In this document: positions 1-64,000 of the stretch, one piece after another | Layout: each line of letters opens with the position of its first letter | Position numbering within the stretch: position 1 is the first letter of the stretch | Assembly (NCBI GenBank): GCA_049792755.1 | Contig: JBARBF010000024.1 | Coordinates: forward strand, 5,675 to 69,674 | Length of the DNA: 64,000 bases | Origin: Bacteroidales bacterium | GTDB taxonomy: Bacteria > Bacteroidota > Bacteroidia > Bacteroidales > VadinHA17 | Reading direction: 5' to 3' | Program-made: the position numbers and the translations under genes | Notes under the pieces: generated by a model | The model's input: only the letters and a program-made list of their open reading frames with translations | The model's database searches: none | Told to the model about the DNA's origin: nothing

Positions 1-710
1 AATTGAAAGAATTAATCGATACTAAAGATAAGTTTTTCAATATAATAGCACATGATCTGAAAAATCCTTTCACAAGCCTCCTAGGATCTTCAGAATTGCT
101 TTTTGATAATATCAACCGGATGTCTGTTGAAAATATCAGGGATCTTGCTCTTATATTAAATGATTCTGCAAAATCAGGATTTGCTATCCTTCAAAATCTT
201 CTGGACTGGTCAAGATCACAAACAGGGATGTTGAAATTCAATCCGGAAGAAACAAATCTGAAAATCATTATTGATGAGAACATTGATAATATTAAATTAC
301 AGGTAAAAAATAAGGGAATTAAGCTTAAATCCAAGCTGACTGATGATTTATTAATATTTGCCGACAAGAATATGATAAACACCATATTGAGAAATCTGTT
401 AAGCAATGCTGTTAAATATACATTTAAAAACGGGACAATTCATGTAAGCGTTTCGCGTGCTCCTGAAGAGATTATAATAACAGTCAGGGATACAGGAACA
501 GGTATCTCAAAAGAAAAGGTTGATACCCTTTTTAAAATAGAAAACTCAATATCCCAACCGGGTACGGAAAAAGAACAGGGTACGGGGTTAGGTTTAAAAT
601 TATGCAAAGAATTTACAGAAAAAATGGGTGGCAGGATATGGGTTGAAAGCATTGTAGGTCAGGGAAGCGAATTTAAATTTACTATCCCGTTGGATGGCAT
701 AAATGCCTAA
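1..710 (+). CDS. Sensor histidine kinase, C-terminal part (5' end outside window)
   Basis: The frame is open from the window edge. H-box FFNIIAHDLKNPF (HisKA), N-box LLSNAVKYT, G-boxes VRDTGTGIS and GTGLGLKLCKEF (HATPase_c). No sensor or TM part is present, so the gene is truncated by the window. Confidence 0.85.
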   Translation, partial: LKELIDTKDKFFNIIAHDLKNPFTSLLGSSELLFDNINRMSVENIRDLALILNDSAKSGFAILQNLLDWSRSQTGMLKFNPEETNLKIIIDENIDNIKLQVKNKGIKLKSKLTDDLLIFADKNMINTILRNLLSNAVKYTFKNGTIHVSVSRAPEEIIITVRDTGTGISKEKVDTLFKIENSISQPGTEKEQGTGLGLKLCKEFTEKMGGRIWVESIVGQGSEFKFTIPLDGINA

Positions 711-786
711 TGGTAGATTGGTACGACTGCTTAGAGGCTTGACAGAACAACTGTATGACGGCATTACATCATAGCATCATAACAAT

Positions 787-1788
787 ATGATATCGCTTAC
801 AAAAAAAACAGACAATAAGCTTGAATGTCAGCTCTGCCCCCACTATTGCAAATTATCAGAGGGTAAGACTGGAATTTGTGGCGTCAGAAAAAACACGGGT
901 GCAGAAATCAAGCTGATGACTTATGGTGTTCTGTCGGGTTATTCTCTTGATCCGGTGGAGAAAAAACCTTTATATCATTTTTTTCCAGGGCATAATATTT
1001 TATCAATTGGATCATTCGGCTGCAATATGAGATGCGATTTTTGTCAGAATTATCATATATCGCAAAAAGTTCCTGAAAGTCTTATCCCTGAAAAAACGAT
1101 AAGAAAAATTATCGAAGATGCACTTTACGCCGATAAGAATATTGGAATAGCTTTTACATATAATGAACCAATTATCTGGTTTGAGTACCTGAAAGATGTT
1201 GCTGAAATTGCCAAAAAAGAGGGGTTGTACACAGTTATGGTCAGCAACGGATATATCAACAGGGAACCTCTTAAAGAATTAATTGAATGTATCGATGCAT
1301 TTAATATCGACCTCAAGGCATTTAATGACAGTTTTTACAGGAAACTAACAGGAGCGAAACTGGAACCTGTTAAAAATTGTCTTGTTGAGATCGCAAAGTC
1401 GGGAAAACATCTGGAAATAACCACACTTGTTATACCGGGACTGAATGATGACGAAAAGGAAATGGTTTTACTGTCATCATGGATTGCAGGTGAGCTTGGG
1501 AAAGAAACTCCATTTCATCTCAGCAGGTACTTCCCGACATACAAACGGGATACTCCTTCGACTCCTGAAGGATCGCTGAAAAAACTTTTTGATATTGCTT
1601 CCGAAAATCTTGATTATGTTTACATGGGAAACAGTCATTCAAGTACCGGACAGAACACTTTATGTCCAGAATGTGGTACTGAGGTAACTATAAGATCAGG
1701 ATATAATATCAGACATATTAACCTCGATGAAGAAGGGAAATGTACCTGTTGCGGTAAAATTATCTACAGAAATTTCACTATTTCTTAG
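787..1788 (+). CDS. amrS: AmmeMemoRadiSam-system-type radical SAM enzyme (PflA-like activase fold)
   Basis: CNMRCDFCQNY is a CxxxCxxC radical-SAM motif. An N-terminal Cys cluster CQLCPHYCKL...GICGVR and a C-terminal CPECG...CTCCG ribbon are typical of this family. 333 aa. Confidence 0.75.
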   Translation: MISLTKKTDNKLECQLCPHYCKLSEGKTGICGVRKNTGAEIKLMTYGVLSGYSLDPVEKKPLYHFFPGHNILSIGSFGCNMRCDFCQNYHISQKVPESLIPEKTIRKIIEDALYADKNIGIAFTYNEPIIWFEYLKDVAEIAKKEGLYTVMVSNGYINREPLKELIECIDAFNIDLKAFNDSFYRKLTGAKLEPVKNCLVEIAKSGKHLEITTLVIPGLNDDEKEMVLLSSWIAGELGKETPFHLSRYFPTYKRDTPSTPEGSLKKLFDIASENLDYVYMGNSHSSTGQNTLCPECGTEVTIRSGYNIRHINLDEEGKCTCCGKIIYRNFTIS

Positions 1789-2068
1789 CAGATAAAGAGC
1801 TCAGTCTCTCAAATAGTTTGTCAACACCCGTAAGAAGATCTTTTTCCAAAGTCTTGTAATAAGCTTTCACAATTTTCGGATTATCCTTACCGTCAGGATT
1901 GTTAACCCGTGCGATGAGTTCGTTTCTGAATTCAACTGCGTCCGATATTAATGCAGTTAACTCATCGGTTTTATTTTCAGGATGAATATTTGAATAAACG
2001 AAACAATCAGAAATTACTTCATAAATCAGGTAATCAATATCCTTTTTAAGTTCTCTTATGCTTGCCAT
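1778..2068 (-). CDS. Hypothetical small helical protein (96 aa)
   Basis: Clean ORF, convergent with amrS and overlapping its end by 11 nt. Charged, helical-looking sequence with no motif I recognise. Confidence 0.45.
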   Translation of the reverse strand: MASIRELKKDIDYLIYEVISDCFVYSNIHPENKTDELTALISDAVEFRNELIARVNNPDGKDNPKIVKAYYKTLEKDLLTGVDKLFERLSSLSAKK

Positions 2069-2130
2069 ACTAAATGGGTATGAATTAATGAGGGTACAAA
2101 TATAATAATTTATCTTTCAGTCTGTTCTAA

Positions 2131-2991
2131 TCAACTCCGATAATAAGTCCGGAAGAGGAGAATACTCTCTTCGGCTTTTTTCAGATAGAGTTTTCTCAGT
2201 TTTTCAATCAATGGTAGTTTGACATTAAAAAAATTATCACCGACACGATAAAAAGGAAGAACCATCGGTGATGTGCCCGTCATAAATACTGTGTCATACT
2301 TTTTGATTTCATCTGCATCCACACAGTCAAATTCCACTTTAATCTTGTTTTCACTGCAGACATCAAGAATATATTTTCTGGTAATGCCGTTGAGGACAAG
2401 ATTGTCCGGTGCAGTCAGAAGTGTTTCTCCTTTCAGAAAGAAAATATTGGATCTGCTTCCCTCTGTCACAAAATTATTTCCATTTACCAGAATAGCCTCG
2501 TAGGCGCTTTCAAGAATCAGTTTGTGATAAATAGATGATCTTAATCTATGATCAATTACTTTTGATTCAGGATCTTTCCTTTCCGCAAAATAAAGGATGC
2601 CTTTTACCCCTGTCTGATATTGTAATTCAGAAGGATAAACAGGTTCAATAAAGTAAATCAGGAAATTTTTTACATCTGCATTATAATTAAAAACTATCTT
2701 AAGGTTTGCTTCCCTCCTCTTATCTGACCTTGTCAGGCTGATGACAGCTTTTCTGATTGTGGAAATATCGGCAAGAAATTCCTTATTCTGTAGTTTTACG
2801 CTGATCTCCAGTCGTTTCATATGATCTGGGAAAAAGATCGGATTACCTTTTACCATTCTTAAGACTTCATATACGGAATCGCCTTCATAAACCAGAGAAT
2901 TATCGAACATTTCAGCCGGTTGAAGTGAACCGTTTATTATGAATTTCTTCCCGTTGCATTCATTCATTATATATTGTAATAAGCATGACAA
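2131..2991 (-). CDS. Aminotransferase class IV family (BCAT / D-aminotransferase / ADC-lyase-like)
   Basis: About 280 aa. EGSRSNIFF and LNGITR segments are characteristic of fold-type IV PLP enzymes. The start may be the internal MNECNG. Confidence 0.7.
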   Translation of the reverse strand: MSCLLQYIMNECNGKKFIINGSLQPAEMFDNSLVYEGDSVYEVLRMVKGNPIFFPDHMKRLEISVKLQNKEFLADISTIRKAVISLTRSDKRREANLKIVFNYNADVKNFLIYFIEPVYPSELQYQTGVKGILYFAERKDPESKVIDHRLRSSIYHKLILESAYEAILVNGNNFVTEGSRSNIFFLKGETLLTAPDNLVLNGITRKYILDVCSENKIKVEFDCVDADEIKKYDTVFMTGTSPMVLPFYRVGDNFFNVKLPLIEKLRKLYLKKAEESILLFRTYYRS

Positions 2992-3061
2992 AAATACAAA
3001 CTATCAGCTAATCTGCCCTCAATTCTAATTATATTCGTAGTCATAACAGAGATTTCAACTT

Positions 3062-4432
3062 ATGTATGCAATTATTGATATTGAGACCACAGGGGGAAGT
3101 GCACATAATGAAAAAATCACTGAGATCGCTATTTACCTGCATGATGGAAATGAAATAACGGGAGAATTTGTTTCTCTCGTTAACCCAGAGAGGAATATCC
3201 CGTATTTCATAACAAACCTTACCGGGATAACCAACGAAATGGTTGAAGATGCTCCCCGATTTTATGAGATTGCCAAAAAGATAATTGAGTTGACTGAAGG
3301 CAGAATTTTTGTCGCTCATAATGCCCGGTTCGATTATTCATTCATCAGACAGGAATACAAATCTCTTGGTTTTAATTTCAAAAGAAGCATCCTCGACACT
3401 GTAGCGCTCAGCAGGAAGCTTCTGCCCGGACACGGGTCCTATAGTTTAGGCAATATCTGCCGGGACCTCGACATTTCAATTAATGGAAGACACAGGGCCG
3501 CAGGTGACGCCCTGGCTACCGTAAAGCTCTTCGAGACCCTTATTGCCAAGGATATTGAGGTCAACGGAAGCAAATTTTCACTTATGAAAAACACCAGGGT
3601 ATCAAAGCTAAATCCAAAACTTGATATTTCTAAAATAGAAAGTATCCCGGATGAACCGGGAATATACTATTTCTATAATGAGAAGGGTGATCTTATTTAT
3701 ATCGGAAAGAGCCGTAATCTCCAGCAGAGAATCAGCACGCATCTCTCGAATAATTCTTCTAACAGGGCGATGGAAATGCGTGATCTTATTGCCGATATTG
3801 ACTGGGAAACTACAGGAAGTGAACTCATCGCTCTCCTGAAGGAATCATTTGAGATTAAGCTTAACAAACCTGTTTATAACAGAGCACAACGAAGAACGGG
3901 ATTTCAATGGGGAATTTTTAGTTTTGTTGATCAGAATGGTTACCTGAATTACCGATATGGCCAGATTAACGATAATGAAGTTCCTGTTTCAGTATTTACC
4001 TCAAAAGAAAAAACTAAAGCTAAATTAGGTTCACTGATTGAAACTTACTCTCTTTGTCAGAAACTATCGGGTTTATATGAAACAGAAGGAGCCTGTTTTC
4101 ATTACCAGGTCGGAATATGTAAAGGGGCATGTATTGGCAAGGAGTCTCCTGAGGAATATAATGAACGGGCAGCCAAAGCAACTGAAGAGTTCATCTTCAT
4201 GAGGCGTAACTTTTTTATTATTGATAAAGGTCGTGATGTTGAGGAGCGCTGCGCCGTCAAGATTGTAAACGGGAAATTCACCGGCTACGGATATTTTAAT
4301 ATTAATGATATGGGATTCGGACTTACGGCGGTACATGAATGTATCAAACCATCAGGTGATAACAGCGATATCCAGGTTATTCTGAAACAATATCTTAAGA
4401 GTAACAGGGTTGAAAAGATTATAGAATTCTAA
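3062..4432 (+). CDS. DnaQ-like DEDDh 3'-5' exonuclease fused to GIY-YIG / UvrC-N-like nuclease module
   Basis: ExoI IIDIETTGG, ExoII AHNARFDYSF, ExoIII HRAAGDALAT. Then GIY-YIG PGIYYFYNEKGDLIYIGKSRNLQQRISTH and a UvrC-like Cys-rich segment GACFHYQVGICKGACIG. Confidence 0.85.
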   Translation: MYAIIDIETTGGSAHNEKITEIAIYLHDGNEITGEFVSLVNPERNIPYFITNLTGITNEMVEDAPRFYEIAKKIIELTEGRIFVAHNARFDYSFIRQEYKSLGFNFKRSILDTVALSRKLLPGHGSYSLGNICRDLDISINGRHRAAGDALATVKLFETLIAKDIEVNGSKFSLMKNTRVSKLNPKLDISKIESIPDEPGIYYFYNEKGDLIYIGKSRNLQQRISTHLSNNSSNRAMEMRDLIADIDWETTGSELIALLKESFEIKLNKPVYNRAQRRTGFQWGIFSFVDQNGYLNYRYGQINDNEVPVSVFTSKEKTKAKLGSLIETYSLCQKLSGLYETEGACFHYQVGICKGACIGKESPEEYNERAAKATEEFIFMRRNFFIIDKGRDVEERCAVKIVNGKFTGYGYFNINDMGFGLTAVHECIKPSGDNSDIQVILKQYLKSNRVEKIIEF

Positions 4433-4442
4433 ATGATTATAT

Positions 4443-4462
4443 GGTCATGCCATGGCGTGACC
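4443..4462. terminator. Hairpin between convergent exonuclease and kdpE genes (possible bidirectional terminator)
   Basis: ggtcatgc-catg-gcgtgacc gives an 8-bp stem (one G-U pair) with a 4-nt loop, followed by ttcacttt. Confidence 0.4.
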
Positions 4463-4469
4463 TTCACTT

Positions 4470-5153
4470 TCATTCATGAAACCGATACCCGATTCCCGAT
4501 TCAGTAATCAACAGTGCAGGTTTCGCCGGATCGTCCTCGATTTTCTTCCGGAGCTGAGCCACGAACACTCTTAAAATTTGAGTTTGACCGACGTACCCGA
4601 AACCCCAAATTTCCTTTAGAATACTCTGATGGGTCAAAACCCTTCCGGAATTTTTTGCCAGAAGCGCCAATAATGAGAACTCAGTAGATGTCAGTTTTAA
4701 AATATCCTCATTCTTACGAGCAATATGATTTACCAGGTCAATAGAAAGTGAGCCGAAACTCAGATTAGGATCAGCTTCATTGCCCGGGCTGTGCCTCAAA
4801 GCAGCTCTGATACGCGCAAGCAATTCACCGGTTCGGAATGGTTTTGTAAGAAAATCATTAGCGCCATTATCAAGCGCATTAATAATATCCTCTTCAGAAT
4901 TCTTCACCGAAAGAATTATAATTGGCTTAAGATACCACTCCCTGATTTTTTTCAAAATTTCAATACCGCTTGTATCAGGTAATCCAAGATCAAGAATAAT
5001 AAGAGCCGGGTTATGTGTAGCAGCAGTTATAAGACCCTCTTTACCGGTACTTGCTTCAGAAATCTTAAAGCCATTCGATGAAAGAGTTATTTCAAGTAAA
5101 CGTCGAATCTGGACCTCGTCATCAATAACAAGTATTGTATTAGGTAAATTCAT
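4470..5153 (-). CDS. kdpE: OmpR-family response regulator KdpE
   Basis: Receiver domain (ILVIDDE, LIILDLGLPD, LSVK) plus a winged-helix C-terminus (LTSTEFSLLALLAKNSGRVLTHQSIL...GIGYRF). It sits immediately downstream of kdpD. Confidence 0.85.
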   Translation of the reverse strand: MNLPNTILVIDDEVQIRRLLEITLSSNGFKISEASTGKEGLITAATHNPALIILDLGLPDTSGIEILKKIREWYLKPIIILSVKNSEEDIINALDNGANDFLTKPFRTGELLARIRAALRHSPGNEADPNLSFGSLSIDLVNHIARKNEDILKLTSTEFSLLALLAKNSGRVLTHQSILKEIWGFGYVGQTQILRVFVAQLRKKIEDDPAKPALLITESGIGYRFHE

Positions 5154-5165
5154 TTGTAGGCTGTT

Positions 5166-7838
5166 TTATTCCTTTAATCCGGACTGTGGTATCTCTGTTG
5201 GTATTTTAATAGTAAATTTCGCACCCCCGTTTTGCCTGTTTTCAACGGTTATTGTACCCTGATGTGCTTCAGTAAAGCCTTTTGCAATTGATAGGCCCAA
5301 TCCTGTTCCGCCTGCCTTTGATCCTTCAACCCTATAGAATTTGTTAAAGATAAGAGATATTTCCTTAGCATTAAAACCCGGACCTCTGTCCATAACCTGG
5401 ATAGTCATTATTCCATTGTCATAGAATGCTTTAACCCTAAGATTTGTCGAGATGGAAGCATATTGGGTTGCATTATAAATAAGATTGTATAGTACCTGTT
5501 CCATTAAGCCGAAATCAATCTTCACAAAAGGCATATCATCAGGAATAACAATGTGGAGATTAAAAGGTTTGAGTTCATCCTGAAGGCTCTCAGTAACTTT
5601 GTTCACCAGGTCATGAATGTCGCACCAATCAAGCCGTGGAGTTATCCGTCCGCTTTCCAGACGTGACATATTCAGAAGGTTTTCTATAAGACGGTTTAAT
5701 CTTTTGGATGCTTTGAATATTTCGTTTGACAGTTCTTTTCGTATTTCCTCAGTATGTTCCGTCGTGAGCAAAGAGTCTGATGCACCCATAATTGTTGCAA
5801 CCGGTATTCGCAATTCGTGCGATATAGAGTTAAAAAGCGTTTTGTAAAGTTTGTCGGATTCGTTTAACAAAAAAGCCTGCTTAGCCATATTTCTAAGATA
5901 TTCCCTTTCGAACTTTCCGGATATCTGCGAAATAAATGCCTCCCAGAATTGCTCTTCACCCTGGGTAAAGACAATTTCATGTTGAATCGCAATGACCCCC
6001 AGGTTCATCTGATTTCCTTTCAGTGGGTAAAATGTAAAATTAGCCGATGGTAAGGTATCTGTATGCTTTCCTGCTTTTGTAGAGTGTTGAAATGTCCACT
6101 CTGCAACACTCATATCATTTTTTGAAATGCTAAAACTGGTATTTTTTTTACTGGAATATTCAAGCTGATCCGATTCATTTTTCAGCAAGATCCGGCAATT
6201 TAGATTAAAGTATTTTTTAATATCGTTTTTTGCTATACTTATAACTTCTTCAACTCCTGTTGCCGTAGAAAGTTCCCTGGTAAGCTGGTACAAGGCATTA
6301 GTACGCTCCTCACGTATTCTGATCTTCATCTCCTGCCTTTTTATTCTTGATGTCAGAACTCCGCTCAACAATGCAATAATGAAAAACATTATCAGCATAA
6401 GCATATCTTCAGGTTTATCAACGTGAAGTGTATAGGGAGGCGGTATAAAAAAGAAATCCCAGATAAGGGCGCTCATAGTGGCAGATAGCAGAATTGGTCC
6501 GGTGCCAAGGAAAAATGCCAGTGTTGATACTACGAATAAAAGTACATAAGAGACAACCTGATAAACAATATATTCTTTAAGCAAATAACAAATTGTCGCA
6601 GTGAGAATGACTATTAATGAAGCTACCAGGTATTGTCGGATATTTGAGGTAAATGATGGTAAAGAGACTTTTTCTTTAAATCTGTCTTTCGACTGAATAT
6701 CTGAACCCAATATATAAACATCTATATTACCGCTGTAACGGATAAGCCGGTTAACAAAGTTACCAAGACGCAGGAGAGTAAGCAGGTTACGTACGCGTGG
6801 TTTTCCAATAATAATATGTGTAATGTTTTCCTTTTGAGCAAAATCGACGATTGCCTTAACCATATCAGTATTAGTAATGAACCGGAACTTAATTCCAAGC
6901 TGTCGGGCCAAAGCAATATTTTTATTCAGTTGTTCACTCTCCCTGGTATCAGGTTTGTACGATGTCTCAACGTAGATTGCCTGCAGATCAGCACCCATTG
7001 TATATGAGAGGTTTTTAGCCCACCTGAGTAATTTGGCTGATTGCTGTGTATGACTTACCGCGACCAGCAGATGCAAGCCTGATTTCCATGGTCCCTTGAT
7101 CCGTTTTAGTTGCATGTATTCATGGAGCTGCTTGTCGACCCTGTCAGCAACTATCCTTAAAGCCATTTCGCGCAGAGCCGTGATATTTCCTTTCCGGAAA
7201 AAACTCTCTATAGCTTCTTTGGATCTTTCAGGTGTATATACTTTGCCTTCTGAAAGTCGTTGAAGAAGTTCCTCCGGAGTGAGGTCAATAACTTCTATTT
7301 CATCGGCATTTTCAAAGATCTCATCCGGCACCGTTTCCCTGACTACTATTCCTGTAATCTGGGCAACTGTGTCTGAACGGCTTTCAAGATGCTGTACATT
7401 AACGGTAGTATAAACATTAATACCGTTATCAAGTATTTCCAAAACATCCTGATACCTTTTAGCATGACGGCTGCCAGGAGCATTAGTGTGTGCAAGTTCA
7501 TCAACCAGGACAAGCAGCGGTTTCCGGGCTAAAATTGCATCCAGATCCATCTCATATACTGTTGTCGTTTTATACTGATATGTTTTACGTGGAATTAATT
7601 CAAAGCCCTCTGCCAACTCTGCTGTCTCTTTCCTGTTGTGGGTTTCAACATAACCTATAATGATATCACAACCCTTTGATTTCTCAGCCTGTGCCGTTTG
7701 AAGCATAGTGTAAGTCTTACCCACCCCGGCACACATTCCGAAGAAAATTTTCAGCTTGCCCCGCTTATTTTTTTCTTCTTCCAGCTTTAATGAAGCTAAA
7801 AGTTCGTCAGGATCCGGGCGGTTCTCAGAAAAATCCAT
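5166..7838 (-). CDS. kdpD: Sensor histidine kinase KdpD (KdpD-N/Usp, 4 TM, GAF-like, HisKA, HATPase)
   Basis: 890 aa. N-terminal P-loop-like FFGMCAGVGKTYTML is typical of KdpD. There is a central hydrophobic block, H-box ISHELRIPVATI and G-box GGTGLGLSIAKGF. Confidence 0.9.
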   Translation of the reverse strand: MDFSENRPDPDELLASLKLEEEKNKRGKLKIFFGMCAGVGKTYTMLQTAQAEKSKGCDIIIGYVETHNRKETAELAEGFELIPRKTYQYKTTTVYEMDLDAILARKPLLVLVDELAHTNAPGSRHAKRYQDVLEILDNGINVYTTVNVQHLESRSDTVAQITGIVVRETVPDEIFENADEIEVIDLTPEELLQRLSEGKVYTPERSKEAIESFFRKGNITALREMALRIVADRVDKQLHEYMQLKRIKGPWKSGLHLLVAVSHTQQSAKLLRWAKNLSYTMGADLQAIYVETSYKPDTRESEQLNKNIALARQLGIKFRFITNTDMVKAIVDFAQKENITHIIIGKPRVRNLLTLLRLGNFVNRLIRYSGNIDVYILGSDIQSKDRFKEKVSLPSFTSNIRQYLVASLIVILTATICYLLKEYIVYQVVSYVLLFVVSTLAFFLGTGPILLSATMSALIWDFFFIPPPYTLHVDKPEDMLMLIMFFIIALLSGVLTSRIKRQEMKIRIREERTNALYQLTRELSTATGVEEVISIAKNDIKKYFNLNCRILLKNESDQLEYSSKKNTSFSISKNDMSVAEWTFQHSTKAGKHTDTLPSANFTFYPLKGNQMNLGVIAIQHEIVFTQGEEQFWEAFISQISGKFEREYLRNMAKQAFLLNESDKLYKTLFNSISHELRIPVATIMGASDSLLTTEHTEEIRKELSNEIFKASKRLNRLIENLLNMSRLESGRITPRLDWCDIHDLVNKVTESLQDELKPFNLHIVIPDDMPFVKIDFGLMEQVLYNLIYNATQYASISTNLRVKAFYDNGIMTIQVMDRGPGFNAKEISLIFNKFYRVEGSKAGGTGLGLSIAKGFTEAHQGTITVENRQNGGAKFTIKIPTEIPQSGLKE

Positions 7839-7844
7839 TTAATT

Positions 7845-8741
7845 TTACTTTTTCTCAAATTTTGATATTATTGCAGCTGCCTGTTCTTCCATACTTTTTA
7901 TCCGGAACAACATTTTTTTCAGTTCTTCCACATCATCCGGGTTTATGCCTTTTCCAGATTCTTCCAGTGAAGTTACTGACATCTTCTGCTTGTTTTTATT
8001 TAATTTGTCGGCCATCTCGTTCAAAACAAGAGAAATCTCGTAGAATTCATCCTTCCCATCAAAGAAAAGGTGTTGTTTAAAATTGCCGGAACCAATTTCT
8101 TTTATGCCATTGTAAAGTTCAAAAAAACGCCGGTTAAAATATGAAGAAAAGCTAAAGGTAAAACTCATTCCAATCAAGAAACACAGGGTTGCCAGAATTG
8201 TCATCTTTGTCAAAGCGCTCCTGGATGAAGCTTTTGCATCATCAGTTTTAGTTTCAAGAGCTTTTCCGTTCATCTGAGACAGAATTGACAATTTCTGATA
8301 CAGGTTGCCGGATTTATTCTGCAGGTAAAGCATCGCTGCAGCTGATTTCGGAGATTTTATAACAGATAATACAGAATCCCTGTATTCGGTACAATCAGTC
8401 TCTATACCCGTTACAAGCTTATCTTCACCAGGCTCTGTTATATTATTCTTTTCAGAAATAAGTGCCTGGTAGACCAGGTTCAATTCTTTAGCAATCTTTA
8501 AACTATCAGGAGTTTTTTTTGTTAAATAACTTATATTAATTTCCTGATTAATGTTCATTATACCCTCAGACATTTCCCGGGCATAAACTACAGACAAGTA
8601 GTTTTCCTTGAGTATTGCACTGGTTTTGTCTGATAACTTATTCAGATAATAACCTGAAAAAACTGCTAATACTGAAATGATAATAAACAAGAATATCATT
8701 CCCAGTGTAAATCTTGTTCGGATTGAATGTCTCATAGTCAA
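7845..8741 (-). CDS. Membrane protein with periplasmic helical (4HB_MCP-like) domain plus HAMP and no output domain
   Basis: TM1 LGMIFLFIIISVLAVFSGYYL, then about 145 aa of helical extracytoplasmic region, TM2 ILATLCFLIGMSFTFSFSSYF, and a HAMP-like RRFFELYNGIKEIGSGNFKQHLFFDGKDEFYEISLVLNEMADKL. It ends in a short coiled coil. Wedged between kdpC and kdpD with gaps of 28 and 6 nt. Confidence 0.6.
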   Translation of the reverse strand: MTMRHSIRTRFTLGMIFLFIIISVLAVFSGYYLNKLSDKTSAILKENYLSVVYAREMSEGIMNINQEINISYLTKKTPDSLKIAKELNLVYQALISEKNNITEPGEDKLVTGIETDCTEYRDSVLSVIKSPKSAAAMLYLQNKSGNLYQKLSILSQMNGKALETKTDDAKASSRSALTKMTILATLCFLIGMSFTFSFSSYFNRRFFELYNGIKEIGSGNFKQHLFFDGKDEFYEISLVLNEMADKLNKNKQKMSVTSLEESGKGINPDDVEELKKMLFRIKSMEEQAAAIISKFEKK

Positions 8742-8769
8742 GTCTTTTACTAAATATCAGTAATTTATC

Positions 8770-9342
8770 TTAAATCTTATCAAGTTCTAAATTTAATATT
8801 AATACATTAATCCGTTGTTCACCAAGGCAGAAAAACTGTGGTGCTTCGGTCAGATCAATTATTTTACCTAAAAGCTTTTCTTTTTGCTTACTATCGAAAT
8901 GTCTGGCCTCAGAGATCCGATCTACCTGTAATAAGGCTGCTTCAGGTGATATATGAGGGTCGAGGCCGCTTCCGGATGCAAAAATCATCTCTTTCGGAAC
9001 AGCTTTTAAGTCTTCAATTGAATTACTCTTAGCAAATAAAATACGCCGGGCATTAACCAGCTTTCTTAAGGTATCACTCGTTGGCCCAAAGTTCGAAGCT
9101 CCTGAGGGAATAGGGTTATAACCAATAGCCGATGGTCTCGACCAGAAATAGATACTGCTGTCAAACTTCTGCCCGATCAGTTCAGAGCCAACAATTTTGC
9201 CATCCTTTATAATAAGACTTCCGTTCGCTTTGAACGGATATGTCAGCTGTGCCACACCTGTCATTAACAGTGGATAAATAATCCCGGTCAGAAGGGTCAT
9301 TATCAATAAAAATTTTAAAGCTGTAATCGTTTGTGTTTTCAT
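8770..9342 (-). CDS. kdpC: K+-transporting ATPase subunit C
   Basis: 190 aa with a single N-terminal TM. GSELIGQ, ASGSGLDPHISP and A..Q..R motifs are typical of KdpC. Position is after kdpB. Confidence 0.9.
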   Translation of the reverse strand: MKTQTITALKFLLIMTLLTGIIYPLLMTGVAQLTYPFKANGSLIIKDGKIVGSELIGQKFDSSIYFWSRPSAIGYNPIPSGASNFGPTSDTLRKLVNARRILFAKSNSIEDLKAVPKEMIFASGSGLDPHISPEAALLQVDRISEARHFDSKQKEKLLGKIIDLTEAPQFFCLGEQRINVLILNLELDKI

Positions 9343-9376
9343 GCTAATCTATGTGAAATAATAATTTTCCTGATTC

Positions 9377-11467
9377 TTAAATCAAATGAATTGATACAAG
9401 CAGCATATCGATAAGCTTGATTCCAATAAATGGCACAATTATTCCCCCAATACCATAGATTACAATATTAAGTGCCAGTACACGGTTGGCTGAAATAGGC
9501 CGGTATTTCACACCCCTGAGGGCAAGTGGTATTAGTGCAACAATAATTAAAGCATTGAATATAACTGCACTTAAAATAGCGCTTGCAGGAGAGTTAAGGT
9601 TCATTATATTAAGTACTCCTAAAGGAGACACTCCTGAAGATGTAACATACAAAAATGTAGCAATGGCAGGAATTATAGCGAAGTATTTGGCTACATCATT
9701 GGCAATGCTGAATGTTGTCAATGCGCCACGGGTCATAAGTAACTGCTTCCCTGTTTCCACCACCTCAATAAGTTTTGTCGGATTGCTGTCCAAATCGACC
9801 ATGTTCCCGGCTTCACGGGCAGCTTGTGTACCTGTATTCATTGCTAAGCCCACATCGGCCTGGGCCAGGGCAGGGGCATCGTTGGTGCCATCGCCAATCA
9901 TTCCTACCAGATGACCATTGGCTTGTTCTTCTCTTATCCTGTAAAGCTTATCTTCTGGTTTTGCTTCAGCCAGAAAATCATCCACTCCTGCTTCAGCAGC
10001 AATAGCTGCAGCAGTCTGCGGATTATCTCCCGTGATCATAATTGTCCGTATTCCCATCTTTCGAAGCTGGGCAAAACGTTGCTTAATGCCGCCTTTTACA
10101 ATATCCTTGAGATGTATTACACCCAAAACCTGGTTATTTTCAGCAACTACCAATGGCGTTGCTCCCTGACGTGACAGATCGGATACTATCTCTTCTACAT
10201 TTTTTGGGAAAAATCCATTATTATTTTCAATGAATTTTCTGATTGCATTGGAAGCGCCTTTGCGTATGCTGCGTAATTGACCAGAAGGATTCTTTAAGTC
10301 AATACCGCTCATACTTGTTTGAGCTGTGAATGGAACAAATACAGAGTCAAGAGTCTGCATTTCTCTGGCTCTCATATTAAATTGCTCCTTGGCTAAAACC
10401 ACAATAGAACGGCCTTCGGGGGTTTCATCAGCAAGAGATGCCAATTGAGCTGCATCGGCCAGTTGCTCTTTCGTGAATCCCTCTGCCGGGATAAACTCAG
10501 TTGCCATACGGTTGCCTAATGTAATTGTACCCGTTTTATCAAGCAGCAAAACATCTGTATCACCGGCTGCTTCAATGGCTCTGCCACTTGTTGCTATTAC
10601 ATTCTTACGCAAAAGCCTGTCCATTCCGCTTATGCCAATAGCGCTTAGTAAACCCCCAATTGTCGTAGGTATTAGGCAAACAAGAAGTGAAATCAGAACA
10701 GGAAGAGTAAGATTGTGATCCGCGGATACTCCTGAGGCTTTCAGACTATAGCCAAAATATGCCGGTAAAGCAACGACTACCAGAAGAAATATAATAGTAA
10801 GACCTGAGAGAAGGATGATCAAAGCAATTTCGTTCGGAGTCTTTTGACGTTTAGCACCCTCGACTAAAGCTATCATTCGGTCAAGAAAGGTAAAACCAGG
10901 TTCAGAAGTTACTTTAATCGTAATCCTGTCGCTTATAACTTTAGTTCCTCCTGTAACTGCACAACGGTCACCGCCGCTTTCACGTATTACAGGGGCAGAT
11001 TCGCCGGTGATGGCCGACTCGTCGACGCTAGCAATACCCTCAATTACATCGCCATCTGCAGGAATTACATCTCCTGCATCACATACAACTATATCCCCTT
11101 TCTTCAGGTCATTTGCAAGAACAATTTCTTCTGTCTTATGATTCAGCTTCCGGGCCTTTGTCTGTGTACGGCTTTTTCGTAAACTATCAGCTTGTGCCTT
11201 ACCCCGGCCTTCTGCAACAGCTTCGGCAAAATTGGCAAACAAAACCGTAAACCAAAGCCAGAGTGTGATCTGGAAGTTAAAGTTTGAAAAATGACTTTTA
11301 AAAATATCAGATAATACAACAACGGTAGTCATAAGCGCACCAATGCCGACTATGAAAATGACCGGGTTTTTTACAAGCAAGCCGGGGTTCAACTTGATAA
11401 AAGAATCTTTTAACGCCTGTGCTGCTATCTCCCGGGTAAAGAGCTGCCTTGTATTTCGTTTTTCCAT
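9377..11467 (-). CDS. kdpB: K+-transporting P-type ATPase subunit B
   Basis: DKTGTIT phosphorylation motif, TGES, MITGDNP and [10 protein letters not shown]. 696 aa. Confidence 0.95.
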
Positions 11468-11484
11468 ATTATTTATCTTAAAAA

Positions 11485-13170
11485 TTAAAATGTAACACCC
11501 ATGTTCATTAAAAAATGTTCAACTATGGGACCAAGTGCAAGAGGAGGGAAAAATGTCAAACCTCCAACAATAAGGATTACACTTATCAACAACATGACAA
11601 ACAGCAAGTTGTCGGTTCTGAAAGTACCTGACGAAACCGGGGTGACCTTCTTCTTAGCCATGCTTCCTGCAATTGCCATTACCGGTACAATAATTCCAAA
11701 ACGGCCAATAAACATACCAAAGCCCATCATAAGGTTGTAAAAGACAGTGTTTGTGTTTAGCCCGCCAAAAGCGCTGCCATTATTTCCGGCGGCCGAACTG
11801 AATGCATATAAAATCTCAGAAAGTCCGTGAGGCCCTGCATTATTGAGACCCGATAATCCTGCAGGTATTGAACAGGCTAATGCAGAAAATAATTTAATTA
11901 CTATACTTGGAGCGAGAATCGCAAGAATTGCCATTTTCATTTCAAAAGCCTCCACTTTCTTACCAAGGTACTCAGGTGTCCGGCCAACCATGAGCCCTGC
12001 AATAAAAACAGTAAGTATTATAAATATTATTATCCCATATAAACCCGATCCTACTCCACCAAAAATAATTTCACCAAGCATCAGGTTGAACATTGCTACC
12101 AGACCTGAGAGAGGTGATAAGCTGTCATGCATGGCATTCACAGAACCGTTCGAGGTAACGGTTGTAGTAACTGACCAGAGGACACTGTTCATCACTCCAA
12201 AACGAGTTTCTTTACCCTCCATTGCACCTGACACATTCAACACATTATTATGACTGTATTCTGACCAGAGAGATATTGCAATGCCTACCGCAAAGAGGAT
12301 AAACATGGTAATAAAAATGGCACGGGCCTGTCGTTTGGATTTCATATAATAACCAAAAGTAAAAACCAGACCAGCTGAAATAAAGATGATTGAAAACATC
12401 TCAAGTAAGTTGGAAAATGGTGTCGGATTTTCAAAAGGATGTGCACTGTTTGCACCAAAGAAACCCCCGCCGTTTGTGCCAAGTTGCTTAATGGCAATTT
12501 GCGATGCTGCCGGACCTAATGGAATAACTTGCTCAGTTCCCTGCAAAGAGGTTGCTTTTACGTAATGTGAAAATGTTTGTACAGCGCCCTGTCCAACCAA
12601 AGCCATGGTGAGAATAATAGAGAGTGGCAATAACACATAAAGTACGCTTCGGGTCATATCTGCCCAAAAATTACCAAGGGCATCTGTTGTTTTTCTGGTC
12701 AGGCCCCTGATCAAAGCCAGTAATACTGAAATTCCTGTCGCTGCACTTACAAAATTCTGCACTGTCAATCCCAGCATCTGAACCAGATAGCTCAGAGTAT
12801 TTTCACCGCTATATGATTGCCAGTTAGTATTTGTTGTAAAACTCATAGCTGTATTAAATGCAAGATGCCATGAAACATTTGGTAATTTTTGGGTATTCAG
12901 AGGCAGATAAGCCTGTATCAGCTGCAAAATATATAGAAAAACAAATCCAAAAATATTGAAAAGGAGCATACCGTACATATAGGTCTTCCAGTTCATCTCC
13001 TCCTCGCTTTTGATTCCTGCTACCCTGTATACCCGTTTTTCAAGCCATCCAAAAACCGGCTTCATAATATGTTTTTCACCCATAAAGACTTTTGCCATGT
13101 ATTTACCCAACAATGGCGATAACACGACCAGTAATACCAGGAAAAGGATCAGTTGAATTGCCTCGTTCAT
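11485..13170 (-). CDS. kdpA: K+-transporting ATPase subunit A
   Basis: 561-aa polytopic protein with KdpA selectivity-filter-like repeats ([31 protein letters not shown]). Confidence 0.95.
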
Positions 13171-13225
13171 ATTTTTAAGCTTTAAGCATAATTTAAAATT
13201 TACTTATGATATTTGTATGAAGACC

Positions 13226-13288
13226 GAAGTCGGAAGTCGGAAGAAAGAATCATAATTCTTTTATGCCGGTCTTCGGACTTCCAACTTC
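13226..13288 (-). other. Long stem-loop in the kdpF-kdpA spacer built from inverted heptamer repeats
   Basis: gaagtcggaagtcggaag (13226-13243) pairs with cttcggacttccaacttc (13271-13288) at 16 of 18 positions. There is an inner hairpin aaagaat/attcttt. An alternative pairing is gaagaccg (13219-26) with cggtcttc (13267-74). No U-tract follows in the mRNA sense. Confidence 0.6.
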
Positions 13289-13453
13289 TTAAAATTTATC
13301 AGGCCTTAATAAAGTATAAATTAAATATCCAAGAATAATGAGTGCAATTATGCCTCCCAACAGGTAACTCAGAGCGCTGTTTGATCCGGCAGCCTCCTGA
13401 TTAGCCGGGGTAATAAGAAAGAGCATAAGCAATTTTGGAATTTTTGTCTTCAT
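13289..13453 (-). CDS. kdpF: KdpF-like small membrane peptide (below the ORF-track cutoff)
   Basis: My own translation gives MKTKIPKLLMLFLITPANQEAAGSNSALSYLLGGIIALIILGYLIYTLLRPDKF. The C-terminal TM ending LLRPDKF matches the KdpF signature (..ALLxPExF). It lies directly upstream of kdpA. The true start may be internal (Met10 or a TTG/CTG). Confidence 0.6.
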   Translation of the reverse strand: MKTKIPKLLMLFLITPANQEAAGSNSALSYLLGGIIALIILGYLIYTLLRPDKF

Positions 13454-13502
13454 AGTATAAATAATTTACTTCTATCAATATTCAATTTAATTGTTCAATT
13501 GG

Positions 13503-14855
13503 TTATAATCTGAATAGAACAGCAAATATTATCCTGCTTTCAGATTTTACAAGGTCCGGTCTCCAGTCAGCCGGTAAAGGTGTCCATTGGTAACCGGTTG
13601 GTGAAGTCACACCACCTTTCCCGGCAAAATACGGTACACTTGATTCGCGATGAACAATCTCTACGCGGAAAGTAATGCTTTGATTAGGCATCCAGTCTAA
13701 ATTTGAGGAACAGTCCCAGGCTTTAAATTTATCTCCCGGATTGGCACTGAACGGAAATGCTCCTTCTGTCTGAGTCGGGTTATTCGGATCAGGTAAAGGG
13801 CTCGCCTGACCGGTCGGATATAATACCAGATAACGACCCGGATTTGTCATTACACCTCCGCCAATTGTCCAGGCAATTTTATTTTTTGCAAACCAGATCC
13901 GGTTGTAAAACATAGCGCTAGCAAAATACTGGGCGGGTCCCTGGCTCGCATTACCATTCTTAAATCCGTTTACGCCTCCTCCTTTTTCATCACCAATATC
14001 ACAGGTTAATGAAAAAGCCATTCTAGAAATTCCATCTGACTGCGGATTATTGTAATATCGTACCAACATGCTGTTATCGGAATGGAAACGTTTTCTCTGT
14101 GGCAAACCTCCGGCATCTGTCCCATAATAATCGTTGGTAAGTATCTTAAAACTGCTGACCGGCATCCATGTAACATTGGTGCCTATGCCTGGCATGCTGT
14201 TAAACTTGCCATAACTCTGCCATCCATTTATAATCCATGGTTCGATCTTTAGATGCTGGGTAGGATAAATCTGAATGCGGACCCCGTTAAAAAACCAGGG
14301 AGTATCATCGGATGTATAAGATGCCTGGTACTCCCAGTTTTCGGGCTGATAGTAAGAGTTAAGTCCGATATATGACATGAACAGGCCCGCATCTACATTG
14401 ATTCCATACAAAACGTTAAAGTGATATCCTGCGTAAGCTTCACTCAGGTAACGGTATACATTCGCAAGGTTATATTGTCCCCTGTAAGGACTCAGATCAT
14501 TCCGGGGAACAACTTCAGACCGGGTGCCAAATTGTGTCATAAACCTGGCACGCGAATTCAGGTAATTGAAATCTCCCCCAATGTGCAGTGCGGAAAGCTG
14601 TACTTCATTGTCACGGGCCAGTGCAGTGGATCCAACAACAGTATTATCATTAGGATTATTAAATGAATGGGTATAGCTCAGATCCATTAAGATACCGGGA
14701 GTAAAGAATTTCATATTCTTAAACACCGATGAATCTCTTCGATCGCTTCCATTTTGCCAGGAAGCATCCAGATTTGTAAATGGTTCACCTTTTTGCTGGG
14801 CAATCAGACCGATACTACCTGCAACAATTAATATCAATGACAGAATCGTTTTCAT
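13503..14855 (-). CDS. Outer-membrane porin-like beta-barrel protein, first gene of the kdp operon
   Basis: Signal peptide MKTILSLILIVAGSIGLIAQQ. The sequence is aromatic/Gly-rich with an alternating pattern and ends in FAVLFRL (a C-terminal aromatic/hydrophobic beta-signal-like end). The gene stops 49 nt upstream of kdpF. Confidence 0.6.
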   Translation of the reverse strand: MKTILSLILIVAGSIGLIAQQKGEPFTNLDASWQNGSDRRDSSVFKNMKFFTPGILMDLSYTHSFNNPNDNTVVGSTALARDNEVQLSALHIGGDFNYLNSRARFMTQFGTRSEVVPRNDLSPYRGQYNLANVYRYLSEAYAGYHFNVLYGINVDAGLFMSYIGLNSYYQPENWEYQASYTSDDTPWFFNGVRIQIYPTQHLKIEPWIINGWQSYGKFNSMPGIGTNVTWMPVSSFKILTNDYYGTDAGGLPQRKRFHSDNSMLVRYYNNPQSDGISRMAFSLTCDIGDEKGGGVNGFKNGNASQGPAQYFASAMFYNRIWFAKNKIAWTIGGGVMTNPGRYLVLYPTGQASPLPDPNNPTQTEGAFPFSANPGDKFKAWDCSSNLDWMPNQSITFRVEIVHRESSVPYFAGKGGVTSPTGYQWTPLPADWRPDLVKSESRIIFAVLFRL

Positions 14856-14909
14856 TTTTGATAGTGCTTTTTAAAATCTATTTCGCACATACAAAATTGC
14901 AACAAAACA

Positions 14910-14958
14910 TGTAAAGGTTTTGTAAAAATGGAGATTTAAACCATAAAGATTTCGTAAA
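14910..14958 (-). promoter_or_regulatory. Two KdpE-type direct-repeat boxes upstream of the porin-kdp operon
   Basis: Read on the minus strand: TTTACG-aaatc-TTTATG (14942-14958) and TTTACA-aaacc-TTTACA (14910-14926). These are hexamer half-sites with 11-bp centre-to-centre spacing, 55-103 nt upstream of the porin ATG. Confidence 0.4.
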
Positions 14959-15046
14959 TATGAATTCACTCCATGGTGTTTAAACTAAAACCTCAATGAG
15001 AACTAATGAGAAGGTACTGAAACGTACCGTTTGAATTTTTTCCTGT

Positions 15047-17074
15047 TTATTCAACCCTGATCGGGAAAATAATTATCGGGATACCAAATTTAAAGAATCT
15101 CTTCTGAATTGAAAAAATTGTATGGTTATGAAGCAATTTCGAAAGGTAAAATGTCTTGGAAAACACCAGCTGACCACCGAAGAAAGCTGCACCAGACAAT
15201 CTTGGCCTGATTCTTTTTACAATCCGGTATATTTCGTTTACGGGGTCCGTGCCGATTGTCCATAGACTCTTTCCATACAAGCCGAATTGATTGGCAACTG
15301 TCACATACTTTTCACCATCCTCTTTTACCTGCTTCTTAAAATGTTCCAGTTCTATCGTTCCCCTGTATATTTTGGAATTAATAATTCCAATTCTTACAAA
15401 AACAATATTGCTATATACATTTTTAAAGTTTTCGAGGATTCGTAAAAAAGTATACAAACCTGTTCCGCCAAAACCACTGACTAATATAATTGCGGTCTTA
15501 CCTTCCTTTTTAAACTTAACTTTCTTCAAGTTCCTGTCTTCACATGGACGCTGTCCGATTAACTTTTCAATTTCTTTAAAAGCGCTCAATCTAAGCTTCT
15601 GGAGCTTTAGGGCAGTCTTAAAATAGTGTCTCTTAATATTGATAGCAAGTAAGATAAGTAAGCCTGTAATTAGTAAAGTAGCCCATCCACCCTGGCTGAA
15701 TTTCAGAATAAGAACCGAGACGAGGATAAAGGAAGTGAGTATAAGACCGATTCCGTTTATTGTCAATTTGCGTTTCCACGGAACGTGCTTTGCTTTCATC
15801 TCCCACCAATGTTTCACCATTCCGACCTGGGAGATGGTAAATGTAATAAATACATTAATACTATATAGAACAACCAGAAGTGCAACAGATCCTTTAGATA
15901 TAACCATCATAATAAGAGCTCCGCCTCCCATCAACAAAACTCCGTTCATTGTTACCAGCCGGTCGCTGAGTGATGCAAATCTTTTTGGTAACCAGTGATC
16001 AATTGCCATATTAGCCATGATCCTGGGGCCATCTATGAATCCTGTCTGTGCGGCAACAAATAACAATGCAGCTTCCGAAATCAGTGTTATGAGAACAAAA
16101 CTTCTTGACCAGAAATAACCCCATCCTGCAGTGAGATTATCGAGTAATACCGCATTTAAAGTTTTGTGAGTGTCGAGTTTTACATTAAAAAGCATATAAC
16201 AGATCATCAAACCTAATACCATGAAGGAAAGCGATATCATCATTAAAAACATAGTTTTCCTCGCCGTGGCAACTTTAGGCTCACGAAGAATAGGCATTCC
16301 ATTACTTACAGCTTCAATACCGGTATAAGTCCCGGCCCCCATACTGTAGGCCCGGAGAATTATAAAAAATGTGGCGATAAAACCAAATTGTGAGACAGTT
16401 GAATGAATCTCCTGGCTGGTTTGATTGGCAACAACAGAAAAATTAGAGGAATGAATAAAAATACCATATAAAATAGCAATTACATGTGTACAAATAAAAA
16501 CTACAAATATTGGAGTGAGTGAGAGTACAGATTCCTTGACTCCCCGTAAGTTTAACAGAATCAGAAAACAAACACCTGCAAAGGCAAAAGTCAGTTTGAA
16601 TGGCTGCCATGGTGCCGGGAAAAAACTGAACAGTGCGTCGGCACCGCTTGAAACAGAAATGGTAATTGTCAATACGTAGTCAATAATAAGTGCAGAACCT
16701 GATATCATTCCAGTTGTTGGTGACAACAGTTTACTGCCAACAAGATATCCGCCGCCACCATGTGGAAAAAGACGTACTATCTGGTTATAGCTGGAACTAA
16801 TAATTATAATCGTAAAAACGGTACCCAGAGCTACAAATATAGCTAAGCTTGTATGCCCAAGCAGGTTGCGATACGCTTCTTCAGGACCATAGCAAGATGA
16901 TGAAATCCCATCTGATCCGAGACCTATCCAGGCAAAAAATGCTACTAATGTTAACTTGTGGAATATCCCTTTATCCTGAATAGCTTTAGCCTTCCCGATA
17001 AAAGTATTTTTTAATCTTTCAGTTAAGGAAAATACTTCAGTTGAGTTCTCAATGTCTCTTCTCTTCATAATCAC
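15047..17074 (-). CDS. KimA-like APC-superfamily K+/H+ symporter with C-terminal cytoplasmic domain
   Basis: Collinear similarity by eye to B. subtilis KimA: GSDGISSSCYGPEE vs SSDALSSVAYGTEQ; FPHGGGGYLVGSKLL vs YPQGGGAYIVSKENL; GSALIIDYVLTITISVSSGADAL vs GGSLLVDYILTVAVSISAGTDAI; LNLRGVKES vs LNLRGLSES. 675 aa with a soluble tail of about 170 aa. Confidence 0.7.
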   Translation of the reverse strand: MIMKRRDIENSTEVFSLTERLKNTFIGKAKAIQDKGIFHKLTLVAFFAWIGLGSDGISSSCYGPEEAYRNLLGHTSLAIFVALGTVFTIIIISSSYNQIVRLFPHGGGGYLVGSKLLSPTTGMISGSALIIDYVLTITISVSSGADALFSFFPAPWQPFKLTFAFAGVCFLILLNLRGVKESVLSLTPIFVVFICTHVIAILYGIFIHSSNFSVVANQTSQEIHSTVSQFGFIATFFIILRAYSMGAGTYTGIEAVSNGMPILREPKVATARKTMFLMMISLSFMVLGLMICYMLFNVKLDTHKTLNAVLLDNLTAGWGYFWSRSFVLITLISEAALLFVAAQTGFIDGPRIMANMAIDHWLPKRFASLSDRLVTMNGVLLMGGGALIMMVISKGSVALLVVLYSINVFITFTISQVGMVKHWWEMKAKHVPWKRKLTINGIGLILTSFILVSVLILKFSQGGWATLLITGLLILLAINIKRHYFKTALKLQKLRLSAFKEIEKLIGQRPCEDRNLKKVKFKKEGKTAIILVSGFGGTGLYTFLRILENFKNVYSNIVFVRIGIINSKIYRGTIELEHFKKQVKEDGEKYVTVANQFGLYGKSLWTIGTDPVNEIYRIVKRIRPRLSGAAFFGGQLVFSKTFYLSKLLHNHTIFSIQKRFFKFGIPIIIFPIRVE

Positions 17075-17179
17075 ATTATCCGTTTATTCAGCTGAAGCTT
17101 ATTACCATTCAGACGAAACAGCAAATAAATCGCGCGAAAATAGTCAAATATTCGTAAAGAATGTATAAAGACTATTTAA

Positions 17180-17223
17180 GATTTTATAAAGATTTTATAA
17201 AGATTTTATAAAGATTTTACAAA
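17180..17223. repeat. Four tandem copies of an 11-bp unit (gattttataaa; last copy gattttacaaa)
   Basis: Direct reading at 17180-17190, 17191-17201, 17202-17212 and 17213-17223. On the minus strand this reads TTTGTAaaatc-TTTATAaaatc x3. It lies between the divergent kimA-like (ATG 17074) and DUF47 (ATG 17379) genes. Confidence 0.9.
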
Positions 17224-17378
17224 GAGACAGGGGAGATTGAGATTTGTTCATTAAAATCACCTTTTTTCGAACGCTTCAGGAAATAATTTCCTGTGGTTCC
17301 GCCGCTCAATACCTTATGTACTTTTGCGATTATTGGCTTTTTCTTATATTTGTTCTGACTACCAAATAATTTATCAAA

Positions 17379-18029
17379 ATGCCAGTTTTTACAAGAACAA
17401 CCAAGAACCTGATTATCAAGATCGATGAGTTCTTTGATGATATAGATCTCGGACTTCTGGTTTTCAGAGAAGGTATAAAAGCATATCTGAATAAAGATAT
17501 GGATGCATTCATCAGACACCTTCAAAAAGTTGATAATCTTGAGAACAATGCTGACAGACTTCAGCGGGAAATTGAAAATGAGATGATTACTCATTCAATT
17601 TTGCCACAGCACAGGTCAGAGGTCAGTACTCTCATAGATGAACTCGATGAAGTTATTGATGCACTGAAAAGCTCACTTAATGAAATTTATATAGAAATGC
17701 CCGATATCCCTTCATCACTTAATAAAAATATAATTAGTCTTACTGAAACTTCTGTCAGCGCTGCTGAAGAACTGATACCTGCAGCAAGGGCATATTTTAA
17801 AGCTCCATATACCGTTAGGGAAAAGTTGCTAAAGGTCTATTATTTTGAAAGTGAGACCGATAAGCTGTCGTTAAAAACAAAAAAGATCATTTTTAAGGAA
17901 ATGAACGAACTGGATCTTGCACATAAAGCCCATCTGAGATATATAATCCATCATATTGAAAATGTATCAGATCTGGCCCAGAAAGCCGCAGATCTTCTCT
18001 CAGGAATGGCGATTAAGATTGTGATGTAA
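17379..18029 (+). CDS. DUF47 (PhoU-like, TIGR00153) phosphate-transport accessory protein
   Basis: 216-aa all-helical protein with an E..AD...R motif (LENNADRLQREI), immediately upstream of a PiT transporter. This is the conserved DUF47-PitA pairing. Confidence 0.8.
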   Translation: MPVFTRTTKNLIIKIDEFFDDIDLGLLVFREGIKAYLNKDMDAFIRHLQKVDNLENNADRLQREIENEMITHSILPQHRSEVSTLIDELDEVIDALKSSLNEIYIEMPDIPSSLNKNIISLTETSVSAAEELIPAARAYFKAPYTVREKLLKVYYFESETDKLSLKTKKIIFKEMNELDLAHKAHLRYIIHHIENVSDLAQKAADLLSGMAIKIVM

Positions 18030-18035
18030 CTTGTC

Positions 18036-18156
18036 GCTGGGTGCTGGGTTCTGGGTGTTGGTTGAAAAGATAAAAGTCAAAGGTAAAAAGATCAAAGTAA
18101 AGAGTCGTAAATACCGGAAAACAGAAACAAGAAACAAGAAACGAGAAACGAGCAAC
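18036..18156. repeat. Two degenerate heptamer arrays in the DUF47-PiT spacer
   Basis: gctgggt gctgggt tctgggt gttggtt (18036-18063) and cagaaac aagaaac aagaaac gagaaac gagcaac (18122-18156), separated by an A-rich aaag-type tract. Confidence 0.8.
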
Positions 18157-18204
18157 ATTTAATAAACAAATTAAAACAATTCACTTGTTGAAATTATTTA
18201 AGTA

Positions 18205-19449
18205 ATGATAATCTTCTTCCTTACCAGCGGTCTTTTTCTGGGGTGGTCTCTTGGAGCAAATGATGCCTCACATATTTTTGGTTCGGCTGTAGGGTCAAAA
18301 ATGGTTACATTCAGGAAAGCTGCTATTATTGCATCTGTTTTTTTTATTCTCGGGGCTGTTATTCAGGGATCAGGCACATCCCAGACACTAGGTAAACTTG
18401 GCGCTATAAATGCAATTGGAGGTTCATTCACCCTTGCATTAGCTGCAGCAATTTCAATCTATATGATGACCAAGTTTGCACTTCCAATATCAACAACCCA
18501 GGCAATTGTGGGTGCAATAATAGGATGGAATTTTTTCACCGGAAACCGTACAGACAGTTCTACTTTAGAAAAGATCGTGATCTCGTGGGTCGCAGGTCCC
18601 ATCATCGGCGCAGTATTTGCTATACTCTTGTATATTCTAGTAAAGAGATTCAAGAAATTGACAAAAATCCATCTTATAAGGTTTGAATCCTATATTAAAA
18701 CCGGACTAATAGTAGTTGGTGCCTTTGGAGCCTACAGTCTTGGTGCCAACAATATTGCCAATGTTATGGGAGTTTTTGTTCCCGCTTTCCATCTTAAGGA
18801 TCTGAACTTTTGGATTTTTTCACTTAACTCAAGCCAGCAATTGTTACTTCTTGGAGGTCTTGCTGTCGCCTCAGGAATTATAACTTATTCCTGGAAAGTC
18901 ATGGAAACAATTGGAAACAATATTCTGGAACTATCATCAGAAGCTGCTCTTGTAGTTGTACTGGCTCAATCGCTTGTCCTGTTCATCTTTTCATCAACCG
19001 GACTATCCAATTTAATTGTAAAAACAGGGTTACCTCCTATTCCTATGGTTCCGGTTTCAAGTTCCCAGGTCATCGTCGGATGTATTCTCGGAATCGGTTT
19101 GTACAAAGGGGTACGAAATATCAATTTTAAAATACTTGGGGAAATTGGTCTCGGCTGGATTATTTCTCCTGTGGCATCAGGTTTATTGACATTTTTCCTG
19201 CTCTTCTTTATGAAGAATATCTTTGGCATTAATGTAGGATCTAAAACAGCTGAAACAATCGGTAATCCCGGGCAAACAACCAATCTGTCGGCTTATGGTC
19301 AGACTGATGTGTCAGGTATCATTAAATATCTTCTTCTGGGTCTTATAATTTTTGGAACAATCGGGATAGTTTTTTACTTTCTTCTCGAAAATAAGAAAAG
19401 AAAAGAAATGCAAAGATCGGAAGAGAAGTTCTGGAAGAATATGAAATAA
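18205..19449 (+). CDS. pitA: PiT-family inorganic phosphate transporter
   Basis: Duplicated PiT signature GANDASHIFGSAVGS and GANNIANVMG. 414-aa polytopic protein. Confidence 0.9.
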   Translation: MIIFFLTSGLFLGWSLGANDASHIFGSAVGSKMVTFRKAAIIASVFFILGAVIQGSGTSQTLGKLGAINAIGGSFTLALAAAISIYMMTKFALPISTTQAIVGAIIGWNFFTGNRTDSSTLEKIVISWVAGPIIGAVFAILLYILVKRFKKLTKIHLIRFESYIKTGLIVVGAFGAYSLGANNIANVMGVFVPAFHLKDLNFWIFSLNSSQQLLLLGGLAVASGIITYSWKVMETIGNNILELSSEAALVVVLAQSLVLFIFSSTGLSNLIVKTGLPPIPMVPVSSSQVIVGCILGIGLYKGVRNINFKILGEIGLGWIISPVASGLLTFFLLFFMKNIFGINVGSKTAETIGNPGQTTNLSAYGQTDVSGIIKYLLLGLIIFGTIGIVFYFLLENKKRKEMQRSEEKFWKNMK

Positions 19450-19548
19450 GATTATTCTAAGGGAGATATTAACCCCCATGTATTCCCCCTGTGAGAGGGA
19501 AAAAATCTTACTGTTTTAATAGAATAATAATAAAAATCACAGAATTTT

Positions 19549-19579
19549 CTCCCCCCTGGGGGAGATGCTGCGAATCAGC
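19549..19579. terminator. GC-rich hairpins between convergent pitA and DPP III genes
   Basis: ctcccc-cctg-ggggag (19549-19564) and gctg-cgaat-cagc (19567-19579). A further ttccc...gggaa hairpin lies near 19480. Confidence 0.35.
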
Positions 19580-19636
19580 AGAGGGGGTTCTCTCATCAAC
19601 CAACTTTGCATTTCGGAGTGTATGGGACGCCAAATA

Positions 19637-21598
19637 TTAAAGAAAGGAATAATTTTTTCCATAGTACAGCATCTGTCCGAGGTAATCATCCACATATTCG
19701 ACTTTTACATCGGTTATTCTACCGTTTTTATTATATACCGGTAAAAGTCTGGGGTTAACAAAACCTGTATACGGTGCGAGGTTAAGCTTTTCGTAACGTT
19801 CCAGGATCTCAGCATGATGACCAGGGTCAACCTTTACTCCATAGTTTTCAATTATTACCTTCCCATTTTCATAATCACCTTCCGATTTAATTCGTTGAAT
19901 CTCCCTTAGTAATTCCCCAAATAGATTCCTTAGCTTGAGATAATCATTTATTCTTACATAGGTTTTGCCTTCTTTCCTGAATAATTCGATAACATTTCCT
20001 GCTCTGCCATGCTCATAGACCCAATGAGATACTGCAGAACGGTTTCTCATATGTGCCTCCTCAATATCTTTTCCCGGATTTATCCTTACAATCTGAGTAA
20101 TTAAACCGTTCCTGATATATGAATCGTGTGAAGCTTTTGCTGCGTCCTCATGTGGAAGCAGACCAAGTTCTATTAATTTTTTATCCATCATATAGTATAA
20201 AGCAAAAAGATCTGCCCGTGCTTCTTCAAGAGGTGAAGCATAACTCTTAAGCGCATTGGGATGGGTACCTTTTGCCAGCTTGCCGCTTGCATGGCCCACG
20301 CATTCATGGAGATCGGTATGTAAAGCTTCAGCCAATGATCCGTAATTTTTTATCCTGTCCACTTCAGACCGATCGGCAGCAAATTCTTCCAGGAAACCAT
20401 TTCCCTTTGAAGTGATATCATATGCATTTGCTATATTTGACAGTGTAACTGATTTTGATCCAACCTCTTTCCTTATCCAGTTAGCATTGGGAAGATTAAT
20501 CCCCAGCGGCGAAACCGGATAACAATCACCTCCCAGCATAGCAACATTGACAACTTTTGCGGCGACACCTGTAACTTTCTTTTTTTTGTATTGTGGTTGA
20601 AACGGAGAATTATCCTCAAACCATTGGGAATTGGCTGCAATGATTCTTGTTCGCTTGGTGGCTTCCAAATCGGTATAATCTACAATTGCTTCCCATGTTG
20701 CCTTCATTCCCAAAGGATCATTGTAGGTTTCTATAAAACCGTTATTATAATCCACTTCAGGTCCGCTATCCTGTGCCCATAACACGTTAAAATCATCCCA
20801 TATTTTAAGATCCCCTGACTTATAAAAGTCAACAAGCAGTTTTAATTCTTTCTTCTGCATTTCAGATTCTGCGACTATTATTGCTTTTTCAATCCACATT
20901 ATTATCTGATCTATTGCAGCTCCATAAAGACCCCCTGATCTATAGACTTCTTCACTAATTTTTCCATCTTTCTTTGCAACTTTGGAATTAAGTCCCAATG
21001 AGACAGGGCATTGGTCTTTCGGATCAATTTTGGCTGAATAGAAAGATTCAACTTCTTTCTGATTTATATTTTCATAGAAGTTAATAACTGATTCTGCAAT
21101 CATGTCAGAACCTTCTCTTTTCTCTACCTTTCGTCCAAAGAGTTTTTCATCAAAAATAACGGGGGAAAGGATGGATATAAGCTCGTCTTTTGTCTGCCCA
21201 ATGGCCAGAGGAAGTTTTTCCTGGTCAGTTCCATTAATCAGACAACCAAAGTAACTTTCTGTAAATCGGGGTATTAATTTATCATTTGAATAATGATGAT
21301 GAATTCCATTTGAAAACAAAACTCTTTTTGAGTAAACCACGAAAGCAATGTATTCATCTAACGATTTGTCACCTGAATAATTTTCCAGTATAGCTTCAAT
21401 GGTTTTCCTTATCTTCAGATTAAACCTGAAGTTCTGATCCCATAAAATATCTCTCCCTGAAAGAGCCGCCTGACTGAGATAATAAATGAATTTTTTTTGC
21501 TGAATAGTCAGGAATTCAAATCCCGGAAGTTCATACCTGAGCACCCTGATATCTTCAAATTGTTCTACAAAATATTCAAAGTCGTCAAATTTCATCAT
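19637..21598 (-). CDS. Dipeptidyl-peptidase III (peptidase family M49)
   Basis: HECVGH (HExxGH) and EEARAD (EExxAD/E) are the two M49 zinc-binding motifs. 653 aa. Confidence 0.85.
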   Translation of the reverse strand: MMKFDDFEYFVEQFEDIRVLRYELPGFEFLTIQQKKFIYYLSQAALSGRDILWDQNFRFNLKIRKTIEAILENYSGDKSLDEYIAFVVYSKRVLFSNGIHHHYSNDKLIPRFTESYFGCLINGTDQEKLPLAIGQTKDELISILSPVIFDEKLFGRKVEKREGSDMIAESVINFYENINQKEVESFYSAKIDPKDQCPVSLGLNSKVAKKDGKISEEVYRSGGLYGAAIDQIIMWIEKAIIVAESEMQKKELKLLVDFYKSGDLKIWDDFNVLWAQDSGPEVDYNNGFIETYNDPLGMKATWEAIVDYTDLEATKRTRIIAANSQWFEDNSPFQPQYKKKKVTGVAAKVVNVAMLGGDCYPVSPLGINLPNANWIRKEVGSKSVTLSNIANAYDITSKGNGFLEEFAADRSEVDRIKNYGSLAEALHTDLHECVGHASGKLAKGTHPNALKSYASPLEEARADLFALYYMMDKKLIELGLLPHEDAAKASHDSYIRNGLITQIVRINPGKDIEEAHMRNRSAVSHWVYEHGRAGNVIELFRKEGKTYVRINDYLKLRNLFGELLREIQRIKSEGDYENGKVIIENYGVKVDPGHHAEILERYEKLNLAPYTGFVNPRLLPVYNKNGRITDVKVEYVDDYLGQMLYYGKNYSFL

Positions 21599-21817
21599 TG
21601 TTAACCTGTTTATTAATAAATGGCTAAATTATTAAAAAGTTAATAATTTAGTTCGTTGGTGACAATTAGTGGTCCCGAGTACTCGGGATTGAGTACCTTA
21701 GTATTGAAAAAAATAATTAACCCCAAAGAGCAAAGTCTGGCATAAAGGAACATAAAGGAAATCGAAAAAATATTTAGCAAACTGTATTAAATTAAATTAA
21801 ATCAACCCATTATCGAT

Positions 21818-22525
21818 ATGTCGGAAATTATTGACAAAATCAGGGAGGAATTGATTCAAGATGCCGATGAAAAGACAAAGTCATCAGGCGAACGATTCTT
21901 TAAGGAAGAGGTCAAACTTTATGGACTCAAATCTGCCGAGGTAAGCCGTATCAGCAAAGAATATTACAAAACCATCAGAGATAAAAGCAAAATACATATT
22001 TTTTCTTTATGTGATGAGCTCTGGAATTCAGGTTACATGGAAGAATCATTTGTTGCCTGTAACTGGGCCTACAATATGCATAAACAATATGAACCGGCTG
22101 ATTTTGATGTCTTTGAAAAATGGGTAAATATTTATATAGGAAACTGGGCAGCGTGTGATAAACTTTGCAATCATACTGTCGGAACTTTTATAGAGATGTA
22201 TCCTTCATTTTTATCTGTTTTGAAAAAATGGGCTCAGTCTAAGAACCGCTGGGTAAAACGTGCTTCAGCAGTATCGCTTATTATTCCTGCCAGGAAAGGC
22301 AAATTCCTGACTGATATCTTCGAAATAGCTGATATTCTGCATTCTGATAAAGACGACATGGTGCAAAAAGGGTACGGGTGGATGCTCAAAGCTGCAAGTG
22401 AAGCTCACCAGAAAGATGTATTCAATTATATTATGAGTAAAAAAGCCACAATGCCCAGAACTTCACTTAGATATGCAATAGAGAAGATGCCTCCTGAATT
22501 AAAAGCCTGTGCAATGGCGAAATAG
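21818..22525 (+). CDS. DNA alkylation repair protein (AlkD-like HEAT-repeat family)
   Basis: 235-aa helical repeat protein. The N-terminus ...ADEKTKSSGERFFKEEVKLYGLKSAEV and RWVKRASAVSLI are typical of the pfam DNA_alkylation family. Confidence 0.75.
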   Translation: MSEIIDKIREELIQDADEKTKSSGERFFKEEVKLYGLKSAEVSRISKEYYKTIRDKSKIHIFSLCDELWNSGYMEESFVACNWAYNMHKQYEPADFDVFEKWVNIYIGNWAACDKLCNHTVGTFIEMYPSFLSVLKKWAQSKNRWVKRASAVSLIIPARKGKFLTDIFEIADILHSDKDDMVQKGYGWMLKAASEAHQKDVFNYIMSKKATMPRTSLRYAIEKMPPELKACAMAK

Positions 22526-22568
22526 TAAGTATGGTTTTTTTACCTTTGCATTATAAATCAATTTTGCA

Positions 22569-24257
22569 ATGAGAACAGTTGCTTTAATCATCTTTGCAAT
22601 TCTAATACCTTTTGCTGCCTTTTCACAGGACAGGATTACCGGGCACGACTTTGCGACTAGATCTGAGATTATAGCCCGCAATGGTATGGCTGCAACAAGT
22701 CAGCCTCTGGCAACTCAGGTTGCTCTGGATATTCTTAAAAAAGGAGGTACTGCTATCGATGCTGCTATAGCCGCTGATGCTGTTCTCGGTGTTGTTGAAC
22801 CTACCGGAGCAGGTGTTGGAGGAGATCTTTTTGCAATAATATGGAGCGCTGATAAGGGGAAATTATATGGATTAAACGGAAGCGGAAGATCTCCGCGTTC
22901 ACTTAAGCTTGATTATTTTAAACAGAACGGATATCAGTTTATTCCATCGTATGGCCCTCTTCCAGTTTCAGTTCCGGGATGCGTTGACGGATGGTATGAA
23001 ATGCATGACATGTTCGGTCGTCTTTCCATGAAGGATATCCTTCAACCCGCAATTGGCTATGCAAGAGAGGGATTCCCAGTTACGGAGGTAATTGCATTTG
23101 CTCTTAAACAAGGAACTGATATTTTAAAAGAGTATCCAAATATTAAAGAGGTTTATATGCCTCATGGAAAGACTCCGACAAAAGGTGAAATCTTTAAAAA
23201 CCCGCTGCTGGCAAACACTCTCGAAAAAATTGCAAAAGGTGGAAGATATGAATTCTACAAAGGTTCTATATCCAGAGAAATAGCTTCATTTATGAAGAAA
23301 CAGGGAGGATTCCTCTCGTATGATGATATGTACCGTCATCATTCCGAATGGGTAGAGCCAATAAGTACAACTTACCGGGGTTATGAGGTTTGGGAACTCC
23401 CTCCAAACGGACAGGGAATAGCAGCACTACAGATGCTTAATATTCTTGAAGGATTTGATATTGCTGCAATGGGCTTTGGTTCAGCTGATTATATACATGT
23501 TTTTACAGAGGCAAAAAAACTTGCTTTTGAAGATCGTGCCAAATATTATTCCGATCCTTTTTTCAATAAATTGCCGGTCGCCCAGCTTCTCTCAAAAAAA
23601 TATGCTTCTGAAAGACGCAGACTGATCAACAGAGATAAAGCTGCAAAGATTTACGACCCGGGAAAAATTGAAGGCGGAAATACCATATATCTTACGGTTG
23701 CTGACAGATTTGGTAATATGGTCTCACTTATTCAGAGTAATTACCGTGGCATGGGTTCGGGAATGTGTCCAACAGGATTGGGCTTTGTTCTGCAGGACCG
23801 GGGTGAAATGTTCAGTCTTGAAGAGGGTCATAATAATGTATATGCACCGGGCAAAAGACCTTTTCACACGATAATACCTGCATTTATCACAAAAAACAAA
23901 AAGCCCTGGATAAGTTTCGGAGTGATGGGCGGTGATATGCAGCCGCAAGGACATGTTCAGATAGTTATTAATCTCATTGATTTTAAAATGAATCTGCAGG
24001 AAGCCGGGGATGCTCCAAGGATGCATCATATAGGATCATCCGAACCAACCGGCCAGCAAATGACAAACGGCGGTATTTTACTTCTTGAAAGCGGATTTCG
24101 CACAGAGGTCATTCAAAAGTTGCTGTCAATGGGTCATACGATACAATGGGACCTGGGTGGATATGGAGGTTATCAGGCTATAATGTGGGATGATAAGAAT
24201 AAAGTCTGGTTTGGTGCCTCTGAATCGAGAAAAGACGGGCAGGCGGCAGGGTATTAA
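22569..24257 (+). CDS. ggt: Gamma-glutamyltransferase
   Basis: Signal peptide. GMAATSQPLATQVALDILKKGGTAIDAAIA, an autoprocessing Thr region GGNTIYLTVADRFGNMVSLIQSN, and GVMGGDMQPQGHVQ. 562 aa. Confidence 0.9.
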   Translation: MRTVALIIFAILIPFAAFSQDRITGHDFATRSEIIARNGMAATSQPLATQVALDILKKGGTAIDAAIAADAVLGVVEPTGAGVGGDLFAIIWSADKGKLYGLNGSGRSPRSLKLDYFKQNGYQFIPSYGPLPVSVPGCVDGWYEMHDMFGRLSMKDILQPAIGYAREGFPVTEVIAFALKQGTDILKEYPNIKEVYMPHGKTPTKGEIFKNPLLANTLEKIAKGGRYEFYKGSISREIASFMKKQGGFLSYDDMYRHHSEWVEPISTTYRGYEVWELPPNGQGIAALQMLNILEGFDIAAMGFGSADYIHVFTEAKKLAFEDRAKYYSDPFFNKLPVAQLLSKKYASERRRLINRDKAAKIYDPGKIEGGNTIYLTVADRFGNMVSLIQSNYRGMGSGMCPTGLGFVLQDRGEMFSLEEGHNNVYAPGKRPFHTIIPAFITKNKKPWISFGVMGGDMQPQGHVQIVINLIDFKMNLQEAGDAPRMHHIGSSEPTGQQMTNGGILLLESGFRTEVIQKLLSMGHTIQWDLGGYGGYQAIMWDDKNKVWFGASESRKDGQAAGY

Positions 24258-24258
24258 A

Positions 24259-24341
24259 GGTGTGAGGCGTGAGGTATGAAGTATGTGGTGTATTCAAAAC
24301 TTTTTACCGGTCGCCGGGAACCGCAAACCGCCAACCGGATC
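24259..24341. repeat. Two degenerate heptamer arrays between convergent ggt and NuoB-like genes
   Basis: ggtgtga ggcgtga ggtatga agtatgt ggtgtat (24259-24293) and ccggtcg ccgggaa ccgcaaa ccgccaa ccggatc (24307-24341). The second array reaches the stop codon of the minus-strand gene. Confidence 0.7.
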
Positions 24342-25095
24342 AACCAATCCCAACTAAATCCATTACACCATTAATAAATGTCAAAGGATGTACCGGATTA
24401 CCTGGTACATAAAGGTCAATATGATTTTTTTCAACAAATCTTCTGTCAAGAACCTGGCTACCTTCAAAGATACCACCGCTGATAGCATCAGTACCGGCAA
24501 GAATGATGATTTTAGGTGAAGGAGTTGCTTTATATGTAATCTCCAGAGCTTCAGCCATATTTTCAGTAAAGGGACCTGTTATCACTACTCCGTCAGCATG
24601 ACGGGGTGAGGCGACAAATTCTATACCATAACGGCCCATGTCAAAATTTACATTTGAAGTAGCTGCAAGTTCCATCTCACAGGAATTATCTCCTCCTGCT
24701 GACACCTCACGAAGCTTTAATGCGCCATTAAAAAATTTCCGTATTTCACTTCTTATTTGTGTCTCATCTATTCTGACAGGGTTTTTAACTCCGGGATTAA
24801 TAATTAATCCTTCACGACTGTTTACTGCAACACGGTAGTCATTTGTAAAAATTATCCTTTGAGGGAACTTAAAGTAACATTCTTTGCAGAATACACATTT
24901 TCCCATATCTATTGAACCTGCTTTACAATCAATGGCTTTAACAGGACACAATTCAGAAACGACTTTTATTTCTTCAGCAGTGATATCTTTTGAAATTAAA
25001 GGACGGCCCCTGAACAGGTTCGAAACTTTTTGTGTACGTAAATTATTGATATACTGCCGGCCGTGACTGGCTAATATTTTTATTTCTTTGAACAT
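24340..25095 (-). CDS. NuoB/HycG-like small subunit with N-terminal half-ferredoxin domain; proximal-cluster Cys mostly lost
   Basis: FVASPRHADGVVITGPFT is the NuoB/HycG core. Cluster motif positions read GGDNSCEME, AGTDAISGGIF and VPGNPVHP, versus canonical CxxC, GxCxxxGG and PGCPP. The N-terminus has ELCPVKAI...CVFCKEC. Confidence 0.8.
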   Translation of the reverse strand: MFKEIKILASHGRQYINNLRTQKVSNLFRGRPLISKDITAEEIKVVSELCPVKAIDCKAGSIDMGKCVFCKECYFKFPQRIIFTNDYRVAVNSREGLIINPGVKNPVRIDETQIRSEIRKFFNGALKLREVSAGGDNSCEMELAATSNVNFDMGRYGIEFVASPRHADGVVITGPFTENMAEALEITYKATPSPKIIILAGTDAISGGIFEGSQVLDRRFVEKNHIDLYVPGNPVHPLTFINGVMDLVGIG

Positions 25096-25119
25096 AATAA
25101 TAAACTGTCAAAAAATGAT

Positions 25120-26640
25120 TTATAAATCATGCCCGCAATAGCTCAGGTTAAAACTTTTGTTGCAGATCGGGAAGTCTGATATTTCCTGATTACGTACTGC
25201 GAGAGCAAGCGCCATCCAATTGTGGATTGAAGGATCTTTCACTTTGTAATGGTTTATATATCCATTTTTATCAGTTGCAGCCAGGTGGCAAATTTCACCC
25301 CTCCATCCTTCTACCATTGAAATCGCAAAACGATCGGGTCTTAATATATAATTATAAACCGGCATCCTGATGTCACCGGTTTTTTCACGCCAGATTTTGA
25401 TAAGTTCCTGAATGATTTTCACCGATTCACCGGCTTCCAGAACTCGCAAAAGGCCACGGGCAAGTACATCACCAGTTTCAAGTATTATAGGTTTTGATGA
25501 ATATTTTTTATAGTATTGAAACGGATGGGTATGACGTACATCGCGCTGAATACCGCTGGATCGGGCAGCCTGACCTACTATTCCAATTGCCAGACCCTGT
25601 TGTTTTGTCAGTATTCCGATATCATCAAACCGAGATAGAACACTTGGCAGTGAATAGATACGATCGGCAATCTTACTAAACCGTTTGCCTGAATTACCGA
25701 GAATTTTTAATATCTCATCAGCAATATCATTATCAAGGGGGCAATTGGTGCCACCTGGTCGGATAAGGCCCTTGCCGAAGCGATTGCCACACCAAAGCTG
25801 AGTGGTATTGATTATTGTGGTTCTGAGCGCTTCGCAGGCTACTTGCCCCAGCTGATAAGCAACATCACCACATAAAGCGGCAGTATCGCCGATATTAACT
25901 GCCAGCTTTTCCAATTCCAGAGCAATACATCGCTCTACCTGTAATTTTTCATCTGCTTCCATTCCACTTAACGACTCAATAAGCTGTGAATGAGCCAATG
26001 CGTGTCCAACTGATGAATCACCTGCTATGCTCTCCGAAAGTACACATCTTTGTAACGGAGTATTTTTTGTAATAAACAACTCTTCAATCCCACGATGCTG
26101 GTACCCTAGTTGAATTTCAAGATGCAGAACCTTTTCACCGTTACAGATAAACCTGAAATGACCCGGCTCAATTACACCGGCATGAACAGGCCCCACGCCC
26201 ACCTCATGCAATTCTTCACTCTCAATATTGTAGAAAGGATAATTATCCATAATCTTTGATTTATCTGTCCGGTAATGTGGATATCTCACGGGCTTCAGCC
26301 ATGGATGACCCTCGAAATCTACTTCTGAATTTTCATGAATCTCACGTTCAAAAATATGCATCTGAGGACATATCGGAGTAATAGATTTTATTCTTCGCTG
26401 ATCATTTTTTAGTTCATGTGCAAATATTGCAATACTACTATTATTATCATCTGCTATGCAACAATAAAATTTCAGTTTATCAGATGACACTAAAGCGTAG
26501 TAAGCAATACAATGTTTTGCTTCATCTTTTAAAAAACCGACAACCTGATCATAAAATTTATCATATTTTAAAACAGGTATTTCATCAATTTCTATTGATA
26601 ATGAATTGTTTTTTATTTCAACATATGGTTTTTGATCCAT
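25120..26640 (-). CDS. NuoC-NuoD / HycE-like large-subunit homolog lacking NiFe-binding cysteines
   Basis: GPVHAGVIEPGHFRF and LGYQHRG are large-subunit/NuoD signatures, with an N-terminal domain of about 120 aa that is NuoC-like. The L1 position reads ESIAGDSSVGH. The C-terminus reads ...NLSYCGHDL-stop. Confidence 0.85.
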   Translation of the reverse strand: MDQKPYVEIKNNSLSIEIDEIPVLKYDKFYDQVVGFLKDEAKHCIAYYALVSSDKLKFYCCIADDNNSSIAIFAHELKNDQRRIKSITPICPQMHIFEREIHENSEVDFEGHPWLKPVRYPHYRTDKSKIMDNYPFYNIESEELHEVGVGPVHAGVIEPGHFRFICNGEKVLHLEIQLGYQHRGIEELFITKNTPLQRCVLSESIAGDSSVGHALAHSQLIESLSGMEADEKLQVERCIALELEKLAVNIGDTAALCGDVAYQLGQVACEALRTTIINTTQLWCGNRFGKGLIRPGGTNCPLDNDIADEILKILGNSGKRFSKIADRIYSLPSVLSRFDDIGILTKQQGLAIGIVGQAARSSGIQRDVRHTHPFQYYKKYSSKPIILETGDVLARGLLRVLEAGESVKIIQELIKIWREKTGDIRMPVYNYILRPDRFAISMVEGWRGEICHLAATDKNGYINHYKVKDPSIHNWMALALAVRNQEISDFPICNKSFNLSYCGHDL

Positions 26641-26642
26641 GA

Positions 26643-28073
26643 TTATGGCTGTTTAATAAAAATAGAAATACTCTGGTTAATTAGATCTACCAGGAAGGGA
26701 GGCTGATAAAAACACATAATGATCACAACAACAAGCAATAAAAATTGACTGACTGTCTCAACCGGTTTGATTTTTTCCGGGGACTTCTGATTGTTTACGC
26801 TCCGGGGATTTGAAAATACAATATGCATAATTCTTGTACTCATGGCATAAATTACAAAGCACAGCAGCAATATAACAACACAAAGTACAAACCAGTGGTT
26901 TTTGAAAACCATTGCCTTAAATATCATAAACTTACTAATAAACAACCCTGAAGGCGGGATGGCAAGAATACAGAACATTCCTGCAATAAGTACTAACGCA
27001 CCCGCTGGATAAAGTTCCATATATCTGCCGGTTTCATCTAATTTGAACGTATGCAGTACTCTTGAAAGTTGTCCCATTTGATAAAAAAGACTTGATTTGG
27101 ATAACGAATGAAGTACAAGTAAAAGAAATGCCGCGAAATACCCGGCGCCACCTACTCCTATCGCAATGGCTACCAGTCCCATATTTTCCAGACTTGAATA
27201 AGCAAGCATTCTCTTAAGATGTTTTGCTTTAAGCATATAACCGGCAGCTATCAATAAAGACATTAATCCAGAAAGGATCAGCACATTATTCATAAAACCT
27301 AATATTGAGGAGGAAGAAAACATGGAATAAACTCTGAAAATAGCCAGAAAACCGACGTTCATTAAAGCGGTTGAAATCAAAGCACTGATTGGAGGTGGAG
27401 CGACTGAGTGAGCATCAATTGTTACTGTATGCATCGGGAACAGCCCCATCTTTGTGCTAAATCCAACTAAAACAAATAAAAATGCAATTTTCAGATACAT
27501 CGGGTTAGCTTCATTAATAATATTGGCGATTGATGTAAATGACAGATTAGCAGCATCTCCGCGGCCATAAATAAATCCTAAAAATAATATGCCTAAATAA
27601 GCCAGGGCAATACCGGTAGAACAGATAAACACATACTTCCATGTTGCTTCCAATGCTATTTCTGTGCGATCATGATATATCAGGGCCGCAACGGCCAGGG
27701 TTGTCGCTTCTACAAAAATCCACAGGACAGTCATTCCATTTGCCATATATGCACCTGACATAAAAGTTATTAAACCAATCAATGCTGCGTGATAAATATT
27801 ATATTTCTTCACTTCATCTGTGGCCGCGTATATAAATCCATGATAAATAGTCGGCAAGGTCAAAATTGACAAAACTGACATAAGCAACACACCAGCGCTG
27901 TTAAAAGTGAAATAACTTAATTCGGTTTTGTTTAAATTGTTCCAGCAATATATTGTAAAACAAATATGTACCAACGCATAGCTGATTGTTATAATCTTAG
28001 TTATAGTCTTATTTTTTAGTAAGATTATTGAGATAACTGAAAAAACTGAAATAATAAAAAATAATAAAAGCAT
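26643..28073 (-). CDS. HyfF/NuoN-like Mrp-antiporter-type membrane subunit
   Basis: 476-aa polytopic protein. Motifs typical of proton-conducting antiporter-like subunits: FLFVLVGFSTKMGLFPMHTV, MLAYSSLENMG, HSLSKSSLF. Confidence 0.8.
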   Translation of the reverse strand: MLLLFFIISVFSVISIILLKNKTITKIITISYALVHICFTIYCWNNLNKTELSYFTFNSAGVLLMSVLSILTLPTIYHGFIYAATDEVKKYNIYHAALIGLITFMSGAYMANGMTVLWIFVEATTLAVAALIYHDRTEIALEATWKYVFICSTGIALAYLGILFLGFIYGRGDAANLSFTSIANIINEANPMYLKIAFLFVLVGFSTKMGLFPMHTVTIDAHSVAPPPISALISTALMNVGFLAIFRVYSMFSSSSILGFMNNVLILSGLMSLLIAAGYMLKAKHLKRMLAYSSLENMGLVAIAIGVGGAGYFAAFLLLVLHSLSKSSLFYQMGQLSRVLHTFKLDETGRYMELYPAGALVLIAGMFCILAIPPSGLFISKFMIFKAMVFKNHWFVLCVVILLLCFVIYAMSTRIMHIVFSNPRSVNNQKSPEKIKPVETVSQFLLLVVVIIMCFYQPPFLVDLINQSISIFIKQP

Positions 28074-28079
28074 ATTCTA

Positions 28080-28694
28080 TTAATCTTTTAGCATGGTTAA
28101 TTCGTTAGTGTGCGGTCTTAGTCGTAATCCAAAAAAACCAAGTATTAACACTCCTACAAATATGTCAAGCAATATTCCAATGTTGATCAGCATAGGCATT
28201 TTATTGCCGACAGCAAGAGAAAACATAAAAACTGAATTTTCAATTATTAAAAACCCTATCAGATGTGAGATTATCAGTTTGTGAGTAACAATAAGCAATA
28301 GTCCTGTGAAAAGAGTAAAAAGAGCAATAGCCATATAAATGGTATTTACATAATTATTTATCAGGGAGTTTGCCAGAAGAACACTTATCAATAATGCGAA
28401 AATTGATAAAATAATTAAATAAAATCCGGGCATAGCCTGCCTGTGAATTTTTGATACACCTGACCGGTTAATTATCCTAAAAAGCAGGTATGGAATTAAA
28501 ATTGTTTTAAAAATCAAGGTCTCGGAAGCTATAAACAGAAGATTTGCAGTATTAATTTCTTTAAGCTCAAATAATGCAATTCCACATAGTAATAATCCCT
28601 GGACCCCAATAAGATTTATATATAGAACCAGTCTTTCCGCTGAGCAAAAATAAATAAGGGTAATTGCAAATAATACTATCAGGTAATTTACCAT
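28080..28694 (-). CDS. HyfE-like small membrane subunit
   Basis: 204-aa protein with about 6 TM helices, between the NuoH-like and HyfF-like genes as in hyf-type operons. The assignment is mostly positional. Confidence 0.6.
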   Translation of the reverse strand: MVNYLIVLFAITLIYFCSAERLVLYINLIGVQGLLLCGIALFELKEINTANLLFIASETLIFKTILIPYLLFRIINRSGVSKIHRQAMPGFYLIILSIFALLISVLLANSLINNYVNTIYMAIALFTLFTGLLLIVTHKLIISHLIGFLIIENSVFMFSLAVGNKMPMLINIGILLDIFVGVLILGFFGLRLRPHTNELTMLKD

Positions 28695-28701
28695 ATTGTA
28701 T

Positions 28702-29613
28702 TTAAATAAATTTGTCAGTCAAAATTAAAATTATCACAAAAGCGATCCAGGCAATTGCAGAGATTGAAAGTATAAATTTTGGATTTTTATTCATTTTGTT
28801 TCTGGCCCTGAATGATTCAATCAGTCCGATGATCATGGCAAACACCACCTGAACTAACAGGAATAAAACAATCTGCAGAAATATGTTCCAGCTGGCCGGC
28901 ACAATAACATTATACATCAATGATCCATAAATTGCAAATTTCAGGTACGAACAAATATGAATTAATGCTTTATCAAAACCACTGTTATCCAGGATCATCA
29001 CTTCATGTATCATCGTGAGTTCGAGATGTGTTTTCGGGTCATCAACGGGTAATCTGCTGTTCTCGATCATGGCGATCTGAATAAACACATAAAATCCTAA
29101 TATACTGTATATCAATACATAATTATTTCCAGTAAGAAAGAAATGATTAAAGATATCTGAAAAGGAAGTAAACCCTGTAAGCATTGCAAAAGTAGCCAGC
29201 AGAATAAAAAAAGCCGGTTCAGCCAACATTGAGAAAAACGCTTCACGATTGGCTCCCATTCCCTCGAAACTGCTACCGGTATCAAGAGCAGCAAGAATAG
29301 TAATAAATTTCCCGAATGCGAGCAGATAAGAGAAGAAAACAAAATCTCCTTCAAATGAAATAATTGCATTTCGTTCTGCGAATGGGATTACCAGTAAAGC
29401 ACATAAAATAGCTGACAATGCAACAACTGGTGCTATCTGAAATATGATTCCTGTTGTTTTACTGAAAACACTTCCTTTTCTCATTAATACTCTTAAATCT
29501 TTGACAGGTTGAAGTATGCCAGGACCCTTACGACCTGAAAAAATGCTCTTTGTTCGTAATATAACACCTGGAAAAAAGAAAGCTGCAATTAAAATCAGAA
29601 CAAATCCCAGCAT
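28702..29613 (-). CDS. HycD/HyfC/NuoH-like membrane subunit
   Basis: 303 aa. N-terminus R(K)..GR.GPG.LQP..D (SGRKGPGILQPVKDL) and ENSRLPVDDPKTHLELTMIHE (the conserved NuoH/HycD loop). Confidence 0.8.
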   Translation of the reverse strand: MLGFVLILIAAFFFPGVILRTKSIFSGRKGPGILQPVKDLRVLMRKGSVFSKTTGIIFQIAPVVALSAILCALLVIPFAERNAIISFEGDFVFFSYLLAFGKFITILAALDTGSSFEGMGANREAFFSMLAEPAFFILLATFAMLTGFTSFSDIFNHFFLTGNNYVLIYSILGFYVFIQIAMIENSRLPVDDPKTHLELTMIHEVMILDNSGFDKALIHICSYLKFAIYGSLMYNVIVPASWNIFLQIVLFLLVQVVFAMIIGLIESFRARNKMNKNPKFILSISAIAWIAFVIILILTDKFI

Positions 29614-29615
29614 AA

Positions 29616-31610
29616 TCAGATAAGATTAAAATAGGTTAATATGAAAACAAGAAGCATAAAGACAAATGCATATAAAATGTAATGTTGTATCTGTCCGGTC
29701 TGCATTACTGCAATCCTTTTTAGAATAGTCGAGGACCAATCTATAGGTTTGTCTATCAGAAGCTTTTTGAATATATCGTCACTGTGCGACTCGAAGGACC
29801 TTTTCCCTGGAAATATTTCATCATCACGGATTTCTTCCATTATTTTTTTTGTCTGGAGCACTGGCTTCGCAAGATGGTTATAATTATAAGCATATGATGT
29901 TGCAGTATATTGTTGTCTGCTGCTTCCTGCAGTATAACCACAACCCCATGTGGGCTCAATGTCAATTTGCTTATTTTTAAGATGGAAATGCCTGTAAACG
30001 AGAAAAACAATAATTGTACAGACAAAAATGCCGCTTAGAATACTTATTTGTGTAAGGTTTTTTATGGAGGAATTTGCTACCAGATTTAAATCACTGATTC
30101 TGAATGACTGCGATACTATGTTAAACACAGGTTTCACAAATAATACTGACATTAGTCCTATCAGCATAATAAAAGCAATAGTGATAAATTGCGGAAAAAT
30201 CATCAATTTGCTTACTTCTTCAGCCCTTGATGCTTTTTCTGAACGCGGCTCGCCAAGAAATACTATTCCAAATGCTTTTGTAAAACAAAAAATTGCCAGT
30301 CCTCCTATCAGAGAGAGTCCGACAATGCTTGAAAGAAGAACTATGGATTGATATAAATTAGCCGACGACAGGCTTTTAAACATTCCAATATAGATGAGAT
30401 ATTCCGAGATAAATCCATTAAATGGAGGCAGACCACATATAGCCAATGAACCTATAAGAAAGAGAACTGAAGTATAAGGCATTTTTTTCATCAGTCCACC
30501 AAGTTGTTCTATGTTTCGCGTATGTGTGGCCTGATATACTGAGCCAGCATTGAAGAAAAGAAGTGATTTGAAAAGTGAATGGTTCATCACATGAAGTAAA
30601 CCTCCAACAAAGCCAAGCAGACTTAATGCGGTGTTATTTGTTGAAATACCAATCGTACCCACACCAATTCCGATACCTATGATTCCAATATTCTCAATGC
30701 TATGGTATGCCAGTAAACGTTTTAAATCGTGCTGAACGATGGCCATCATAACCCCAAGTACACCGGATATCAGCGAAACCGATAATATTATCATACCAAT
30801 TAAAAGTAGTTCGCTTTGTACCGACATAAGTACCCTTAAAATACCATATATGCCCATTTTTATCATGACACCTGACATAACTCCGGATACATGCGAAGGA
30901 GCTGCAGGGTGAGCCTCAGGGAGCCATGTGTGCATGGGAATAAACCCGGCTTTTATGCCAAATCCGATAAAGAAAAGAATAAAAAGCAATATATTAGAGT
31001 GATTCACAAAATATGATCCAAGGGCATCAAAACTCATTTTCCCGGTAGCTTTTCCGACAATCAAAAAGCTTATCAGGAGAAAAAACATGCCTACGTGCAT
31101 CTGGATAAAGTAACTGATACCCGTTTTCATAATAGTTCGGTCTTCAGCATCAAAAATTACCAGAAGGAATGATGAAAGGGCCATTAATTCCCAGACAATT
31201 AAAAAAGCCAGGCCGTCGCGGATAATAACTACCATCATCATGGAGAAATAAAGCCAGATGTATGAGAAGTAATGTATCGAAAAACTCAATGCATTTTTAC
31301 TCCGATAATATGGTTTCAGATATCCCCGGGCATAAAGAAACCCGGTAAATACAGTTATATTAATTAATACAATGAAGAATGCAGAAAGCTTATCGATTAT
31401 AAACATAAAGCTGTTTTGCAGGAAAGGCAATCCTGACTGTAGTTCAAGTATTTGTCTATCAGATGAAACCAGATCAATACACCATATTGAGGTCAACACA
31501 ATGCCACATACAAGCAAAAAAAGGCTATAGAAATACTTTAGAGACCTGGGGATAAAGAAAACAGGGAAGGTCAGAAGTAATAAAAGAAGAAAGTATAATG
31601 CGTTATTCAT
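29616..31610 (-). CDS. HyfB/NuoL-like antiporter-type membrane subunit
   Basis: 664-aa polytopic protein. GFGIKAGFIPMHTWLPEAHPAAPSHVSGVMSGVMIKMG, LLAYHSIENIG and HSLFKSLLF are characteristic of the NuoL/HyfB family. Confidence 0.85.
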   Translation of the reverse strand: MNNALYFLLLLLLTFPVFFIPRSLKYFYSLFLLVCGIVLTSIWCIDLVSSDRQILELQSGLPFLQNSFMFIIDKLSAFFIVLINITVFTGFLYARGYLKPYYRSKNALSFSIHYFSYIWLYFSMMMVVIIRDGLAFLIVWELMALSSFLLVIFDAEDRTIMKTGISYFIQMHVGMFFLLISFLIVGKATGKMSFDALGSYFVNHSNILLFILFFIGFGIKAGFIPMHTWLPEAHPAAPSHVSGVMSGVMIKMGIYGILRVLMSVQSELLLIGMIILSVSLISGVLGVMMAIVQHDLKRLLAYHSIENIGIIGIGIGVGTIGISTNNTALSLLGFVGGLLHVMNHSLFKSLLFFNAGSVYQATHTRNIEQLGGLMKKMPYTSVLFLIGSLAICGLPPFNGFISEYLIYIGMFKSLSSANLYQSIVLLSSIVGLSLIGGLAIFCFTKAFGIVFLGEPRSEKASRAEEVSKLMIFPQFITIAFIMLIGLMSVLFVKPVFNIVSQSFRISDLNLVANSSIKNLTQISILSGIFVCTIIVFLVYRHFHLKNKQIDIEPTWGCGYTAGSSRQQYTATSYAYNYNHLAKPVLQTKKIMEEIRDDEIFPGKRSFESHSDDIFKKLLIDKPIDWSSTILKRIAVMQTGQIQHYILYAFVFMLLVFILTYFNLI

Positions 31611-31741
31611 TAATTGTAATTAAGGTAATTTCGGATAAGTAATTTTATTTTTGTTTTAACAGATTTTTAAGGCAACTTCTTTTTAATTGTAACTGGTTTA
31701 AATTTAATGATTTGCAGAATTTAAATCCAATTCAACGGTCA

Positions 31742-31757
31742 TTTTACGAACGTAAAA
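31742..31757. promoter_or_regulatory. Perfect 16-bp palindrome upstream of the hyf-like operon
   Basis: ttttacg-aa-cgtaaaa, 132-147 nt upstream of the HyfB-like ATG (31610). Function unknown. Confidence 0.3.
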
Positions 31758-31859
31758 ATAAAAAATAATATCTCTGTCTGACCTTTCTGCAGCGAATTTG
31801 ACGTAAGCATTTGATTGAACAGTGTTAACCCACTCACGATTACGTACAAAACTAAATGC

Positions 31860-32594
31860 CTATTCGTTAACCGGTAAAGAGCCGGAAAAAATAATAGGTT
31901 CCGATGATTTCTTATTTTTTAATCGGAAAATAAAATGTTTGTCCTGATAGACCGATTCTAATAATCCGAAATATATTAAATCGGCGATAATATTCTCAGC
32001 TGCACTCCTTGGCAGGTATACCATTCTGCAGAACCTTAAGATAGAGATTGACGGATTTAATTCAAGATAATCCAGGAGCTTCTTCACCTTTTCACTATAT
32101 TCCATCAGTATACCACTATGATAAATTTTCTTTTTCCAAACCTTCAGATGAACAGTAGTAGCGAGAATATTTTCATCTTTTACCCGGATATAAGCCGACC
32201 AGTTATTCTGCTCTGTCTTAGCAAAATAAGGAATATGTGAGCCTTTGGGGATTATAACTTCAAGTACCGTTTTGCCATCGACTATCCATCTTTTTGATTC
32301 AAACACAATTTCGGGTTTACAATACATCCCGGCAGCTGCCTGAACCATATAAAATTCTTCATCAGAGTGCACCCCGGCTATGTTACCGTTATCTTTGACT
32401 CCGATAAGCAGTTTTCCGCCATCGGTATTAGAAAAAGCAACAAGAGTTTTAGCAATTTTCCTGGAGTCGGAGATTTCGAATTTAAAGTCCAGCTGCTGAT
32501 GTTCGCCTTCCTTTATTAATCTTTTTATATAAGAGTTCGGTCTCTTTTGAAGCACTTTTATTGTTCCTGAATGATACTTTGCCATCAATATCAA
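31860..32594 (-). CDS. AlbA_2 (Schlafen-like) domain protein with C-terminal winged-helix
   Basis: EGEHQQLDFKFEISDSRKIAKTLVAFSNTDGGKLLIGVKDNGNIAGV is the AlbA_2 / 'divergent AAA' core. The C-terminus LLDYLELNPSISILRFCRMVYLPRSAAENIIADLIYFGLLE looks like wHTH. Confidence 0.7.
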   Translation of the reverse strand: MILMAKYHSGTIKVLQKRPNSYIKRLIKEGEHQQLDFKFEISDSRKIAKTLVAFSNTDGGKLLIGVKDNGNIAGVHSDEEFYMVQAAAGMYCKPEIVFESKRWIVDGKTVLEVIIPKGSHIPYFAKTEQNNWSAYIRVKDENILATTVHLKVWKKKIYHSGILMEYSEKVKKLLDYLELNPSISILRFCRMVYLPRSAAENIIADLIYFGLLESVYQDKHFIFRLKNKKSSEPIIFSGSLPVNE

Positions 32595-32795
32595 AATTAA
32601 TTAATCTGTTTGCAGGTGCTCCATCAAAATAATAACAGGACAATATTACGAATTCCTCAAATACAAAATTCCCGGAATGCCCGATAAACTGTTCTATTTA
32701 TTAACATACCAATAATAGTCTTATCATTGTATTTCTGTCTAATTTTCAGTAATTATGCTCTGCCATTTTTAATTCCTCTTCATATATTATTACTC

Positions 32796-35700
32796 ATGAA
32801 ATCACCATTCAAATTCCTCGATTCGTATACAAAAGAAGATCGTGAAATATTTTTCGGACGTGAAAAGGAAATAGAAGAATTGTATCGTCGTCTTTTTGAA
32901 AGCAATGTACTGCTGGTCTACGGAGAATCCGGAACCGGAAAGTCGTCAATTATCAATTGCGGTTTAGTTAATAAGATTAATGACACTGAACATCTCACTA
33001 TCTATATTCGTCGATCAGATAACGTACTTGAAAGTCTTTCTGAAGCGATACATGTTCTCCTCAGGGAATCTTCTCCCCGACAACTGCTTACGGCTCTTTT
33101 GTTTAAAAAAGCTCTGAGGGAGATATCTGAAGATATTCATAAACAGCTAATCTTTATCTTCGATCAATTTGAAGAGTTATTTATTTTCGGAACAAAAGAA
33201 GAAAAGCAGAGCCTTATTCAGGTTCTGAAAATCCTGACAGAATCCGATCTGAATTGCAAATTTATATTTATTATCCGCGAGGAGTTTTTTTCTAATGTGG
33301 CTGAGTTTGAGAAACATATACCCGACTTCCTGTCCAACAGGATGCGTATTGAAAGAATGGACAGAACCAATGCCATAGGAGCAATAAAAGGATCATGCAG
33401 TGTTAATGACATTCAGGTTGAGGATGGATTTGCCGAAAATCTTCTGAAGAAACTCAATCCCGAAAGCCCCGGAATTGAGCTGACCTGGCTTCAGATTTTC
33501 CTTGACAAGATCTTCAATTTGGCGGTTTATGATATTAAACCTGATAATGACACAACTAAGCCTATTGTCTTTACAACAGGTTTAGTTGAAAAAACCGGAG
33601 ATGTCTCTGATTTACTCGGTAGTTTTCTTGATGACCAGATCTCATTATCGCCAAAACCCGACACAACTCTGGCAATATTGAAATCGTTTGTCTCATACAA
33701 AGGTACGAAACGGAAGCTTAATCTGGCTGATGTTAAAGATTATGCAACTACTCTGGGGGAATATGTCAAAGAGAAAGATGTTCTCGAAATAATAAGGTCC
33801 CTGGTTAATTTAAGAATTTTGCGGGATAAGGATGAGAACGGATTCTATGAGCTCCGGCATGACTCACTTGCTGCTAAGATCTTTGAAAAAATATCTGCAG
33901 CTGAAATTGAAATTCTTGAGGTCAGACAGTTTATTGAAAGTGCCAATTATTTCTGGAAAAAGCACGGTGTGCTGCTCTCTGAAGAAGATCTTAAATACAT
34001 CAGTCCATTCGAGAAAAGATTATCACTTTCTGATGACCTCACAAGTCTTATTGAATTAAGCAGAGAAAAATTCAGTACGTCAAGGAACAGAAGAAGAAAT
34101 ATATTAGTTTCAGGAGGTACAGTAATTATTCTATTGCTCTCAGCTTTTTCTGTCTGGGCTTTAAAGGAGCGTAACAGGGCTGAGAATCTTAGTATCAAGG
34201 TACTGGCTGAAAAGAATAATTTACTGGCTTCAAATGTAGCAATACACGATCCGACGAAAGGATTAAGACTGGCGGAATATGCTAATTCTCTTGATTCAAC
34301 CAATCATAGTATTATAAATAACATAAAACAGATTTATTCAGATAATATATTTTATACCTTGATTGCCAGACAGAGTGATGCATTTGCAAAACAGGAAGAT
34401 GCAATAAGTACTGTTGCATTTTCCCCTGACAGCAAATTTATTCTTACCGGTTCAGGAGATGCAACTGCAAGACTATGGGACCTGAATGGAAACTGTATTA
34501 AGATTTTTATTGGCCATTCAGGATATGTGAATTCTGTTGCTTTTTCCCCCGATGGCCAGTCAATTCTGACCGGTTCCTCTGATCGTTCCGCCCGTCTCTG
34601 GAATATAAACGGGAAGGTAATCGCGGATTTTAAAGGACACGGTATGGCAGTTAATTCTGTCGCCTTTTCTCCTGATGGCAAGGAAATAATTACCGGTTCA
34701 AATGATAAAACTGCCCGTCTGTGGGATCTGAACGGGAATGTAATCATGGAATTTAAGGGTCATACAGCGTCAGTAAATTCAGTTGCCTTTTCGCCCGACG
34801 GTCAGCATATTCTTACCGGATCATCAGATTCAACTGCCAGACTCTGGAACAAAGAAGGAAAACAACTGAAAGTTTTAGAAAAACACCTGAATATTATAAC
34901 TACTGTTACTTTTTCCCCGGATGGGAAAGAGATGCTTACCGGATCGAACGATAAAACAGTAAAGCTATGGGGCTTTGACGGAACATTAGTAAGGGTTTTT
35001 ACAGGGTTCCCGGGAGAAGTTAATGATGCGGTCTTTTCACCCGACGGGAAAAAGATACTTATCGGTGCAAGTGCCGGCTATGCTGTTCTCCTTGATCTGA
35101 ACGGCAATGAAATTAAAGAATTCAAAGGGCATACGATAAAAGTGAGAGCAGTTGCCTTTTCGCCGGATGGCTCCAAAATAGTGACAGGATCAGCAGATTG
35201 CACTGCAAAACTCTGGTACCTGAATCAAAATCTTAATCAGGTTTATAATGGACATACCGGGAAAATTACCTCTGTTAAATTCTCAAAAGACGGAAAAGAA
35301 TTTCTAACAGCTTCATCAGATAAAACAGTACGACTCTGGGATATCGACGGAAATACTATTAAAATATTCAAGGGACATAAATATGGAGTTAATGATGTTG
35401 CATTTTCCCCTGATGGCCAAAAGGTACTTACCGCATCAGACGACTGTACCGCTATGTTATGGGATCTTCAGGGAAATCTGATAAAGATTTTTTCAGGACA
35501 CAAGATGGGGGTAACCAGCGTCGCTTTTTCACCTGACGGCCAGAAAATACTTACAGGATCACAGGATGCAACTGCCCGGCTCTGGGATCTCAGCGGTACT
35601 ATGCTTATGATTTTCAGGGGGCATAATTCAAAGGTGAATTCCGTTGCATTTTCGCCAGATGGTAAAACAATTCTGACCGGATCGAACGACTACTCAGCCA

Positions 35701-36923
35701 GGTTATGGGATCTCAACGGAAATATTCTTACAGAATTGAGGGGACAGTTGAGTGCAATAAATTCCGTGGCATTCTCGCCTGACGGGCTAAGCTTTTTAAC
35801 CGGATCATTTGGTTCTGATCCATCTGCCAGATTATGGGATATTAAAGGAAACTTAATCAGAGTTTTTAAAGGACATACAACTTCAATTTTCTCAGTGGTT
35901 TTTTCACCTGATGGTAAAAAAATCCTTGCCGGCTCAGCTGACCAGACAGCAATCCTATGGGATATGAACGGAAATATTGACCAGGTTTTTTCAGGATATA
36001 AATCATATGTGAATTCCGTCGGATTTTCACCTGACGGACAAAGAATTCTGTTAGGGCTTGATAATGGAAGTGCACGGTTATATCCTGTTAAAATGCCTTA
36101 CCGTAATTTTAATAAAATAAATAAATATGAAAAACTGACTTCATTTGATAAACTTCTTTATAATATAACCGATATCAACACTATAAGAGCATCTGAAGAT
36201 GAGAACTCACTTCTGCAAGCTTCTGACTATTATATAAATGAAGCTTTACAGAGTGGGCTAAGTGAAAAAAACAAGTACATTAGTACTTCAATAGATCTGT
36301 ATAACAAGTTGTTATTGAAAAATCCCGGGAAAAAGGAATACCTTTTCAGGCTGCTGATGGCAAGTGTATATAGTTATGCAACAATTCCGGCTGATAAGAC
36401 TAAAAAAGAAATAGAAAAAATAAATGAAGAAATTATGGGACTCACTTCAATAGATGACCTTACCCTGGCCGGTTATGCTTACTGCTTAATCTGTACGAAA
36501 AATGATTTGAAGAATGACCCTCTGGGAATCCCCGACTGCTTCCTGGCTATCTGCCAAAAATTATTAAATGACCCTGACCTTCAGCAAGCCGAGAGGAAAG
36601 ACATCAGCAGGTGGTGTACTCTTTTGTCTCTGGATTTTATCTTGAAGAAGGAATTCTCTCAGGCTCTTCAGTTTATTAAGACTGCAGAACTTTCAGACAC
36701 TTCCAATACTGAGATGCGCATTCTACTTCCAATAATATATATATTTAACGATCAGTATGATAGAGCAGAAACAATAATTAATGAATTTAAAAATAAAGCA
36801 TTGACAGGTATAGATAACTTTAAAACATATAAAGAGGCTTATAAAAATGCAATTGAATTATGTGAAGAAAGTTCAAAAACAAATCCAGACTTAGCAAAAG
36901 CAAAAGGCCTCTTAACAGATTGA
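32796..36923 (+). CDS. STAND-type P-loop NTPase - TM helix - 14x WD40 - alpha-helical (TPR-like) tail
   Basis: Start chosen at MKSPFKF; the track ORF begins at 32727 with an implausible hydrophobic leader. SPFKFLDSYTKEDREIFFGRE lead-in, Walker A GESGTGKSS, Walker B LIFIFDQFEELF, hydrophobic helix ILVSGGTVIILLLSAFSVWAL (about nt 34098-34164), 14 repeats of a 41-aa unit V.SVAFSPDG..ILTGS.D.TARLWDL.G, then about 310 aa of helical sequence. Confidence 0.85.
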   Translation: MKSPFKFLDSYTKEDREIFFGREKEIEELYRRLFESNVLLVYGESGTGKSSIINCGLVNKINDTEHLTIYIRRSDNVLESLSEAIHVLLRESSPRQLLTALLFKKALREISEDIHKQLIFIFDQFEELFIFGTKEEKQSLIQVLKILTESDLNCKFIFIIREEFFSNVAEFEKHIPDFLSNRMRIERMDRTNAIGAIKGSCSVNDIQVEDGFAENLLKKLNPESPGIELTWLQIFLDKIFNLAVYDIKPDNDTTKPIVFTTGLVEKTGDVSDLLGSFLDDQISLSPKPDTTLAILKSFVSYKGTKRKLNLADVKDYATTLGEYVKEKDVLEIIRSLVNLRILRDKDENGFYELRHDSLAAKIFEKISAAEIEILEVRQFIESANYFWKKHGVLLSEEDLKYISPFEKRLSLSDDLTSLIELSREKFSTSRNRRRNILVSGGTVIILLLSAFSVWALKERNRAENLSIKVLAEKNNLLASNVAIHDPTKGLRLAEYANSLDSTNHSIINNIKQIYSDNIFYTLIARQSDAFAKQEDAISTVAFSPDSKFILTGSGDATARLWDLNGNCIKIFIGHSGYVNSVAFSPDGQSILTGSSDRSARLWNINGKVIADFKGHGMAVNSVAFSPDGKEIITGSNDKTARLWDLNGNVIMEFKGHTASVNSVAFSPDGQHILTGSSDSTARLWNKEGKQLKVLEKHLNIITTVTFSPDGKEMLTGSNDKTVKLWGFDGTLVRVFTGFPGEVNDAVFSPDGKKILIGASAGYAVLLDLNGNEIKEFKGHTIKVRAVAFSPDGSKIVTGSADCTAKLWYLNQNLNQVYNGHTGKITSVKFSKDGKEFLTASSDKTVRLWDIDGNTIKIFKGHKYGVNDVAFSPDGQKVLTASDDCTAMLWDLQGNLIKIFSGHKMGVTSVAFSPDGQKILTGSQDATARLWDLSGTMLMIFRGHNSKVNSVAFSPDGKTILTGSNDYSARLWDLNGNILTELRGQLSAINSVAFSPDGLSFLTGSFGSDPSARLWDIKGNLIRVFKGHTTSIFSVVFSPDGKKILAGSADQTAILWDMNGNIDQVFSGYKSYVNSVGFSPDGQRILLGLDNGSARLYPVKMPYRNFNKINKYEKLTSFDKLLYNITDINTIRASEDENSLLQASDYYINEALQSGLSEKNKYISTSIDLYNKLLLKNPGKKEYLFRLLMASVYSYATIPADKTKKEIEKINEEIMGLTSIDDLTLAGYAYCLICTKNDLKNDPLGIPDCFLAICQKLLNDPDLQQAERKDISRWCTLLSLDFILKKEFSQALQFIKTAELSDTSNTEMRILLPIIYIFNDQYDRAETIINEFKNKALTGIDNFKTYKEAYKNAIELCEESSKTNPDLAKAKGLLTD
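34390..36090 (+). repeat. Coding tandem repeat: 14 WD40 units of about 123 nt
   Basis: The (A/V)FSPDG core recurs 14 times at intervals of 41-43 codons. Adjacent units share most positions. This also explains the antisense ORF 34352-34747. Confidence 0.9.
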
Positions 36924-36999
36924 CATATTGCAGGATGAAAAGTACAACTTGCCTTTGGCATATGGACTCTTTCCCGCACTATTCAACCTGTGAATATTT

Positions 37000-38469
37000 C
37001 TACTTTTTTGGTTCCGGTAAGTCCAGTACTTTTGTTGTTCCTCCCGTTTCGAGGTTAATTCCGTGAGGCTTATTTGTCTTCCACGAACCACCTGTAAAAT
37101 CAGGAACATCGATTGATTGTGACCTGTTGGCTACTGACCATTCACTTAATGGTGCGATGGAACTCCAGAGAGAACCGTCATATACATTCTGATCCAGAGG
37201 AAGTCCGTTTCTTAAGCAATCCATTAGACGCCAGTCCATTATAAAGTCCATTCCTCCATGACCGCCAACCTTTTTAGCCATTTCACCTAGTTTTTTAACA
37301 ATTCCAGGGGAGTATTTGTCGTATAATTCTTTCATTTTAGTTTCATCTGCCCACTCTTCACCGAGAGCAATTAATTCTTTGGGATATTTGACTACTTTTC
37401 CGTCGGTCCCCTGGAGAAGATGTATTCTTGAATAAGGATGCATAGAAGACACATCGTGCTGTATCATAATTGTCTTTCCCAATGTAGTCTTTACTATCGT
37501 TGTATTCATATTACCCCTGAATTTTGCGTCCTTCCACGGAGCATAGAAAACATCCTGAGAGGCAAGTTCCTTCTCTTTAGGTCCCATTGTATAATCGAGG
37601 GTTGACATAGATGACAGAAACTCCATTTTATCTCCACGGTTGATATTCATTGCCTGACATACAGGTCCCAATCCGTGAGTGGGATAAAGGTTACCATTTC
37701 TGCTTGCATTTTCTTTCAGTCGCCACATATCTGTATAGGCTCCGTCAACCTGTTTATCATCCTGAGGCTTCTTGAAATTATATCCCATAAGATTATGAAT
37801 ATAGGCGCCTTCTCCGTGAATGATCTCTCCAAACATTCCCTGCCTGGCCATATTAAGGGTAAGTAATTCAAAGAAATCATAGCAGCAGTTTTCGAGCATC
37901 ATGCAATGCTTTCTGGTTTTTTCAGAAGTTTCGACAAGTTGCCAGGCTTCATCTATTGTACGTGCAATCGGAACTTCACATGCAACATGTTTTCCATGCT
38001 CCATTGAATATACCGAAATTGGCGTATGAAGAATCCATGGTGTGCAAGTGTAAATAAGATCCAGATCGGGCAGTTCAACAAGTTTTTTCCAGATATTTTC
38101 ATCCCCAAAAAACTCCATAGCCGCAGGTCGTCCTATACCGGCAAGATATTTCTGCGATTCTTTTACACAAACTTCTCTCTTGTCCCCCAACGCTTTGATC
38201 TCAACTCCTTCAATATACGATAATCGTTCAACTGCATCGCTCCCTCTGTCACCTAATCCGATAATTCCTATCCGAACTACCGGAATTGCAGGAGCAGCAT
38301 AGCCCGACATATTAAACTTTTGCGTATGAGATTTCTTAACAGTTTCAAGAATCCCGGAGAGGTTTGATCCGGCTTGTTTCCTGGTGCAGGAAGATAAAAA
38401 ACTGCCAGCCACTGCACCCGCGCCGGCAAAGGTTGCAGTCTTTAAGAAATTGCGACGATTGGTTGCCAT
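37000..38469 (-). CDS. Tat-exported Gfo/Idh/MocA-family NAD-dependent enzyme, GH109-like
   Basis: Twin-arginine signal MATNRRNFLKTATFAGAGAVAG..SC. Rossmann IGIIGLGDRGS. The size (489 aa) and layout resemble GH109 alpha-N-acetylgalactosaminidase-type glycosidases. Confidence 0.7.
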   Translation of the reverse strand: MATNRRNFLKTATFAGAGAVAGSFLSSCTRKQAGSNLSGILETVKKSHTQKFNMSGYAAPAIPVVRIGIIGLGDRGSDAVERLSYIEGVEIKALGDKREVCVKESQKYLAGIGRPAAMEFFGDENIWKKLVELPDLDLIYTCTPWILHTPISVYSMEHGKHVACEVPIARTIDEAWQLVETSEKTRKHCMMLENCCYDFFELLTLNMARQGMFGEIIHGEGAYIHNLMGYNFKKPQDDKQVDGAYTDMWRLKENASRNGNLYPTHGLGPVCQAMNINRGDKMEFLSSMSTLDYTMGPKEKELASQDVFYAPWKDAKFRGNMNTTIVKTTLGKTIMIQHDVSSMHPYSRIHLLQGTDGKVVKYPKELIALGEEWADETKMKELYDKYSPGIVKKLGEMAKKVGGHGGMDFIMDWRLMDCLRNGLPLDQNVYDGSLWSSIAPLSEWSVANRSQSIDVPDFTGGSWKTNKPHGINLETGGTTKVLDLPEPKK

Positions 38470-38582
38470 GATTTATTTTCGTATTAGATCAACAGAATTT
38501 AATTCTCTGCAAATTAATATTTTATTCATTAAGAAATACACTCATTATAATATGAGTTGAATTCACTGTGTTACTGGAGGGT

Positions 38583-38680
38583 GTTGAAAAAGCCACCCCT
38601 GCAGTCTGGCCACGGCGCTAAAATAGCCCACCGGGCTATTTCTTAACGCTTGTGCCCCTCCGTGGTTAGTGGATTTCAAC
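38583..38680. other. Extended imperfect hairpin of about 100 nt (candidate structured RNA or MITE remnant)
   Basis: Outer stem gttgaaa (38583-89) / tttcaac (38674-80), middle stem ccacgg (38610-15) / ccgtgg (38660-65), apical aatagccc-acc-gggctatt (38622-38640). Confidence 0.5.
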
Positions 38681-38823
38681 TTATTCAACAGCCTCAGGAG
38701 ACATTGAGAACCACAAAGAAAATATTATATTTTATGAGTATCGGCATTCAATAATAAACTATTTTAAGTGATTAAATTTCAATCATATAATCTCATGAAC
38801 TCACCCCAACCCCTCTCCGCTCT

Positions 38824-38999
38824 GCCTACCCTTTATACACATCTTTTAAATTAGAGTTTGCAAATAGCATTATCCACGAAGTGGATAAATATGAATAACC
38901 CCCGGTGCCAATGTGCCGGGGGTTATTCGTATTTAGCTCTTTCAGAGCTATTTAAAACATAAGTCAACGTCGGGAAAAAGATGTGTATAAAGGGTAGGC
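38824..38999. repeat. 176-bp unit bounded by perfect 24-bp inverted repeats and enclosing three hairpins
   Basis: IR-L gcctaccctttatacacatctttt (38824-38847) is the reverse complement of IR-R (38976-38999). Inside are ttatccac-gaa-gtggataa (38870-88), a 13-bp stem gaataacccccgg/ccgggggttattc (38893-38928) and tagctct-ttc-agagcta (38934-50). Flanks extend the IR imperfectly (cccctct ... agagggg). Confidence 0.8.
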
Positions 39000-39152
39000 T
39001 TCGCAAAGAGGGGCTAAAAAGAGTCTCCCCCTTCTTTTGCCTGCAAGAGAATCCCGCTTGCGGGATCGACGAAGTCAACGGCGGCAGGGGGATGAGTACA
39101 TATAAGGTAAAAGCATTTCTCAGATAAATATTATTCATTCCTGATAGTCATA

Positions 39153-40292
39153 TTAAATTTTATTAATAATCGATTTATAAAGTTCTTCAACTTTCAAAGA
39201 TTCATATTCCCAGTTCAGGGATTCTGAAGCGATAACAGAATTCTTTTTCAATTCTGTCAGCAGCGCCTTATTATCTCTTAATTGGCTTATGGCTTCACTG
39301 ATTTTTTCAGGATATGTCTCAGAAATCAGTAAACCGCAATTAAATTCTGTCACAATTTTTTCTATTTCAGGAAGTCGGGTCGCAATTACCGGTATACCTG
39401 CACTTATATAATCAAATAATTTATTTGGAAGACTAAAATAGTAATTCAAATTAGAATTTTTATCTAGACTCAATCCGGCATCAGCTGATCTGGTGTATCT
39501 CATTAATTTTTCCCTTGTTTGTACTGGAATAAATATTATTCGATCTGTAAGTCCCAGTTTTGAAACTGTTTCTATAAGAATTCCAAGCTTATCACCGGAA
39601 CCAACAATTAGCAATGAAACATTTTCAGTAAGGTTGACAGCATCAACCAATTCTTCCCCCCCCCTGTCCCTGTTAATCCCGGTACCCTGCATAATCAACA
39701 ACAGATGATCGCGATTTACTCCAAGCTCTTGCCGTGTAAAAGGAACTATTGACCCGGATTTCATTGAACAATTCCTTACTGTTACAGGTTTTAAACCATA
39801 TTCTTTTTCATATTGCAATGCTATAGAATCACTTACAGTCATTACATACTTTAACGCTGGAAAAACTGATTTTTCAATACTTTTCCAAACCCATTTTACA
39901 AATGGTCTGTTTTGAATCTCGGGGACACCGGTAAAGTATTCGTGCGAATCATAAATCAAAGTTGTTTTCTTAAACCATGATATGAGGAAATTAGGAAGAA
40001 GAGTATCCAGATCATTTGATACAAGAAGGTCATATTTATTAAAAAGGAGAAAAATGAACAATCTTATATTATAGAAAGCATAAAAAAGGAAACCTTTTTT
40101 AATGATCATCCTGAACCTTTTAGTCCTGAAAGGCACTGAATCAGAATCACAGCAATATCCCGATCTTCTTCCTATTATAGTTATATCACAGCCAAACCTG
40201 CTGACGATCCCTGCAATTTTCAAAACCCTCTGATCGTGACAAATGCAGTTGGTAACAGAGAAGGCAACTTTAATATTTTTTTTTATGTGCAC
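39153..40292 (-). CDS. Glycosyltransferase family 4 (GT-B fold)
   Basis: 379 aa. The C-terminal half has the GT4-like pattern ...LLIVGSGD..., ADAGLSL... and PNKLFDYISAGIPVIAT. Confidence 0.75.
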   Translation of the reverse strand: MHIKKNIKVAFSVTNCICHDQRVLKIAGIVSRFGCDITIIGRRSGYCCDSDSVPFRTKRFRMIIKKGFLFYAFYNIRLFIFLLFNKYDLLVSNDLDTLLPNFLISWFKKTTLIYDSHEYFTGVPEIQNRPFVKWVWKSIEKSVFPALKYVMTVSDSIALQYEKEYGLKPVTVRNCSMKSGSIVPFTRQELGVNRDHLLLIMQGTGINRDRGGEELVDAVNLTENVSLLIVGSGDKLGILIETVSKLGLTDRIIFIPVQTREKLMRYTRSADAGLSLDKNSNLNYYFSLPNKLFDYISAGIPVIATRLPEIEKIVTEFNCGLLISETYPEKISEAISQLRDNKALLTELKKNSVIASESLNWEYESLKVEELYKSIINKI

Positions 40293-40340
40293 AGGCCTGG
40301 ATAAAAAGATAATAGATGCATTATGTATATAGAATTTAAT

Positions 40341-40368
40341 CAGAAATCAGAAATCAGAAATCAGAAGT
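40341..40368. repeat. Heptamer array cagaaat x3 plus cagaagt
   Basis: Direct reading. The array lies between the ydeI-like stop (40376) and the GT4 start (40292). Confidence 0.85.
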
Positions 40369-40375
40369 GAGTTTT

Positions 40376-40939
40376 TTACATAATCCCCGCCCGCTCGTTA
40401 TTTTCTGACCTCTCAACAATTTTTTTTATTCTGTTCAGTCGAGTTTCTACCCTTTTTGCACTGTTGAGCCAGAATAAATATAATTTGCGACTTGAAGGTG
40501 GAAAATTAGTAAAATTGTTATATGCTGCAATATTATTCTTAAAAGCTTCCATAAGATCATCAGGTACAGGCATGTTAGCTTCAGGCTTTATATCATTGAT
40601 CAATTCAGTTTTTTTTGCTGCTTTTTCATAAGCCGATAAGCCTTCTGGTCTCATCCTGCCTTCATTAATCAGCTTCTTAACCCTGCTCCTGTTTAACTCT
40701 GACCATCTGCTTCCCCTTCTTCGAGGAGTGAACCACTGTATGTAATAATCATCGTTAATTCTTTTAATCTTACCATCAATCCAGCCAAAGCACAAAGCTT
40801 CTTCAACAGCGTCATTATAAGGAATCCGGGGCTTCCCCGAAATTTTTTTATAATAAATCAGCCATATTCCTTTAGACTCAGAATGGTTTTTTTCAAGCCA
40901 CTTTCTCCATTCCCCACGTGTTTTAAAGTACAATTCCAT
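40376..40939 (-). CDS. YdeI/OmpD-associated family protein
   Basis: EWRKWLEKNH....GIWL.YYKK, EEALCFGWIDG and RSRWS..N..RV..L...G.M...G are typical of the YdeI / bacteriocin-protection family. 187 aa. Confidence 0.75.
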   Translation of the reverse strand: MELYFKTRGEWRKWLEKNHSESKGIWLIYYKKISGKPRIPYNDAVEEALCFGWIDGKIKRINDDYYIQWFTPRRRGSRWSELNRSRVKKLINEGRMRPEGLSAYEKAAKKTELINDIKPEANMPVPDDLMEAFKNNIAAYNNFTNFPPSSRKLYLFWLNSAKRVETRLNRIKKIVERSENNERAGIM

Positions 40940-40988
40940 CTTTTTTTGACGAAAGGTAAAATAAATTATTTTTACAGGATATATCAGG

Positions 40989-42014
40989 ATGATGATCTAT
41001 AAAAATATTTCATTGAAGAAATACAATACATTCGGTCTTAACTATAGGGCTGAATGCCTGATTAAGATAAGGACAGAAAAGGAAGCCACCGCTCTGTTCA
41101 ATGGAACCATTGCATGGAAAAAACCACTTCTTATTTTAGGAAGTGGCAGCAACATACTCTTTACCAGTGATTATAAAGGCACAATATTGTATCCTGAACT
41201 TGGAGGAATTAGAATTGAAGAAAAAGATATCAGCAGTGGTTATGTTATCATGTCGGCCGGCGCCGGTCTTAACTGGGATGATTTTGTTGCATGGTCGGTT
41301 AATAAAGGGTTTGGAGGTCTGGAGAATCTTTCTCTTATTCCCGGGAAAGTTGGTGCCGCGTCCGTACAGAATATCGGTGCATATGGTGTGGAAGTAAAAG
41401 ATCAGATAATTAAAGTAAAAACCGTCAATATCAACAATGGTTCAATAAGGATCTTTACAAACGACGAATGTGAATTCAGTTACAGGAATAGTATTTTCAA
41501 AAATCGTGAGAAAGGTAATTATCTGGTTACCAGGGTATATTTCAGACTATTACTTAATCCAACACTGAAACTTAGTTACGGGTCTCTGAAAGAAGAGGTA
41601 AGTAAACTAGGAGCAGAAACTTTGAAAAATGTGAGGCAGGGGGTAATAAATATAAGGCGGAGTAAGTTGCCTGATCCGGAAATAACTGGTAACGCAGGAA
41701 GTTTTTTCAAGAATCCGGTTGTAAAAGAAACTGTAGCTGAAAAACTTAAAAAGGAATATCCTGATATGCCGGTATATAAAGACGATGAAGGATATACGAA
41801 GCTTGCATCAGGCTGGCTTATAGACAGATGCGGATGGAAAGGAAAAAGAACCGGTGACGCGGGTGTTCATGATAAGCAGGCCCTGGTTCTGGTAAATTAT
41901 GGAAAAGCTACCGGAAATGAAATATATAAACTTTCGGAAGATATTAAAAAATCAGTTCTTGAGAAATTTGGAGTCAATCTGGAACGGGAAGTTGAGGTAA
42001 TCGGAGTTATTTGA
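40989..42014 (+). CDS. murB: UDP-N-acetylenolpyruvoylglucosamine reductase
   Basis: NTFGL, ILGSGSNILF, GLENLSLIPGKVGAASVQNIGAYGVE, GNAGSFFKNP and SAGWLID-like SGWLIDRCGWKG. 341 aa. Confidence 0.9.
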   Translation: MMIYKNISLKKYNTFGLNYRAECLIKIRTEKEATALFNGTIAWKKPLLILGSGSNILFTSDYKGTILYPELGGIRIEEKDISSGYVIMSAGAGLNWDDFVAWSVNKGFGGLENLSLIPGKVGAASVQNIGAYGVEVKDQIIKVKTVNINNGSIRIFTNDECEFSYRNSIFKNREKGNYLVTRVYFRLLLNPTLKLSYGSLKEEVSKLGAETLKNVRQGVINIRRSKLPDPEITGNAGSFFKNPVVKETVAEKLKKEYPDMPVYKDDEGYTKLASGWLIDRCGWKGKRTGDAGVHDKQALVLVNYGKATGNEIYKLSEDIKKSVLEKFGVNLEREVEVIGVI

Positions 42015-43035
42015 AAATCTTTCTTCTGTCAAGCTCTTTCTGATATAATAAAGCATTCCTGTTATGTTCTTCAAGAGTTTTTGAAAAATTATGGAATCCT
42101 GAAAAATCAGGCCTTGCGGCAAAATAGAGCCATTCATGCTTCTCAGCATTCAAAACAGCATCGATACCATCAATGCTTGCACATCCTATCGGTCCCGGCG
42201 GCAATCCTGAATGCAAATAAGTATTATAAGGAGAATCGACCAATAAATCCTTTTTTAAAACCCTCGTAACAGTAATATCATTCAACGCAAATATAACGGT
42301 TGGATCTGCCTGGAGCGAAATGCCCTTTTTCAACCTGTTAAGATAGACACCGGCAATACGTGGCTTCTCTTCTGGTTTGGCAGCTTCATCATCAACAATG
42401 GAGGCCAGAACAGATACTTCTTTCTGATCGAGTCCTTTTTCTTTTGCTTTCGACATTCGTTGCTCATTCCAGAATAATTTATACTCCTTCAACATTCTGT
42501 TATATAGCGCTCTGACATTAGTATTCCAGTAAAATTCATAAGTATTAGGAATAAAAACAGAAATAATATTTTCTTTATTGAATCCATCCCTCACATAATT
42601 TGAATCAGAAGAAAAAAAACCAATAATCTTTGATGAATCGGCTTCTATCTGTTTACCTATCCTGCCTGCAATCTGATTCAAAGTACTGACATTACTGAAC
42701 GTAATATCGACAGGTGATTGACTTCCAGATCTTAAAATATTGATTAAACTATTATAAGTCAGGTTTTTGTCAATGATATAACGACCAGGCTTTATCAACG
42801 CAGGGTATTTTTTCTTTTTAGCAAACCAATCCAGAACTTTTCTGTTTTTTATGACAAGTTTTGATTCAAGAGTATCCATGACCTGTTCATATGAGGAAGA
42901 TGTAGGAATGTATATAATCTGATTTGTTTTTCCCGTTAATATATTTATACCAAACAGCTCTCTGTAAATAAGGATCAGAATGACTGAAGCAACAAATGCT
43001 CCGCCTAAAAAATAGAGTATTTTCTTATGTTTCAT
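42007..43035 (-). CDS. mltG: Endolytic murein transglycosylase MltG (YceG-like)
   Basis: N-terminal TM followed by the YceG domain: ASIVDDEA, IAGVYLNRL, LQADPTV, SPYNTYLHSGLPPGPI. The 3' end overlaps murB by 8 nt. Confidence 0.9.
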   Translation of the reverse strand: MKHKKILYFLGGAFVASVILILIYRELFGINILTGKTNQIIYIPTSSSYEQVMDTLESKLVIKNRKVLDWFAKKKKYPALIKPGRYIIDKNLTYNSLINILRSGSQSPVDITFSNVSTLNQIAGRIGKQIEADSSKIIGFFSSDSNYVRDGFNKENIISVFIPNTYEFYWNTNVRALYNRMLKEYKLFWNEQRMSKAKEKGLDQKEVSVLASIVDDEAAKPEEKPRIAGVYLNRLKKGISLQADPTVIFALNDITVTRVLKKDLLVDSPYNTYLHSGLPPGPIGCASIDGIDAVLNAEKHEWLYFAARPDFSGFHNFSKTLEEHNRNALLYQKELDRRKIFK

Positions 43036-43101
43036 ATTCTTTCACATCTAAGGCAAATTTAAGGATAATGTCGAAAACAACAAAAAAACGACTCCCGGCA
43101 T

Positions 43102-43166
43102 ACGATTCACGACACACGGAGAAATGCATTTATATTTTTCCCTGTGTCGTGTGTCCTGCATCGTGG
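43102..43166. other. Imperfect hairpin whose arms are heptamer-periodic (acgattc acgacac acggaga / cctgtgt cgtgtgt cctgcat cgtgg)
   Basis: cacgacacacgg (43108-19) pairs with cctgtgtcgtg (43141-51) with one bulge, around an AT-rich loop. It sits in the divergent mltG/tauE spacer. Confidence 0.5.
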
Positions 43167-43214
43167 TCCCATATTTTTAATAAATTTGCTAAGTTCAATT
43201 TTAAACTAATATTC

Positions 43215-43589
43215 ATGAAAATGTCAACATCAATGATAATGATCCTTATTGTAATAGGGATAATAACCGGGGTAATGGCAGGAATGCTTGGGATAGGAGG
43301 AGCAATAATAATGATTCCGGCTCTTGTTTTTTTATTGGGAATCAGTCAGCAAACGGCTCAGGGCACAAGCCTTGCAGTGATGTTACCTCCTATCGGCATA
43401 ATTGCTGCTTACAATTATTATAAAGCGGGTAATGTAAATATAAGATTTGCACTTGTACTTGCGCTGTTCTTTCTTGTCGGATCTTATTTCGGATCTAAGC
43501 TTGCGTTGAATCTTCCACAGGCGATTTTAAAAAAAATATTCGGAATTCTCCTGCTTCTCGTTGCAGCAAAAATGCTGTTATCAAAATAG
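43215..43589 (+). CDS. Half-size TauE/SafE (DUF81) family membrane protein
   Basis: Start taken at MKMSTS. GVMAGMLGIGGAIIMIPALVFLLG is the TauE/SafE signature. 124 aa with about 4 TM helices. The longer track ORF (42996) overlaps mltG and its leader is not protein-like. Confidence 0.7.
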   Translation: MKMSTSMIMILIVIGIITGVMAGMLGIGGAIIMIPALVFLLGISQQTAQGTSLAVMLPPIGIIAAYNYYKAGNVNIRFALVLALFFLVGSYFGSKLALNLPQAILKKIFGILLLLVAAKMLLSK

Positions 43590-43598
43590 GAGTTCTTT

Positions 43599-44234
43599 TC
43601 AGAACATCAATCCCACACTGAAAAGAAATGCATTTGGCCTGTCATCAAGGTTAAATTTAGTTCCTGCCAGGTTCTGTAACTGATTCTGGTACTTCTGAAG
43701 ACTGCCTTCGTAGCGCAGATCAAAAGTAAGTAAATTTAAAAAGTCAAATCCCAGTCCTGCCTGGTAGCCGAAAGTCATTCTGCTGTAATTATTTTTGAAA
43801 TCCGGATTACTTATCAGAGCTTTTGGCGAATTAATAAGAAGCGAACCTGAAGGACCGGCATTCAAACGAAGAGGACCAAGTTTAAAACCCAGCATAACCG
43901 GAATATCCAGCTTATTAAAGTTCTGCTTGGCAGCAGTCGCAACTGTTGTCTGAACATTAGTTACAGTATATGAATCAGTCCGTGTTGAGAATAAAAGTTC
44001 CGGTTGAACAAAAAAGCCAAAAAGTGTGGCTCTGACGAAAACACCTCCATGAAAACCATATTTTGCCGTCGTCAATCCATCAACAGTAAAGGAAGTTGTT
44101 CCGGAAGTTATTGTTTTAATTGTCGGCATATATAATGAAGTGGTACTTACACCCGCTTTCAGGCCAAATTTAATCTGGGAGAATGCAGGTAATGTAAGAA
44201 GAATTACAAACACTATTGCAATTATCTTTTTCAT
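43599..44234 (-). CDS. Small outer-membrane beta-barrel protein (OMP_b-brl_2 / PorT-like)
   Basis: Signal peptide MKKIIAIVFVILLTLPAFSQ, alternating hydrophobic pattern, and a C-terminal ..FLFSVGLMF beta-signal. Confidence 0.7.
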   Translation of the reverse strand: MKKIIAIVFVILLTLPAFSQIKFGLKAGVSTTSLYMPTIKTITSGTTSFTVDGLTTAKYGFHGGVFVRATLFGFFVQPELLFSTRTDSYTVTNVQTTVATAAKQNFNKLDIPVMLGFKLGPLRLNAGPSGSLLINSPKALISNPDFKNNYSRMTFGYQAGLGFDFLNLLTFDLRYEGSLQKYQNQLQNLAGTKFNLDDRPNAFLFSVGLMF

Positions 44235-44483
44235 GGTTTTAGATTTTAAGTTAATTTAATCAGTAAGTTAGTAATTATCTTTTAATAAAACAGACAGTTG
44301 TATAACGGATATACGGATAAGAATGTTTCACAGAGCCGGTCCTTTTTGTTGATGAATTGGAATTTTTCCTTTTTCAAAAAAAAAATCATAAAATAAAATT
44401 ATAATAAATAATTACCTTAGTGAACACAAATCGGGGAGGAAAAACAAGTTAAATTTACCAGTTAAAAAGTTAAATTTTTTAAT

Positions 44484-45374
44484 ATGAAATTAATTATTAT
44501 AATTCAGGCAGCTTTGTTTTTAGCTCTGATGCCAAATGTGCTGGCACAGGAAAAAAACGACCATAAACTTCATGTAATTATTATCGGGGCTCATCCTGAT
44601 GACCCGGATGAAGTTGGGGGAACAGCTTATAAATGGGCGCAGCTGGGTTATGATGTTTTGATGGTTTCTCTTACAAACGGTGATGCCGGTCATCAATCAA
44701 TCCCGGCAGAAAAACTGGCAAAAATCAGGCGTGAAGAGGCAAGAAAGGCAGGGGAAGTCATAGGTGTCAGGTACATAACGCTCGACAATCATGATGGTCA
44801 GTTAATGCCTACTTATGAAAACAGGTTACAGGTTATTAAGCTTATAAGGGAGCAAAAGGCAGATATTGTAATCTTTCCGCGACCTTATGATTATCATCCC
44901 GATCACAGGTACACCGGCGTTCTGGTTCTGGATGCAGCATATATGGTCACAGTTCCCACCATATTACCGGAAGTTCCTTTTCTTAAGAAAAATCCTATGT
45001 TTCTGTTCATGAGTGATGGATTTATACATCCGGAAGCATTCAAAGCTGACGTGGCCATTGATATTGATGATGTTATTGAAAAGAAAATGGACATGTACCA
45101 CCAGCATAAATCACAAATGTACGAGTGGTTGCCATTCAACCAGGGAATCCTCGATCAGGTTCCTGCTTCTGATGCGGATCGCAGGAAGTGGCTTGGCGAA
45201 ACAAGAAAAGGAGGATCAGATGCTACTCCTTACCGTGACAAGCTGATAGAACTTTATGGCCCCGAACGGGGAGCCAAAATAAAATATTGCGAAGCTTTTG
45301 AGGATTCTGGTTATGGAGCTAAACTGACCAAAGAAAACTTAACCTACTACTTTCCTTTCTTAAAAAAGCAATAA
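44484..45374 (+). CDS. PIG-L/LmbE-family deacetylase (secreted)
   Basis: VIIIGAHPDDPDEVGG (AHPDD motif), NGDAGH and HPDH, with an N-terminal signal peptide. Confidence 0.8.
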   Translation: MKLIIIIQAALFLALMPNVLAQEKNDHKLHVIIIGAHPDDPDEVGGTAYKWAQLGYDVLMVSLTNGDAGHQSIPAEKLAKIRREEARKAGEVIGVRYITLDNHDGQLMPTYENRLQVIKLIREQKADIVIFPRPYDYHPDHRYTGVLVLDAAYMVTVPTILPEVPFLKKNPMFLFMSDGFIHPEAFKADVAIDIDDVIEKKMDMYHQHKSQMYEWLPFNQGILDQVPASDADRRKWLGETRKGGSDATPYRDKLIELYGPERGAKIKYCEAFEDSGYGAKLTKENLTYYFPFLKKQ

Positions 45375-45432
45375 ATCGGTTGAGGTTACCCTATGGCATG
45401 ATATTTGAGATGTGTATCATAAAATATATGCC

Positions 45433-45981
45433 ATGAAAAAGCTATTCGCAATATTTATTTCCCTGGTGGTCATGGCCTCCTGCACGACCACTAAAGAGGC
45501 AAAATCTTCCAGGGCTGAACTTCGAAAAGAAAAAAAGGCTATAGATCAGGCTTTGGTTAAAAATGCTGTTGAAACAAAAAGGTACATAATTAAATTCGAC
45601 CGTATATTTGTTACTTATGGAGGAATGATACAACTTATACCAAGAGCCAATTACATTATCATCGATGGAGAAAAAGCTATTTTAAATACAGTTTATCTTG
45701 GCAGGCAATACGACATAAAACCTATTGCGGCAATTGATGTACGGGGAAGAGCTTCAGATTATGCTGTGACAGATAACTTGTCAAAAGGATCTTATGAAAT
45801 AAAAATGAAAGTGAAGAATTCCAGGTCGTACACATTTGATGTATATATAAAAATCGGTAAAAATGGCAATTGCACTACCACGGTATCAAGTCTCAAAACT
45901 GATGTTATAACATACGACGGTTACCTTGTACCGATAAATGATAATACAAATGGATCTACACAGCAAGGGAGTCCGATCTGA
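45433..45981 (+). CDS. Lipoprotein, DUF4251-like
   Basis: Start at MKKLFAIFISLVVMASC (lipobox). The internal duplicated beta-rich pattern resembles DUF4251. The family call comes from memory only. Confidence 0.45.
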   Translation: MKKLFAIFISLVVMASCTTTKEAKSSRAELRKEKKAIDQALVKNAVETKRYIIKFDRIFVTYGGMIQLIPRANYIIIDGEKAILNTVYLGRQYDIKPIAAIDVRGRASDYAVTDNLSKGSYEIKMKVKNSRSYTFDVYIKIGKNGNCTTTVSSLKTDVITYDGYLVPINDNTNGSTQQGSPI

Positions 45982-46029
45982 AAATATTTTTACACCCCAT
46001 CCACCCAATTGGGGGGTAAAGGGAGTTAA

Positions 46030-46431
46030 TCATTGATATTCAATGTATTGACTATTCTGACTTAATTCAAGGAAATCATCACCAGTTTCACGATATCCGT
46101 ATTCAAAGCAATAGTGGAACTTATTCCCTTGTGATGTTTCAATAATATGGGTAAAAAAGTTGAAGTTATATCCAAGTGCAAAAAGAGCATCTTTATGAAC
46201 TTTTATTTTACCCTCCAAATAGAGGTCTGATAGTATCCTTCTGTTCTTTCTTAATAACCCATGAACGTTTCTGACGAAGTTATTCGAGTCGCGGTTTAGC
46301 TTGTTATTATAGTTATTCCGGCACTGATCAGAACAGAATTTTTTATCGGTACGGCCTCTTAAAATATCGCCGCAATCGAGACATTTCTTTTCCACAGCAC
46401 TATTGTTTTGATAAAGATATAAAAAATACAT
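46030..46431 (-). CDS. Conserved hypothetical protein with N-terminal zinc-ribbon
   Basis: CLDCGDIL...KKFCSDQCRNNYN (CxxC...CxxxC). Start placed at MYFLYLYQ; the longer track ORF runs into the ssb promoter. The start is uncertain. Confidence 0.45.
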   Translation of the reverse strand: MYFLYLYQNNSAVEKKCLDCGDILRGRTDKKFCSDQCRNNYNNKLNRDSNNFVRNVHGLLRKNRRILSDLYLEGKIKVHKDALFALGYNFNFFTHIIETSQGNKFHYCFEYGYRETGDDFLELSQNSQYIEYQ

Positions 46432-46599
46432 ATGAAGTGTATGAATTTGATACTGAAATAAAAAAACGTTTTTAAACGGATACAAACGACAATAAATGAC
46501 TTTAAACCGGGTATAAATGCTTACTAACCGAATCACAATCAGCGTATGACTTAAGTTTGCTAAGAAATTAATTAATAATAACATTTAAAACTTTAAGTC

Positions 46600-46959
46600 A
46601 TGAACTCATTAAAAAACAGAGTAACGCTGATCGGGAATCTTGGTCAGGATCCGGAAACAAAAACTACGGAAACAGGAAAGAAAGTGACCCATTTCACACT
46701 TGCTACTAATGACGGTTATAAAAATGCTGATGGTCAGAAGGTGAACGAAACAACATGGCACAATATCGTTGCTTGGAACGGACTTGCCGACATTGCCGGC
46801 AAATTTCTGAAAAAAGGCAAGGAAGTAGCAGTTGAGGGACGAATTGTTTACAGGAGTTATGAAGACAAGAAAGGTATCACAAAGAACATTACCGAGATTG
46901 TACTCAACGATCTTCTGCTGCTCAGATCAGGAAAGGAACAGGTTAAGGATGAAGAATGA
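46600..46959 (+). CDS. ssb: Single-stranded DNA-binding protein (short, without canonical acidic tip)
   Basis: OB-fold signature NRVTLIGNLGQDPE......G..V..F.LATN......G......T.WHNIVAW. It ends ..GKEQVKDEE rather than D-D-D-I-P-F. Confidence 0.85.
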   Translation: MNSLKNRVTLIGNLGQDPETKTTETGKKVTHFTLATNDGYKNADGQKVNETTWHNIVAWNGLADIAGKFLKKGKEVAVEGRIVYRSYEDKKGITKNITEIVLNDLLLLRSGKEQVKDEE

Positions 46960-47008
46960 AAAGGTTGACTATATCGTTGTGAGAGAAAATGGTTGCTGCA
47001 TTTCTCAT

Positions 47009-47031
47009 AGGGACATGCCTGGCATGTCCCT
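47009..47031. terminator. GC-rich hairpin between convergent ssb and SIS genes
   Basis: agggacatg-cctgg-catgtccct is a 9-bp perfect stem. It overlaps the stop codon of the minus-strand gene. Confidence 0.5.
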
Positions 47032-48592
47032 ACTGTTTAATTAAATACCTTCTTTCAATTTCTGCAACTGTTACCAAGACAATTGACTGGTCAGGTGGTA
47101 TTATTTCGAGCATTTCAAAAAGAATATGGCAGATTTCATTATAAGATAGAACCAGATTTTTATTTTTCAAAAGCATATCGATATATCTTATAGCCCTGTC
47201 TATTAATTTATTATTACTGGCTCTTAAATATGTCATAACGTTACCCTCGTATCTTCCCAATTGTCCCATTATAAGTGTCGAATGAGTGTTCAGTATCATT
47301 TTTAATACAAGGTGTTTAAACAATGGAGTCGAAAAAGGAGTAACAAAAAGCTGACTTTCATCGTCAAGAATAAATTTAATACCAGAAGGATAATTCAGAA
47401 TTTTAAATCTGTGCTGAAGGGTGTTTATCTGAGAAGCTCTCCTTGGAAGAAGGTTCCTGCTGAAATCAAAACCAACCAAACGGTACCTTGAGGCTATGCC
47501 ATTAATTTCAGGCCATTCAATGGTTCTGGGTTTTCGCCATAGCAATTTTTCCCACGCATCTTCACTCGAAATACTGTCAGGCAGCAAAAGATAACAGAGT
47601 GAGAGATTCATTTCTTTTTCATTTACATTTTCAAACGGGTATAAACTAAAAGTGGGTGACCTTTCGGTGGTATCAGTTATTACGGTTATACCTAACACAT
47701 TATCTGTTTCATATAATAGATATTCGTGATTTTTATAACATTCCGTTTCTATCACTATAAACTTACTTATAAAGTCAATTTCTGCGGTAAACCAAAACTT
47801 ATCAAAGGCATTAGTCTCATTTTCAATGGTTTCATTGTCGGAGTTATAATAGAAGAGTGCAATGCCGGCAACTGCCAGAAGAATTGTTGAAGATTGCATC
47901 CTCGTGCTTCCTGTGACTGCCATTGGTCCAACAGTAAGATTAATCTTTTCAATATTTGAATTCTCTATAACCCTTTTTGATCTTTCAGCCACCTGGCATA
48001 ACAAATCATCAGGGTTACAATAAAGAAAGAAAGGCTTTCTTTTTGATATTTCGGCTGCCTTTTCAACAGCTCCAATAACAAACGGGGTTTCACCACCTTC
48101 GGTAGTTCCAATTAAAAGATCACCATCGGTAAATCCTGCTTCAAGAAGTTGTCGGGCCCCATATTCGGGAAAGTCCTCGAAGTTTTCTATGGAGCGGATC
48201 AGGGCAACATCCCCTCCTGCCATAAAACTAAATACTCTGTTTTCAATTTTTTCACTCCTGTGCACCTGACGCCAGAGAGTTTCAATGGTAAGCGACAACC
48301 TTCCGGTAGCTCCGCATCCGCAGAAATAGACATTATTTCCAGATTTTAAGGTATCACTGATGATAGCTTTCAGATAGCAAATCTCCGGTAATTTCTCTGA
48401 TAATACTTTTATAGTAGAATTGTCGAGTTCTTTCAGTTTTGCAATCGCCCCGGGCAGATTATTTAAAGCAAGATGTGACAGATCTCTGGTAAAGGGATGT
48501 GATGACTCTGTAATAAGTTTACCAAGCTTATACTGTGTTGCGACTTTCAGAAACTTCTCTGCCTTTAGATCCGAATCATTCACCGTTTTCAT
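47030..48592 (-). CDS. MurQ/GCKR-like SIS-domain protein with long C-terminal extension
   Basis: Start at MKTVNDSDL. TESSHPFTRDL, FCGCGATGRLS, FMAGGDVALIRS, GTTEGGETPFVIGA and GPMAVTGSTRMQSSTILL run collinear with MurQ etherase motifs. About 250 extra C-terminal residues follow, as in GCKR-type proteins. Confidence 0.65.
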   Translation of the reverse strand: MKTVNDSDLKAEKFLKVATQYKLGKLITESSHPFTRDLSHLALNNLPGAIAKLKELDNSTIKVLSEKLPEICYLKAIISDTLKSGNNVYFCGCGATGRLSLTIETLWRQVHRSEKIENRVFSFMAGGDVALIRSIENFEDFPEYGARQLLEAGFTDGDLLIGTTEGGETPFVIGAVEKAAEISKRKPFFLYCNPDDLLCQVAERSKRVIENSNIEKINLTVGPMAVTGSTRMQSSTILLAVAGIALFYYNSDNETIENETNAFDKFWFTAEIDFISKFIVIETECYKNHEYLLYETDNVLGITVITDTTERSPTFSLYPFENVNEKEMNLSLCYLLLPDSISSEDAWEKLLWRKPRTIEWPEINGIASRYRLVGFDFSRNLLPRRASQINTLQHRFKILNYPSGIKFILDDESQLFVTPFSTPLFKHLVLKMILNTHSTLIMGQLGRYEGNVMTYLRASNNKLIDRAIRYIDMLLKNKNLVLSYNEICHILFEMLEIIPPDQSIVLVTVAEIERRYLIKQ

Positions 48593-48676
48593 ATTAATAT
48601 TACATATACATTTTTTGCCACTGAGACGCAAAGCTTAACCAGCGTATAATTGTTCAGTTGAGCCATTGTGCCGCTG

Positions 48677-50998
48677 TTAAAAGTCAAGCAGGTCAACATT
48701 CGTCCTGTAATCTCCAAGCAAATGTTCAGCAAAATAGTACCACATCAGCCTGTCGAAATATGGAATATCATTTCCATAAGCATGTCGCTGACCCGGCAGC
48801 ATCATAAAATCAAATCGCTTATTTGCCTTAATAAGCGCATCAACAACTCTGAGAGTATTTCCGGGATGAACATTATCATCTATGTCTCCGGTTACAAGCA
48901 ATAAATAGCCTTTAAGGTTTTTCGCTATATCCTGATTTTTTTCAACAGTTCCTTTAAACGTAATTTCAACTTCCTGCTTTTTATTAAGACTGTCTTTTAC
49001 ATCTTCCTTTTTGCTGATTTTTTTTTCAACCTCTTTCACCCCATTATGAGTTTCACCCCACCACTGATTATAAATGTTATTATCGTGGTTACCCGAAGAT
49101 GAAACAGCGACTTTATAAAAATCGGGATATGAAAGTATTGCAGCAGTTGACATAAATCCTCCTCCCGAATGGCCATATATTCCAACCCTGTTGATATCAA
49201 TAAATTTATACATATCTGCGAGTTGCTCAATTCCATATTTATCATCGGCAAGCGGATAATCTCTCAAATCGTTGTAACCAAATGTATGGTAGTAATTATT
49301 TCTCATAGGACTCCCTCCCCTGTGACCAAAGTTTACAACTATAAAACCAAGCTGAGCCAGGGCAACATTTTTGCCACCGGTAACAGTAAATGAGTATTGG
49401 ACAGATTCTGTCTGAGGACCGGGATAAACATATGAGATCACTGGATATTTCCTGGTTGAATCAAAATTAAATGGCTTATAAATAACACCATACAGGTCGG
49501 TGACCCCATCTTTTGCTTTAACTACAATAGTTTCCGGCATCTTCCATCCGGTTTTGAACAGCTGGGAAAGATCGGCCTTTTCAAGTTTCATTAATATATT
49601 TCCGTTGTTATCCCTGAGAACGGCCTCAGGAATTTTATTAACAGTGGAGTAAGTATCGACGAAGTACTTATTTGATTTTGACATAGTGAAAGAATGGTTA
49701 GCTCCTTCTTTGGTAATTAGTGTTGTTGTTCCTTTGTCGATAGGAGCTTTATATTTCATACTGTAATATGGATGTACCCCCTCCTCTTTTCCGAAAGCCT
49801 CAAAATATACTTTTCTGCCAAGAGTATCTATCCTCTCAATCCTGCCAGTAACAAAATATCCGTCAGTGATCTGATTTTTAAGATTTCCTTTGCCATCATA
49901 GAGATATAGCTGTCCCCAGCCCGTCCTTTCCGACCACCATATAATATCCTCACCTTCGTTAAGTACAGATAACCTTGAATACTCATTATTGAAATATGGC
50001 CATGTTTCCTCGCTAAACAGAACTGAAAGAGCTCCGGTTTCAGTATCAACAAGGCAAACATCAAGGTGTTTCAGCGGCCTGTCTTTCCGAATAAGAATTA
50101 ATTTGTCAGCCGTCTTTTGGGATGACCATTCAACGTTGATGGTCTGGTCTTTCCACTTCTTAAGATCAACATCTACATGTTTTTTTGTGGCAACGTCAAA
50201 AATTGCCAGTTCTGTCTGGGGTACAAATTGTTCTCCGGGCATTGAATATCTGTAAGTCTGGAGTTTAGGTCGTGGTTGTGCAAGCACATCAACGACAAAC
50301 AGATCTTTTACTTTCCTCTCATCCTCTCTTTCGACATAAAGCTTCTTCGAATTTTTGAACCACTCGGCTTTCGCCTTAATCTTTTTATTTTTAGTTGTAT
50401 CTTCTGAATTTGCCGCATAGCTATGATATCTTTCTCCATCTGTGGTAAGCTGGATCTCAATGCTGTCTTTATCTTTTGTCTTCATCACATACAGGTTATG
50501 GTTCTTAGCATAAGATATCCAGACACTGTCAGATGAATACGTTATCCACGATGGATGCTTCTTTTCCTTCCAGAGAGAATCTTTTATAGTCAGTTTCTGA
50601 GTCGTTATATCAAAATTGAACTTCGTGGAATCAACGACGAAGGTAAATTTGGTAGTACTTTTTTTCTCAAATTTTATATCCTTAATCGGCAGATCCAGAT
50701 CGTTATACGGATGGAAGGTCAGTTTCCGCAATTCTGCAGCCATATACTTACTGTCGAACATTGTCTGCTTCGATCTGGTAGCAGCATTTACAAAATAGAA
50801 TTTTTTTCCGGCAGATGTTTTGAAAGAATACCAGAAAATATCAGACTCCTCAATCCAGTTTGCATTTACAGCCAGATCACCATATTTTGGAGTAAGATTA
50901 TCGGCCCGGAATTTTTCAGCCGCTTTAAAGTCAGCTTTTTGCGCTATCGAGATCATAGAGAATGCACAAAAGAGATAAATAAACCATAAACGTTTCAT
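48677..50998 (-). CDS. S9-family serine peptidase, DPP IV-like (beta-propeller plus alpha/beta hydrolase)
   Basis: Start at MKRLWFIYLFCAFSMISIAQ (signal peptide). Nucleophile elbow GIYGHSGGGFMS, and ...TGDIDDNVHP... and ...PGQRHAYG (Asp/His region). Confidence 0.85.
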   Translation of the reverse strand: MKRLWFIYLFCAFSMISIAQKADFKAAEKFRADNLTPKYGDLAVNANWIEESDIFWYSFKTSAGKKFYFVNAATRSKQTMFDSKYMAAELRKLTFHPYNDLDLPIKDIKFEKKSTTKFTFVVDSTKFNFDITTQKLTIKDSLWKEKKHPSWITYSSDSVWISYAKNHNLYVMKTKDKDSIEIQLTTDGERYHSYAANSEDTTKNKKIKAKAEWFKNSKKLYVEREDERKVKDLFVVDVLAQPRPKLQTYRYSMPGEQFVPQTELAIFDVATKKHVDVDLKKWKDQTINVEWSSQKTADKLILIRKDRPLKHLDVCLVDTETGALSVLFSEETWPYFNNEYSRLSVLNEGEDIIWWSERTGWGQLYLYDGKGNLKNQITDGYFVTGRIERIDTLGRKVYFEAFGKEEGVHPYYSMKYKAPIDKGTTTLITKEGANHSFTMSKSNKYFVDTYSTVNKIPEAVLRDNNGNILMKLEKADLSQLFKTGWKMPETIVVKAKDGVTDLYGVIYKPFNFDSTRKYPVISYVYPGPQTESVQYSFTVTGGKNVALAQLGFIVVNFGHRGGSPMRNNYYHTFGYNDLRDYPLADDKYGIEQLADMYKFIDINRVGIYGHSGGGFMSTAAILSYPDFYKVAVSSSGNHDNNIYNQWWGETHNGVKEVEKKISKKEDVKDSLNKKQEVEITFKGTVEKNQDIAKNLKGYLLLVTGDIDDNVHPGNTLRVVDALIKANKRFDFMMLPGQRHAYGNDIPYFDRLMWYYFAEHLLGDYRTNVDLLDF

Positions 50999-51083
50999 AT
51001 ACTTAGTATTTCGATTAATCTCATTGGGGAGTGTAATATTATTTAATATTTTCACTATTCGGATCACTATAGATATATAAATT

Positions 51084-51683
51084 TCATATCTGCGAATCCT
51101 TAATTTTGAGACCGGATGAAGAATCCCTTCCGGCTCTGAGAGCTTTCAGATTAGCTTCAACTATATGATCACCCTTTCTGTTAAACAGTTTTGTTACAGC
51201 TTTTTCCAGACTTTCAAATGACATATCGATATAGAGGGAAGCTACACCCAGAATTACTATGTTCCCTGATCTGGGTGATCCGGCCTGTTTCGCAATTCCA
51301 TCCGCATCAATTATAATATGATTCCTGATTTTTTTTATCTCTGAAATTATTTCATCTAATGGTGGATAATCAGGTATATTAATAAAAGGATTTGAATTGG
51401 TCACCAGCCAGCCTTTGTCAGATAGCCATGGAAGGTATCTGAGCGATTCCATTGGTTCGACGGATATTATCAGGTCTGCCATTCCAAATGGAATAAGATC
51501 GGAGTAAACCGGTTTATCGGATAGCCTGAGATGTGACTGGACATCTCCACCGCGCTGGCTCATACCATGAACTTCAGATTGTTTAAGAAAAAGATCATTT
51601 GCAACAGCAGCCAGGCCGATAGTTGAAGCAATTGACAATATCCCCTGTCCTCCTACTCCGGATAATATAATATCGTTTTTCAT
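51084..51683 (-). CDS. iorB: Indolepyruvate:ferredoxin oxidoreductase subunit beta
   Basis: ILSGVGGQGILS N-terminus, 199 aa, directly downstream of iorA. Confidence 0.85.
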   Translation of the reverse strand: MKNDIILSGVGGQGILSIASTIGLAAVANDLFLKQSEVHGMSQRGGDVQSHLRLSDKPVYSDLIPFGMADLIISVEPMESLRYLPWLSDKGWLVTNSNPFINIPDYPPLDEIISEIKKIRNHIIIDADGIAKQAGSPRSGNIVILGVASLYIDMSFESLEKAVTKLFNRKGDHIVEANLKALRAGRDSSSGLKIKDSQI

Positions 51684-51699
51684 TATTCAGGTTTTAGAG

Positions 51700-53304
51700 T
51701 TATTCAATTACATTTTCTGATCTCTTTCTTTTAGCAGCTGTCTGAATGCATTCCCTTGATGCAATCACCACAGAAACTCCTTTATATTCAAACTCTTCTT
51801 TCAGGATGCGAACATTTTCTGTATTATTCTTCCTTAATGGTATAATTACTCTTATGTGTTCACGGTTAACTCCGAGCCCGGCACAAATCTGTTCCAATCT
51901 GCCGGTAGCCTGCGATTTCTGTCCCCCTGTCATACCAGTAGTGGAATTATCAGATATGATGATTGTCACAAATGAATTTTTAATAACAGCATCAAGTAAC
52001 CCGGTCATTCCGGAATGAGTAAAAGTCGAATCACCTATTACAGCTATAGATGGAAACAAGCCTGCATCAGAAGCTCCTATAGCCATTGTTACGGATGCAC
52101 CCATATCGACACATGAATTAATTGCTTTATATGGAGGAAGTGCGCCAAGTGTGTAACAACCTATATCGGAAAAAACATGTCCTGCGCCATATGGTTTGAC
52201 GGCTTCGTTCAAAGAATTGAACATATCAGCGTGTCCGCAACCATTGCAAAAGGAAGGGGGTCGTGACCTGACCAGTGATGGAATCTCCCGGCCAAAACTT
52301 GTAGGCAAACCCATAGCTTTGCCTACAATAGCAGGGTTTAATTCTCCATCGCGCGGAACAGTTCCATCAAGTCTTCCATATATTTTTATCCCATTATCAA
52401 GAATTCCTCTTATGGCTTCTTCAATAACAGGCGCTCCTTCCTCAAGGATAAGAATCTCTTTACATCTTCCGGTTATTTCCTTAATCAATTCTCTCGGAAA
52501 TGGATATGCAGCGATTTTAAGTACTGAAAAATCACTGGCAGAATCTCTTATGTTTTCCAGGAAATAGTTGTACGCAATTCCACATGTAATTATTCCCAGG
52601 TCCCGTTTACTCCCTTCACTAAAACTGTTATATTTCGAAAGCAGAGCTTCGTATCTCAATGATTCATATGATGATAACAGTATTTTATATTTTTTTCTTG
52701 CAATTGCAGGAAGAAGAACAAATTGCTGAGGGTCAACGGGCAGGGAGAGGTTTTTCTGAGGCAGAGTTTCTTTTAAATCTATACTGGCTCTGGAATGAGC
52801 TAATCGTGTTGTTATTCTGAAAAGGACCGGCAGCTTAAATTTTTCAGATATTTCAAAGGCGTCGAAAACCATATCATAGGCCTCCTGCTGATTCGAAGGT
52901 TCAAAACATGGTACAAGGGCAAATTTTCCGTAAAACCTCGAATCCTGCTCATTCTGGGAAGAATGCATTGACGGATCATCAGCAGAAACAATTATCAAGC
53001 CACCATTAACCCCTGTCATAGCTGAATTGATAAATCCATCAGCAGCCACATTCAGACCAACATGTTTCATTGCAACCATTGCCCTTTTTCCGGCATAGGA
53101 CATTCCCAGAGCAGCCTCAATTGCAGTTTTTTCATTTGAGGACCATTCTCTGTGAACATTTCCCTGAGAACCCTGTTTAAATGATTGGACAAACTCCATG
53201 ATCTCAGTTGAAGGAGTTCCGGGGTATGCATACATCCCGCTTAAGCCTGCATCCAATGCCGCCTGTGCTATCGCCTCATCCCCCAGTAATAAAACTTTTT
53301 TCAT
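51700..53304 (-). CDS. iorA: Indolepyruvate:ferredoxin oxidoreductase subunit alpha
   Basis: LLGDEAIAQAALDAG...YPGTPSTEI, C..C.H and TPP motif GDSTFTHSGMTGL. 534 aa. Confidence 0.9.
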   Translation of the reverse strand: MKKVLLLGDEAIAQAALDAGLSGMYAYPGTPSTEIMEFVQSFKQGSQGNVHREWSSNEKTAIEAALGMSYAGKRAMVAMKHVGLNVAADGFINSAMTGVNGGLIIVSADDPSMHSSQNEQDSRFYGKFALVPCFEPSNQQEAYDMVFDAFEISEKFKLPVLFRITTRLAHSRASIDLKETLPQKNLSLPVDPQQFVLLPAIARKKYKILLSSYESLRYEALLSKYNSFSEGSKRDLGIITCGIAYNYFLENIRDSASDFSVLKIAAYPFPRELIKEITGRCKEILILEEGAPVIEEAIRGILDNGIKIYGRLDGTVPRDGELNPAIVGKAMGLPTSFGREIPSLVRSRPPSFCNGCGHADMFNSLNEAVKPYGAGHVFSDIGCYTLGALPPYKAINSCVDMGASVTMAIGASDAGLFPSIAVIGDSTFTHSGMTGLLDAVIKNSFVTIIISDNSTTGMTGGQKSQATGRLEQICAGLGVNREHIRVIIPLRKNNTENVRILKEEFEYKGVSVVIASRECIQTAAKRKRSENVIE

Positions 53305-53592
53305 AAGCTTTTATAATAAACCGCTATAATAAAGTTAAAATTATCGAGTTATTTGAATTATAAGCCATTATAAAAATGGATAGAATAAATAAAAATTTAT
53401 TGGCACAAATATTGGAATATTTTCCAAACTTTAATATGATGAATAAGCTTTATCTGTTATAAGTCACAATTGATTATTTGTTGATATCTGTTAAAACCTC
53501 ACGTTAAAATATAGTTAAATGTTTCACTGTTACACTCAATAATGTTTATTTTGCATCGCTATTCGGTTTAACTTATAACACCACTGAGCTAA

Positions 53593-54288
53593 TTGAATAA
53601 ATTTATATATACAACCGTACTTTTCATCCTGTCCATTTCTGTTAATTATAGCCAGACAGTTGAAAATGAAAAATATGTCCAGGTAAGCGGAATTATTACA
53701 GATAAGTCGGACAGACCCGTGCCTGGTGTTGCTGTTGTATCCAGAAAGCTTAAAAAGGGGACTCTGAGCGAAAGAACCGGAATTTATTCTATTACAAGTA
53801 TTCCCGGGGATACCATTTTCTTCAGAGCTTTAGGATTTAAAAGATATCATACAATAATACCCGGAACATTTGAAGAAAAGCATTGTGAAGTTGATATAGC
53901 TCTGGAAATAGATACTATTCAAATTAAAGAAGTGAATATCATGCCATGGAAGAACTACAGTGATTTTATTAAAGATATTACCAAGGCACGACCTGTAGAT
54001 CCAATTATTGATAACATGAATGATAATATTGCCTCAATTTATGTGGCAATAGCTAATCAGGGAGATTACAAAGTCTCTCCTGAAGCAGGTTACCGGTATG
54101 CAATGGAGCAGAATTTTGGCGCAATGGCCACCAGGGGTCAATATCCGATCAATAACCTTCTTAATCCATTCGCCTGGGCAAAATTCATCAATGGGATAAA
54201 AAACGGACTATTTAAAAGTCAGAAGTTCAATAAACCTGTCAAACCTAAAGTCAGAAAGAAAATTAAAAAAGCTGATAAGAATAATTAG
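53593..54288 (+). CDS. CarboxypepD_reg-like domain protein (TTG start in the track)
   Basis: Signal peptide followed by VSGIITDKSDRPVPGVAVVSRKLKKGTLSERTGIYSI (carboxypeptidase regulatory-like fold). Basic C-terminal tail. Confidence 0.55.
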   Translation: MNKFIYTTVLFILSISVNYSQTVENEKYVQVSGIITDKSDRPVPGVAVVSRKLKKGTLSERTGIYSITSIPGDTIFFRALGFKRYHTIIPGTFEEKHCEVDIALEIDTIQIKEVNIMPWKNYSDFIKDITKARPVDPIIDNMNDNIASIYVAIANQGDYKVSPEAGYRYAMEQNFGAMATRGQYPINNLLNPFAWAKFINGIKNGLFKSQKFNKPVKPKVRKKIKKADKNN

Positions 54289-54884
54289 TCACAGGCTCCC
54301 TCTGACTTAGAGGTGAGATGAGAAATTGAATTTTTAAAAACAAAATCACTAACAGGTTTCCTTGATCTACGCACTTCGTCCCTCTTTAATAATTCCGGAG
54401 TAAGAGAAGAGCCATCGCCAAGATACCCTACGGCCATCATCGCCACAGGTTCAATGCCATCACCTAATTGGAAGTATTCTTTAACCTTTTCAATTGAATA
54501 GCCTCCCATCTGGTGAACATATATATCCAGAGTCAATGCCTGTAACAACAGGTTATTTACAGCCATACCAGTATCGTGAAAAGCAAATCTGTTATGTTTA
54601 CCATTATGTGAGAATTTAGTTCGGGCCATACTGATTACTAATGCAAAGGCATTTTTTGCCCAAATTTTGTTTCCATCAGAAAGAAATCCTACAAAATCAT
54701 CAAAAACCTTCTTTTCCTCCTGAGTGGAATACACAAATTGCCATGGCTGCTCATTATTACAGGAGGGAGCATATCCGGCAGCTTCAAACATTGCTTTCAG
54801 TTTAAATTCTTCAACAGGAGCCGAAGAAAAAGCATAAGGACTCCATCTTTCCTGTATAATCTCAAGAATTAATTCCTTTTTCAT
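54285..54884 (-). CDS. Nitroreductase-family protein
   Basis: ERWSPYAFS......L..MFEAAGYAPSCNNEQPWQFV is the nitroreductase N-terminal signature. 199 aa. Confidence 0.85.
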   Translation of the reverse strand: MKKELILEIIQERWSPYAFSSAPVEEFKLKAMFEAAGYAPSCNNEQPWQFVYSTQEEKKVFDDFVGFLSDGNKIWAKNAFALVISMARTKFSHNGKHNRFAFHDTGMAVNNLLLQALTLDIYVHQMGGYSIEKVKEYFQLGDGIEPVAMMAVGYLGDGSSLTPELLKRDEVRRSRKPVSDFVFKNSISHLTSKSEGACD

Positions 54885-54959
54885 AATAGCGTATCTTAAT
54901 TAGAAATATTAACAAATTGTACGGGTAGGGAATCATGCTTAACTATAATCAAATAGCTT

Positions 54960-55047
54960 GAAAATCAATTTATTTACCCCAGCCCCAAGGGGAGTAAATT
55001 GATTTTTTTCGCTCCCCATGGGGTCGGGGTAAACGAAGAAAATCAAT
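54960..55047. repeat. Compound palindromic mini-element flanked by 10-bp direct repeats
   Basis: gaaaatcaat occurs at 54960-69 and 55038-47. The interior has imperfect terminal inverted repeats tttaccccagcccc / ggggtcggggtaaa, a 12-bp stem aaaatcaattta (54961-72) / taaattgatttt (54995-55006), and the palindrome ccccatgggg (55014-23). Confidence 0.6.
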
Positions 55048-55271
55048 GAGATTATGTTTATGATTCCTGAGAGTTATTATAAATTTAATAAGGCTTTCAT
55101 TTCAGGTTTGATATGTTAACCCATATGAAAACTAATAAATAACTCTCTGGAATAGTAATTGCAAATTTATTGATTTTCAAGCGATCTATATTGTAAATAG
55201 TCATTAACATGTCAAATAATTAAATGTTATATATACTCCTACAAAAGTAATAATTTATAATTTCGCATTGT

Positions 55272-56024
55272 ATGAGAAAGAATAAGGGCAAACTGACAGG
55301 TATTCTGGGAACACTTATTATTCATCTGATAGCTGCAATAATATTCATATCATTACAACTCAGGTCATTACAAAAAGTGATAGCATCAGAATATCAGGTA
55401 GAACTTGCACCTGAAAAAGAACCAGAGACAAAAAAGGATAAGATTATTGCGGTCCCTGCAACAACTGTTGAAAAGGTTCTCAAAGGTGATGAGGAGATGC
55501 TGAATATTGCCAGAAATCTGTCCAGCAAACCTGCTGAAAAGATCAATCCTTCAGATTATATCGACAAAGTCAAAGATGAGCTTATAAAAAGCGGGAAGCT
55601 TAGTGTTGATAATTATATAGATGAGCAAAAAAAACTGAATGAATCTAAAAGTGACGAAAACCTTACTCTTGAAAAGGATACTATCGGAGAGAAAGTAAAA
55701 GTCAAACCCAGTGAGTCACAGAAGATGGCTGCAAATTACAAGGGTCCTACAAGAATATATTATGATCTGATCGGACGCAATCATCTATACCTGCCAATCC
55801 CGATCTATAAATGTGAGGGATCCGGCAAAGTTGTTCTGTCAATTGAAGTCGACCAGAATGGTATTGTCCAGAAAGCACAAATCGCTGATAGAGAGAGTAC
55901 AGCTTCCGATCCATGTCTGATAGAAACAGCCGTAAATACTGCTTTGTTATCAAGGTTTAATCCCGATGCCAATTCTCCCAGGATTCAGCTTGGGATGCTC
56001 ACATATGAATTTGTGGCGCAATAA
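55272..56024 (+). CDS. TonB-C-terminal-domain membrane protein
   Basis: N-terminal TM (LGTLIIHLIAAIIFISL), a charged linker, and a C-terminal alpha/beta domain of about 85 aa (GSGKVVLSIEVDQNGIVQKAQI...) of TonB_C type. Confidence 0.55.
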   Translation: MRKNKGKLTGILGTLIIHLIAAIIFISLQLRSLQKVIASEYQVELAPEKEPETKKDKIIAVPATTVEKVLKGDEEMLNIARNLSSKPAEKINPSDYIDKVKDELIKSGKLSVDNYIDEQKKLNESKSDENLTLEKDTIGEKVKVKPSESQKMAANYKGPTRIYYDLIGRNHLYLPIPIYKCEGSGKVVLSIEVDQNGIVQKAQIADRESTASDPCLIETAVNTALLSRFNPDANSPRIQLGMLTYEFVAQ

Positions 56025-56035
56025 ACGCCTTTCGG

Positions 56036-56761
56036 TTAGAATAGCAGATTCCCCGATTCATAAGAATACGGTCTTATCACTTCCGGTGTATTCCGGTCCA
56101 TCGTCCTGGCATTGATCAAGGGGCTGACAGTATGAGCCTTCAGAATCTCAGAAGGAGATGGTTGCAGCATTTTAACAGTATCAGCCTCTGAGACAGAAAG
56201 ATCAATCCATTTTTTTTCTGAAGATTTATCAAGGATAACAGGCATCCTTTTTCCGGAGTTATGAATATGTGCCATAAGATCATTAGCTATTGTGGTAACT
56301 ATGGAGAAAGTACTGAAAACCTCACCGGTATTGTCCTCAATCCAGTTATCATATATTCCTGCGATCGATAATACTTCATTTTCAGAATGATATATATACC
56401 AGGGAATCTTTTCGTTTCCAATATGTTGCCACTCATAGAAACCTTTAACCGGTATAATACATCTTTTTGAACGGAATGATGTAGAAAAGGAGGGTTTTGT
56501 TGCAATACTCTCCGATCGGGCATTAAAGGTCTTAAACCTTATTATATTCGCTTCGTCAATACTCTTAGTCCAGGCAGGTATCAATCCCCATTTCAGGAGT
56601 AGAATTTCTGAAGGGTTTTCCGAACAGATTGCCGGAAGAGACGGAAGAGCAAAAGCATGATAATAATAACTGGGCCTGTATTTATCAGGATCTATTAAGA
56701 TGGCACCATACCTGTCTTCCAGTTCCTCCCTGATAAGGTTAACATTGACTGTAAAACACAT
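56036..56761 (-). CDS. SOS-response-associated peptidase (SRAP/YedK family)
   Basis: It starts MC.. (catalytic Cys2). ...FNARSE..., RCIIPV.GFYEW and ...MPVIL are SRAP hallmarks. 241 aa. Confidence 0.85.
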   Translation of the reverse strand: MCFTVNVNLIREELEDRYGAILIDPDKYRPSYYYHAFALPSLPAICSENPSEILLLKWGLIPAWTKSIDEANIIRFKTFNARSESIATKPSFSTSFRSKRCIIPVKGFYEWQHIGNEKIPWYIYHSENEVLSIAGIYDNWIEDNTGEVFSTFSIVTTIANDLMAHIHNSGKRMPVILDKSSEKKWIDLSVSEADTVKMLQPSPSEILKAHTVSPLINARTMDRNTPEVIRPYSYESGNLLF

Positions 56762-56763
56762 GA

Positions 56764-58074
56764 CTACCTGACCGAGTATTCGCTTAAAGTGGTTTTCAGA
56801 GGTATTGGCAAGGAATAATCAAAAAGGTCATATTCAGGCCATGCGTCAATTTTTGAAAGTGCACGCGACATCATGTTACTTATATATGAATATATTTCAG
56901 GACCATTCCATGCACTTGAATTGAAGAGAACAACCCAGGAAATTCCATCGGACTGCCGTTTCATCATACCGGTGCTGCCAGGAAAAGAACCTGTTCTCCA
57001 CCATGTGCCATCCATCACTGTCCCCTTCCACCCAACCGGTGCAAACCCATTATTATTATCTGTCATGAATCTGATACTTTGATCGGTAAGAATATCCGGA
57101 CGAGTACTAAAGCCATCAACAGCCAGCAGTAATCTCATGAGATCAGGTGCAGTTGCAACCCATGCCCCGGCACCTCCCAGAGCCTTTATATCATTCCCAC
57201 CATAACTTGGTGTTACCATTTCGCCTGTCCCATATATTGAAGGTTTCAGTACAATATCGGCAGGTTCATAGTAAGTAACCTCGAAAGGAGCCTTTTCTGA
57301 AGGAAGATTCCCTGCAATTTTCATATCATAAATGCCAAGTGGTTCCAGAATTGTTTTCCTGCAAAAATCTTCATATGGCATTCCCGATACTTTTTCTATT
57401 ACCAGTCCCAGTATACTATATCCAAGATTTGAATATGCCTTACCTGTTCCCGGTGTATAATGGAGTCTTTTCTCTAGGGCAAATTTTACAATAGTCTTAG
57501 TGTCTACCGGAGGTTTTATTCCCATTTTTTCTGCAACAACTAAAGGCATAAACATCTGATCTCCATAGCGTTGTGTCCATCCGGCTTCATGGCTCAATAA
57601 TTCAGCAACATTTATTCTGTAAACTCGTTTGTCTTTAGGTTCTCCGTAGAATGGATCATTCAGAATTCCTCTCGACCCGAAAACACTATCAGTCAGGGCC
57701 AGTTTTCCCTCTTCCTGAAGCTTCATAACACCGACTGCTGTAACCAATTTTGAAATACTTGCAATTCTGAATTGGCTATATGGCTGAGTTTCTGTTTTTG
57801 ACGCAGTATCGGCATATCCGAATCCACGGGCAAAGATCAGTTTCCCATCTTTGGCTATAGCTATTGAAGCTCCAGCAATTGACCACTTTCTTAAAAAGGC
57901 ATTTACTGTTTTTTCAACACCTGTAAACTCATTACCAGAGGAGATACTATTTGTCAGTCGGACATTTGTCGGGACCAGCTTATCAATGAGGACAAAACTA
58001 TTTTCTTTTGCTCCGGGATTAGAACTAATCAATAATAATAAGAGTGTAACCAACAATATTTTAACTTTTCTCAT
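56764..58074 (-). CDS. Serine hydrolase, class C beta-lactamase / PBP4*-like
   Basis: Signal peptide. S-x-x-K motif in FRIASISKLVT, a YSN element (KAYSNLGY), and a later GAGAW region. Confidence 0.85.
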   Translation of the reverse strand: MRKVKILLVTLLLLLISSNPGAKENSFVLIDKLVPTNVRLTNSISSGNEFTGVEKTVNAFLRKWSIAGASIAIAKDGKLIFARGFGYADTASKTETQPYSQFRIASISKLVTAVGVMKLQEEGKLALTDSVFGSRGILNDPFYGEPKDKRVYRINVAELLSHEAGWTQRYGDQMFMPLVVAEKMGIKPPVDTKTIVKFALEKRLHYTPGTGKAYSNLGYSILGLVIEKVSGMPYEDFCRKTILEPLGIYDMKIAGNLPSEKAPFEVTYYEPADIVLKPSIYGTGEMVTPSYGGNDIKALGGAGAWVATAPDLMRLLLAVDGFSTRPDILTDQSIRFMTDNNNGFAPVGWKGTVMDGTWWRTGSFPGSTGMMKRQSDGISWVVLFNSSAWNGPEIYSYISNMMSRALSKIDAWPEYDLFDYSLPIPLKTTLSEYSVR

Positions 58075-58351
58075 CAGCTCAAAATAATTTTTTACAAAAC
58101 AAAAATAAAAAGTATTCCATATAGTCCATCAAGATTAACATAAAAATTCCTATTTCAATTAATAAATCGGACTTATAATACAGCATTTATCATCTTGCAT
58201 TCGATATAACTATAATTATATGACTAAATTGTATCAGGCAAATCTTTACATTTTGGTTTGAATTGAGGTATAAACATAGCCTTTTACGAAAATTTTCATA
58301 ATCTGTTATGTATTATTAAAAAAAAAGAAGCAAAAAATTAACTTTGTATCT

Positions 58352-59803
58352 ATGCTCTCAATGAGACTACAAAACATACGGATTCTTTTTACAATTTCTC
58401 TACTCTTTGTATCGGGGGTCGTATGTTCACAAGTTACAAATTCCGACACTGCATATTATGATACAACTGATTATATTCCATCATTTTACAGAGGTGCGCT
58501 AGACTACAACCTGATGATAGCGGCTTCAAAAGGGTACACGCGGGAAATAACCCGGCTAATTTCAAATGGTGCCGATGTATTATCAGAAACTAATCAGGGC
58601 GCCACACCCCTGATTTTTGCAGTTTCGAATAACCAGACAGAAGTTGCTAAAATGCTTATTGATTACGGTTCAGATGTGGATAAGGTAACGGCAGAGAATG
58701 TTACTCCGCTTCTTATCGCCGTAAAAAATCAGAATGCAGAAATTACAGAAGCCCTGATAAGAGCTGAAGCTGACATTGATGTTACTGACAAATATGGCGC
58801 CACACCGCTTCATTATGCAGCTGTGTATGGATACTTTCAGATTGTCGATATGCTACTTTATTATGAAGCTTCAATTGATAAAAAAACAGTTGAAGGAACA
58901 ACTCCGCTTCAAGCATCAATATGGGCCGGTTATTCTGATGTTGCTGACCTTCTGATTCAGCAAGGCGCTAATATGGAGGCAAGAGATAATGAAGGGTACA
59001 CTCCTTTTCTGATAGCTGCAATGAATGGTGATACATTGACAATGAAGCTTTTATATAGTAAAGGTGTGAATATTTATGAAACCAATGCTTCGGATCACAA
59101 TGCCCTGACGCTATCTATAATTGCTGATCAAATATACGCGACAGCCTACCTGCTTAAAATCGGTGACAAATGGGCTGAGCAGGGAATTCATGCAATAAAT
59201 CCTTATACTGTTGCATTAAAATATCGTAGAAAAGAAATTCTCAAAATCCTGCAGGACAATAATATTCCGGGGAATATAAAGTATAAGATTGACCAGGTTG
59301 ATATAATGGTCTCATCCAGGTTTTTTTTACATGATATATATTCAGGAGCCAGTCTTTCGTTCAAAGAACCATATCTGAACGGAGGTATTGTTATAGGTTA
59401 CGATATAAAATTATGGTATACACGGGTTTTGCAAAAACAGTCTGAGCATTTATTCTACCAGTACTGGGATAAAGGCTCGGTTGTTTATGCAGGGTTGTTT
59501 AAAGATTTTGCCCTGACTGATAATGCGTTTAAAGCCAATTTTGGATTTTCAGCTTCAATCTCGGCAGGTTATACTTTTGGAAATGAGTTTAAGGGGACCC
59601 TAATCGCTCCTTCAAATAAATTTGTTATCATTCCTGCCCTGGCCTTTAAATGGACTAAGAAGGATCTGTCATTTTCAATTGGTGCAGATTATATGAAGTC
59701 TGATTTTTATCATATCGGACCTGTATGGTTAAGATTAGGTGCTTCTTACAATCTCTATTTCGATAATGTAAGAACAAAAGGGAAAAATCTAAAATGGTAC
59801 TAA
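58352..59803 (+). CDS. Secreted ankyrin-repeat protein with C-terminal beta-barrel-like domain
   Basis: Signal peptide. About 7 ANK units (G.TPL..A......V..LL..GA.....), then about 170 aa with alternating aromatic/aliphatic beta-strand patterning ending ..GASYNLYF....KWY. Confidence 0.75.
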   Translation: MLSMRLQNIRILFTISLLFVSGVVCSQVTNSDTAYYDTTDYIPSFYRGALDYNLMIAASKGYTREITRLISNGADVLSETNQGATPLIFAVSNNQTEVAKMLIDYGSDVDKVTAENVTPLLIAVKNQNAEITEALIRAEADIDVTDKYGATPLHYAAVYGYFQIVDMLLYYEASIDKKTVEGTTPLQASIWAGYSDVADLLIQQGANMEARDNEGYTPFLIAAMNGDTLTMKLLYSKGVNIYETNASDHNALTLSIIADQIYATAYLLKIGDKWAEQGIHAINPYTVALKYRRKEILKILQDNNIPGNIKYKIDQVDIMVSSRFFLHDIYSGASLSFKEPYLNGGIVIGYDIKLWYTRVLQKQSEHLFYQYWDKGSVVYAGLFKDFALTDNAFKANFGFSASISAGYTFGNEFKGTLIAPSNKFVIIPALAFKWTKKDLSFSIGADYMKSDFYHIGPVWLRLGASYNLYFDNVRTKGKNLKWY

Positions 59804-59811
59804 TTAAAACT

Positions 59812-60231
59812 ATGAAAAACTTATTCAAAATATTTCTGATAATTGCATTTATTTTCCTCTTTTCATGTGAAGATCAGGGACTTATTGTAAAATGCCCCGA
59901 TTGTACGACTGATGAACCGATAAAAACCGATCTTGAGATTAAGACTGATTTAGCATTTTTTGGGTATGAAACACAAATAAATATTTATGAAGGTAATATC
60001 GAGGACAGCATATTATACTTCTCATATAAAACATTAGGTACGCTGACTAAAATTAATGTAACACTGAATAAAAAATATTCAGCAACTGCAACTTATTATA
60101 TACCTGATAATTATTACATTGCCATTGATTCGGCTACTCCGAGAGTCAGATTTGATAAGACAAAGTGTGATAATCCCTGTTATTTTGTTTATGATAAAAT
60201 CATTGATCTAAGATTAAAATACACAAAATGA
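59812..60231 (+). CDS. Hypothetical lipoprotein
   Basis: MKNLFKIFLIIAFIFLFSC lipobox. It starts 9 nt after the stop of the ankyrin gene (the longer track ORF starting at 59794 would overlap it), so co-transcription is likely. Confidence 0.5.
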   Translation: MKNLFKIFLIIAFIFLFSCEDQGLIVKCPDCTTDEPIKTDLEIKTDLAFFGYETQINIYEGNIEDSILYFSYKTLGTLTKINVTLNKKYSATATYYIPDNYYIAIDSATPRVRFDKTKCDNPCYFVYDKIIDLRLKYTK

Positions 60232-60463
60232 AGACCACGAACAGGCTTTCAATGCAAATTGCAACCAGCGGAATAACTATCAGGACTCAGTCCCTCATTC
60301 CTCCCGCTATGCTGGATTCTTTACTTGTGACAACATTAAATATTTTGCATATTTAAAGACACTTAATCCATAGTAGTACAGATTGAAGTCTTTGAGATTG
60401 TGGAACTTGAATTTAAATTGTAATTTTATTGGTGAAATAATTCGGACCAGATTGAATTTGATC

Positions 60464-61176
60464 AGCCCCTTTAGGGGCATAATACTTTAAAGCAGGGCAA
60501 CGCCCTGCATATAAAAATAAAAGCTTAATGAGCCCCGTAGCGGGCGTAATACAATCCAGACTGACTTTTGACCTAACCAATTTTATTCTGTACCTTTTAA
60601 TAAGATTTCGTAAATTTGGTCTAATGCAATAACTATGTCACAATCATTTGTTCAAATCTATATTCACATTGTTTTTCATACCAAAGACAATGTAAAGTTA
60701 ATAATGGAAGACATTGAGAAGGAGTTTTTCTCTTATCTGGGCGGAATTCTTAAGAACTATAAATCAAACCCCTTACAGATTGGTGGAACCTCCGATCATA
60801 TTCATATGCTCTGTACCCTTCCAAAGACAATAGCTCCGGCTGATCTTGTAGAAGAGATCAAGAAGAGTTCTTCAAAGTGGATAAAAACCAAGGGGGCACA
60901 TTACAATAATTTCTATTGGCAGGATGGCTATGGTGGATTCTCAGAAAGTAATTCAGGTGTTGATGCAGTAAAAAAGTATATACTGAACCAGAATAAACAT
61001 CATGAGAAAGTACCATTTATGGATGAATATAAAAACCTTTTGGAAGCATATGGGATTTCCTATGAAGAGCGATATCTCTGATGTTTTTATTACGCCCACT
61101 TCGGGGCTTGATATTATTGTGGTAGTTCATACGTCGGGCTTGGCCCGACGTTAACATATATAAGGCCTACGGCCTT
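60464..61176 (+). mobile_element. RAYT-type unit: IS200-like Y1 transposase gene flanked by inverted REP-like hairpins
   Basis: Left: agcccctttaggggcataatac (60464-85), gcagggc-aac-gccctgc (60492-508), agccccgtagcgggcgtaatac (60531-52). Right: tattacgcccacttcggggct (61088-108), an inverted copy of the left REP, then acgtcgggc-ttg-gcccgacgt (61131-51) and aaggcc-tac-ggcctt (61162-76). Confidence 0.7.
60635..61081 (+). CDS. IS200/IS605-family Y1 (HUH) transposase, REP-associated (RAYT-like)
   Basis: 148 aa. YIHIVFHTK N-terminus, HUH motif DHIHML, and C-terminal YILNQNKHH are typical of Y1_Tnp/RAYT proteins. There is no tnpB partner. Confidence 0.85.
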   Translation: MSQSFVQIYIHIVFHTKDNVKLIMEDIEKEFFSYLGGILKNYKSNPLQIGGTSDHIHMLCTLPKTIAPADLVEEIKKSSSKWIKTKGAHYNNFYWQDGYGGFSESNSGVDAVKKYILNQNKHHEKVPFMDEYKNLLEAYGISYEERYL

Positions 61177-61424
61177 TTTCATCATATCTTTTCTTAAAGT
61201 CCTAATCCATTTACTAAATACGACATTTTATAAGTTTAACATTATCTGATACTCGCATGATTGTCATAATCCCTGATGTACAAAATATTTGTATGGAGAC
61301 TCGGAATCATAATCAATTTTTTTAAAATTATTATTGATAACCGATACTCAAAATAATTAATTTCACTCTCCTTATTCAATTCACCATATTTATTATATTT
61401 TTGATCATAATCAAATTTCTAACT

Positions 61425-61952
61425 ATGAAAAAGTGTTTTTATATATTATGTCTCATCCCGCTTCTTATTTCCTGCACTAACAACAGAGAAAAAAACACGA
61501 CCGGAAATTATGTTTCACACCGGGTTAAAAAGGAAGTCATCGCTTTGGCTACCAACTATATAAATGGGAAACTTAAAGCGCCAAAGAAGACAGTTTCAAA
61601 GGATGGAATTATAACTATTGGAGAAGATCAATCAAGTTATATAATAGACCCTGCAAAAATTTATTCAGGCCTGATCGATGATGATAATACTGAAGACGCA
61701 ATTATTTCAATTGATTATTATCATGGTCAGTATATTTTAATGTCTGAACATTTAATCCTCATAAACACTGAAGGCAAGCTGACGCTCAGCAGGGCGATTG
61801 AATCAGATATGAAAATTCTGGGAATTAAGGACAGGGTAATAACCGCAGAAATCTATACAAAGTCACGTAATTCCCCTCTGGGAAACTGTTCTCTCTGTAA
61901 AGAAGTAGTCAAATACCGGTTTAAGTCAGGAGACCTGATTAAGGTGGAATAG
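61425..61952 (+). CDS. Hypothetical lipoprotein
   Basis: MKKCFYILCLIPLLISC lipobox. No recognisable domain. Confidence 0.5.
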   Translation: MKKCFYILCLIPLLISCTNNREKNTTGNYVSHRVKKEVIALATNYINGKLKAPKKTVSKDGIITIGEDQSSYIIDPAKIYSGLIDDDNTEDAIISIDYYHGQYILMSEHLILINTEGKLTLSRAIESDMKILGIKDRVITAEIYTKSRNSPLGNCSLCKEVVKYRFKSGDLIKVE

Positions 61953-61984
61953 ATTAAAAGCTATTAAAGATTCCTGATCCTTCT

Positions 61985-64000
61985 TCAATTGTCCTTTTTT
62001 GTGTGTTCAAACACTGAAACTTTTGCCCTGTTAATACCGGCTACAACCAGTGAGGTATCTCCTTTGAAATACAACAAAGATTCTACCACTCCCTGAAGAA
62101 ACAGTCCGCTCTGAGAAGGAGACAATACATCAAAAGAGGGTTTGCCTTTTTCACTTCCAGCGCCTTTATTAATTAAGACCAGTCCTTTATTTGCATCATA
62201 GTATCCGGTGGACACATCATATGAATAATCATTACCGCCTACCAGTACATCGGGATAACCATCGCCATTAAAATCCCCGACTATCATTTTTTTAATCGGA
62301 GAAACCTGTACAGCTTCCGGTAGCTTTTCCCATCTGAATTTTCCTTTCTCATTCCATAAAATGTAACTCGATGTTGTATTGACATAAAGCTTAAACTGTA
62401 CCTTTTTTAAATGGTATTCATCCAGAATGTCGCCTATCGTGGCATTACTAAATGTCACATAGTCGTTGAATTTTCTTTTAAAATATACCGATTGCGACCA
62501 GAGTTCGTCGAGATAATTAACAGGGTATTCTTTCATTATTCCGTCCTTATCGGGCCAATAAGCTGTCATCAGAGGATCAATATTGCCGTCTCCGTCCAGA
62601 TCGACTGCATAAAGCTTTAAAGGATATTTATCGTTTACGCTGAATCTGTTATTATCACCAATATTCCCGACAATATAGTCCTGGTAGCCATCCTTATTGA
62701 AATCACCTGCGATAAGAGAAGACCACATGCCATGTTTTGCTTCCAACTCGGGTATGTTCTGGGGAATCAGCTCTTTACCATTCATGTTTTTCAGCAGTAC
62801 CAGAGAATTATCTTCTCTTGCGACCAGAAGGTCTTCCCAGCCATCGTTATCATAATCGGTCCAGACAGCATCAGTTACCATTCCAAGGTCCCAGCGCGAA
62901 GATGAATTAACTGTAAGCTTGCCTTTGTCATTAATAATGAGCCATGAGTGATTTGAATATGGAAACATTCCTTTTTTAACCCTGGCGCCAATAAACAAAT
63001 CCACATATCCGTCGTGATTAAAGTCACATGGCCTTATGACTGATGCAGGAAATGGAGGAACCGGAAGTTCTGATCTTACAAAAGTGTCATTCTTGTTTTC
63101 ATATAAATAGTGTTTATATTCATTTTCCTCTTTATTTTCATAACCACCTGCAACAGCCACAACATCATTTTTACCATCATTATTTATATCAACTACAGCC
63201 AGGTCAGATTCGGAGAATGGCTTTTGTGTTGTAAGTCCCTCAAAAAAGGCTTCCTCGAATCTGCTTCCTTTCTTAAGGAACACTTTAGTTGGCAAGGAAT
63301 TGGTTGCACCAATGATAATATCCTCCTGCCCGTCATTATTAATGTCTCCCTTTGCCATGCTTGGACCGATCTGTGAAAATTTATGAGGTATTATTACCTG
63401 ATTGAACGCGAAATCGTTAAAATCTTTCTGTTCATGAATATAATTTATAACATTCTCGCGCTTGTTAAACATAAGGTCGTTTTTACCTGATGTTTTGATG
63501 ACCGGATGCGATGGTACAGAATTAATTTCATTTATTTCAATTGTCTGATCAGCTTTAATATTCTTAAGAACCGAGGTATACCCGCTGGCAGGCCATGTTA
63601 TTTTTACCGAATCAATATTATTTTCCTTTCCGACTCCAAAATGGACAATCGGATCAACCGAAGAGGCGTATCCTCTTGTCAGATAATGTTCTGTGTACTG
63701 GTACTTACCATTGCTCCATAATTCTATCTTCGCCCCTATAGCCATAGTATTTCCGGTTTTGCCAACCAGCTTGATCTTTATGTAATTAGCGTCTTTTTTA
63801 GACTTCTCTACCGTATAATTTCTTAAAATAAAAGCTTCATCATTCAGATTATTTACAACATAGTCAAGATCTCCATCGTTATCGAGATCTGCAAAGGCAG
63901 CTCCGTAGGAGTATGAAGGAATCTTTGGAAGCCAGTCTTTTCTTTGAATGAAATTACCATCACCGGTATTCTCAAAGGCTTTATTTGGTATTTTAACTGC
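61985..64000 (-). CDS. CRTAC1-type VCBS/FG-GAP repeat protein with ASPIC/UnbV domain (5' end outside window)
   Basis: My translation shows the reading frame stays open upstream of the track start (63745) to the window edge: ...FADLDNDGDLDYVVNNLNDEAFILRN...GNTMAIGAKIELW. UnbV_ASPIC core IGAKIELWSNGKYQYTEHYLTRGYASS. Several D.N.DG..D FG-GAP/VCBS calcium-binding loops follow. Confidence 0.85.
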   Translation of the reverse strand, partial: AVKIPNKAFENTGDGNFIQRKDWLPKIPSYSYGAAFADLDNDGDLDYVVNNLNDEAFILRNYTVEKSKKDANYIKIKLVGKTGNTMAIGAKIELWSNGKYQYTEHYLTRGYASSVDPIVHFGVGKENNIDSVKITWPASGYTSVLKNIKADQTIEINEINSVPSHPVIKTSGKNDLMFNKRENVINYIHEQKDFNDFAFNQVIIPHKFSQIGPSMAKGDINNDGQEDIIIGATNSLPTKVFLKKGSRFEEAFFEGLTTQKPFSESDLAVVDINNDGKNDVVAVAGGYENKEENEYKHYLYENKNDTFVRSELPVPPFPASVIRPCDFNHDGYVDLFIGARVKKGMFPYSNHSWLIINDKGKLTVNSSSRWDLGMVTDAVWTDYDNDGWEDLLVAREDNSLVLLKNMNGKELIPQNIPELEAKHGMWSSLIAGDFNKDGYQDYIVGNIGDNNRFSVNDKYPLKLYAVDLDGDGNIDPLMTAYWPDKDGIMKEYPVNYLDELWSQSVYFKRKFNDYVTFSNATIGDILDEYHLKKVQFKLYVNTTSSYILWNEKGKFRWEKLPEAVQVSPIKKMIVGDFNGDGYPDVLVGGNDYSYDVSTGYYDANKGLVLINKGAGSEKGKPSFDVLSPSQSGLFLQGVVESLLYFKGDTSLVVAGINRAKVSVFEHTKKDN

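Follow-up and report, generated by a model that had tools for sequence, protein, structure and literature searches.

A six-gene operon on the minus strand of a 64-kb stretch of DNA from an uncultured Bacteroidales bacterium (positions 24340-31610 in the ORF listing; the whole stretch is called the window here) encodes a complex that is not a hydrogenase. The product is very probably a six-subunit member of the Ehr family, collinear with Escherichia coli hyfB-C-(D)-E-F-G-H-I, and represents a stripped-down member of a family that has already been described. As judged from the sequences, its membrane arm would be complex-I-like, consisting of a HyfC/NuoH anchor, a HyfE/NuoK-like subunit, and two antiporter-like subunits, and its peripheral arm would be built from a NuoC-NuoD fusion and a HycF-HycG fusion. 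We give an even chance to the overall explanation that we favor, in which the complex acts as a gradient-driven ion translocator without redox coupling.

Operon organization and upstream region

The tight minus-strand arrangement described in an earlier note on this DNA is evident from the ORF coordinates (Table 1), with gaps of 2, 7, 6, 2, and 24 nt from the HyfB-like gene on. Matches in Pfam and NCBIfam agree with its assignment of the products as HyfB-, HyfC/NuoH-, HyfE-, HyfF-, NuoC-NuoD/HycE-, and HycG/NuoB-like. The gene order B-C-E-F-G-HI was found in every sufficiently long locus among 105 related loci, and this conserved order spans phyla.

The upstream intergenic region had no match in Rfam, and a scan for sigma-70 promoters and terminators gave results no better than those from shuffled sequences. 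The -7 element of Bacteroidetes promoters has the consensus TAnnTTTG. The sole block conserved in the upstream regions of eight Bacteroidales loci, TATTTTTA, presumably fits this consensus and is a probable promoter element of the Bacteroidetes type.

Table 1. Features of the operon and its upstream region
Feature	Position	Strand
Upstream intergenic region with probable Bacteroidetes-type promoter	31611..31859	-
TATTTTTA, -7-like box; leader about 135 nt	31753-31760	-
HyfB/EhrA-like antiporter-like subunit, NuoL/MrpA/HycC homologue, 664 aa	29616..31610	-
HyfC/HycD/NuoH-like membrane anchor, 303 aa	28702..29613	-
TM5-6 coupling loop of HyfC-like anchor	28987-29067	-
HyfE-like (NuoK-related) small membrane subunit, 204 aa	28080..28694	-
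HyfF-like antiporter-like subunit, NuoN/MrpD type, 476 aa	26643..28073	-
EhrL, NuoC-NuoD/HycE-like large subunit without NiFe ligands, 506 aa	25120..26640	-
Beta1-beta2 loop of EhrL, VGPVHAGVIEPGHFRF	26149..26196	-
Remodeled L1 motif ESIAGDSSVGH (once RxCGxCxxxH)	26002..26034	-
Remodeled L2 motif NKSFNLSYCGHDL, stop codon directly after	25123..25161	-
HycF/HyfH/NuoI-like ferredoxin domain, residues 1-118 (118 approximate) of 251-aa protein	24742..25095	-
One-cluster motif CP...CxxCxxC of ferredoxin domain	24865-24948	-
HycG/HyfI/NuoB-like domain without proximal cluster, residues 119-251	24340..24741	-

A remodeled NiFe pocket in the large subunit

EhrL matches PF00329 (Complex1_30kDa) and PF00346 (Complex1_49kDa), and a phmmer search of solved structures paired it with HycE (7z0s_E, E = 3e-34). 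The alignment with E. coli HycE confirms the reported loss of the NiFe ligands at the L1 and L2 columns: RVCGICGFAH is replaced by SIAGDSSVGH (Cys to Ala and Cys to Ser) and DPCYSC by NLSYCG (Cys to Ser and Cys to Gly, one Cys being shifted by one column). All four NiFe cysteines are thereby replaced, and no Cys of the large subunit is conserved among 31 diverse family members.

The earlier note had considered the site dead. Its ligands are gone, but the pocket is not simply dead, having been remodeled and strongly conserved. The replaced motifs, [AS]GD[ST]...H and NKSFNLSYxGxDL before the stop, are the best-conserved segments of the family, and the L1 pattern E-x-x-[ASC]-G-D-[ST]-x-x-x-H occurs in nearly all of the 150 top-ranked representatives. 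Across the 31 diverse members, the invariant residues are G150, P151, P159, and F164 in the beta1-beta2 loop, G207 in L1, and S496, S500, G503, and D505 in L2; those conserved in at least 90% are H153, A154, G155, I157, E158, G160, F162, and R163 in the loop, D208 in L1, and N494, F497, L499, Y501, and L506 in L2. The L2 motif is identical in Acidobacteriota and Myxococcia loci. This pattern indicates that the pocket is not decayed. The absence of a C-terminal extension was also correctly noted, but it is not part of the degeneration, since the nearest true four-Cys relatives (P0230, P0242, P0247, and P0252) end just past CxxCxD[LR] and lack the extension as well.

Family placement and loss of iron-sulfur clusters

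The Ehr-like, group-4-hydrogenase/complex-I-like reading of the operon is supported; the Ehr class proposed in the earlier note is borne out by the signature in the large subunit and by its tree position. In a neighbor-joining tree of the large subunit rooted with the four four-Cys relatives, EhrL falls inside the NiFe-less clade, apart from those relatives. The window operon belongs to a monophyletic, mainly Bacteroidota group, designated clade A.

The 251-aa protein (24340-25095, minus strand) is a HycF/HyfH-HycG/HyfI fusion. A HycF/NuoI ferredoxin had been thought missing; there is no separate gene, but a HycF-like domain with one complete four-Cys cluster site is present in fused form. A profile of this domain matched E. 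coli HycF (7z0s_F, E = 3e-19) from residue 1, followed by NuoI/TYKY, MbhN, and MbsN. About 80 sequences from clades A and B all carry C50, C67, C70, and C73, and the remaining four Cys expected from a 2x[4Fe-4S] pattern are missing in 43 of 43 clade A sequences. In the standard architecture of such ferredoxins, the fourth Cys of motif 1 and the CxxCxxC of motif 2 are the ligands of one cluster, and the four invariant residues are predicted to be the complete ligand set of one [4Fe-4S] cluster.

The small-subunit domain matches PF01058 (Oxidored_q6; E = 2e-19), MbhJ (6cfw_J, E = 4e-21), and HycG (7z0s_G, E = 6e-18). Where HycG and MbhJ have GGCNGCE, GACxxxGG, and PGCPP, the window protein has GGDNSCE, GTDAISGG, and PGNPV, which places D136, C139, D203, and N233 at the proximal-cluster columns and upholds the earlier claim that the cluster was lost with one Cys kept (three of four replaced). 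These columns read D-[C/A/T/S/V]-[D/E]-[N/A] in clade A, and the residual Cys is dispensable, as several orthologues have A, T, S, or V in its place. The loss is a trait of the window's clade but not of Ehr at large: 37 other Ehr loci have C-C-C-C at these columns and keep both ferredoxin-domain clusters, and Acidobacteriota, Myxococcia, and other Ehr lineages retain all three clusters. In clade A, the ligand columns thus show the loss of both the proximal [4Fe-4S] cluster and one of the two in the ferredoxin domain, leaving one isolated cluster; because the clade is monophyletic, this loss arose once. The pocket motifs are the same in the three-cluster and one-cluster clades, and so the role of the pocket is independent of the wire.

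Membrane-arm subunits

The claim that the antiporter-like arm is intact held up, with ion-path residues conserved at or near 100%. The HyfB-like protein matches PF00361 (Proton_antipo_M; E = 5e-53) and NCBIfam hydrogenase 4 subunit B (E = 3e-163), its best solved relative being HycC (7z0s_C, E = 9e-69), and E141, K220, K251, H340, H344, K348, and E403 are kept in 51 or 52 of 52 family members. For the HyfC-like anchor (PF00146, NADHdh, E = 1e-28; HycD 7z0s_D, E = 1e-21), R123, E124, E132, E184, R187, D191, D192, H196, E198, H203, E204, D209, E266, and R271 are shared by all 62 sequences compared. The HyfE-like protein had no homologue among solved structures by phmmer and matched the NCBIfam hydrogenase 4 membrane subunit weakly, under the cutoff (E = 1e-12); its orthologues have weak PF00420 (NuoK) matches, and none of 66 sequences departs from E152 or D177. 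The HyfF-like protein matches PF00361 (E = 6e-40) and hydrogenase 4 subunit F (E = 1.5e-67). E122, K208, and K326 are invariant in its 70 sequences, the TM8 Lys position is always N, S, T, or G, and at the TM12 position 66 of the 70 have Glu, whereas the window protein has Lys.

Comparison with known systems

The Ehr family was reportedly defined by Coppi in 2005 and by Marreiros et al. in 2013. Ehr, for energy-converting- or Ech-hydrogenase-related, is encoded by GSU0739-0745 in Geobacter sulfurreducens (PMC6349859, PMC7894505, PMC12361115), and reviews still term its function unknown (PMC10284858, PMC10432482). Ehr and the window operon have in common a group-4-type large subunit without CxxC NiFe motifs, the family-wide signature in that subunit, and small, NuoH-like, HyfE-like, and NuoL-like antiporter subunits.

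Of the five subunits with relatives of solved structure, four find their best match among these in Hyc (FHL-1, PDB 7Z0S), namely in HycC, HycD, HycE, and, by profile, HycF; HycG is second to MbhJ for the small-subunit domain. The genes run in the same order as hyfBC(D)EFGHI of formate hydrogenlyase-2 (group 4a, E. coli and Pectobacterium), and subunit roles along this order follow PMC13645896. Unlike Hyf and Hyc, the window lacks HyfA/HycB, HyfD, FdhF, hyp, and hycI, and its complex has HyfH and HyfI fused, no NiFe ligands, and one of three clusters left.

Mbs/Mbx (PDB 6U8Y) and Mbh (6CFW) likewise combine a hydrogenase-type module with Mrp-like subunits within the complex I superfamily. The likeness to Mbx/Mbs drawn in the earlier note is apt in that both are non-hydrogenase derivatives, but it is not a close parallel: ferredoxin drives both Mbs and Mbh, which have 13 to 14 subunits, three [4Fe-4S] clusters, and a dedicated module for Na+ (PMC8165549), and EhrL matches MbsL (E = 4.5e-14) far less well than it matches HycE. 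Mrp (Mnh/Pha) is redox independent and shares with the window complex a NuoK-like subunit and, in its antiporter-like subunits MrpA and MrpD, the pattern of Glu in TM5, Lys in TM7/TM8, and Lys/Glu in TM12, and it serves as the working analogy for mechanism.

Gene neighborhoods

A Pfam sweep covered the 41 other ORFs of at least 150 aa and the six intergenic ORFs of 60 to 149 aa, leaving out one ORF of at least 150 aa that overlaps a longer one. The sweep revealed neither hyp or hycI nor fdhF or nuoEFG within the window, in line with the reported absence of formate dehydrogenase and maturation genes. Each Pfam family turns up at most three times among 141 non-redundant proteins flanking clade A operons, and the sole recurrent neighbor in clade B is an HTH plus PtsN-like EIIA regulator. 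In a sister sub-branch of clade A, of Cytophagales type, 7 of 10 operons have a SulP transporter directly downstream, often joined by DUF2490, beta-carbonic anhydrase, or DabAB.

Proposed ion translocation without redox coupling

We propose that, with neither a metal site nor an electron wire, the complex would not couple redox chemistry to transport and would instead act like Mrp, as a secondary cation/proton translocator powered by a gradient. Charge may pass along the membrane arm by way of the conserved Lys/Glu/His chain in HyfB and HyfF and the invariant loop of HyfC, with the peripheral arm kept as a cytoplasmic cap or gate on the HyfC half-channel. The polar pocket (E158, D208, S209, S500, Y501, and D505, together with the His/Asp/Glu-rich HyfC loop) might be a protonation or ligand-gated site, and the remaining cluster might be structural or a sensor of redox state or O2. 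The physiological role would be ion and pH homeostasis, and in related lineages the complex may energize SulP-type anion uptake, probably of bicarbonate; SulP co-localized with Na+/H+ antiporters has been read as Na+-cycle-driven bicarbonate uptake (PMC8115632). For this mechanism as a whole, our confidence falls somewhat short of even. Several points count against it: Mrp lacks homologues of NuoH, NuoB, NuoC, NuoD, and NuoI, and its type of antiport does without them; Ehr has no recognizable counterparts of the MrpE/F/G-type Na+-module subunits of Mrp; the strict conservation of the pocket and the four Cys is more like that of a catalytic or ligand-binding site than of a passive cap; and neither the window (tblastn) nor its Bacteroidales sub-branch shows the linkage to SulP, carbonic anhydrase, and Dab.

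It is unlikely that the complex is instead a redox-driven pump, in which reduced ferredoxin or another donor would pass electrons through the single [4Fe-4S] cluster to an acceptor in the remodeled pocket (quinone, a sulfur compound, or other), powering ion pumping of the Mbs/Mbx or 11-subunit NDH-1 kind. The invariance of the four cluster ligands favors such a pump, as do the 2-oxoacid:ferredoxin oxidoreductase encoded in the window at 51084-53304, the upregulation of Geobacter Ehr subunits on formate (PMC7894505), and the full three-cluster wire of sister Ehr lineages, from which the ancestor was probably redox active. However, the proximal columns carry D, x, D/E, and N/A, the large subunit offers no conserved Cys, conservation does not extend to His38 and Tyr87, the quinone ligands of Nqo4, and no conserved redox partner lies beside about 100 related operons. 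The retained cluster also lacks both of its wire neighbors; in complex I the N2-adjacent cluster is >20 Å from the pocket, past physiological tunneling distance, and a similar separation would be expected here.

Equally little weight goes to an energy-coupled (vectorial) CO2-hydration/bicarbonate system resembling cyanobacterial NDH-1MS/CupA or DabAB, with chemistry in the remodeled pocket or in a recruited carbonic-anhydrase-like partner coupled to the proton path. Co-operonic genes in some lineages point in this direction. In L009 a 29-nt gap separates the six Ehr genes from a downstream DabA, after which come DabB, DUF2490, and SulP; in L068 (clade B), whose genes have overlapping starts and stops, DabA, DabB, and a PF00361 gene lie upstream of Ehr and a SulP-STAS-PII gene downstream; and in L098 and L099 the Ehr genes precede DUF2490, SulP, and a small, weakly Pro_CA-like protein, with a bona fide beta-carbonic anhydrase nearby. 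Invariant His, Asp, Glu, and Ser are plentiful in the pocket and HyfC loop, and there is precedent in DAB, a two- or three-subunit complex whose PF00361 subunit drives non-redox CO2 hydration (PMC13144422). DabAB/MpsAB and NDH-1MS both put a PF00361 proton-path subunit to work in chemistry other than quinone or proton reduction, although NDH-1MS is redox driven. Neither in the window nor around the other Bacteroidales-type operons is there a carbonic-anhydrase-like gene, DabA, or SulP; the pocket is unlike known carbonic anhydrase metal sites in having no conserved Cys2His or His3 set, and DabAB, where present, is already a complete system by itself.

Purifying selection acts on all six genes: dN/dS ranges from 0.06 to 0.16 at dS of 0.4 to 0.66 (0.16 for EhrL against L001). 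Stepwise cofactor loss (NiFe, then two clusters) and the fragmented HyfB- and HyfF-like genes of the relative L002 would suit a decaying hydrogenase-operon relic or a non-transporting scaffold or sensor, but this is highly improbable, and decay is effectively refuted by these ratios, by >8000 close full-length homologues of EhrL, each about 506 aa, and by the conservation of gene order, transport residues, and replaced motifs.

Operon architecture and remodeling of the NiFe site

The operon consists of six minus-strand open reading frames arranged head to tail, with gaps of 2, 7, 6, 2, and 24 nt. They are collinear with the genes hyfB-C-(D)-E-F-G-H-I that encode FHL-2, for which subunit roles have been summarized previously (PMC13645896). 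For four of the five subunits with solved relatives, the best solved match was a subunit of E. coli formate hydrogenlyase (7Z0S), and Pyrococcus Mbh was next in rank for most of the Ehr subunits; the small-subunit domain matched Pyrococcus MbhJ first and HycG second. The HyfE-like subunit returned only chance matches to solved structures. NuoH-like, HyfE-like, and NuoL/N-like membrane subunits are found together with a large and a small subunit, which is the composition of an Ehr operon.

Features of the window and of the neighborhoods of related Ehr loci (coordinates refer to the window unless a locus is named)
Feature	Coordinates	Strand	Remarks
HyfB/NuoL-type antiporter-like subunit	29616-31610	-	664 aa; Pfam and NCBIfam
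NuoH/HycD-type anchor	28702-29613	-	303 aa; Pfam and NCBIfam
HyfE-like subunit	28080-28694	-	204 aa; weak match, Pfam/NCBIfam
HyfF-type antiporter-like subunit	26643-28073	-	476 aa; Pfam and NCBIfam
NuoC+NuoD (HycE-type) fusion, large subunit	25120-26640	-	506 aa; Pfam and NCBIfam
NuoB/HycG-type subunit	24340-25095	-	251 aa; Pfam and NCBIfam
kdp locus, complete	4470-13170	-	~11 kb from the Ehr operon
KdpA	11485-13170	-	
KdpB-like P-type ATPase	9377-11467	-	
KdpC	8770-9342	-	
KdpD sensor kinase	5166-7838	-	
kdp response regulator	4470-5153	-	
nSTAND1 NTPase domain with ~14 WD40 repeats	32727-36923	+	1398 aa; divergent, upstream of the operon
AlbA_2/Schlafen-domain protein	31860-32594		adjoins the nSTAND1-WD40 gene
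2-oxoacid:ferredoxin oxidoreductase (POR/IOR type)	51084-53304	-	two subunits
IS200/Y1-type transposase	60635-61078	+	
SulP/CA-type neighbors of Ehr	L098:12279-15814		
SulP/CA-type neighbors of Ehr	L099:12282-15819		
DabAB-side neighbors of Ehr	L068:34-4977		
SulP-STAS-PII-side neighbor of Ehr	L068:12333-14285		

Residue-by-residue phmmer alignments placed SIAGDSSVGH of the large subunit opposite the L1 motif of HycE (RVCGICGFAH) and NLSYCG, with a stop codon soon after, opposite the L2 motif (DPCYSC). Compared with HycE, MbhL, and Nqo4, the window protein reads ESIAGDSSVGH where group 4 [NiFe] hydrogenases have RxCGxCxxxH with two Ni-binding cysteines, and its NLSYCGHDL-stop carries the invariant S500 and G503 in the two cysteine columns of DPCxxCxxR/H. 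The cofactor ligands that the earlier note had aligned by eye are therefore borne out, as is its overall description of a six-gene module with lost ligands, and the interpretation it gave is supported and sharpened.

These replacements are not peculiar to the window. The large subunit has more than 8000 close homologs, all of ~506 aa and automatically named "Ni,Fe-hydrogenase III large subunit" or "NADH-quinone oxidoreductase subunit C," and an exhaustive search of representatives clustered at 50% identity gave 4690 matches at E <=0.001, the weaker of which include complex I NuoD and genuine hydrogenases, and 546 at <=1e-30. The L1 cysteines are replaced family-wide: nearly all of the top 150 representatives have E-x-x-[ASC]-G-D-[ST]-x-x-x-H at this position and end in NKSF[ND]LSY[CSA]GxDL. 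Genuine four-Cys relatives first appear at ~33-36% identity and likewise end directly after CxxCxD[LR], so a C-terminal extension was already missing ancestrally. When 31 diverse large subunits were aligned, the surroundings of the former cysteines ranked among the best-conserved parts of the protein, with G207, S500, G503, and D505 invariant and D208, E158, H153, and Y501 at least 90% conserved. In some high-GC representatives (P0181 and P0222), the large-subunit open reading frame continues into the ferredoxin-like N-domain of the small subunit, which reflects either fusion of the large and small subunits or an error in calling the stop codon.

By the sequence of its large subunit, a group-4-type homolog without the NiFe cysteines, the complex fits the definition of Ehr (PMC6349859, PMC7304191, PMC10284858), a group consistently described as lacking these cysteines and having no known function (PMC6349859, PMC7304191, PMC7894505, PMC10284858, PMC10432482).

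A fused ferredoxin domain with a single cluster site

The small subunit has D136, C139, D203, and N233 in the four columns of the proximal cluster. The four-Cys site for a proximal [4Fe-4S] cluster that is found in group 4 [NiFe] hydrogenases is thus lost, and even C139 is not conserved among orthologs. Residues 1 to ~118 of this 251-aa protein constitute a HycF/HyfH/NuoI-type ferredoxin domain. A profile of the domain built from 20 family members matched E. coli HycF from residue 1 (E = 3e-19), with NuoI/TYKY, MbhN, and MbsN ranking after it; the protein is thus a HyfH-HyfI fusion. The earlier note had reported that the window lacks a separate HycF/NuoI ferredoxin, which holds for a stand-alone gene but overlooked the HycF-type domain fused to the small subunit. 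It had also reported that hyp, hycI, and formate dehydrogenase genes are lacking, and this agrees with our sweep, in which hyp, hycI, fdhF, and nuoEFG were all absent from the 64-kb window.

A 2x[4Fe-4S] pattern has eight cysteines, of which the ferredoxin domain keeps exactly four, namely, C50, which is the CP cysteine of motif 1, and C67, C70, and C73, which form the CxxCxxC of motif 2; Phe takes the place of the fourth cysteine of motif 2. By standard ferredoxin architecture, the motif 1 CP cysteine and the motif 2 CxxCxxC ligate one and the same cluster. All four cysteines are invariant both in the clade to which the window belongs (clade A) and in the related clade B. Going by ferredoxin and Nqo9 ligand assignments, the retained cluster may be the equivalent of N6b, for which a literature check gave no confirmation. 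Judging from the ligand residues of both subunits, the complex cannot bind a NiFe center or a proximal cluster and has at most one [4Fe-4S] cluster.

Concerted loss of clusters in a monophyletic clade

The distribution of these features was assessed in 105 related loci gathered from reference genomes, metagenomes, and exact-protein look-ups. The gene order of the window (HyfB-, HyfC-, HyfE-, and HyfF-like subunits, large subunit, and fused small subunit) holds in every related locus on a contig of sufficient length, a second HyfB-like gene is present in some, and the fused small subunit of ~250 aa occurs in nearly every locus. Small subunits fell cleanly into two groups. Clade A (43 sequences) has D-[C/A/T/S/V]-[D/E]-[N/A] in the proximal-cluster columns and a ferredoxin domain with four cysteines only, and its large subunits are at least ~44-48% identical to that of the window. 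The majority type of Ehr, clade B (37 sequences), instead keeps C-C-C-C in the proximal columns and a full eight-Cys ferredoxin domain; its members come from Acidobacteriota, Myxococcia, and many unassigned metagenome contigs. We treat retention of this Fe-S chain as a variant feature of Ehr rather than a family-defining one.

A neighbor-joining tree of 98 large subunits, a distance tree without support values rooted on four four-Cys relatives, placed the window inside the NiFe-less clade and away from genuine four-Cys group 4 enzymes. Clade A was monophyletic, and its sister was a low-GC C-C-C-C group, indicating that the ligands of two clusters were lost together and once. After this loss the lineage diversified widely, and clade A now includes Bacteroidales, Flavobacterium, Cyclobacteriaceae, Chryseolinea, Draconibacterium, Rikenella, and a high-GC subgroup with D-V-E-A in the proximal columns. 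The nearest relatives of the window are Bacteroidales metagenome-assembled genomes (MAGs) from peat, fen, and permafrost, such as SPRUCE_188, with 88% identity in the large subunit.

One contig labeled as a "Candidatus Scalindua" MAG (L105; JANLHC010000142, 1-12309) carries two Ehr-like operons in tandem. In the first, the small subunit has 196 aa, lacks the HycF-like N-domain, and keeps all four proximal cysteines, and the large subunit reads ERVSGTSTFSH...NKSFNLSYSGCNM; the second is of the Fe-S-depleted type, like that of the window.

Selection, ion-path residues, and comparison with known complexes

Relative to a related locus (L001), the six genes had dN/dS values of 0.087, 0.073, 0.058, 0.077, 0.16, and 0.13, with dS of 0.39-0.66. 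The HyfB-like subunit keeps E141, K220, K251, H340, H344, K348, and E403 in 51 or 52 of 52 sequences, and the HyfF-like subunit keeps E122, K208, and K326 in 70 of 70; apart from the two histidines, these are the transmembrane Glu and Lys residues of MrpA/D-type proteins. Fourteen charged residues of the HyfC-like subunit are invariant in 62 sequences, among them those of the whole loop between TM5 and TM6 (E184, R187, D191, D192, H196, E198, H203, E204, and D209). At two loop positions, the window protein has His where HycD and MbhM have an acidic residue. The complex is under purifying selection, with the canonical ion-path residues kept.

In the HyfF-like family, the TM8 position corresponding to N239, at which antiporter-like subunits typically have Lys, is never Lys (N/S/T/G), and the TM12 site, K381 in the window, is Glu in 66 of 70 members. 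In a long-contig MAG (L002:5023-9992), the HyfB-like and HyfF-like genes are each broken into three open reading frames, as a result of either assembly frameshift errors or pseudogenization.

Several known systems resemble the complex in part. Complex I (NDH-1) has cluster N2 ligands in NuoB that are absent from the window protein; of its quinone-site residues, Nqo4 Y87 corresponds to Gly in the window and H38 is not conserved. Complex I also has NuoA, NuoJ, three antiporter-like subunits, and, in its 14-subunit form, NuoEFG, whereas the window operon has six genes, two of them encoding PF00361 subunits. Mrp comprises seven subunits, MrpA to MrpG, without a peripheral arm; the window operon, in contrast, encodes NuoH-, NuoC/D-, and NuoI/B-like subunits, and Pfam and NCBIfam searches of it detected no MrpE/F/G-type genes. 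Mbs and Mbx have a ferredoxin-accepting module with three [4Fe-4S] clusters, whereas a single four-Cys site is left here.

Genomic neighborhoods of Ehr operons

Proteins encoded beside the operons were scanned in both clades (141 nonredundant proteins within 6 kb in clade A and 145 in clade B). No Pfam family occurred more than three times in clade A; the operon is autonomous. Neither the window sweep nor the 25 most frequent families listed included a redox or maturation partner, and no formate dehydrogenase, NuoEF, or hyp gene recurred among the families listed. The sole recurrent partner in clade B, which is absent from clade A, was a gene combining HTH_17 and PTS-EIIA (PtsN-like) domains that overlaps the first Ehr gene. 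This HTH_17-PTS_EIIA_2 gene (~230 aa; L055:2270-2971) has the same position in L058, L065, L074, L080, L083, L090, and L092. It is a candidate dedicated Ehr regulator, and its domains hint at control by ion or nutrient status.

A second association was found in a Cytophagales-type sub-branch of clade A, where seven of 10 operons have a SulP/Dab-type link. In L009, the six Ehr genes are followed by DabA, DabB, DUF2490 (a family of unknown function), and SulP (L009:12310-19656). In L098 and L099, they precede genes for DUF2490, SulP, and a small protein of Pro_CA-like type, with overlaps of 4 bp, and a bona fide beta-carbonic anhydrase is encoded nearby; SulP also follows the Ehr genes in L025, L100, L101, and L102. 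An independent case occurs in clade B, in which L068 has DabA, DabB, and a PF00361 gene before the Ehr genes and a SulP-STAS-PII gene after them, with overlapping junctions. DabA and SulP are absent from the window itself. The SulP neighbors scored below the NCBIfam cutoffs for DauA, SulP, and BicA alike. Where SulP genes adjoin genes for Na+/H+ antiporters, the pairing has been interpreted as bicarbonate uptake driven by a Na+ cycle (PMC8115632), and DAB is a case in which CO2 hydration without redox chemistry can be powered by a PF00361 subunit (PMC13144422). The literature searched, which did not include Marreiros et al. 2013, contained no Ehr-DAB or Ehr-SulP link and no Ehr structure or function.

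Possible function of Fe-S-depleted Ehr

We consider it very probable that the window operon encodes an Fe-S-depleted Ehr. Ehr was reportedly named in Geobacter and generalized by Marreiros et al. 2013. The complexes are widespread and have recurred in genome papers since 2005 without a demonstrated function. The remodeled pocket carries the same motifs in the one-cluster and three-cluster clades, although the former has no Fe-S chain leading to it, from which we infer that the conserved core activity of Ehr is independent of electron delivery to the pocket. That a large and long-lived clade kept the transport residues and the pocket but dropped the chain likewise argues that this activity is not electron transfer. 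To the complex I field, such an Ehr would offer a natural instance of a coupling chamber that operates, or has been put to new use, in the absence of redox chemistry.

The simplest mechanism would be an Mrp-like, gradient-driven translocation of cations and protons, with the peripheral arm retained as a cap or gate of the HyfC half-channel and the remaining cluster having a structural or sensory role. The complex could then serve ion and pH homeostasis and, in certain lineages, assist SulP anion (probably bicarbonate) uptake. We favor this mechanism tentatively, at somewhat less than an even chance of being correct. The main counterargument is that antiport as such needs no homologs of NuoH, NuoB, NuoC, NuoD, or NuoI; these are as conserved as the membrane arm, a hint that the pocket binds a ligand or carries out actual chemistry.

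A bolder and rather unlikely possibility is that clade A Ehr is a natural "electron-free" complex I-type machine, in which a non-redox event is coupled to the antiporter-like subunits. Invariant Asp, Ser, Tyr, Glu, and His residues would make up the rebuilt NuoH/NuoD/NuoB coupling chamber, and the driver might be protonation, the binding of inorganic-carbon species, or chemistry on such species. If this is true, then taken with the SulP, beta-carbonic anhydrase, DabAB, and DUF2490 genes of sister lineages it would join NDH-1MS and DAB as a third energy-coupled system for the uptake of inorganic carbon or anions, and it would settle what Ehr complexes do, a question that is twenty years old.

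Two further explanations appear less likely still, and to a similar degree. A residual redox pump could operate via the single cluster, the four ligands of which are invariant, but the conservation of the pocket without its chain speaks for a core activity other than electron transfer. A direct part in inorganic-carbon chemistry might be read from the DabAB and carbonic anhydrase synteny, which is confined to some lineages and not shared by the window. That the complex is a relic or scaffold is highly improbable given the low dN/dS values and near-universal ion-path residues.

Ehr as a kind, with its function a long-standing question, is already known. One new element is that a large monophyletic clade gave up two of the three clusters in concert, although Marreiros et al. 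2013 may already mention this. The others are the family-wide HyfH-HyfI fusion with its invariant single-cluster site; the strict conservation of the remodeled pocket regardless of the chain; and the synteny with SulP, carbonic anhydrase, and DabAB genes, for which no paper was found on a link of Ehr with DabA/DabB, DUF2490, SulP, or beta-carbonic anhydrase-like genes. The narrowed question lends itself to tests in Bacteroidota that can be cultured, among them Flavobacterium and Cyclobacteriaceae, and the synteny points to phenotypes under low CO2, alkaline pH, or Na+. Metabolic reconstructions should treat these proteins neither as hydrogenases nor as NADH dehydrogenase subunits C/D.

Other features of the window

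The kdp locus, which also holds a gene for a HAMP protein, was considered as a functional partner of Ehr and rejected, as its synteny extends to close relatives only. The nSTAND1-WD40 gene is kept in three related loci (L002, L006, and L011). Across eight Bacteroidales loci, a single block upstream of the operon is conserved (window ~31745-31775, minus strand), and its TATTTTT[G/A] fits the Bacteroidetes -7 promoter box TAnnTTTG; the leader of ~135 nt (31611-31745) contains further partly conserved stretches. At Rfam gathering scores, no riboswitch or known RNA was found in the leader or the rest of the window, and there was one chance-level match. A scan for sigma-70 promoters and intrinsic terminators gave counts no better than those of shuffled sequences, Bacteroidetes promoters being outside the coverage of the tool. 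The window also carries a transposase gene of the IS200/Y1 type and genes for the two subunits of a 2-oxoacid:ferredoxin oxidoreductase, the latter indicating a ferredoxin-using anaerobe.

Follow-up and report, generated by a model that had tools for sequence, protein, structure and literature searches.

The window, meaning the whole stretch of DNA that was analysed, comprises 64,000 nucleotides from a Bacteroidales bacterium (GCA_049792755.1, JBARBF010000024.1:5675-69674). At its middle lies a complete gene encoding a 1375-aa protein, with a Schlafen-type gene as divergent neighbour. Features are listed below in coordinates of the window.

31860..32594, minus strand: Schlafen AlbA_2 protein (E 5e-22) with a weak C-terminal wHTH; divergent neighbour, judged to lie outside the system
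32796..36923, plus strand: complete gene (ATG start, 1375 codons and stop) for an nSTAND1 NTPase, transmembrane (TM) helix, 14 WD40 repeats and TPR-like tail
32805..33965, plus strand: nSTAND1 STAND NTPase module (residues 4-390) with P-loop domain, helical domain and winged helix, from Pfam, AF2 and Foldseek
32922..32948, plus strand: Walker A GESGTGKSS (residues 43-51); G43 and S45-S51 invariant in the homolog alignment
33153..33182, plus strand: Walker B FIFDQFEELF (residues 120-129); F122-E127 invariant in the homolog alignment
34098..34163, plus strand: single predicted TM helix (residues 435-456) flanked by RNRRR and KERNR, from hydrophobicity, conservation and charge
34164..34394, plus strand: juxtamembrane linker (residues 457-533), predicted periplasmic; without a Pfam match, dN/dS about 0.1
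34395..36122, plus strand: 14 WD40 repeats (residues 534-1109), enough for two seven-bladed propellers, from Pfam WD40 and propeller families and a repeat table
36081..36920, plus strand: TPR-like alpha-solenoid tail (residues 1096-1375), from AF2 and Foldseek; the modelled segment includes the final 14 residues of the last WD40 unit

Orthologs of the 1375-aa protein were 1370-1378 aa long and 69-84% identical to it. A longer alternative from a TTG at 32727 was unsupported, because the ortholog L001 and almost all homologs start with MKSPFKFLD. The window protein opened with the NTPase lead-in, SPFKFLDSYTKEDREIFFGRE (residues 3-23), 117 of 120 homologs likewise began at their lead-in, and with the P-loop already at residue 43 the polypeptide has no N-terminal effector or effector-associated adaptor domain. 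An earlier reading made from the sequence alone (hereafter the sequence-only reading) had quoted this lead-in, both Walker motifs and a hydrophobic helix, all of which were present, and had described a STAND of the nSTAND1 type without space for an N-terminal effector, in agreement with a Pfam match that begins at residue 4. Its term "effector-less" holds for this polypeptide but not for the wider family, in which an adjacent upstream gene encodes the effector.

The profile search that it had proposed matched residues 4-390 to positions 1-374 of 379 in nSTAND1 (PF20703) with an E-value of 1.6e-35 (123.9 bits, cf. a cutoff of 27.1) and also matched WD40 (E 5e-147). Neither NB-ARC nor CARD was among the best 25 of the 62 Pfam families listed, and the NTPase region was nSTAND1; beyond nSTAND1 and WD40, NCBIfam, Pfam and PADLOC gave nothing for the protein. 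The AF2 model of the NTPase, built from a 7-sequence alignment, was of only moderate confidence (pLDDT 73) and contained the P-loop, helical and winged-helix arrangement of the STAND superfamily, as in Cdc6/Orc, Apaf-1 and NLRs. Foldseek matched this model to Cdc6/Orc1, Apaf-1 and CED-4 (3sfz, 3shf, 5juy and 4m9s among the structures of the latter two), the wheat resistosome and Avs4, with E-values of 6e-10 to 1e-5 against 2qen, 2qby, 3sfz, 4m9s, 9h2l and 8dgf and TM-scores of only ~0.3, i.e. matches at the level of domains. Both Walker motifs were intact and fitted the patterns GxxGxGKS/T and hhhhDxxEE; by sequence, the window STAND appears catalytically competent.

[quoted passage not shown] The WD40 units were each 41 aa long, except one of 43 aa, and had a mean identity to one another of 49% (aa) and 56% (nt). 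Recent repeat amplification, or a hypervariable WD40 array of the fungal-NLR type, was ruled out by these identities, by the mere 2.4 copies detected by TRF and by the fixed ortholog length. The tail, previously left as about 310 aa of unassigned helical sequence, is indeed helical but is about 275-280 aa long and was modelled as a TPR-like solenoid of 15 helices (pLDDT 91, pTM 0.84), with Foldseek matches to consensus TPR, MamA, KLC1-TPR and LapB, a weak Pfam match to TPR_19 and 21-35% identity in paralogs.

The hydrophobic helix, NILVSGGTVIILLLSAFSVWAL (residues 435-456), reached a Kyte-Doolittle value of 2.16 over 19 residues, the clear maximum of the protein. Its position was kept in 120/120 homologs, in which the residues vary and the hydrophobicity does not, and its conservation exceeded plain hydrophobicity in the small residues SGG/SGF and a WAL-K/E-R end. 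Lysine plus arginine amounted to 7.4 in the N-terminal flank vs 4.4 in the C-terminal flank, with the N-terminal excess present in 117/117 homologs, as the positive-inside rule predicts for an N-in protein. In the AF2 model one continuous helix (residues 413-469) projected from the NTPase, unpacked against the domain. Residues 391-535 gave zero Pfam matches, EACC1-like families included. In sibling operons whose STAND has a short ectodomain, a separate WD40 protein bears a putative signal peptide; in one cluster of neighbouring proteins, ~17/28 downstream WD40 proteins open with putative signal peptides on reading the N-termini by eye (examples are L037, L039, L050, L053, L056, L058, L063, L069 and L073), and ~10/28 are split STAND genes (WHD, TM and WD40). 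The tail adds nothing on topology, because its HMM was unmatched in the secreted WD40 proteins of sibling operons.

Helix conservation, charge bias and, indirectly, the putative signal peptides of the separate sibling WD40 proteins together support an N-in/C-out topology well, so that the NTPase is most likely cytoplasmic and the ~920-aa WD40 and TPR region periplasmic, with the protein anchored in the inner membrane. The sequence-only reading had reasoned that the helix, if it spans the membrane, would leave the ATPase inside and the WD40 repeats outside; the segment does behave as a membrane helix in its conservation, flanking charge and unpacked model, and the arrangement, which we infer, now has independent comparative support. 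Canonical WD40 repeats are known mostly from cytoplasmic proteins, which would suit a STAND that is entirely cytoplasmic and soluble like Apaf-1, its hydrophobic segment being a buried or peripheral helix. Against this stand the hydrophobicity with charged flanks, kept while residues vary, the uniform positive-inside bias, the unpacked helix and the putative signal peptides on the separate WD40 component of sibling systems, and we regard a soluble protein as the least probable of the readings considered.

The same layout, defined as an NTPase that starts at residue 1 and one TM after it, at about 425-510, was seen in 80 genome loci down to ~29% identity and in the best 150 of 1673 representative clusters. 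Species-representative genomes contain at least 509 loci of the family, which forms 1673 clusters at 50% identity (E ≤ 1e-30) and is a widespread, essentially undescribed group of Bacteroidota transmembrane STAND sensors. An upstream co-directional partner gene was found in 71/87 loci (84 partner members, 67 of them at position -1 on the same strand) and was often translationally coupled to the STAND gene. Partners share a conserved module of ~345 aa, fused to a CHAT protease, to a TIR-like domain or to nothing further; searches of Pfam, NCBIfam, PDB sequence profiles and PADLOC with this module gave no match outside the CHAT part. CHAT partners matched Pfam at 1e-8 to 1e-11 and PDB entry 8tl0 at 1e-17, with a conserved H...C dyad; the TIR-like N-terminus of the L055 partner matched TIR_2 (E 1e-3) and PADLOC PDC-S60 (2e-12); and the short forms carry an invariant RNxxxH, possibly marking a HEPN-like effector and putative RNase. 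The ectodomain of the nSTAND1-TM protein also varied, from two propellers plus tail to one propeller, an FGE-sulfatase (6/43 other family members) or a short stub, and in stub systems the third gene encoded a signal-peptide-bearing TPR/coiled-coil/WD40 protein. Overall, these loci show that the family is a two- to three-gene module of partner, nSTAND1-TM protein and optional third gene.

This partner gene was absent from the 64-kb window (tblastn and HMM) and from the orthologs L001, L002, L099 and L117. Since the window clade was nested inside partner-bearing clades in an NJ tree, the orphan state is derived: the clade has secondarily lost its adjacent partner, which makes the gene an orphan and not an effector-less system complete in itself. 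A polypeptide with no effector domain might instead use its membrane helix as the output, an ATP-driven oligomer bundling 7-8 TM helices into a resistosome-like pore or lesion that needs no separate effector. The long projecting helix of the AF2 model and the conserved small residues and WAL-K/E-R end would fit such a pore, but the helix is also present in members having CHAT or TIR partners, and a folded ectodomain of 920 aa per helix would crowd a tight bundle; we consider this quite unlikely.

The gene lies between a complex-I/Mrp-like membrane operon on the upstream side and GH109 and a glycosyltransferase on the downstream side. A scan for sigma-70 promoters and terminators, using a model unsuited to Bacteroidota, gave counts not above those of shuffled sequence. 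Presence or absence of the segment among relatives, a check that the sequence-only reading had called for, revealed five alternative states of the locus (empty, Schlafen only, Schlafen and STAND, decayed remnant, and partner with paralog), so the STAND gene is accessory and not a universally conserved core gene. The closest relatives, in which the flanking antiporter is 80-85% identical, lack it, and in L096 it has decayed to a remnant. The surrounding genes are of the housekeeping kind (complex-I-like operon, GH109, MurB and YceG), and because no known defence genes are adjacent, the locus is an accessory site that behaves as a hotspot and not a recognised defence island.

Eukaryotic Schlafens include RNases, and the AlbA_2-wHTH neighbour was adjacent and divergent in 6/6 window-clade loci examined (the window, L001, L002, L099, L101 and L117), as would be expected if it were the effector or regulator of a two-gene system, as had been implied before. 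However, nine loci of the closest relatives (L087-L095) have the Schlafen gene without any STAND, in L096 it flanks the STAND remnant on the other side, it is next to 0/80 other family members, and its protein carries a wHTH typical of regulators and lacks a PADLOC match; such a pairing is very unlikely. The Schlafen gene is independent of the STAND gene, as it is present without it in the closest relatives, and is no dedicated partner. The proposed "two-gene insertion" is thus a variable segment, as claimed, but one in which two genes vary independently within a hotspot.

Despite the variable locus, the STAND gene is intact and under purifying selection, with dN/dS values, approximate at a dS of about 1 or higher, of 0.07-0.12 for NTPase, TM, linker and WD40 vs 0.19-0.26 for the tail. 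The WD40 region was as conserved as the NTPase, with a constant repeat number and no diversifying signal, a constancy not typical of immune sensors whose invaders evolve rapidly. The strong purifying selection acting on this sensor (dN/dS about 0.1), fixed ortholog length, housekeeping neighbours and the lack of a linked effector gene in the window are all consistent with domestication, whereby a former conflict sensor would serve in envelope signalling or scaffolding without a death effector, e.g. by monitoring a conserved periplasmic or cell-wall component. Domestication is harder to reconcile with the absence of the gene from the closest relatives and its decay in L096, with nesting of the window clade within CHAT/TIR-partnered systems, and with the fact that a regulated target is not evident; we judge it rather unlikely.

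On balance we lean, with modest confidence, towards a bitopic inner-membrane STAND ATPase with a periplasmic WD40/TPR sensor, an orphan that is still sensing and signalling. Judging from Apaf-1 and Avs-type STANDs, a periplasmic ligand would bind the WD40/TPR sensor and relieve autoinhibition across the membrane, upon which the cytoplasmic NTPase would exchange nucleotide and oligomerise; the oligomer would then activate a cytoplasmic partner (protease, NADase or putative RNase) that arrests or kills the cell. The copy in the window would most likely still sense a conserved periplasmic ligand and signal to a partner encoded elsewhere or via another output. More tentatively, and with the odds somewhat against so broad a proposal, the family may be a prokaryotic "outside-in" NLR, in which a sensor in the periplasm (WD40, FGE-sulfatase or TPR), joined in some systems by a secreted WD40 co-receptor, acts through one helix on a STAND oligomer that fires a caspase-like, TIR-like or RNxxxH (possibly HEPN-like) effector, the window gene being a long-lived orphan receptor that signals without a linked effector.

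To our knowledge, all characterised bacterial STAND immune sensors (Avs, bNACHT) and all eukaryotic NLRs read their ligands in the cytoplasm. A repeat sensor beyond the membrane would, if confirmed, extend the STAND switch to surveillance of the cell envelope, with the apparatus by which phages adsorb or inject, predators, contact-dependent toxins and wall damage as candidate cues, and an outside-in family would combine a Toll-like topology with an NLR mechanism. This would raise the question of how one helix can relay ligand binding to an ATPase that oligomerises, and the window copy raises that of the role of a conserved receptor after effector loss. As the family is large, modular (CHAT, TIR or short partners, WD40 or FGE sensors, optional secreted WD40) and absent from PADLOC, its natural variants form a set that lends itself to experiments.

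Among known systems, the nSTAND1 conflict systems of Kaur, Burroughs, Iyer and Aravind (eLife 2020, PMC7159879; eLife 2021, PMC8195603) are described with effectors or effector-associated adaptors fused N-terminal to the NTPase and are treated as cytoplasmic. They share with the window family the NTPase family, C-terminal WD40 or FGE-sulfatase sensors, CHAT, TIR or trypsin-type effectors and several paralogs per genome, whereas the window family has its NTPase from residue 1, a TM between NTPase and sensor and its effector on a separate upstream protein with the 345-aa module, a partner that is missing in the window. We did not find this layout (NTPase first, TM, separate upstream partner) described in the literature searched. 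In the two-gene EACC1 system (System 4, PMC7159879), a 5' stand-alone EACC1 TM protein precedes a 3' caspase with a variable C-terminus, and nSTAND1 sometimes occurs in EACC1 systems (PMC8195603). Although this module, too, comprises two genes, is membrane-proximal and includes a caspase-fold protease, the window gene was rejected as an EACC1 system, as gene order and components differ and residues 391-535 lack an EACC1-like match.

The sequence-only reading had called a transmembrane STAND unusual, and it is, but "transmembrane STAND ATPases" fused to Pepco-associated proteases were already named as sensors in a 2025 preprint (bioRxiv 10.1101/2025.11.14.688446). As far as its figure description goes, these are likewise STANDs that have membrane segments and belong to a defence module with a protease effector, but they come from Actinobacteria and cyanobacteria and are fused to the protease. 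Avs and bNACHT follow the same tripartite scheme, with an effector, a STAND and a repeat sensor (the Foldseek match was to Avs4, 8dgf), but their effectors are fused, their phage-protein ligands are read in the cytoplasm and their genes belong to defence islands; the window sensor is predicted to lie outside the cytoplasm and is conserved rather than diversifying, and the protein lacks a PADLOC match. The defence-profile check proposed earlier was run in its PADLOC part and returned no system-level match: in PADLOC-DB 2.0 the window STAND gave only a WD40-driven match to HEAT-ARM_XIII, and family members and partners only domain-level matches.

Receptor Ser/Thr kinases of the bitopic type, such as M. 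tuberculosis PknD, likewise join a nucleotide-dependent signalling domain in the cytoplasm via one TM to an extracellular beta-propeller that acts as sensor, but with a kinase in place of the STAND switch and NHL rather than WD40 blades, so the likeness is topological only. In the Apaf-1/CED-4 apoptosome, too, two WD40 propellers follow a STAND ATPase and detect a protein ligand, and the oligomer activates a caspase-fold protease; Apaf-1 differs in belonging to the NB-ARC clade rather than nSTAND1, in being soluble with a CARD adaptor and in having neither a TM helix nor a TPR tail.

The STAND gene at 32796-36923 (+), encoding 1375 aa, is genuine and intact. It is an orphan within a large family of predicted membrane-spanning STAND sensors that is essentially undescribed. 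Its ATG start (MKSPFKFLD...) is common to nearly all homologs; an upstream TTG start adding a 23-codon extension is not supported, as the extension is not kept in the ortholog at locus L001. All motifs quoted in an earlier sequence-only reading were found (residues 3-23, 43-51, 120-129 and 435-456), and the Pfam search it proposed returned nSTAND1 and WD40 matches; PADLOC and NCBIfam searches of the protein added nothing specific.

Domains of the window STAND protein
Residues 4-390, + strand: nSTAND1 (PF20703), Pfam, full profile, E 1.6e-35, 123.9 bits vs a cutoff of 27.1
Residues ~534-1109, + strand: WD40/beta-propeller families, Pfam

The alignment indicated that the protein keeps its Walker motifs and all family-invariant residues, and it is, by sequence, competent. 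The WD40 region is built of 14 units of 41 aa (one is 43 aa). The repeats are old: identity between units is down to 49% (amino acid) and 56% (nucleotide), and TRF picks up just 2.4 copies. The WD40 region gave no sign of repeat shuffling or hypervariability as in some immune receptors. Modelled with AlphaFold2 from a 7-sequence alignment (pLDDT 73), residues 1-470 show an alpha/beta P-loop domain, a helical domain and a winged helix; the model ends in one unbroken helix (413-469) that contains the hydrophobic segment and is not packed against the globular part. Foldseek matched this model in the PDB to archaeal Walker-type ATPases, Cdc6/Orc1, Apaf-1, CED-4, a wheat resistosome and Avs4 (E 6e-10 to 1e-5, with TM-scores of only ~0.3), so that model and matches fit a STAND-type ATPase. 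The helical tail described previously is present, with its size corrected to ~280 aa, and was modelled by AlphaFold2 (25-sequence alignment, pLDDT 91, pTM 0.84) as a TPR-like solenoid of 15 helices, the nearest solved structures being consensus TPRs, MamA, KLC1-TPR and LapB (Foldseek, E ~1e-3). This tail was found only in Bacteroidales-type members of the family, and its identity in paralogs is 21-35%.

The sequence-only reading had proposed a membrane-spanning helix with the ATPase inside and the WD40 part outside, and this stands as a predicted topology. Residues 435-456 reach a mean Kyte-Doolittle value of 2.16 over 19 residues, cf. 1.07 for the next-best segment of the protein, and an equivalent segment lies at the same position in 120/120 best homologs (1.7-2.85), sequences that differ in the residues of the helix but retain both its hydrophobicity and the RRRN...WAL-KER frame. 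Within 15 residues on each side, mean K+R is 7.4 on the N side vs 4.4 on the C side, and the positive-inside excess holds in 117/117 sequences; given this excess, and because the ATPase must have access to ATP in the cytoplasm, the orientation is taken as N-in/C-out. Proteins with this arrangement (NTPase beginning at residue 1, P-loop near 43-50 and a single hydrophobic span near 425-510) occur at 80 loci in species-representative genomes, down to ~29% identity, and NTPase-first, one-span proteins also make up the best 150 of 1673 representative clusters matched at E ≤ 1e-30. Some family members carry only an 80-230-aa stub after the helix, and in these the following gene supplies the WD40 repeats as a separate protein (500-1100 aa). 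The downstream WD40 cluster comprises 28 proteins: about 17 start with a typical signal peptide, read by eye (e.g., MIRISILFFVLLYIPAMGQ and MQISITILFAFVCLNLQAQ), and ~10 others are split STAND genes whose second ORF encodes a winged helix, a TM helix and WD40; FGE-sulfatase ectodomains occur in 6 of 43 other members. The separate, signal-peptide-bearing proteins of stub-type members are independent evidence that the WD40 part would function outside the cytoplasm. Thus the transmembrane topology, resting on the conserved span, the flank charge and exported WD40 proteins in sibling loci, is well supported but not proven.

Neighbour clustering of 87 family loci revealed one dominant partner, a gene directly upstream on the same strand in 71 of them (position -1 in 67 of the 71), frequently sharing 4 nt with the start of the NTPase gene. 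The earlier label "effector-less" therefore applies to the polypeptide, in which the NTPase begins at residue 1, but not to the family.

Partner genes with the conserved module of ~345 aa
L003:6775-7881
L004:6909-7946
L005:6903-7940
L006:6880-7917
67 other loci

Long partners (~570-650 aa) begin with a CHAT domain (Pfam E 1e-8 to 1e-11; PDB 8tl0, 1e-17; H...C dyad kept) followed by the module, and in a few (L039, L055, L065) a TIR-like N-terminus (TIR_2 E 1e-3; PADLOC PDC-S60 N-terminus 2e-12) takes the place of CHAT. The short partner, found in Bacteroidales, is the module alone. Searches with the module in Pfam, NCBIfam, PADLOC and PDB sequences matched nothing. Short partners share an invariant R-N-x3-H motif, which is degenerate in CHAT/TIR-bearing ones; the pattern would fit a putative HEPN-like RNase whose activity is confined to partners lacking another fused effector. 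In partners that have one, the module may have turned into an inactive adaptor.

Other genes recurred beside family members. Many Saprospiraceae/Chitinophagales-type operons had a third gene, directly downstream of STAND proteins with only a short ectodomain, that encodes a signal-peptide-bearing WD40 protein whose N-terminus is TPR-like/coiled-coil. Some loci also carried a TPR-SpoIIE phosphatase gene (four Bacteroidales loci, directly after STAND in L003 and L004) or a caspase gene, which may be further system components. A small convergent gene (208-308 aa; one member with a weak GldL_N match, E 1e-5) lay just downstream of mainly single-propeller STAND variants at 8 loci, and AAA_14 + DUF4143 ATPase genes recurred beside several members. 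Tandem STAND paralogs were common, with two nSTAND1-TM genes in one locus at L008, L010, L014, L015, L017, L020, L023, L034, L041, L058, L066 and L071, often as partner-STAND1-STAND2 with differing ectodomains, and the MAG chromosome OY970346.1 held at least three separate systems (L005, L011, L016).

Recurring neighbours in relatives
L037:11821-14829, L039:11773-14616, L050:3653-6469, L056:11746-14118, L058:5477-7813, L073:103-3180, among others: third-gene WD40 proteins
L003:12087-13934, L004:12124-13968, L010:14045-15895, L014:15518-17392: TPR + SpoIIE (PP2C phosphatase), same strand, downstream of STAND
L004:14073-15704: Peptidase_C14 caspase, near the TPR-SpoIIE gene
L009:3927-4694, L010:9079-9804 and 12792-13718, L014:14591-15460, L015:7978-8667, L018:12839-13753, L021:8421-9206: small convergent gene
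L007:4468-5637, L009:36-1184, L022:13544-14770, L081:8826-9998: AAA_14 + DUF4143 ATPase

Neither tblastn nor HMM searches found a partner in the 64-kb window, and none was found beside the orthologs L001, L002, L099 and L117. Partner loss in the window clade is derived, since a neighbour-joining tree of NTPase domains nests this partner-less clade in Bacteroidales clades all carrying the 345-aa partner. The gene is under constraint. Against four orthologs, Nei-Gojobori dN/dS lay at 0.07-0.12 in the NTPase, TM, linker and WD40 parts and at 0.19-0.26 in the tail (approximate values, as dS is ~1 or higher), and more than 20 ortholog clusters, ~70-84% identical, are nearly all 1368-1378 aa long.

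A metagenome scan anchored on the flanking antiporter gene mapped the neighbours between a complex-I/Mrp-like operon and a GH109 gene, both of which are syntenic in relatives with or without STAND.

Flanks in the window
25120-31610, - strand: complex-I/Mrp-like membrane operon (Proton_antipo_M x2, NADHdh, Complex1_49kDa and Oxidored_q6 in orthologous loci)
37000-38469, - strand: GH109/GFO_IDH_MocA enzyme, weak TAT-signal match

States of the interval
Empty: e.g., L100, L148, L120, L160
Schlafen gene only: L087-L092, L094 (closest relatives, antiporter 80-85% identical)
Schlafen + STAND, window-type: L099, L101, L117
Decayed STAND remnant: L096:7567-7829 (metagenome contig Ga0209539_1000843), leaving the initial 86 nt, 42 nt of the interior and the final 127 nt
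345-aa partner + another STAND paralog (42-54% identical) abutting the antiporter operon: L113, L115, L116, L105

Because the interval shows at least five states, STAND is an accessory gene in a gene-flux hotspot; the presence/absence polymorphism that the sequence-only reading suggested checking is real, and universally conserved orthologs, which would have spoken against its proposal, are not what the relatives show. The L096 remnant sits between the Schlafen gene and the antiporter operon, on the opposite side of Schlafen vs the window, which implies both deletion and rearrangement. A two-gene insertion of STAND with the divergent Schlafen AlbA_2-wHTH gene, also proposed earlier, does not hold, as the two vary independently and the closest relatives have Schlafen only; for the same reason Schlafen is unlikely to be a dedicated STAND partner.

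What was observed of a mechanism is the order of the domains, a conserved span and intact ATPase motifs and, in relatives, the linked CHAT, TIR or short partner and exported WD40 proteins. By analogy with Apaf-1 and Avs STANDs (Foldseek matches; discussion in PMC7159879), a ligand in the periplasm would bind either the propellers or the tail, after which the cytoplasmic NTPase would form ATP-dependent oligomers that activate the partner. The window gene may act through a partner whose gene lies elsewhere, may signal without killing, or may work through clustered TM helices acting on the membrane. Conservation of the sensor argues for a conserved ligand over a fast-evolving invader protein.

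In the incomplete set of main texts searched, nothing described nSTAND1-TM-WD40 proteins whose CHAT/TIR module is encoded separately upstream or that have a secreted WD40 protein as third component. Among DGR-diversified nSTAND1/NACHT-CLec proteins, one is predicted to be periplasmic (PMC10907252), and the sensors that a 2025 preprint (bioRxiv 10.1101/2025.11.14.688446) names as fusions to Pepco-associated proteases include "transmembrane STAND ATPases". The conflict systems in which nSTAND1 was defined carry their effectors or adaptor domains as fusions and use WD40 or FGS sensors (PMC8195603, PMC7159879), whereas in the family described here the CHAT/TIR module is a separate upstream protein.
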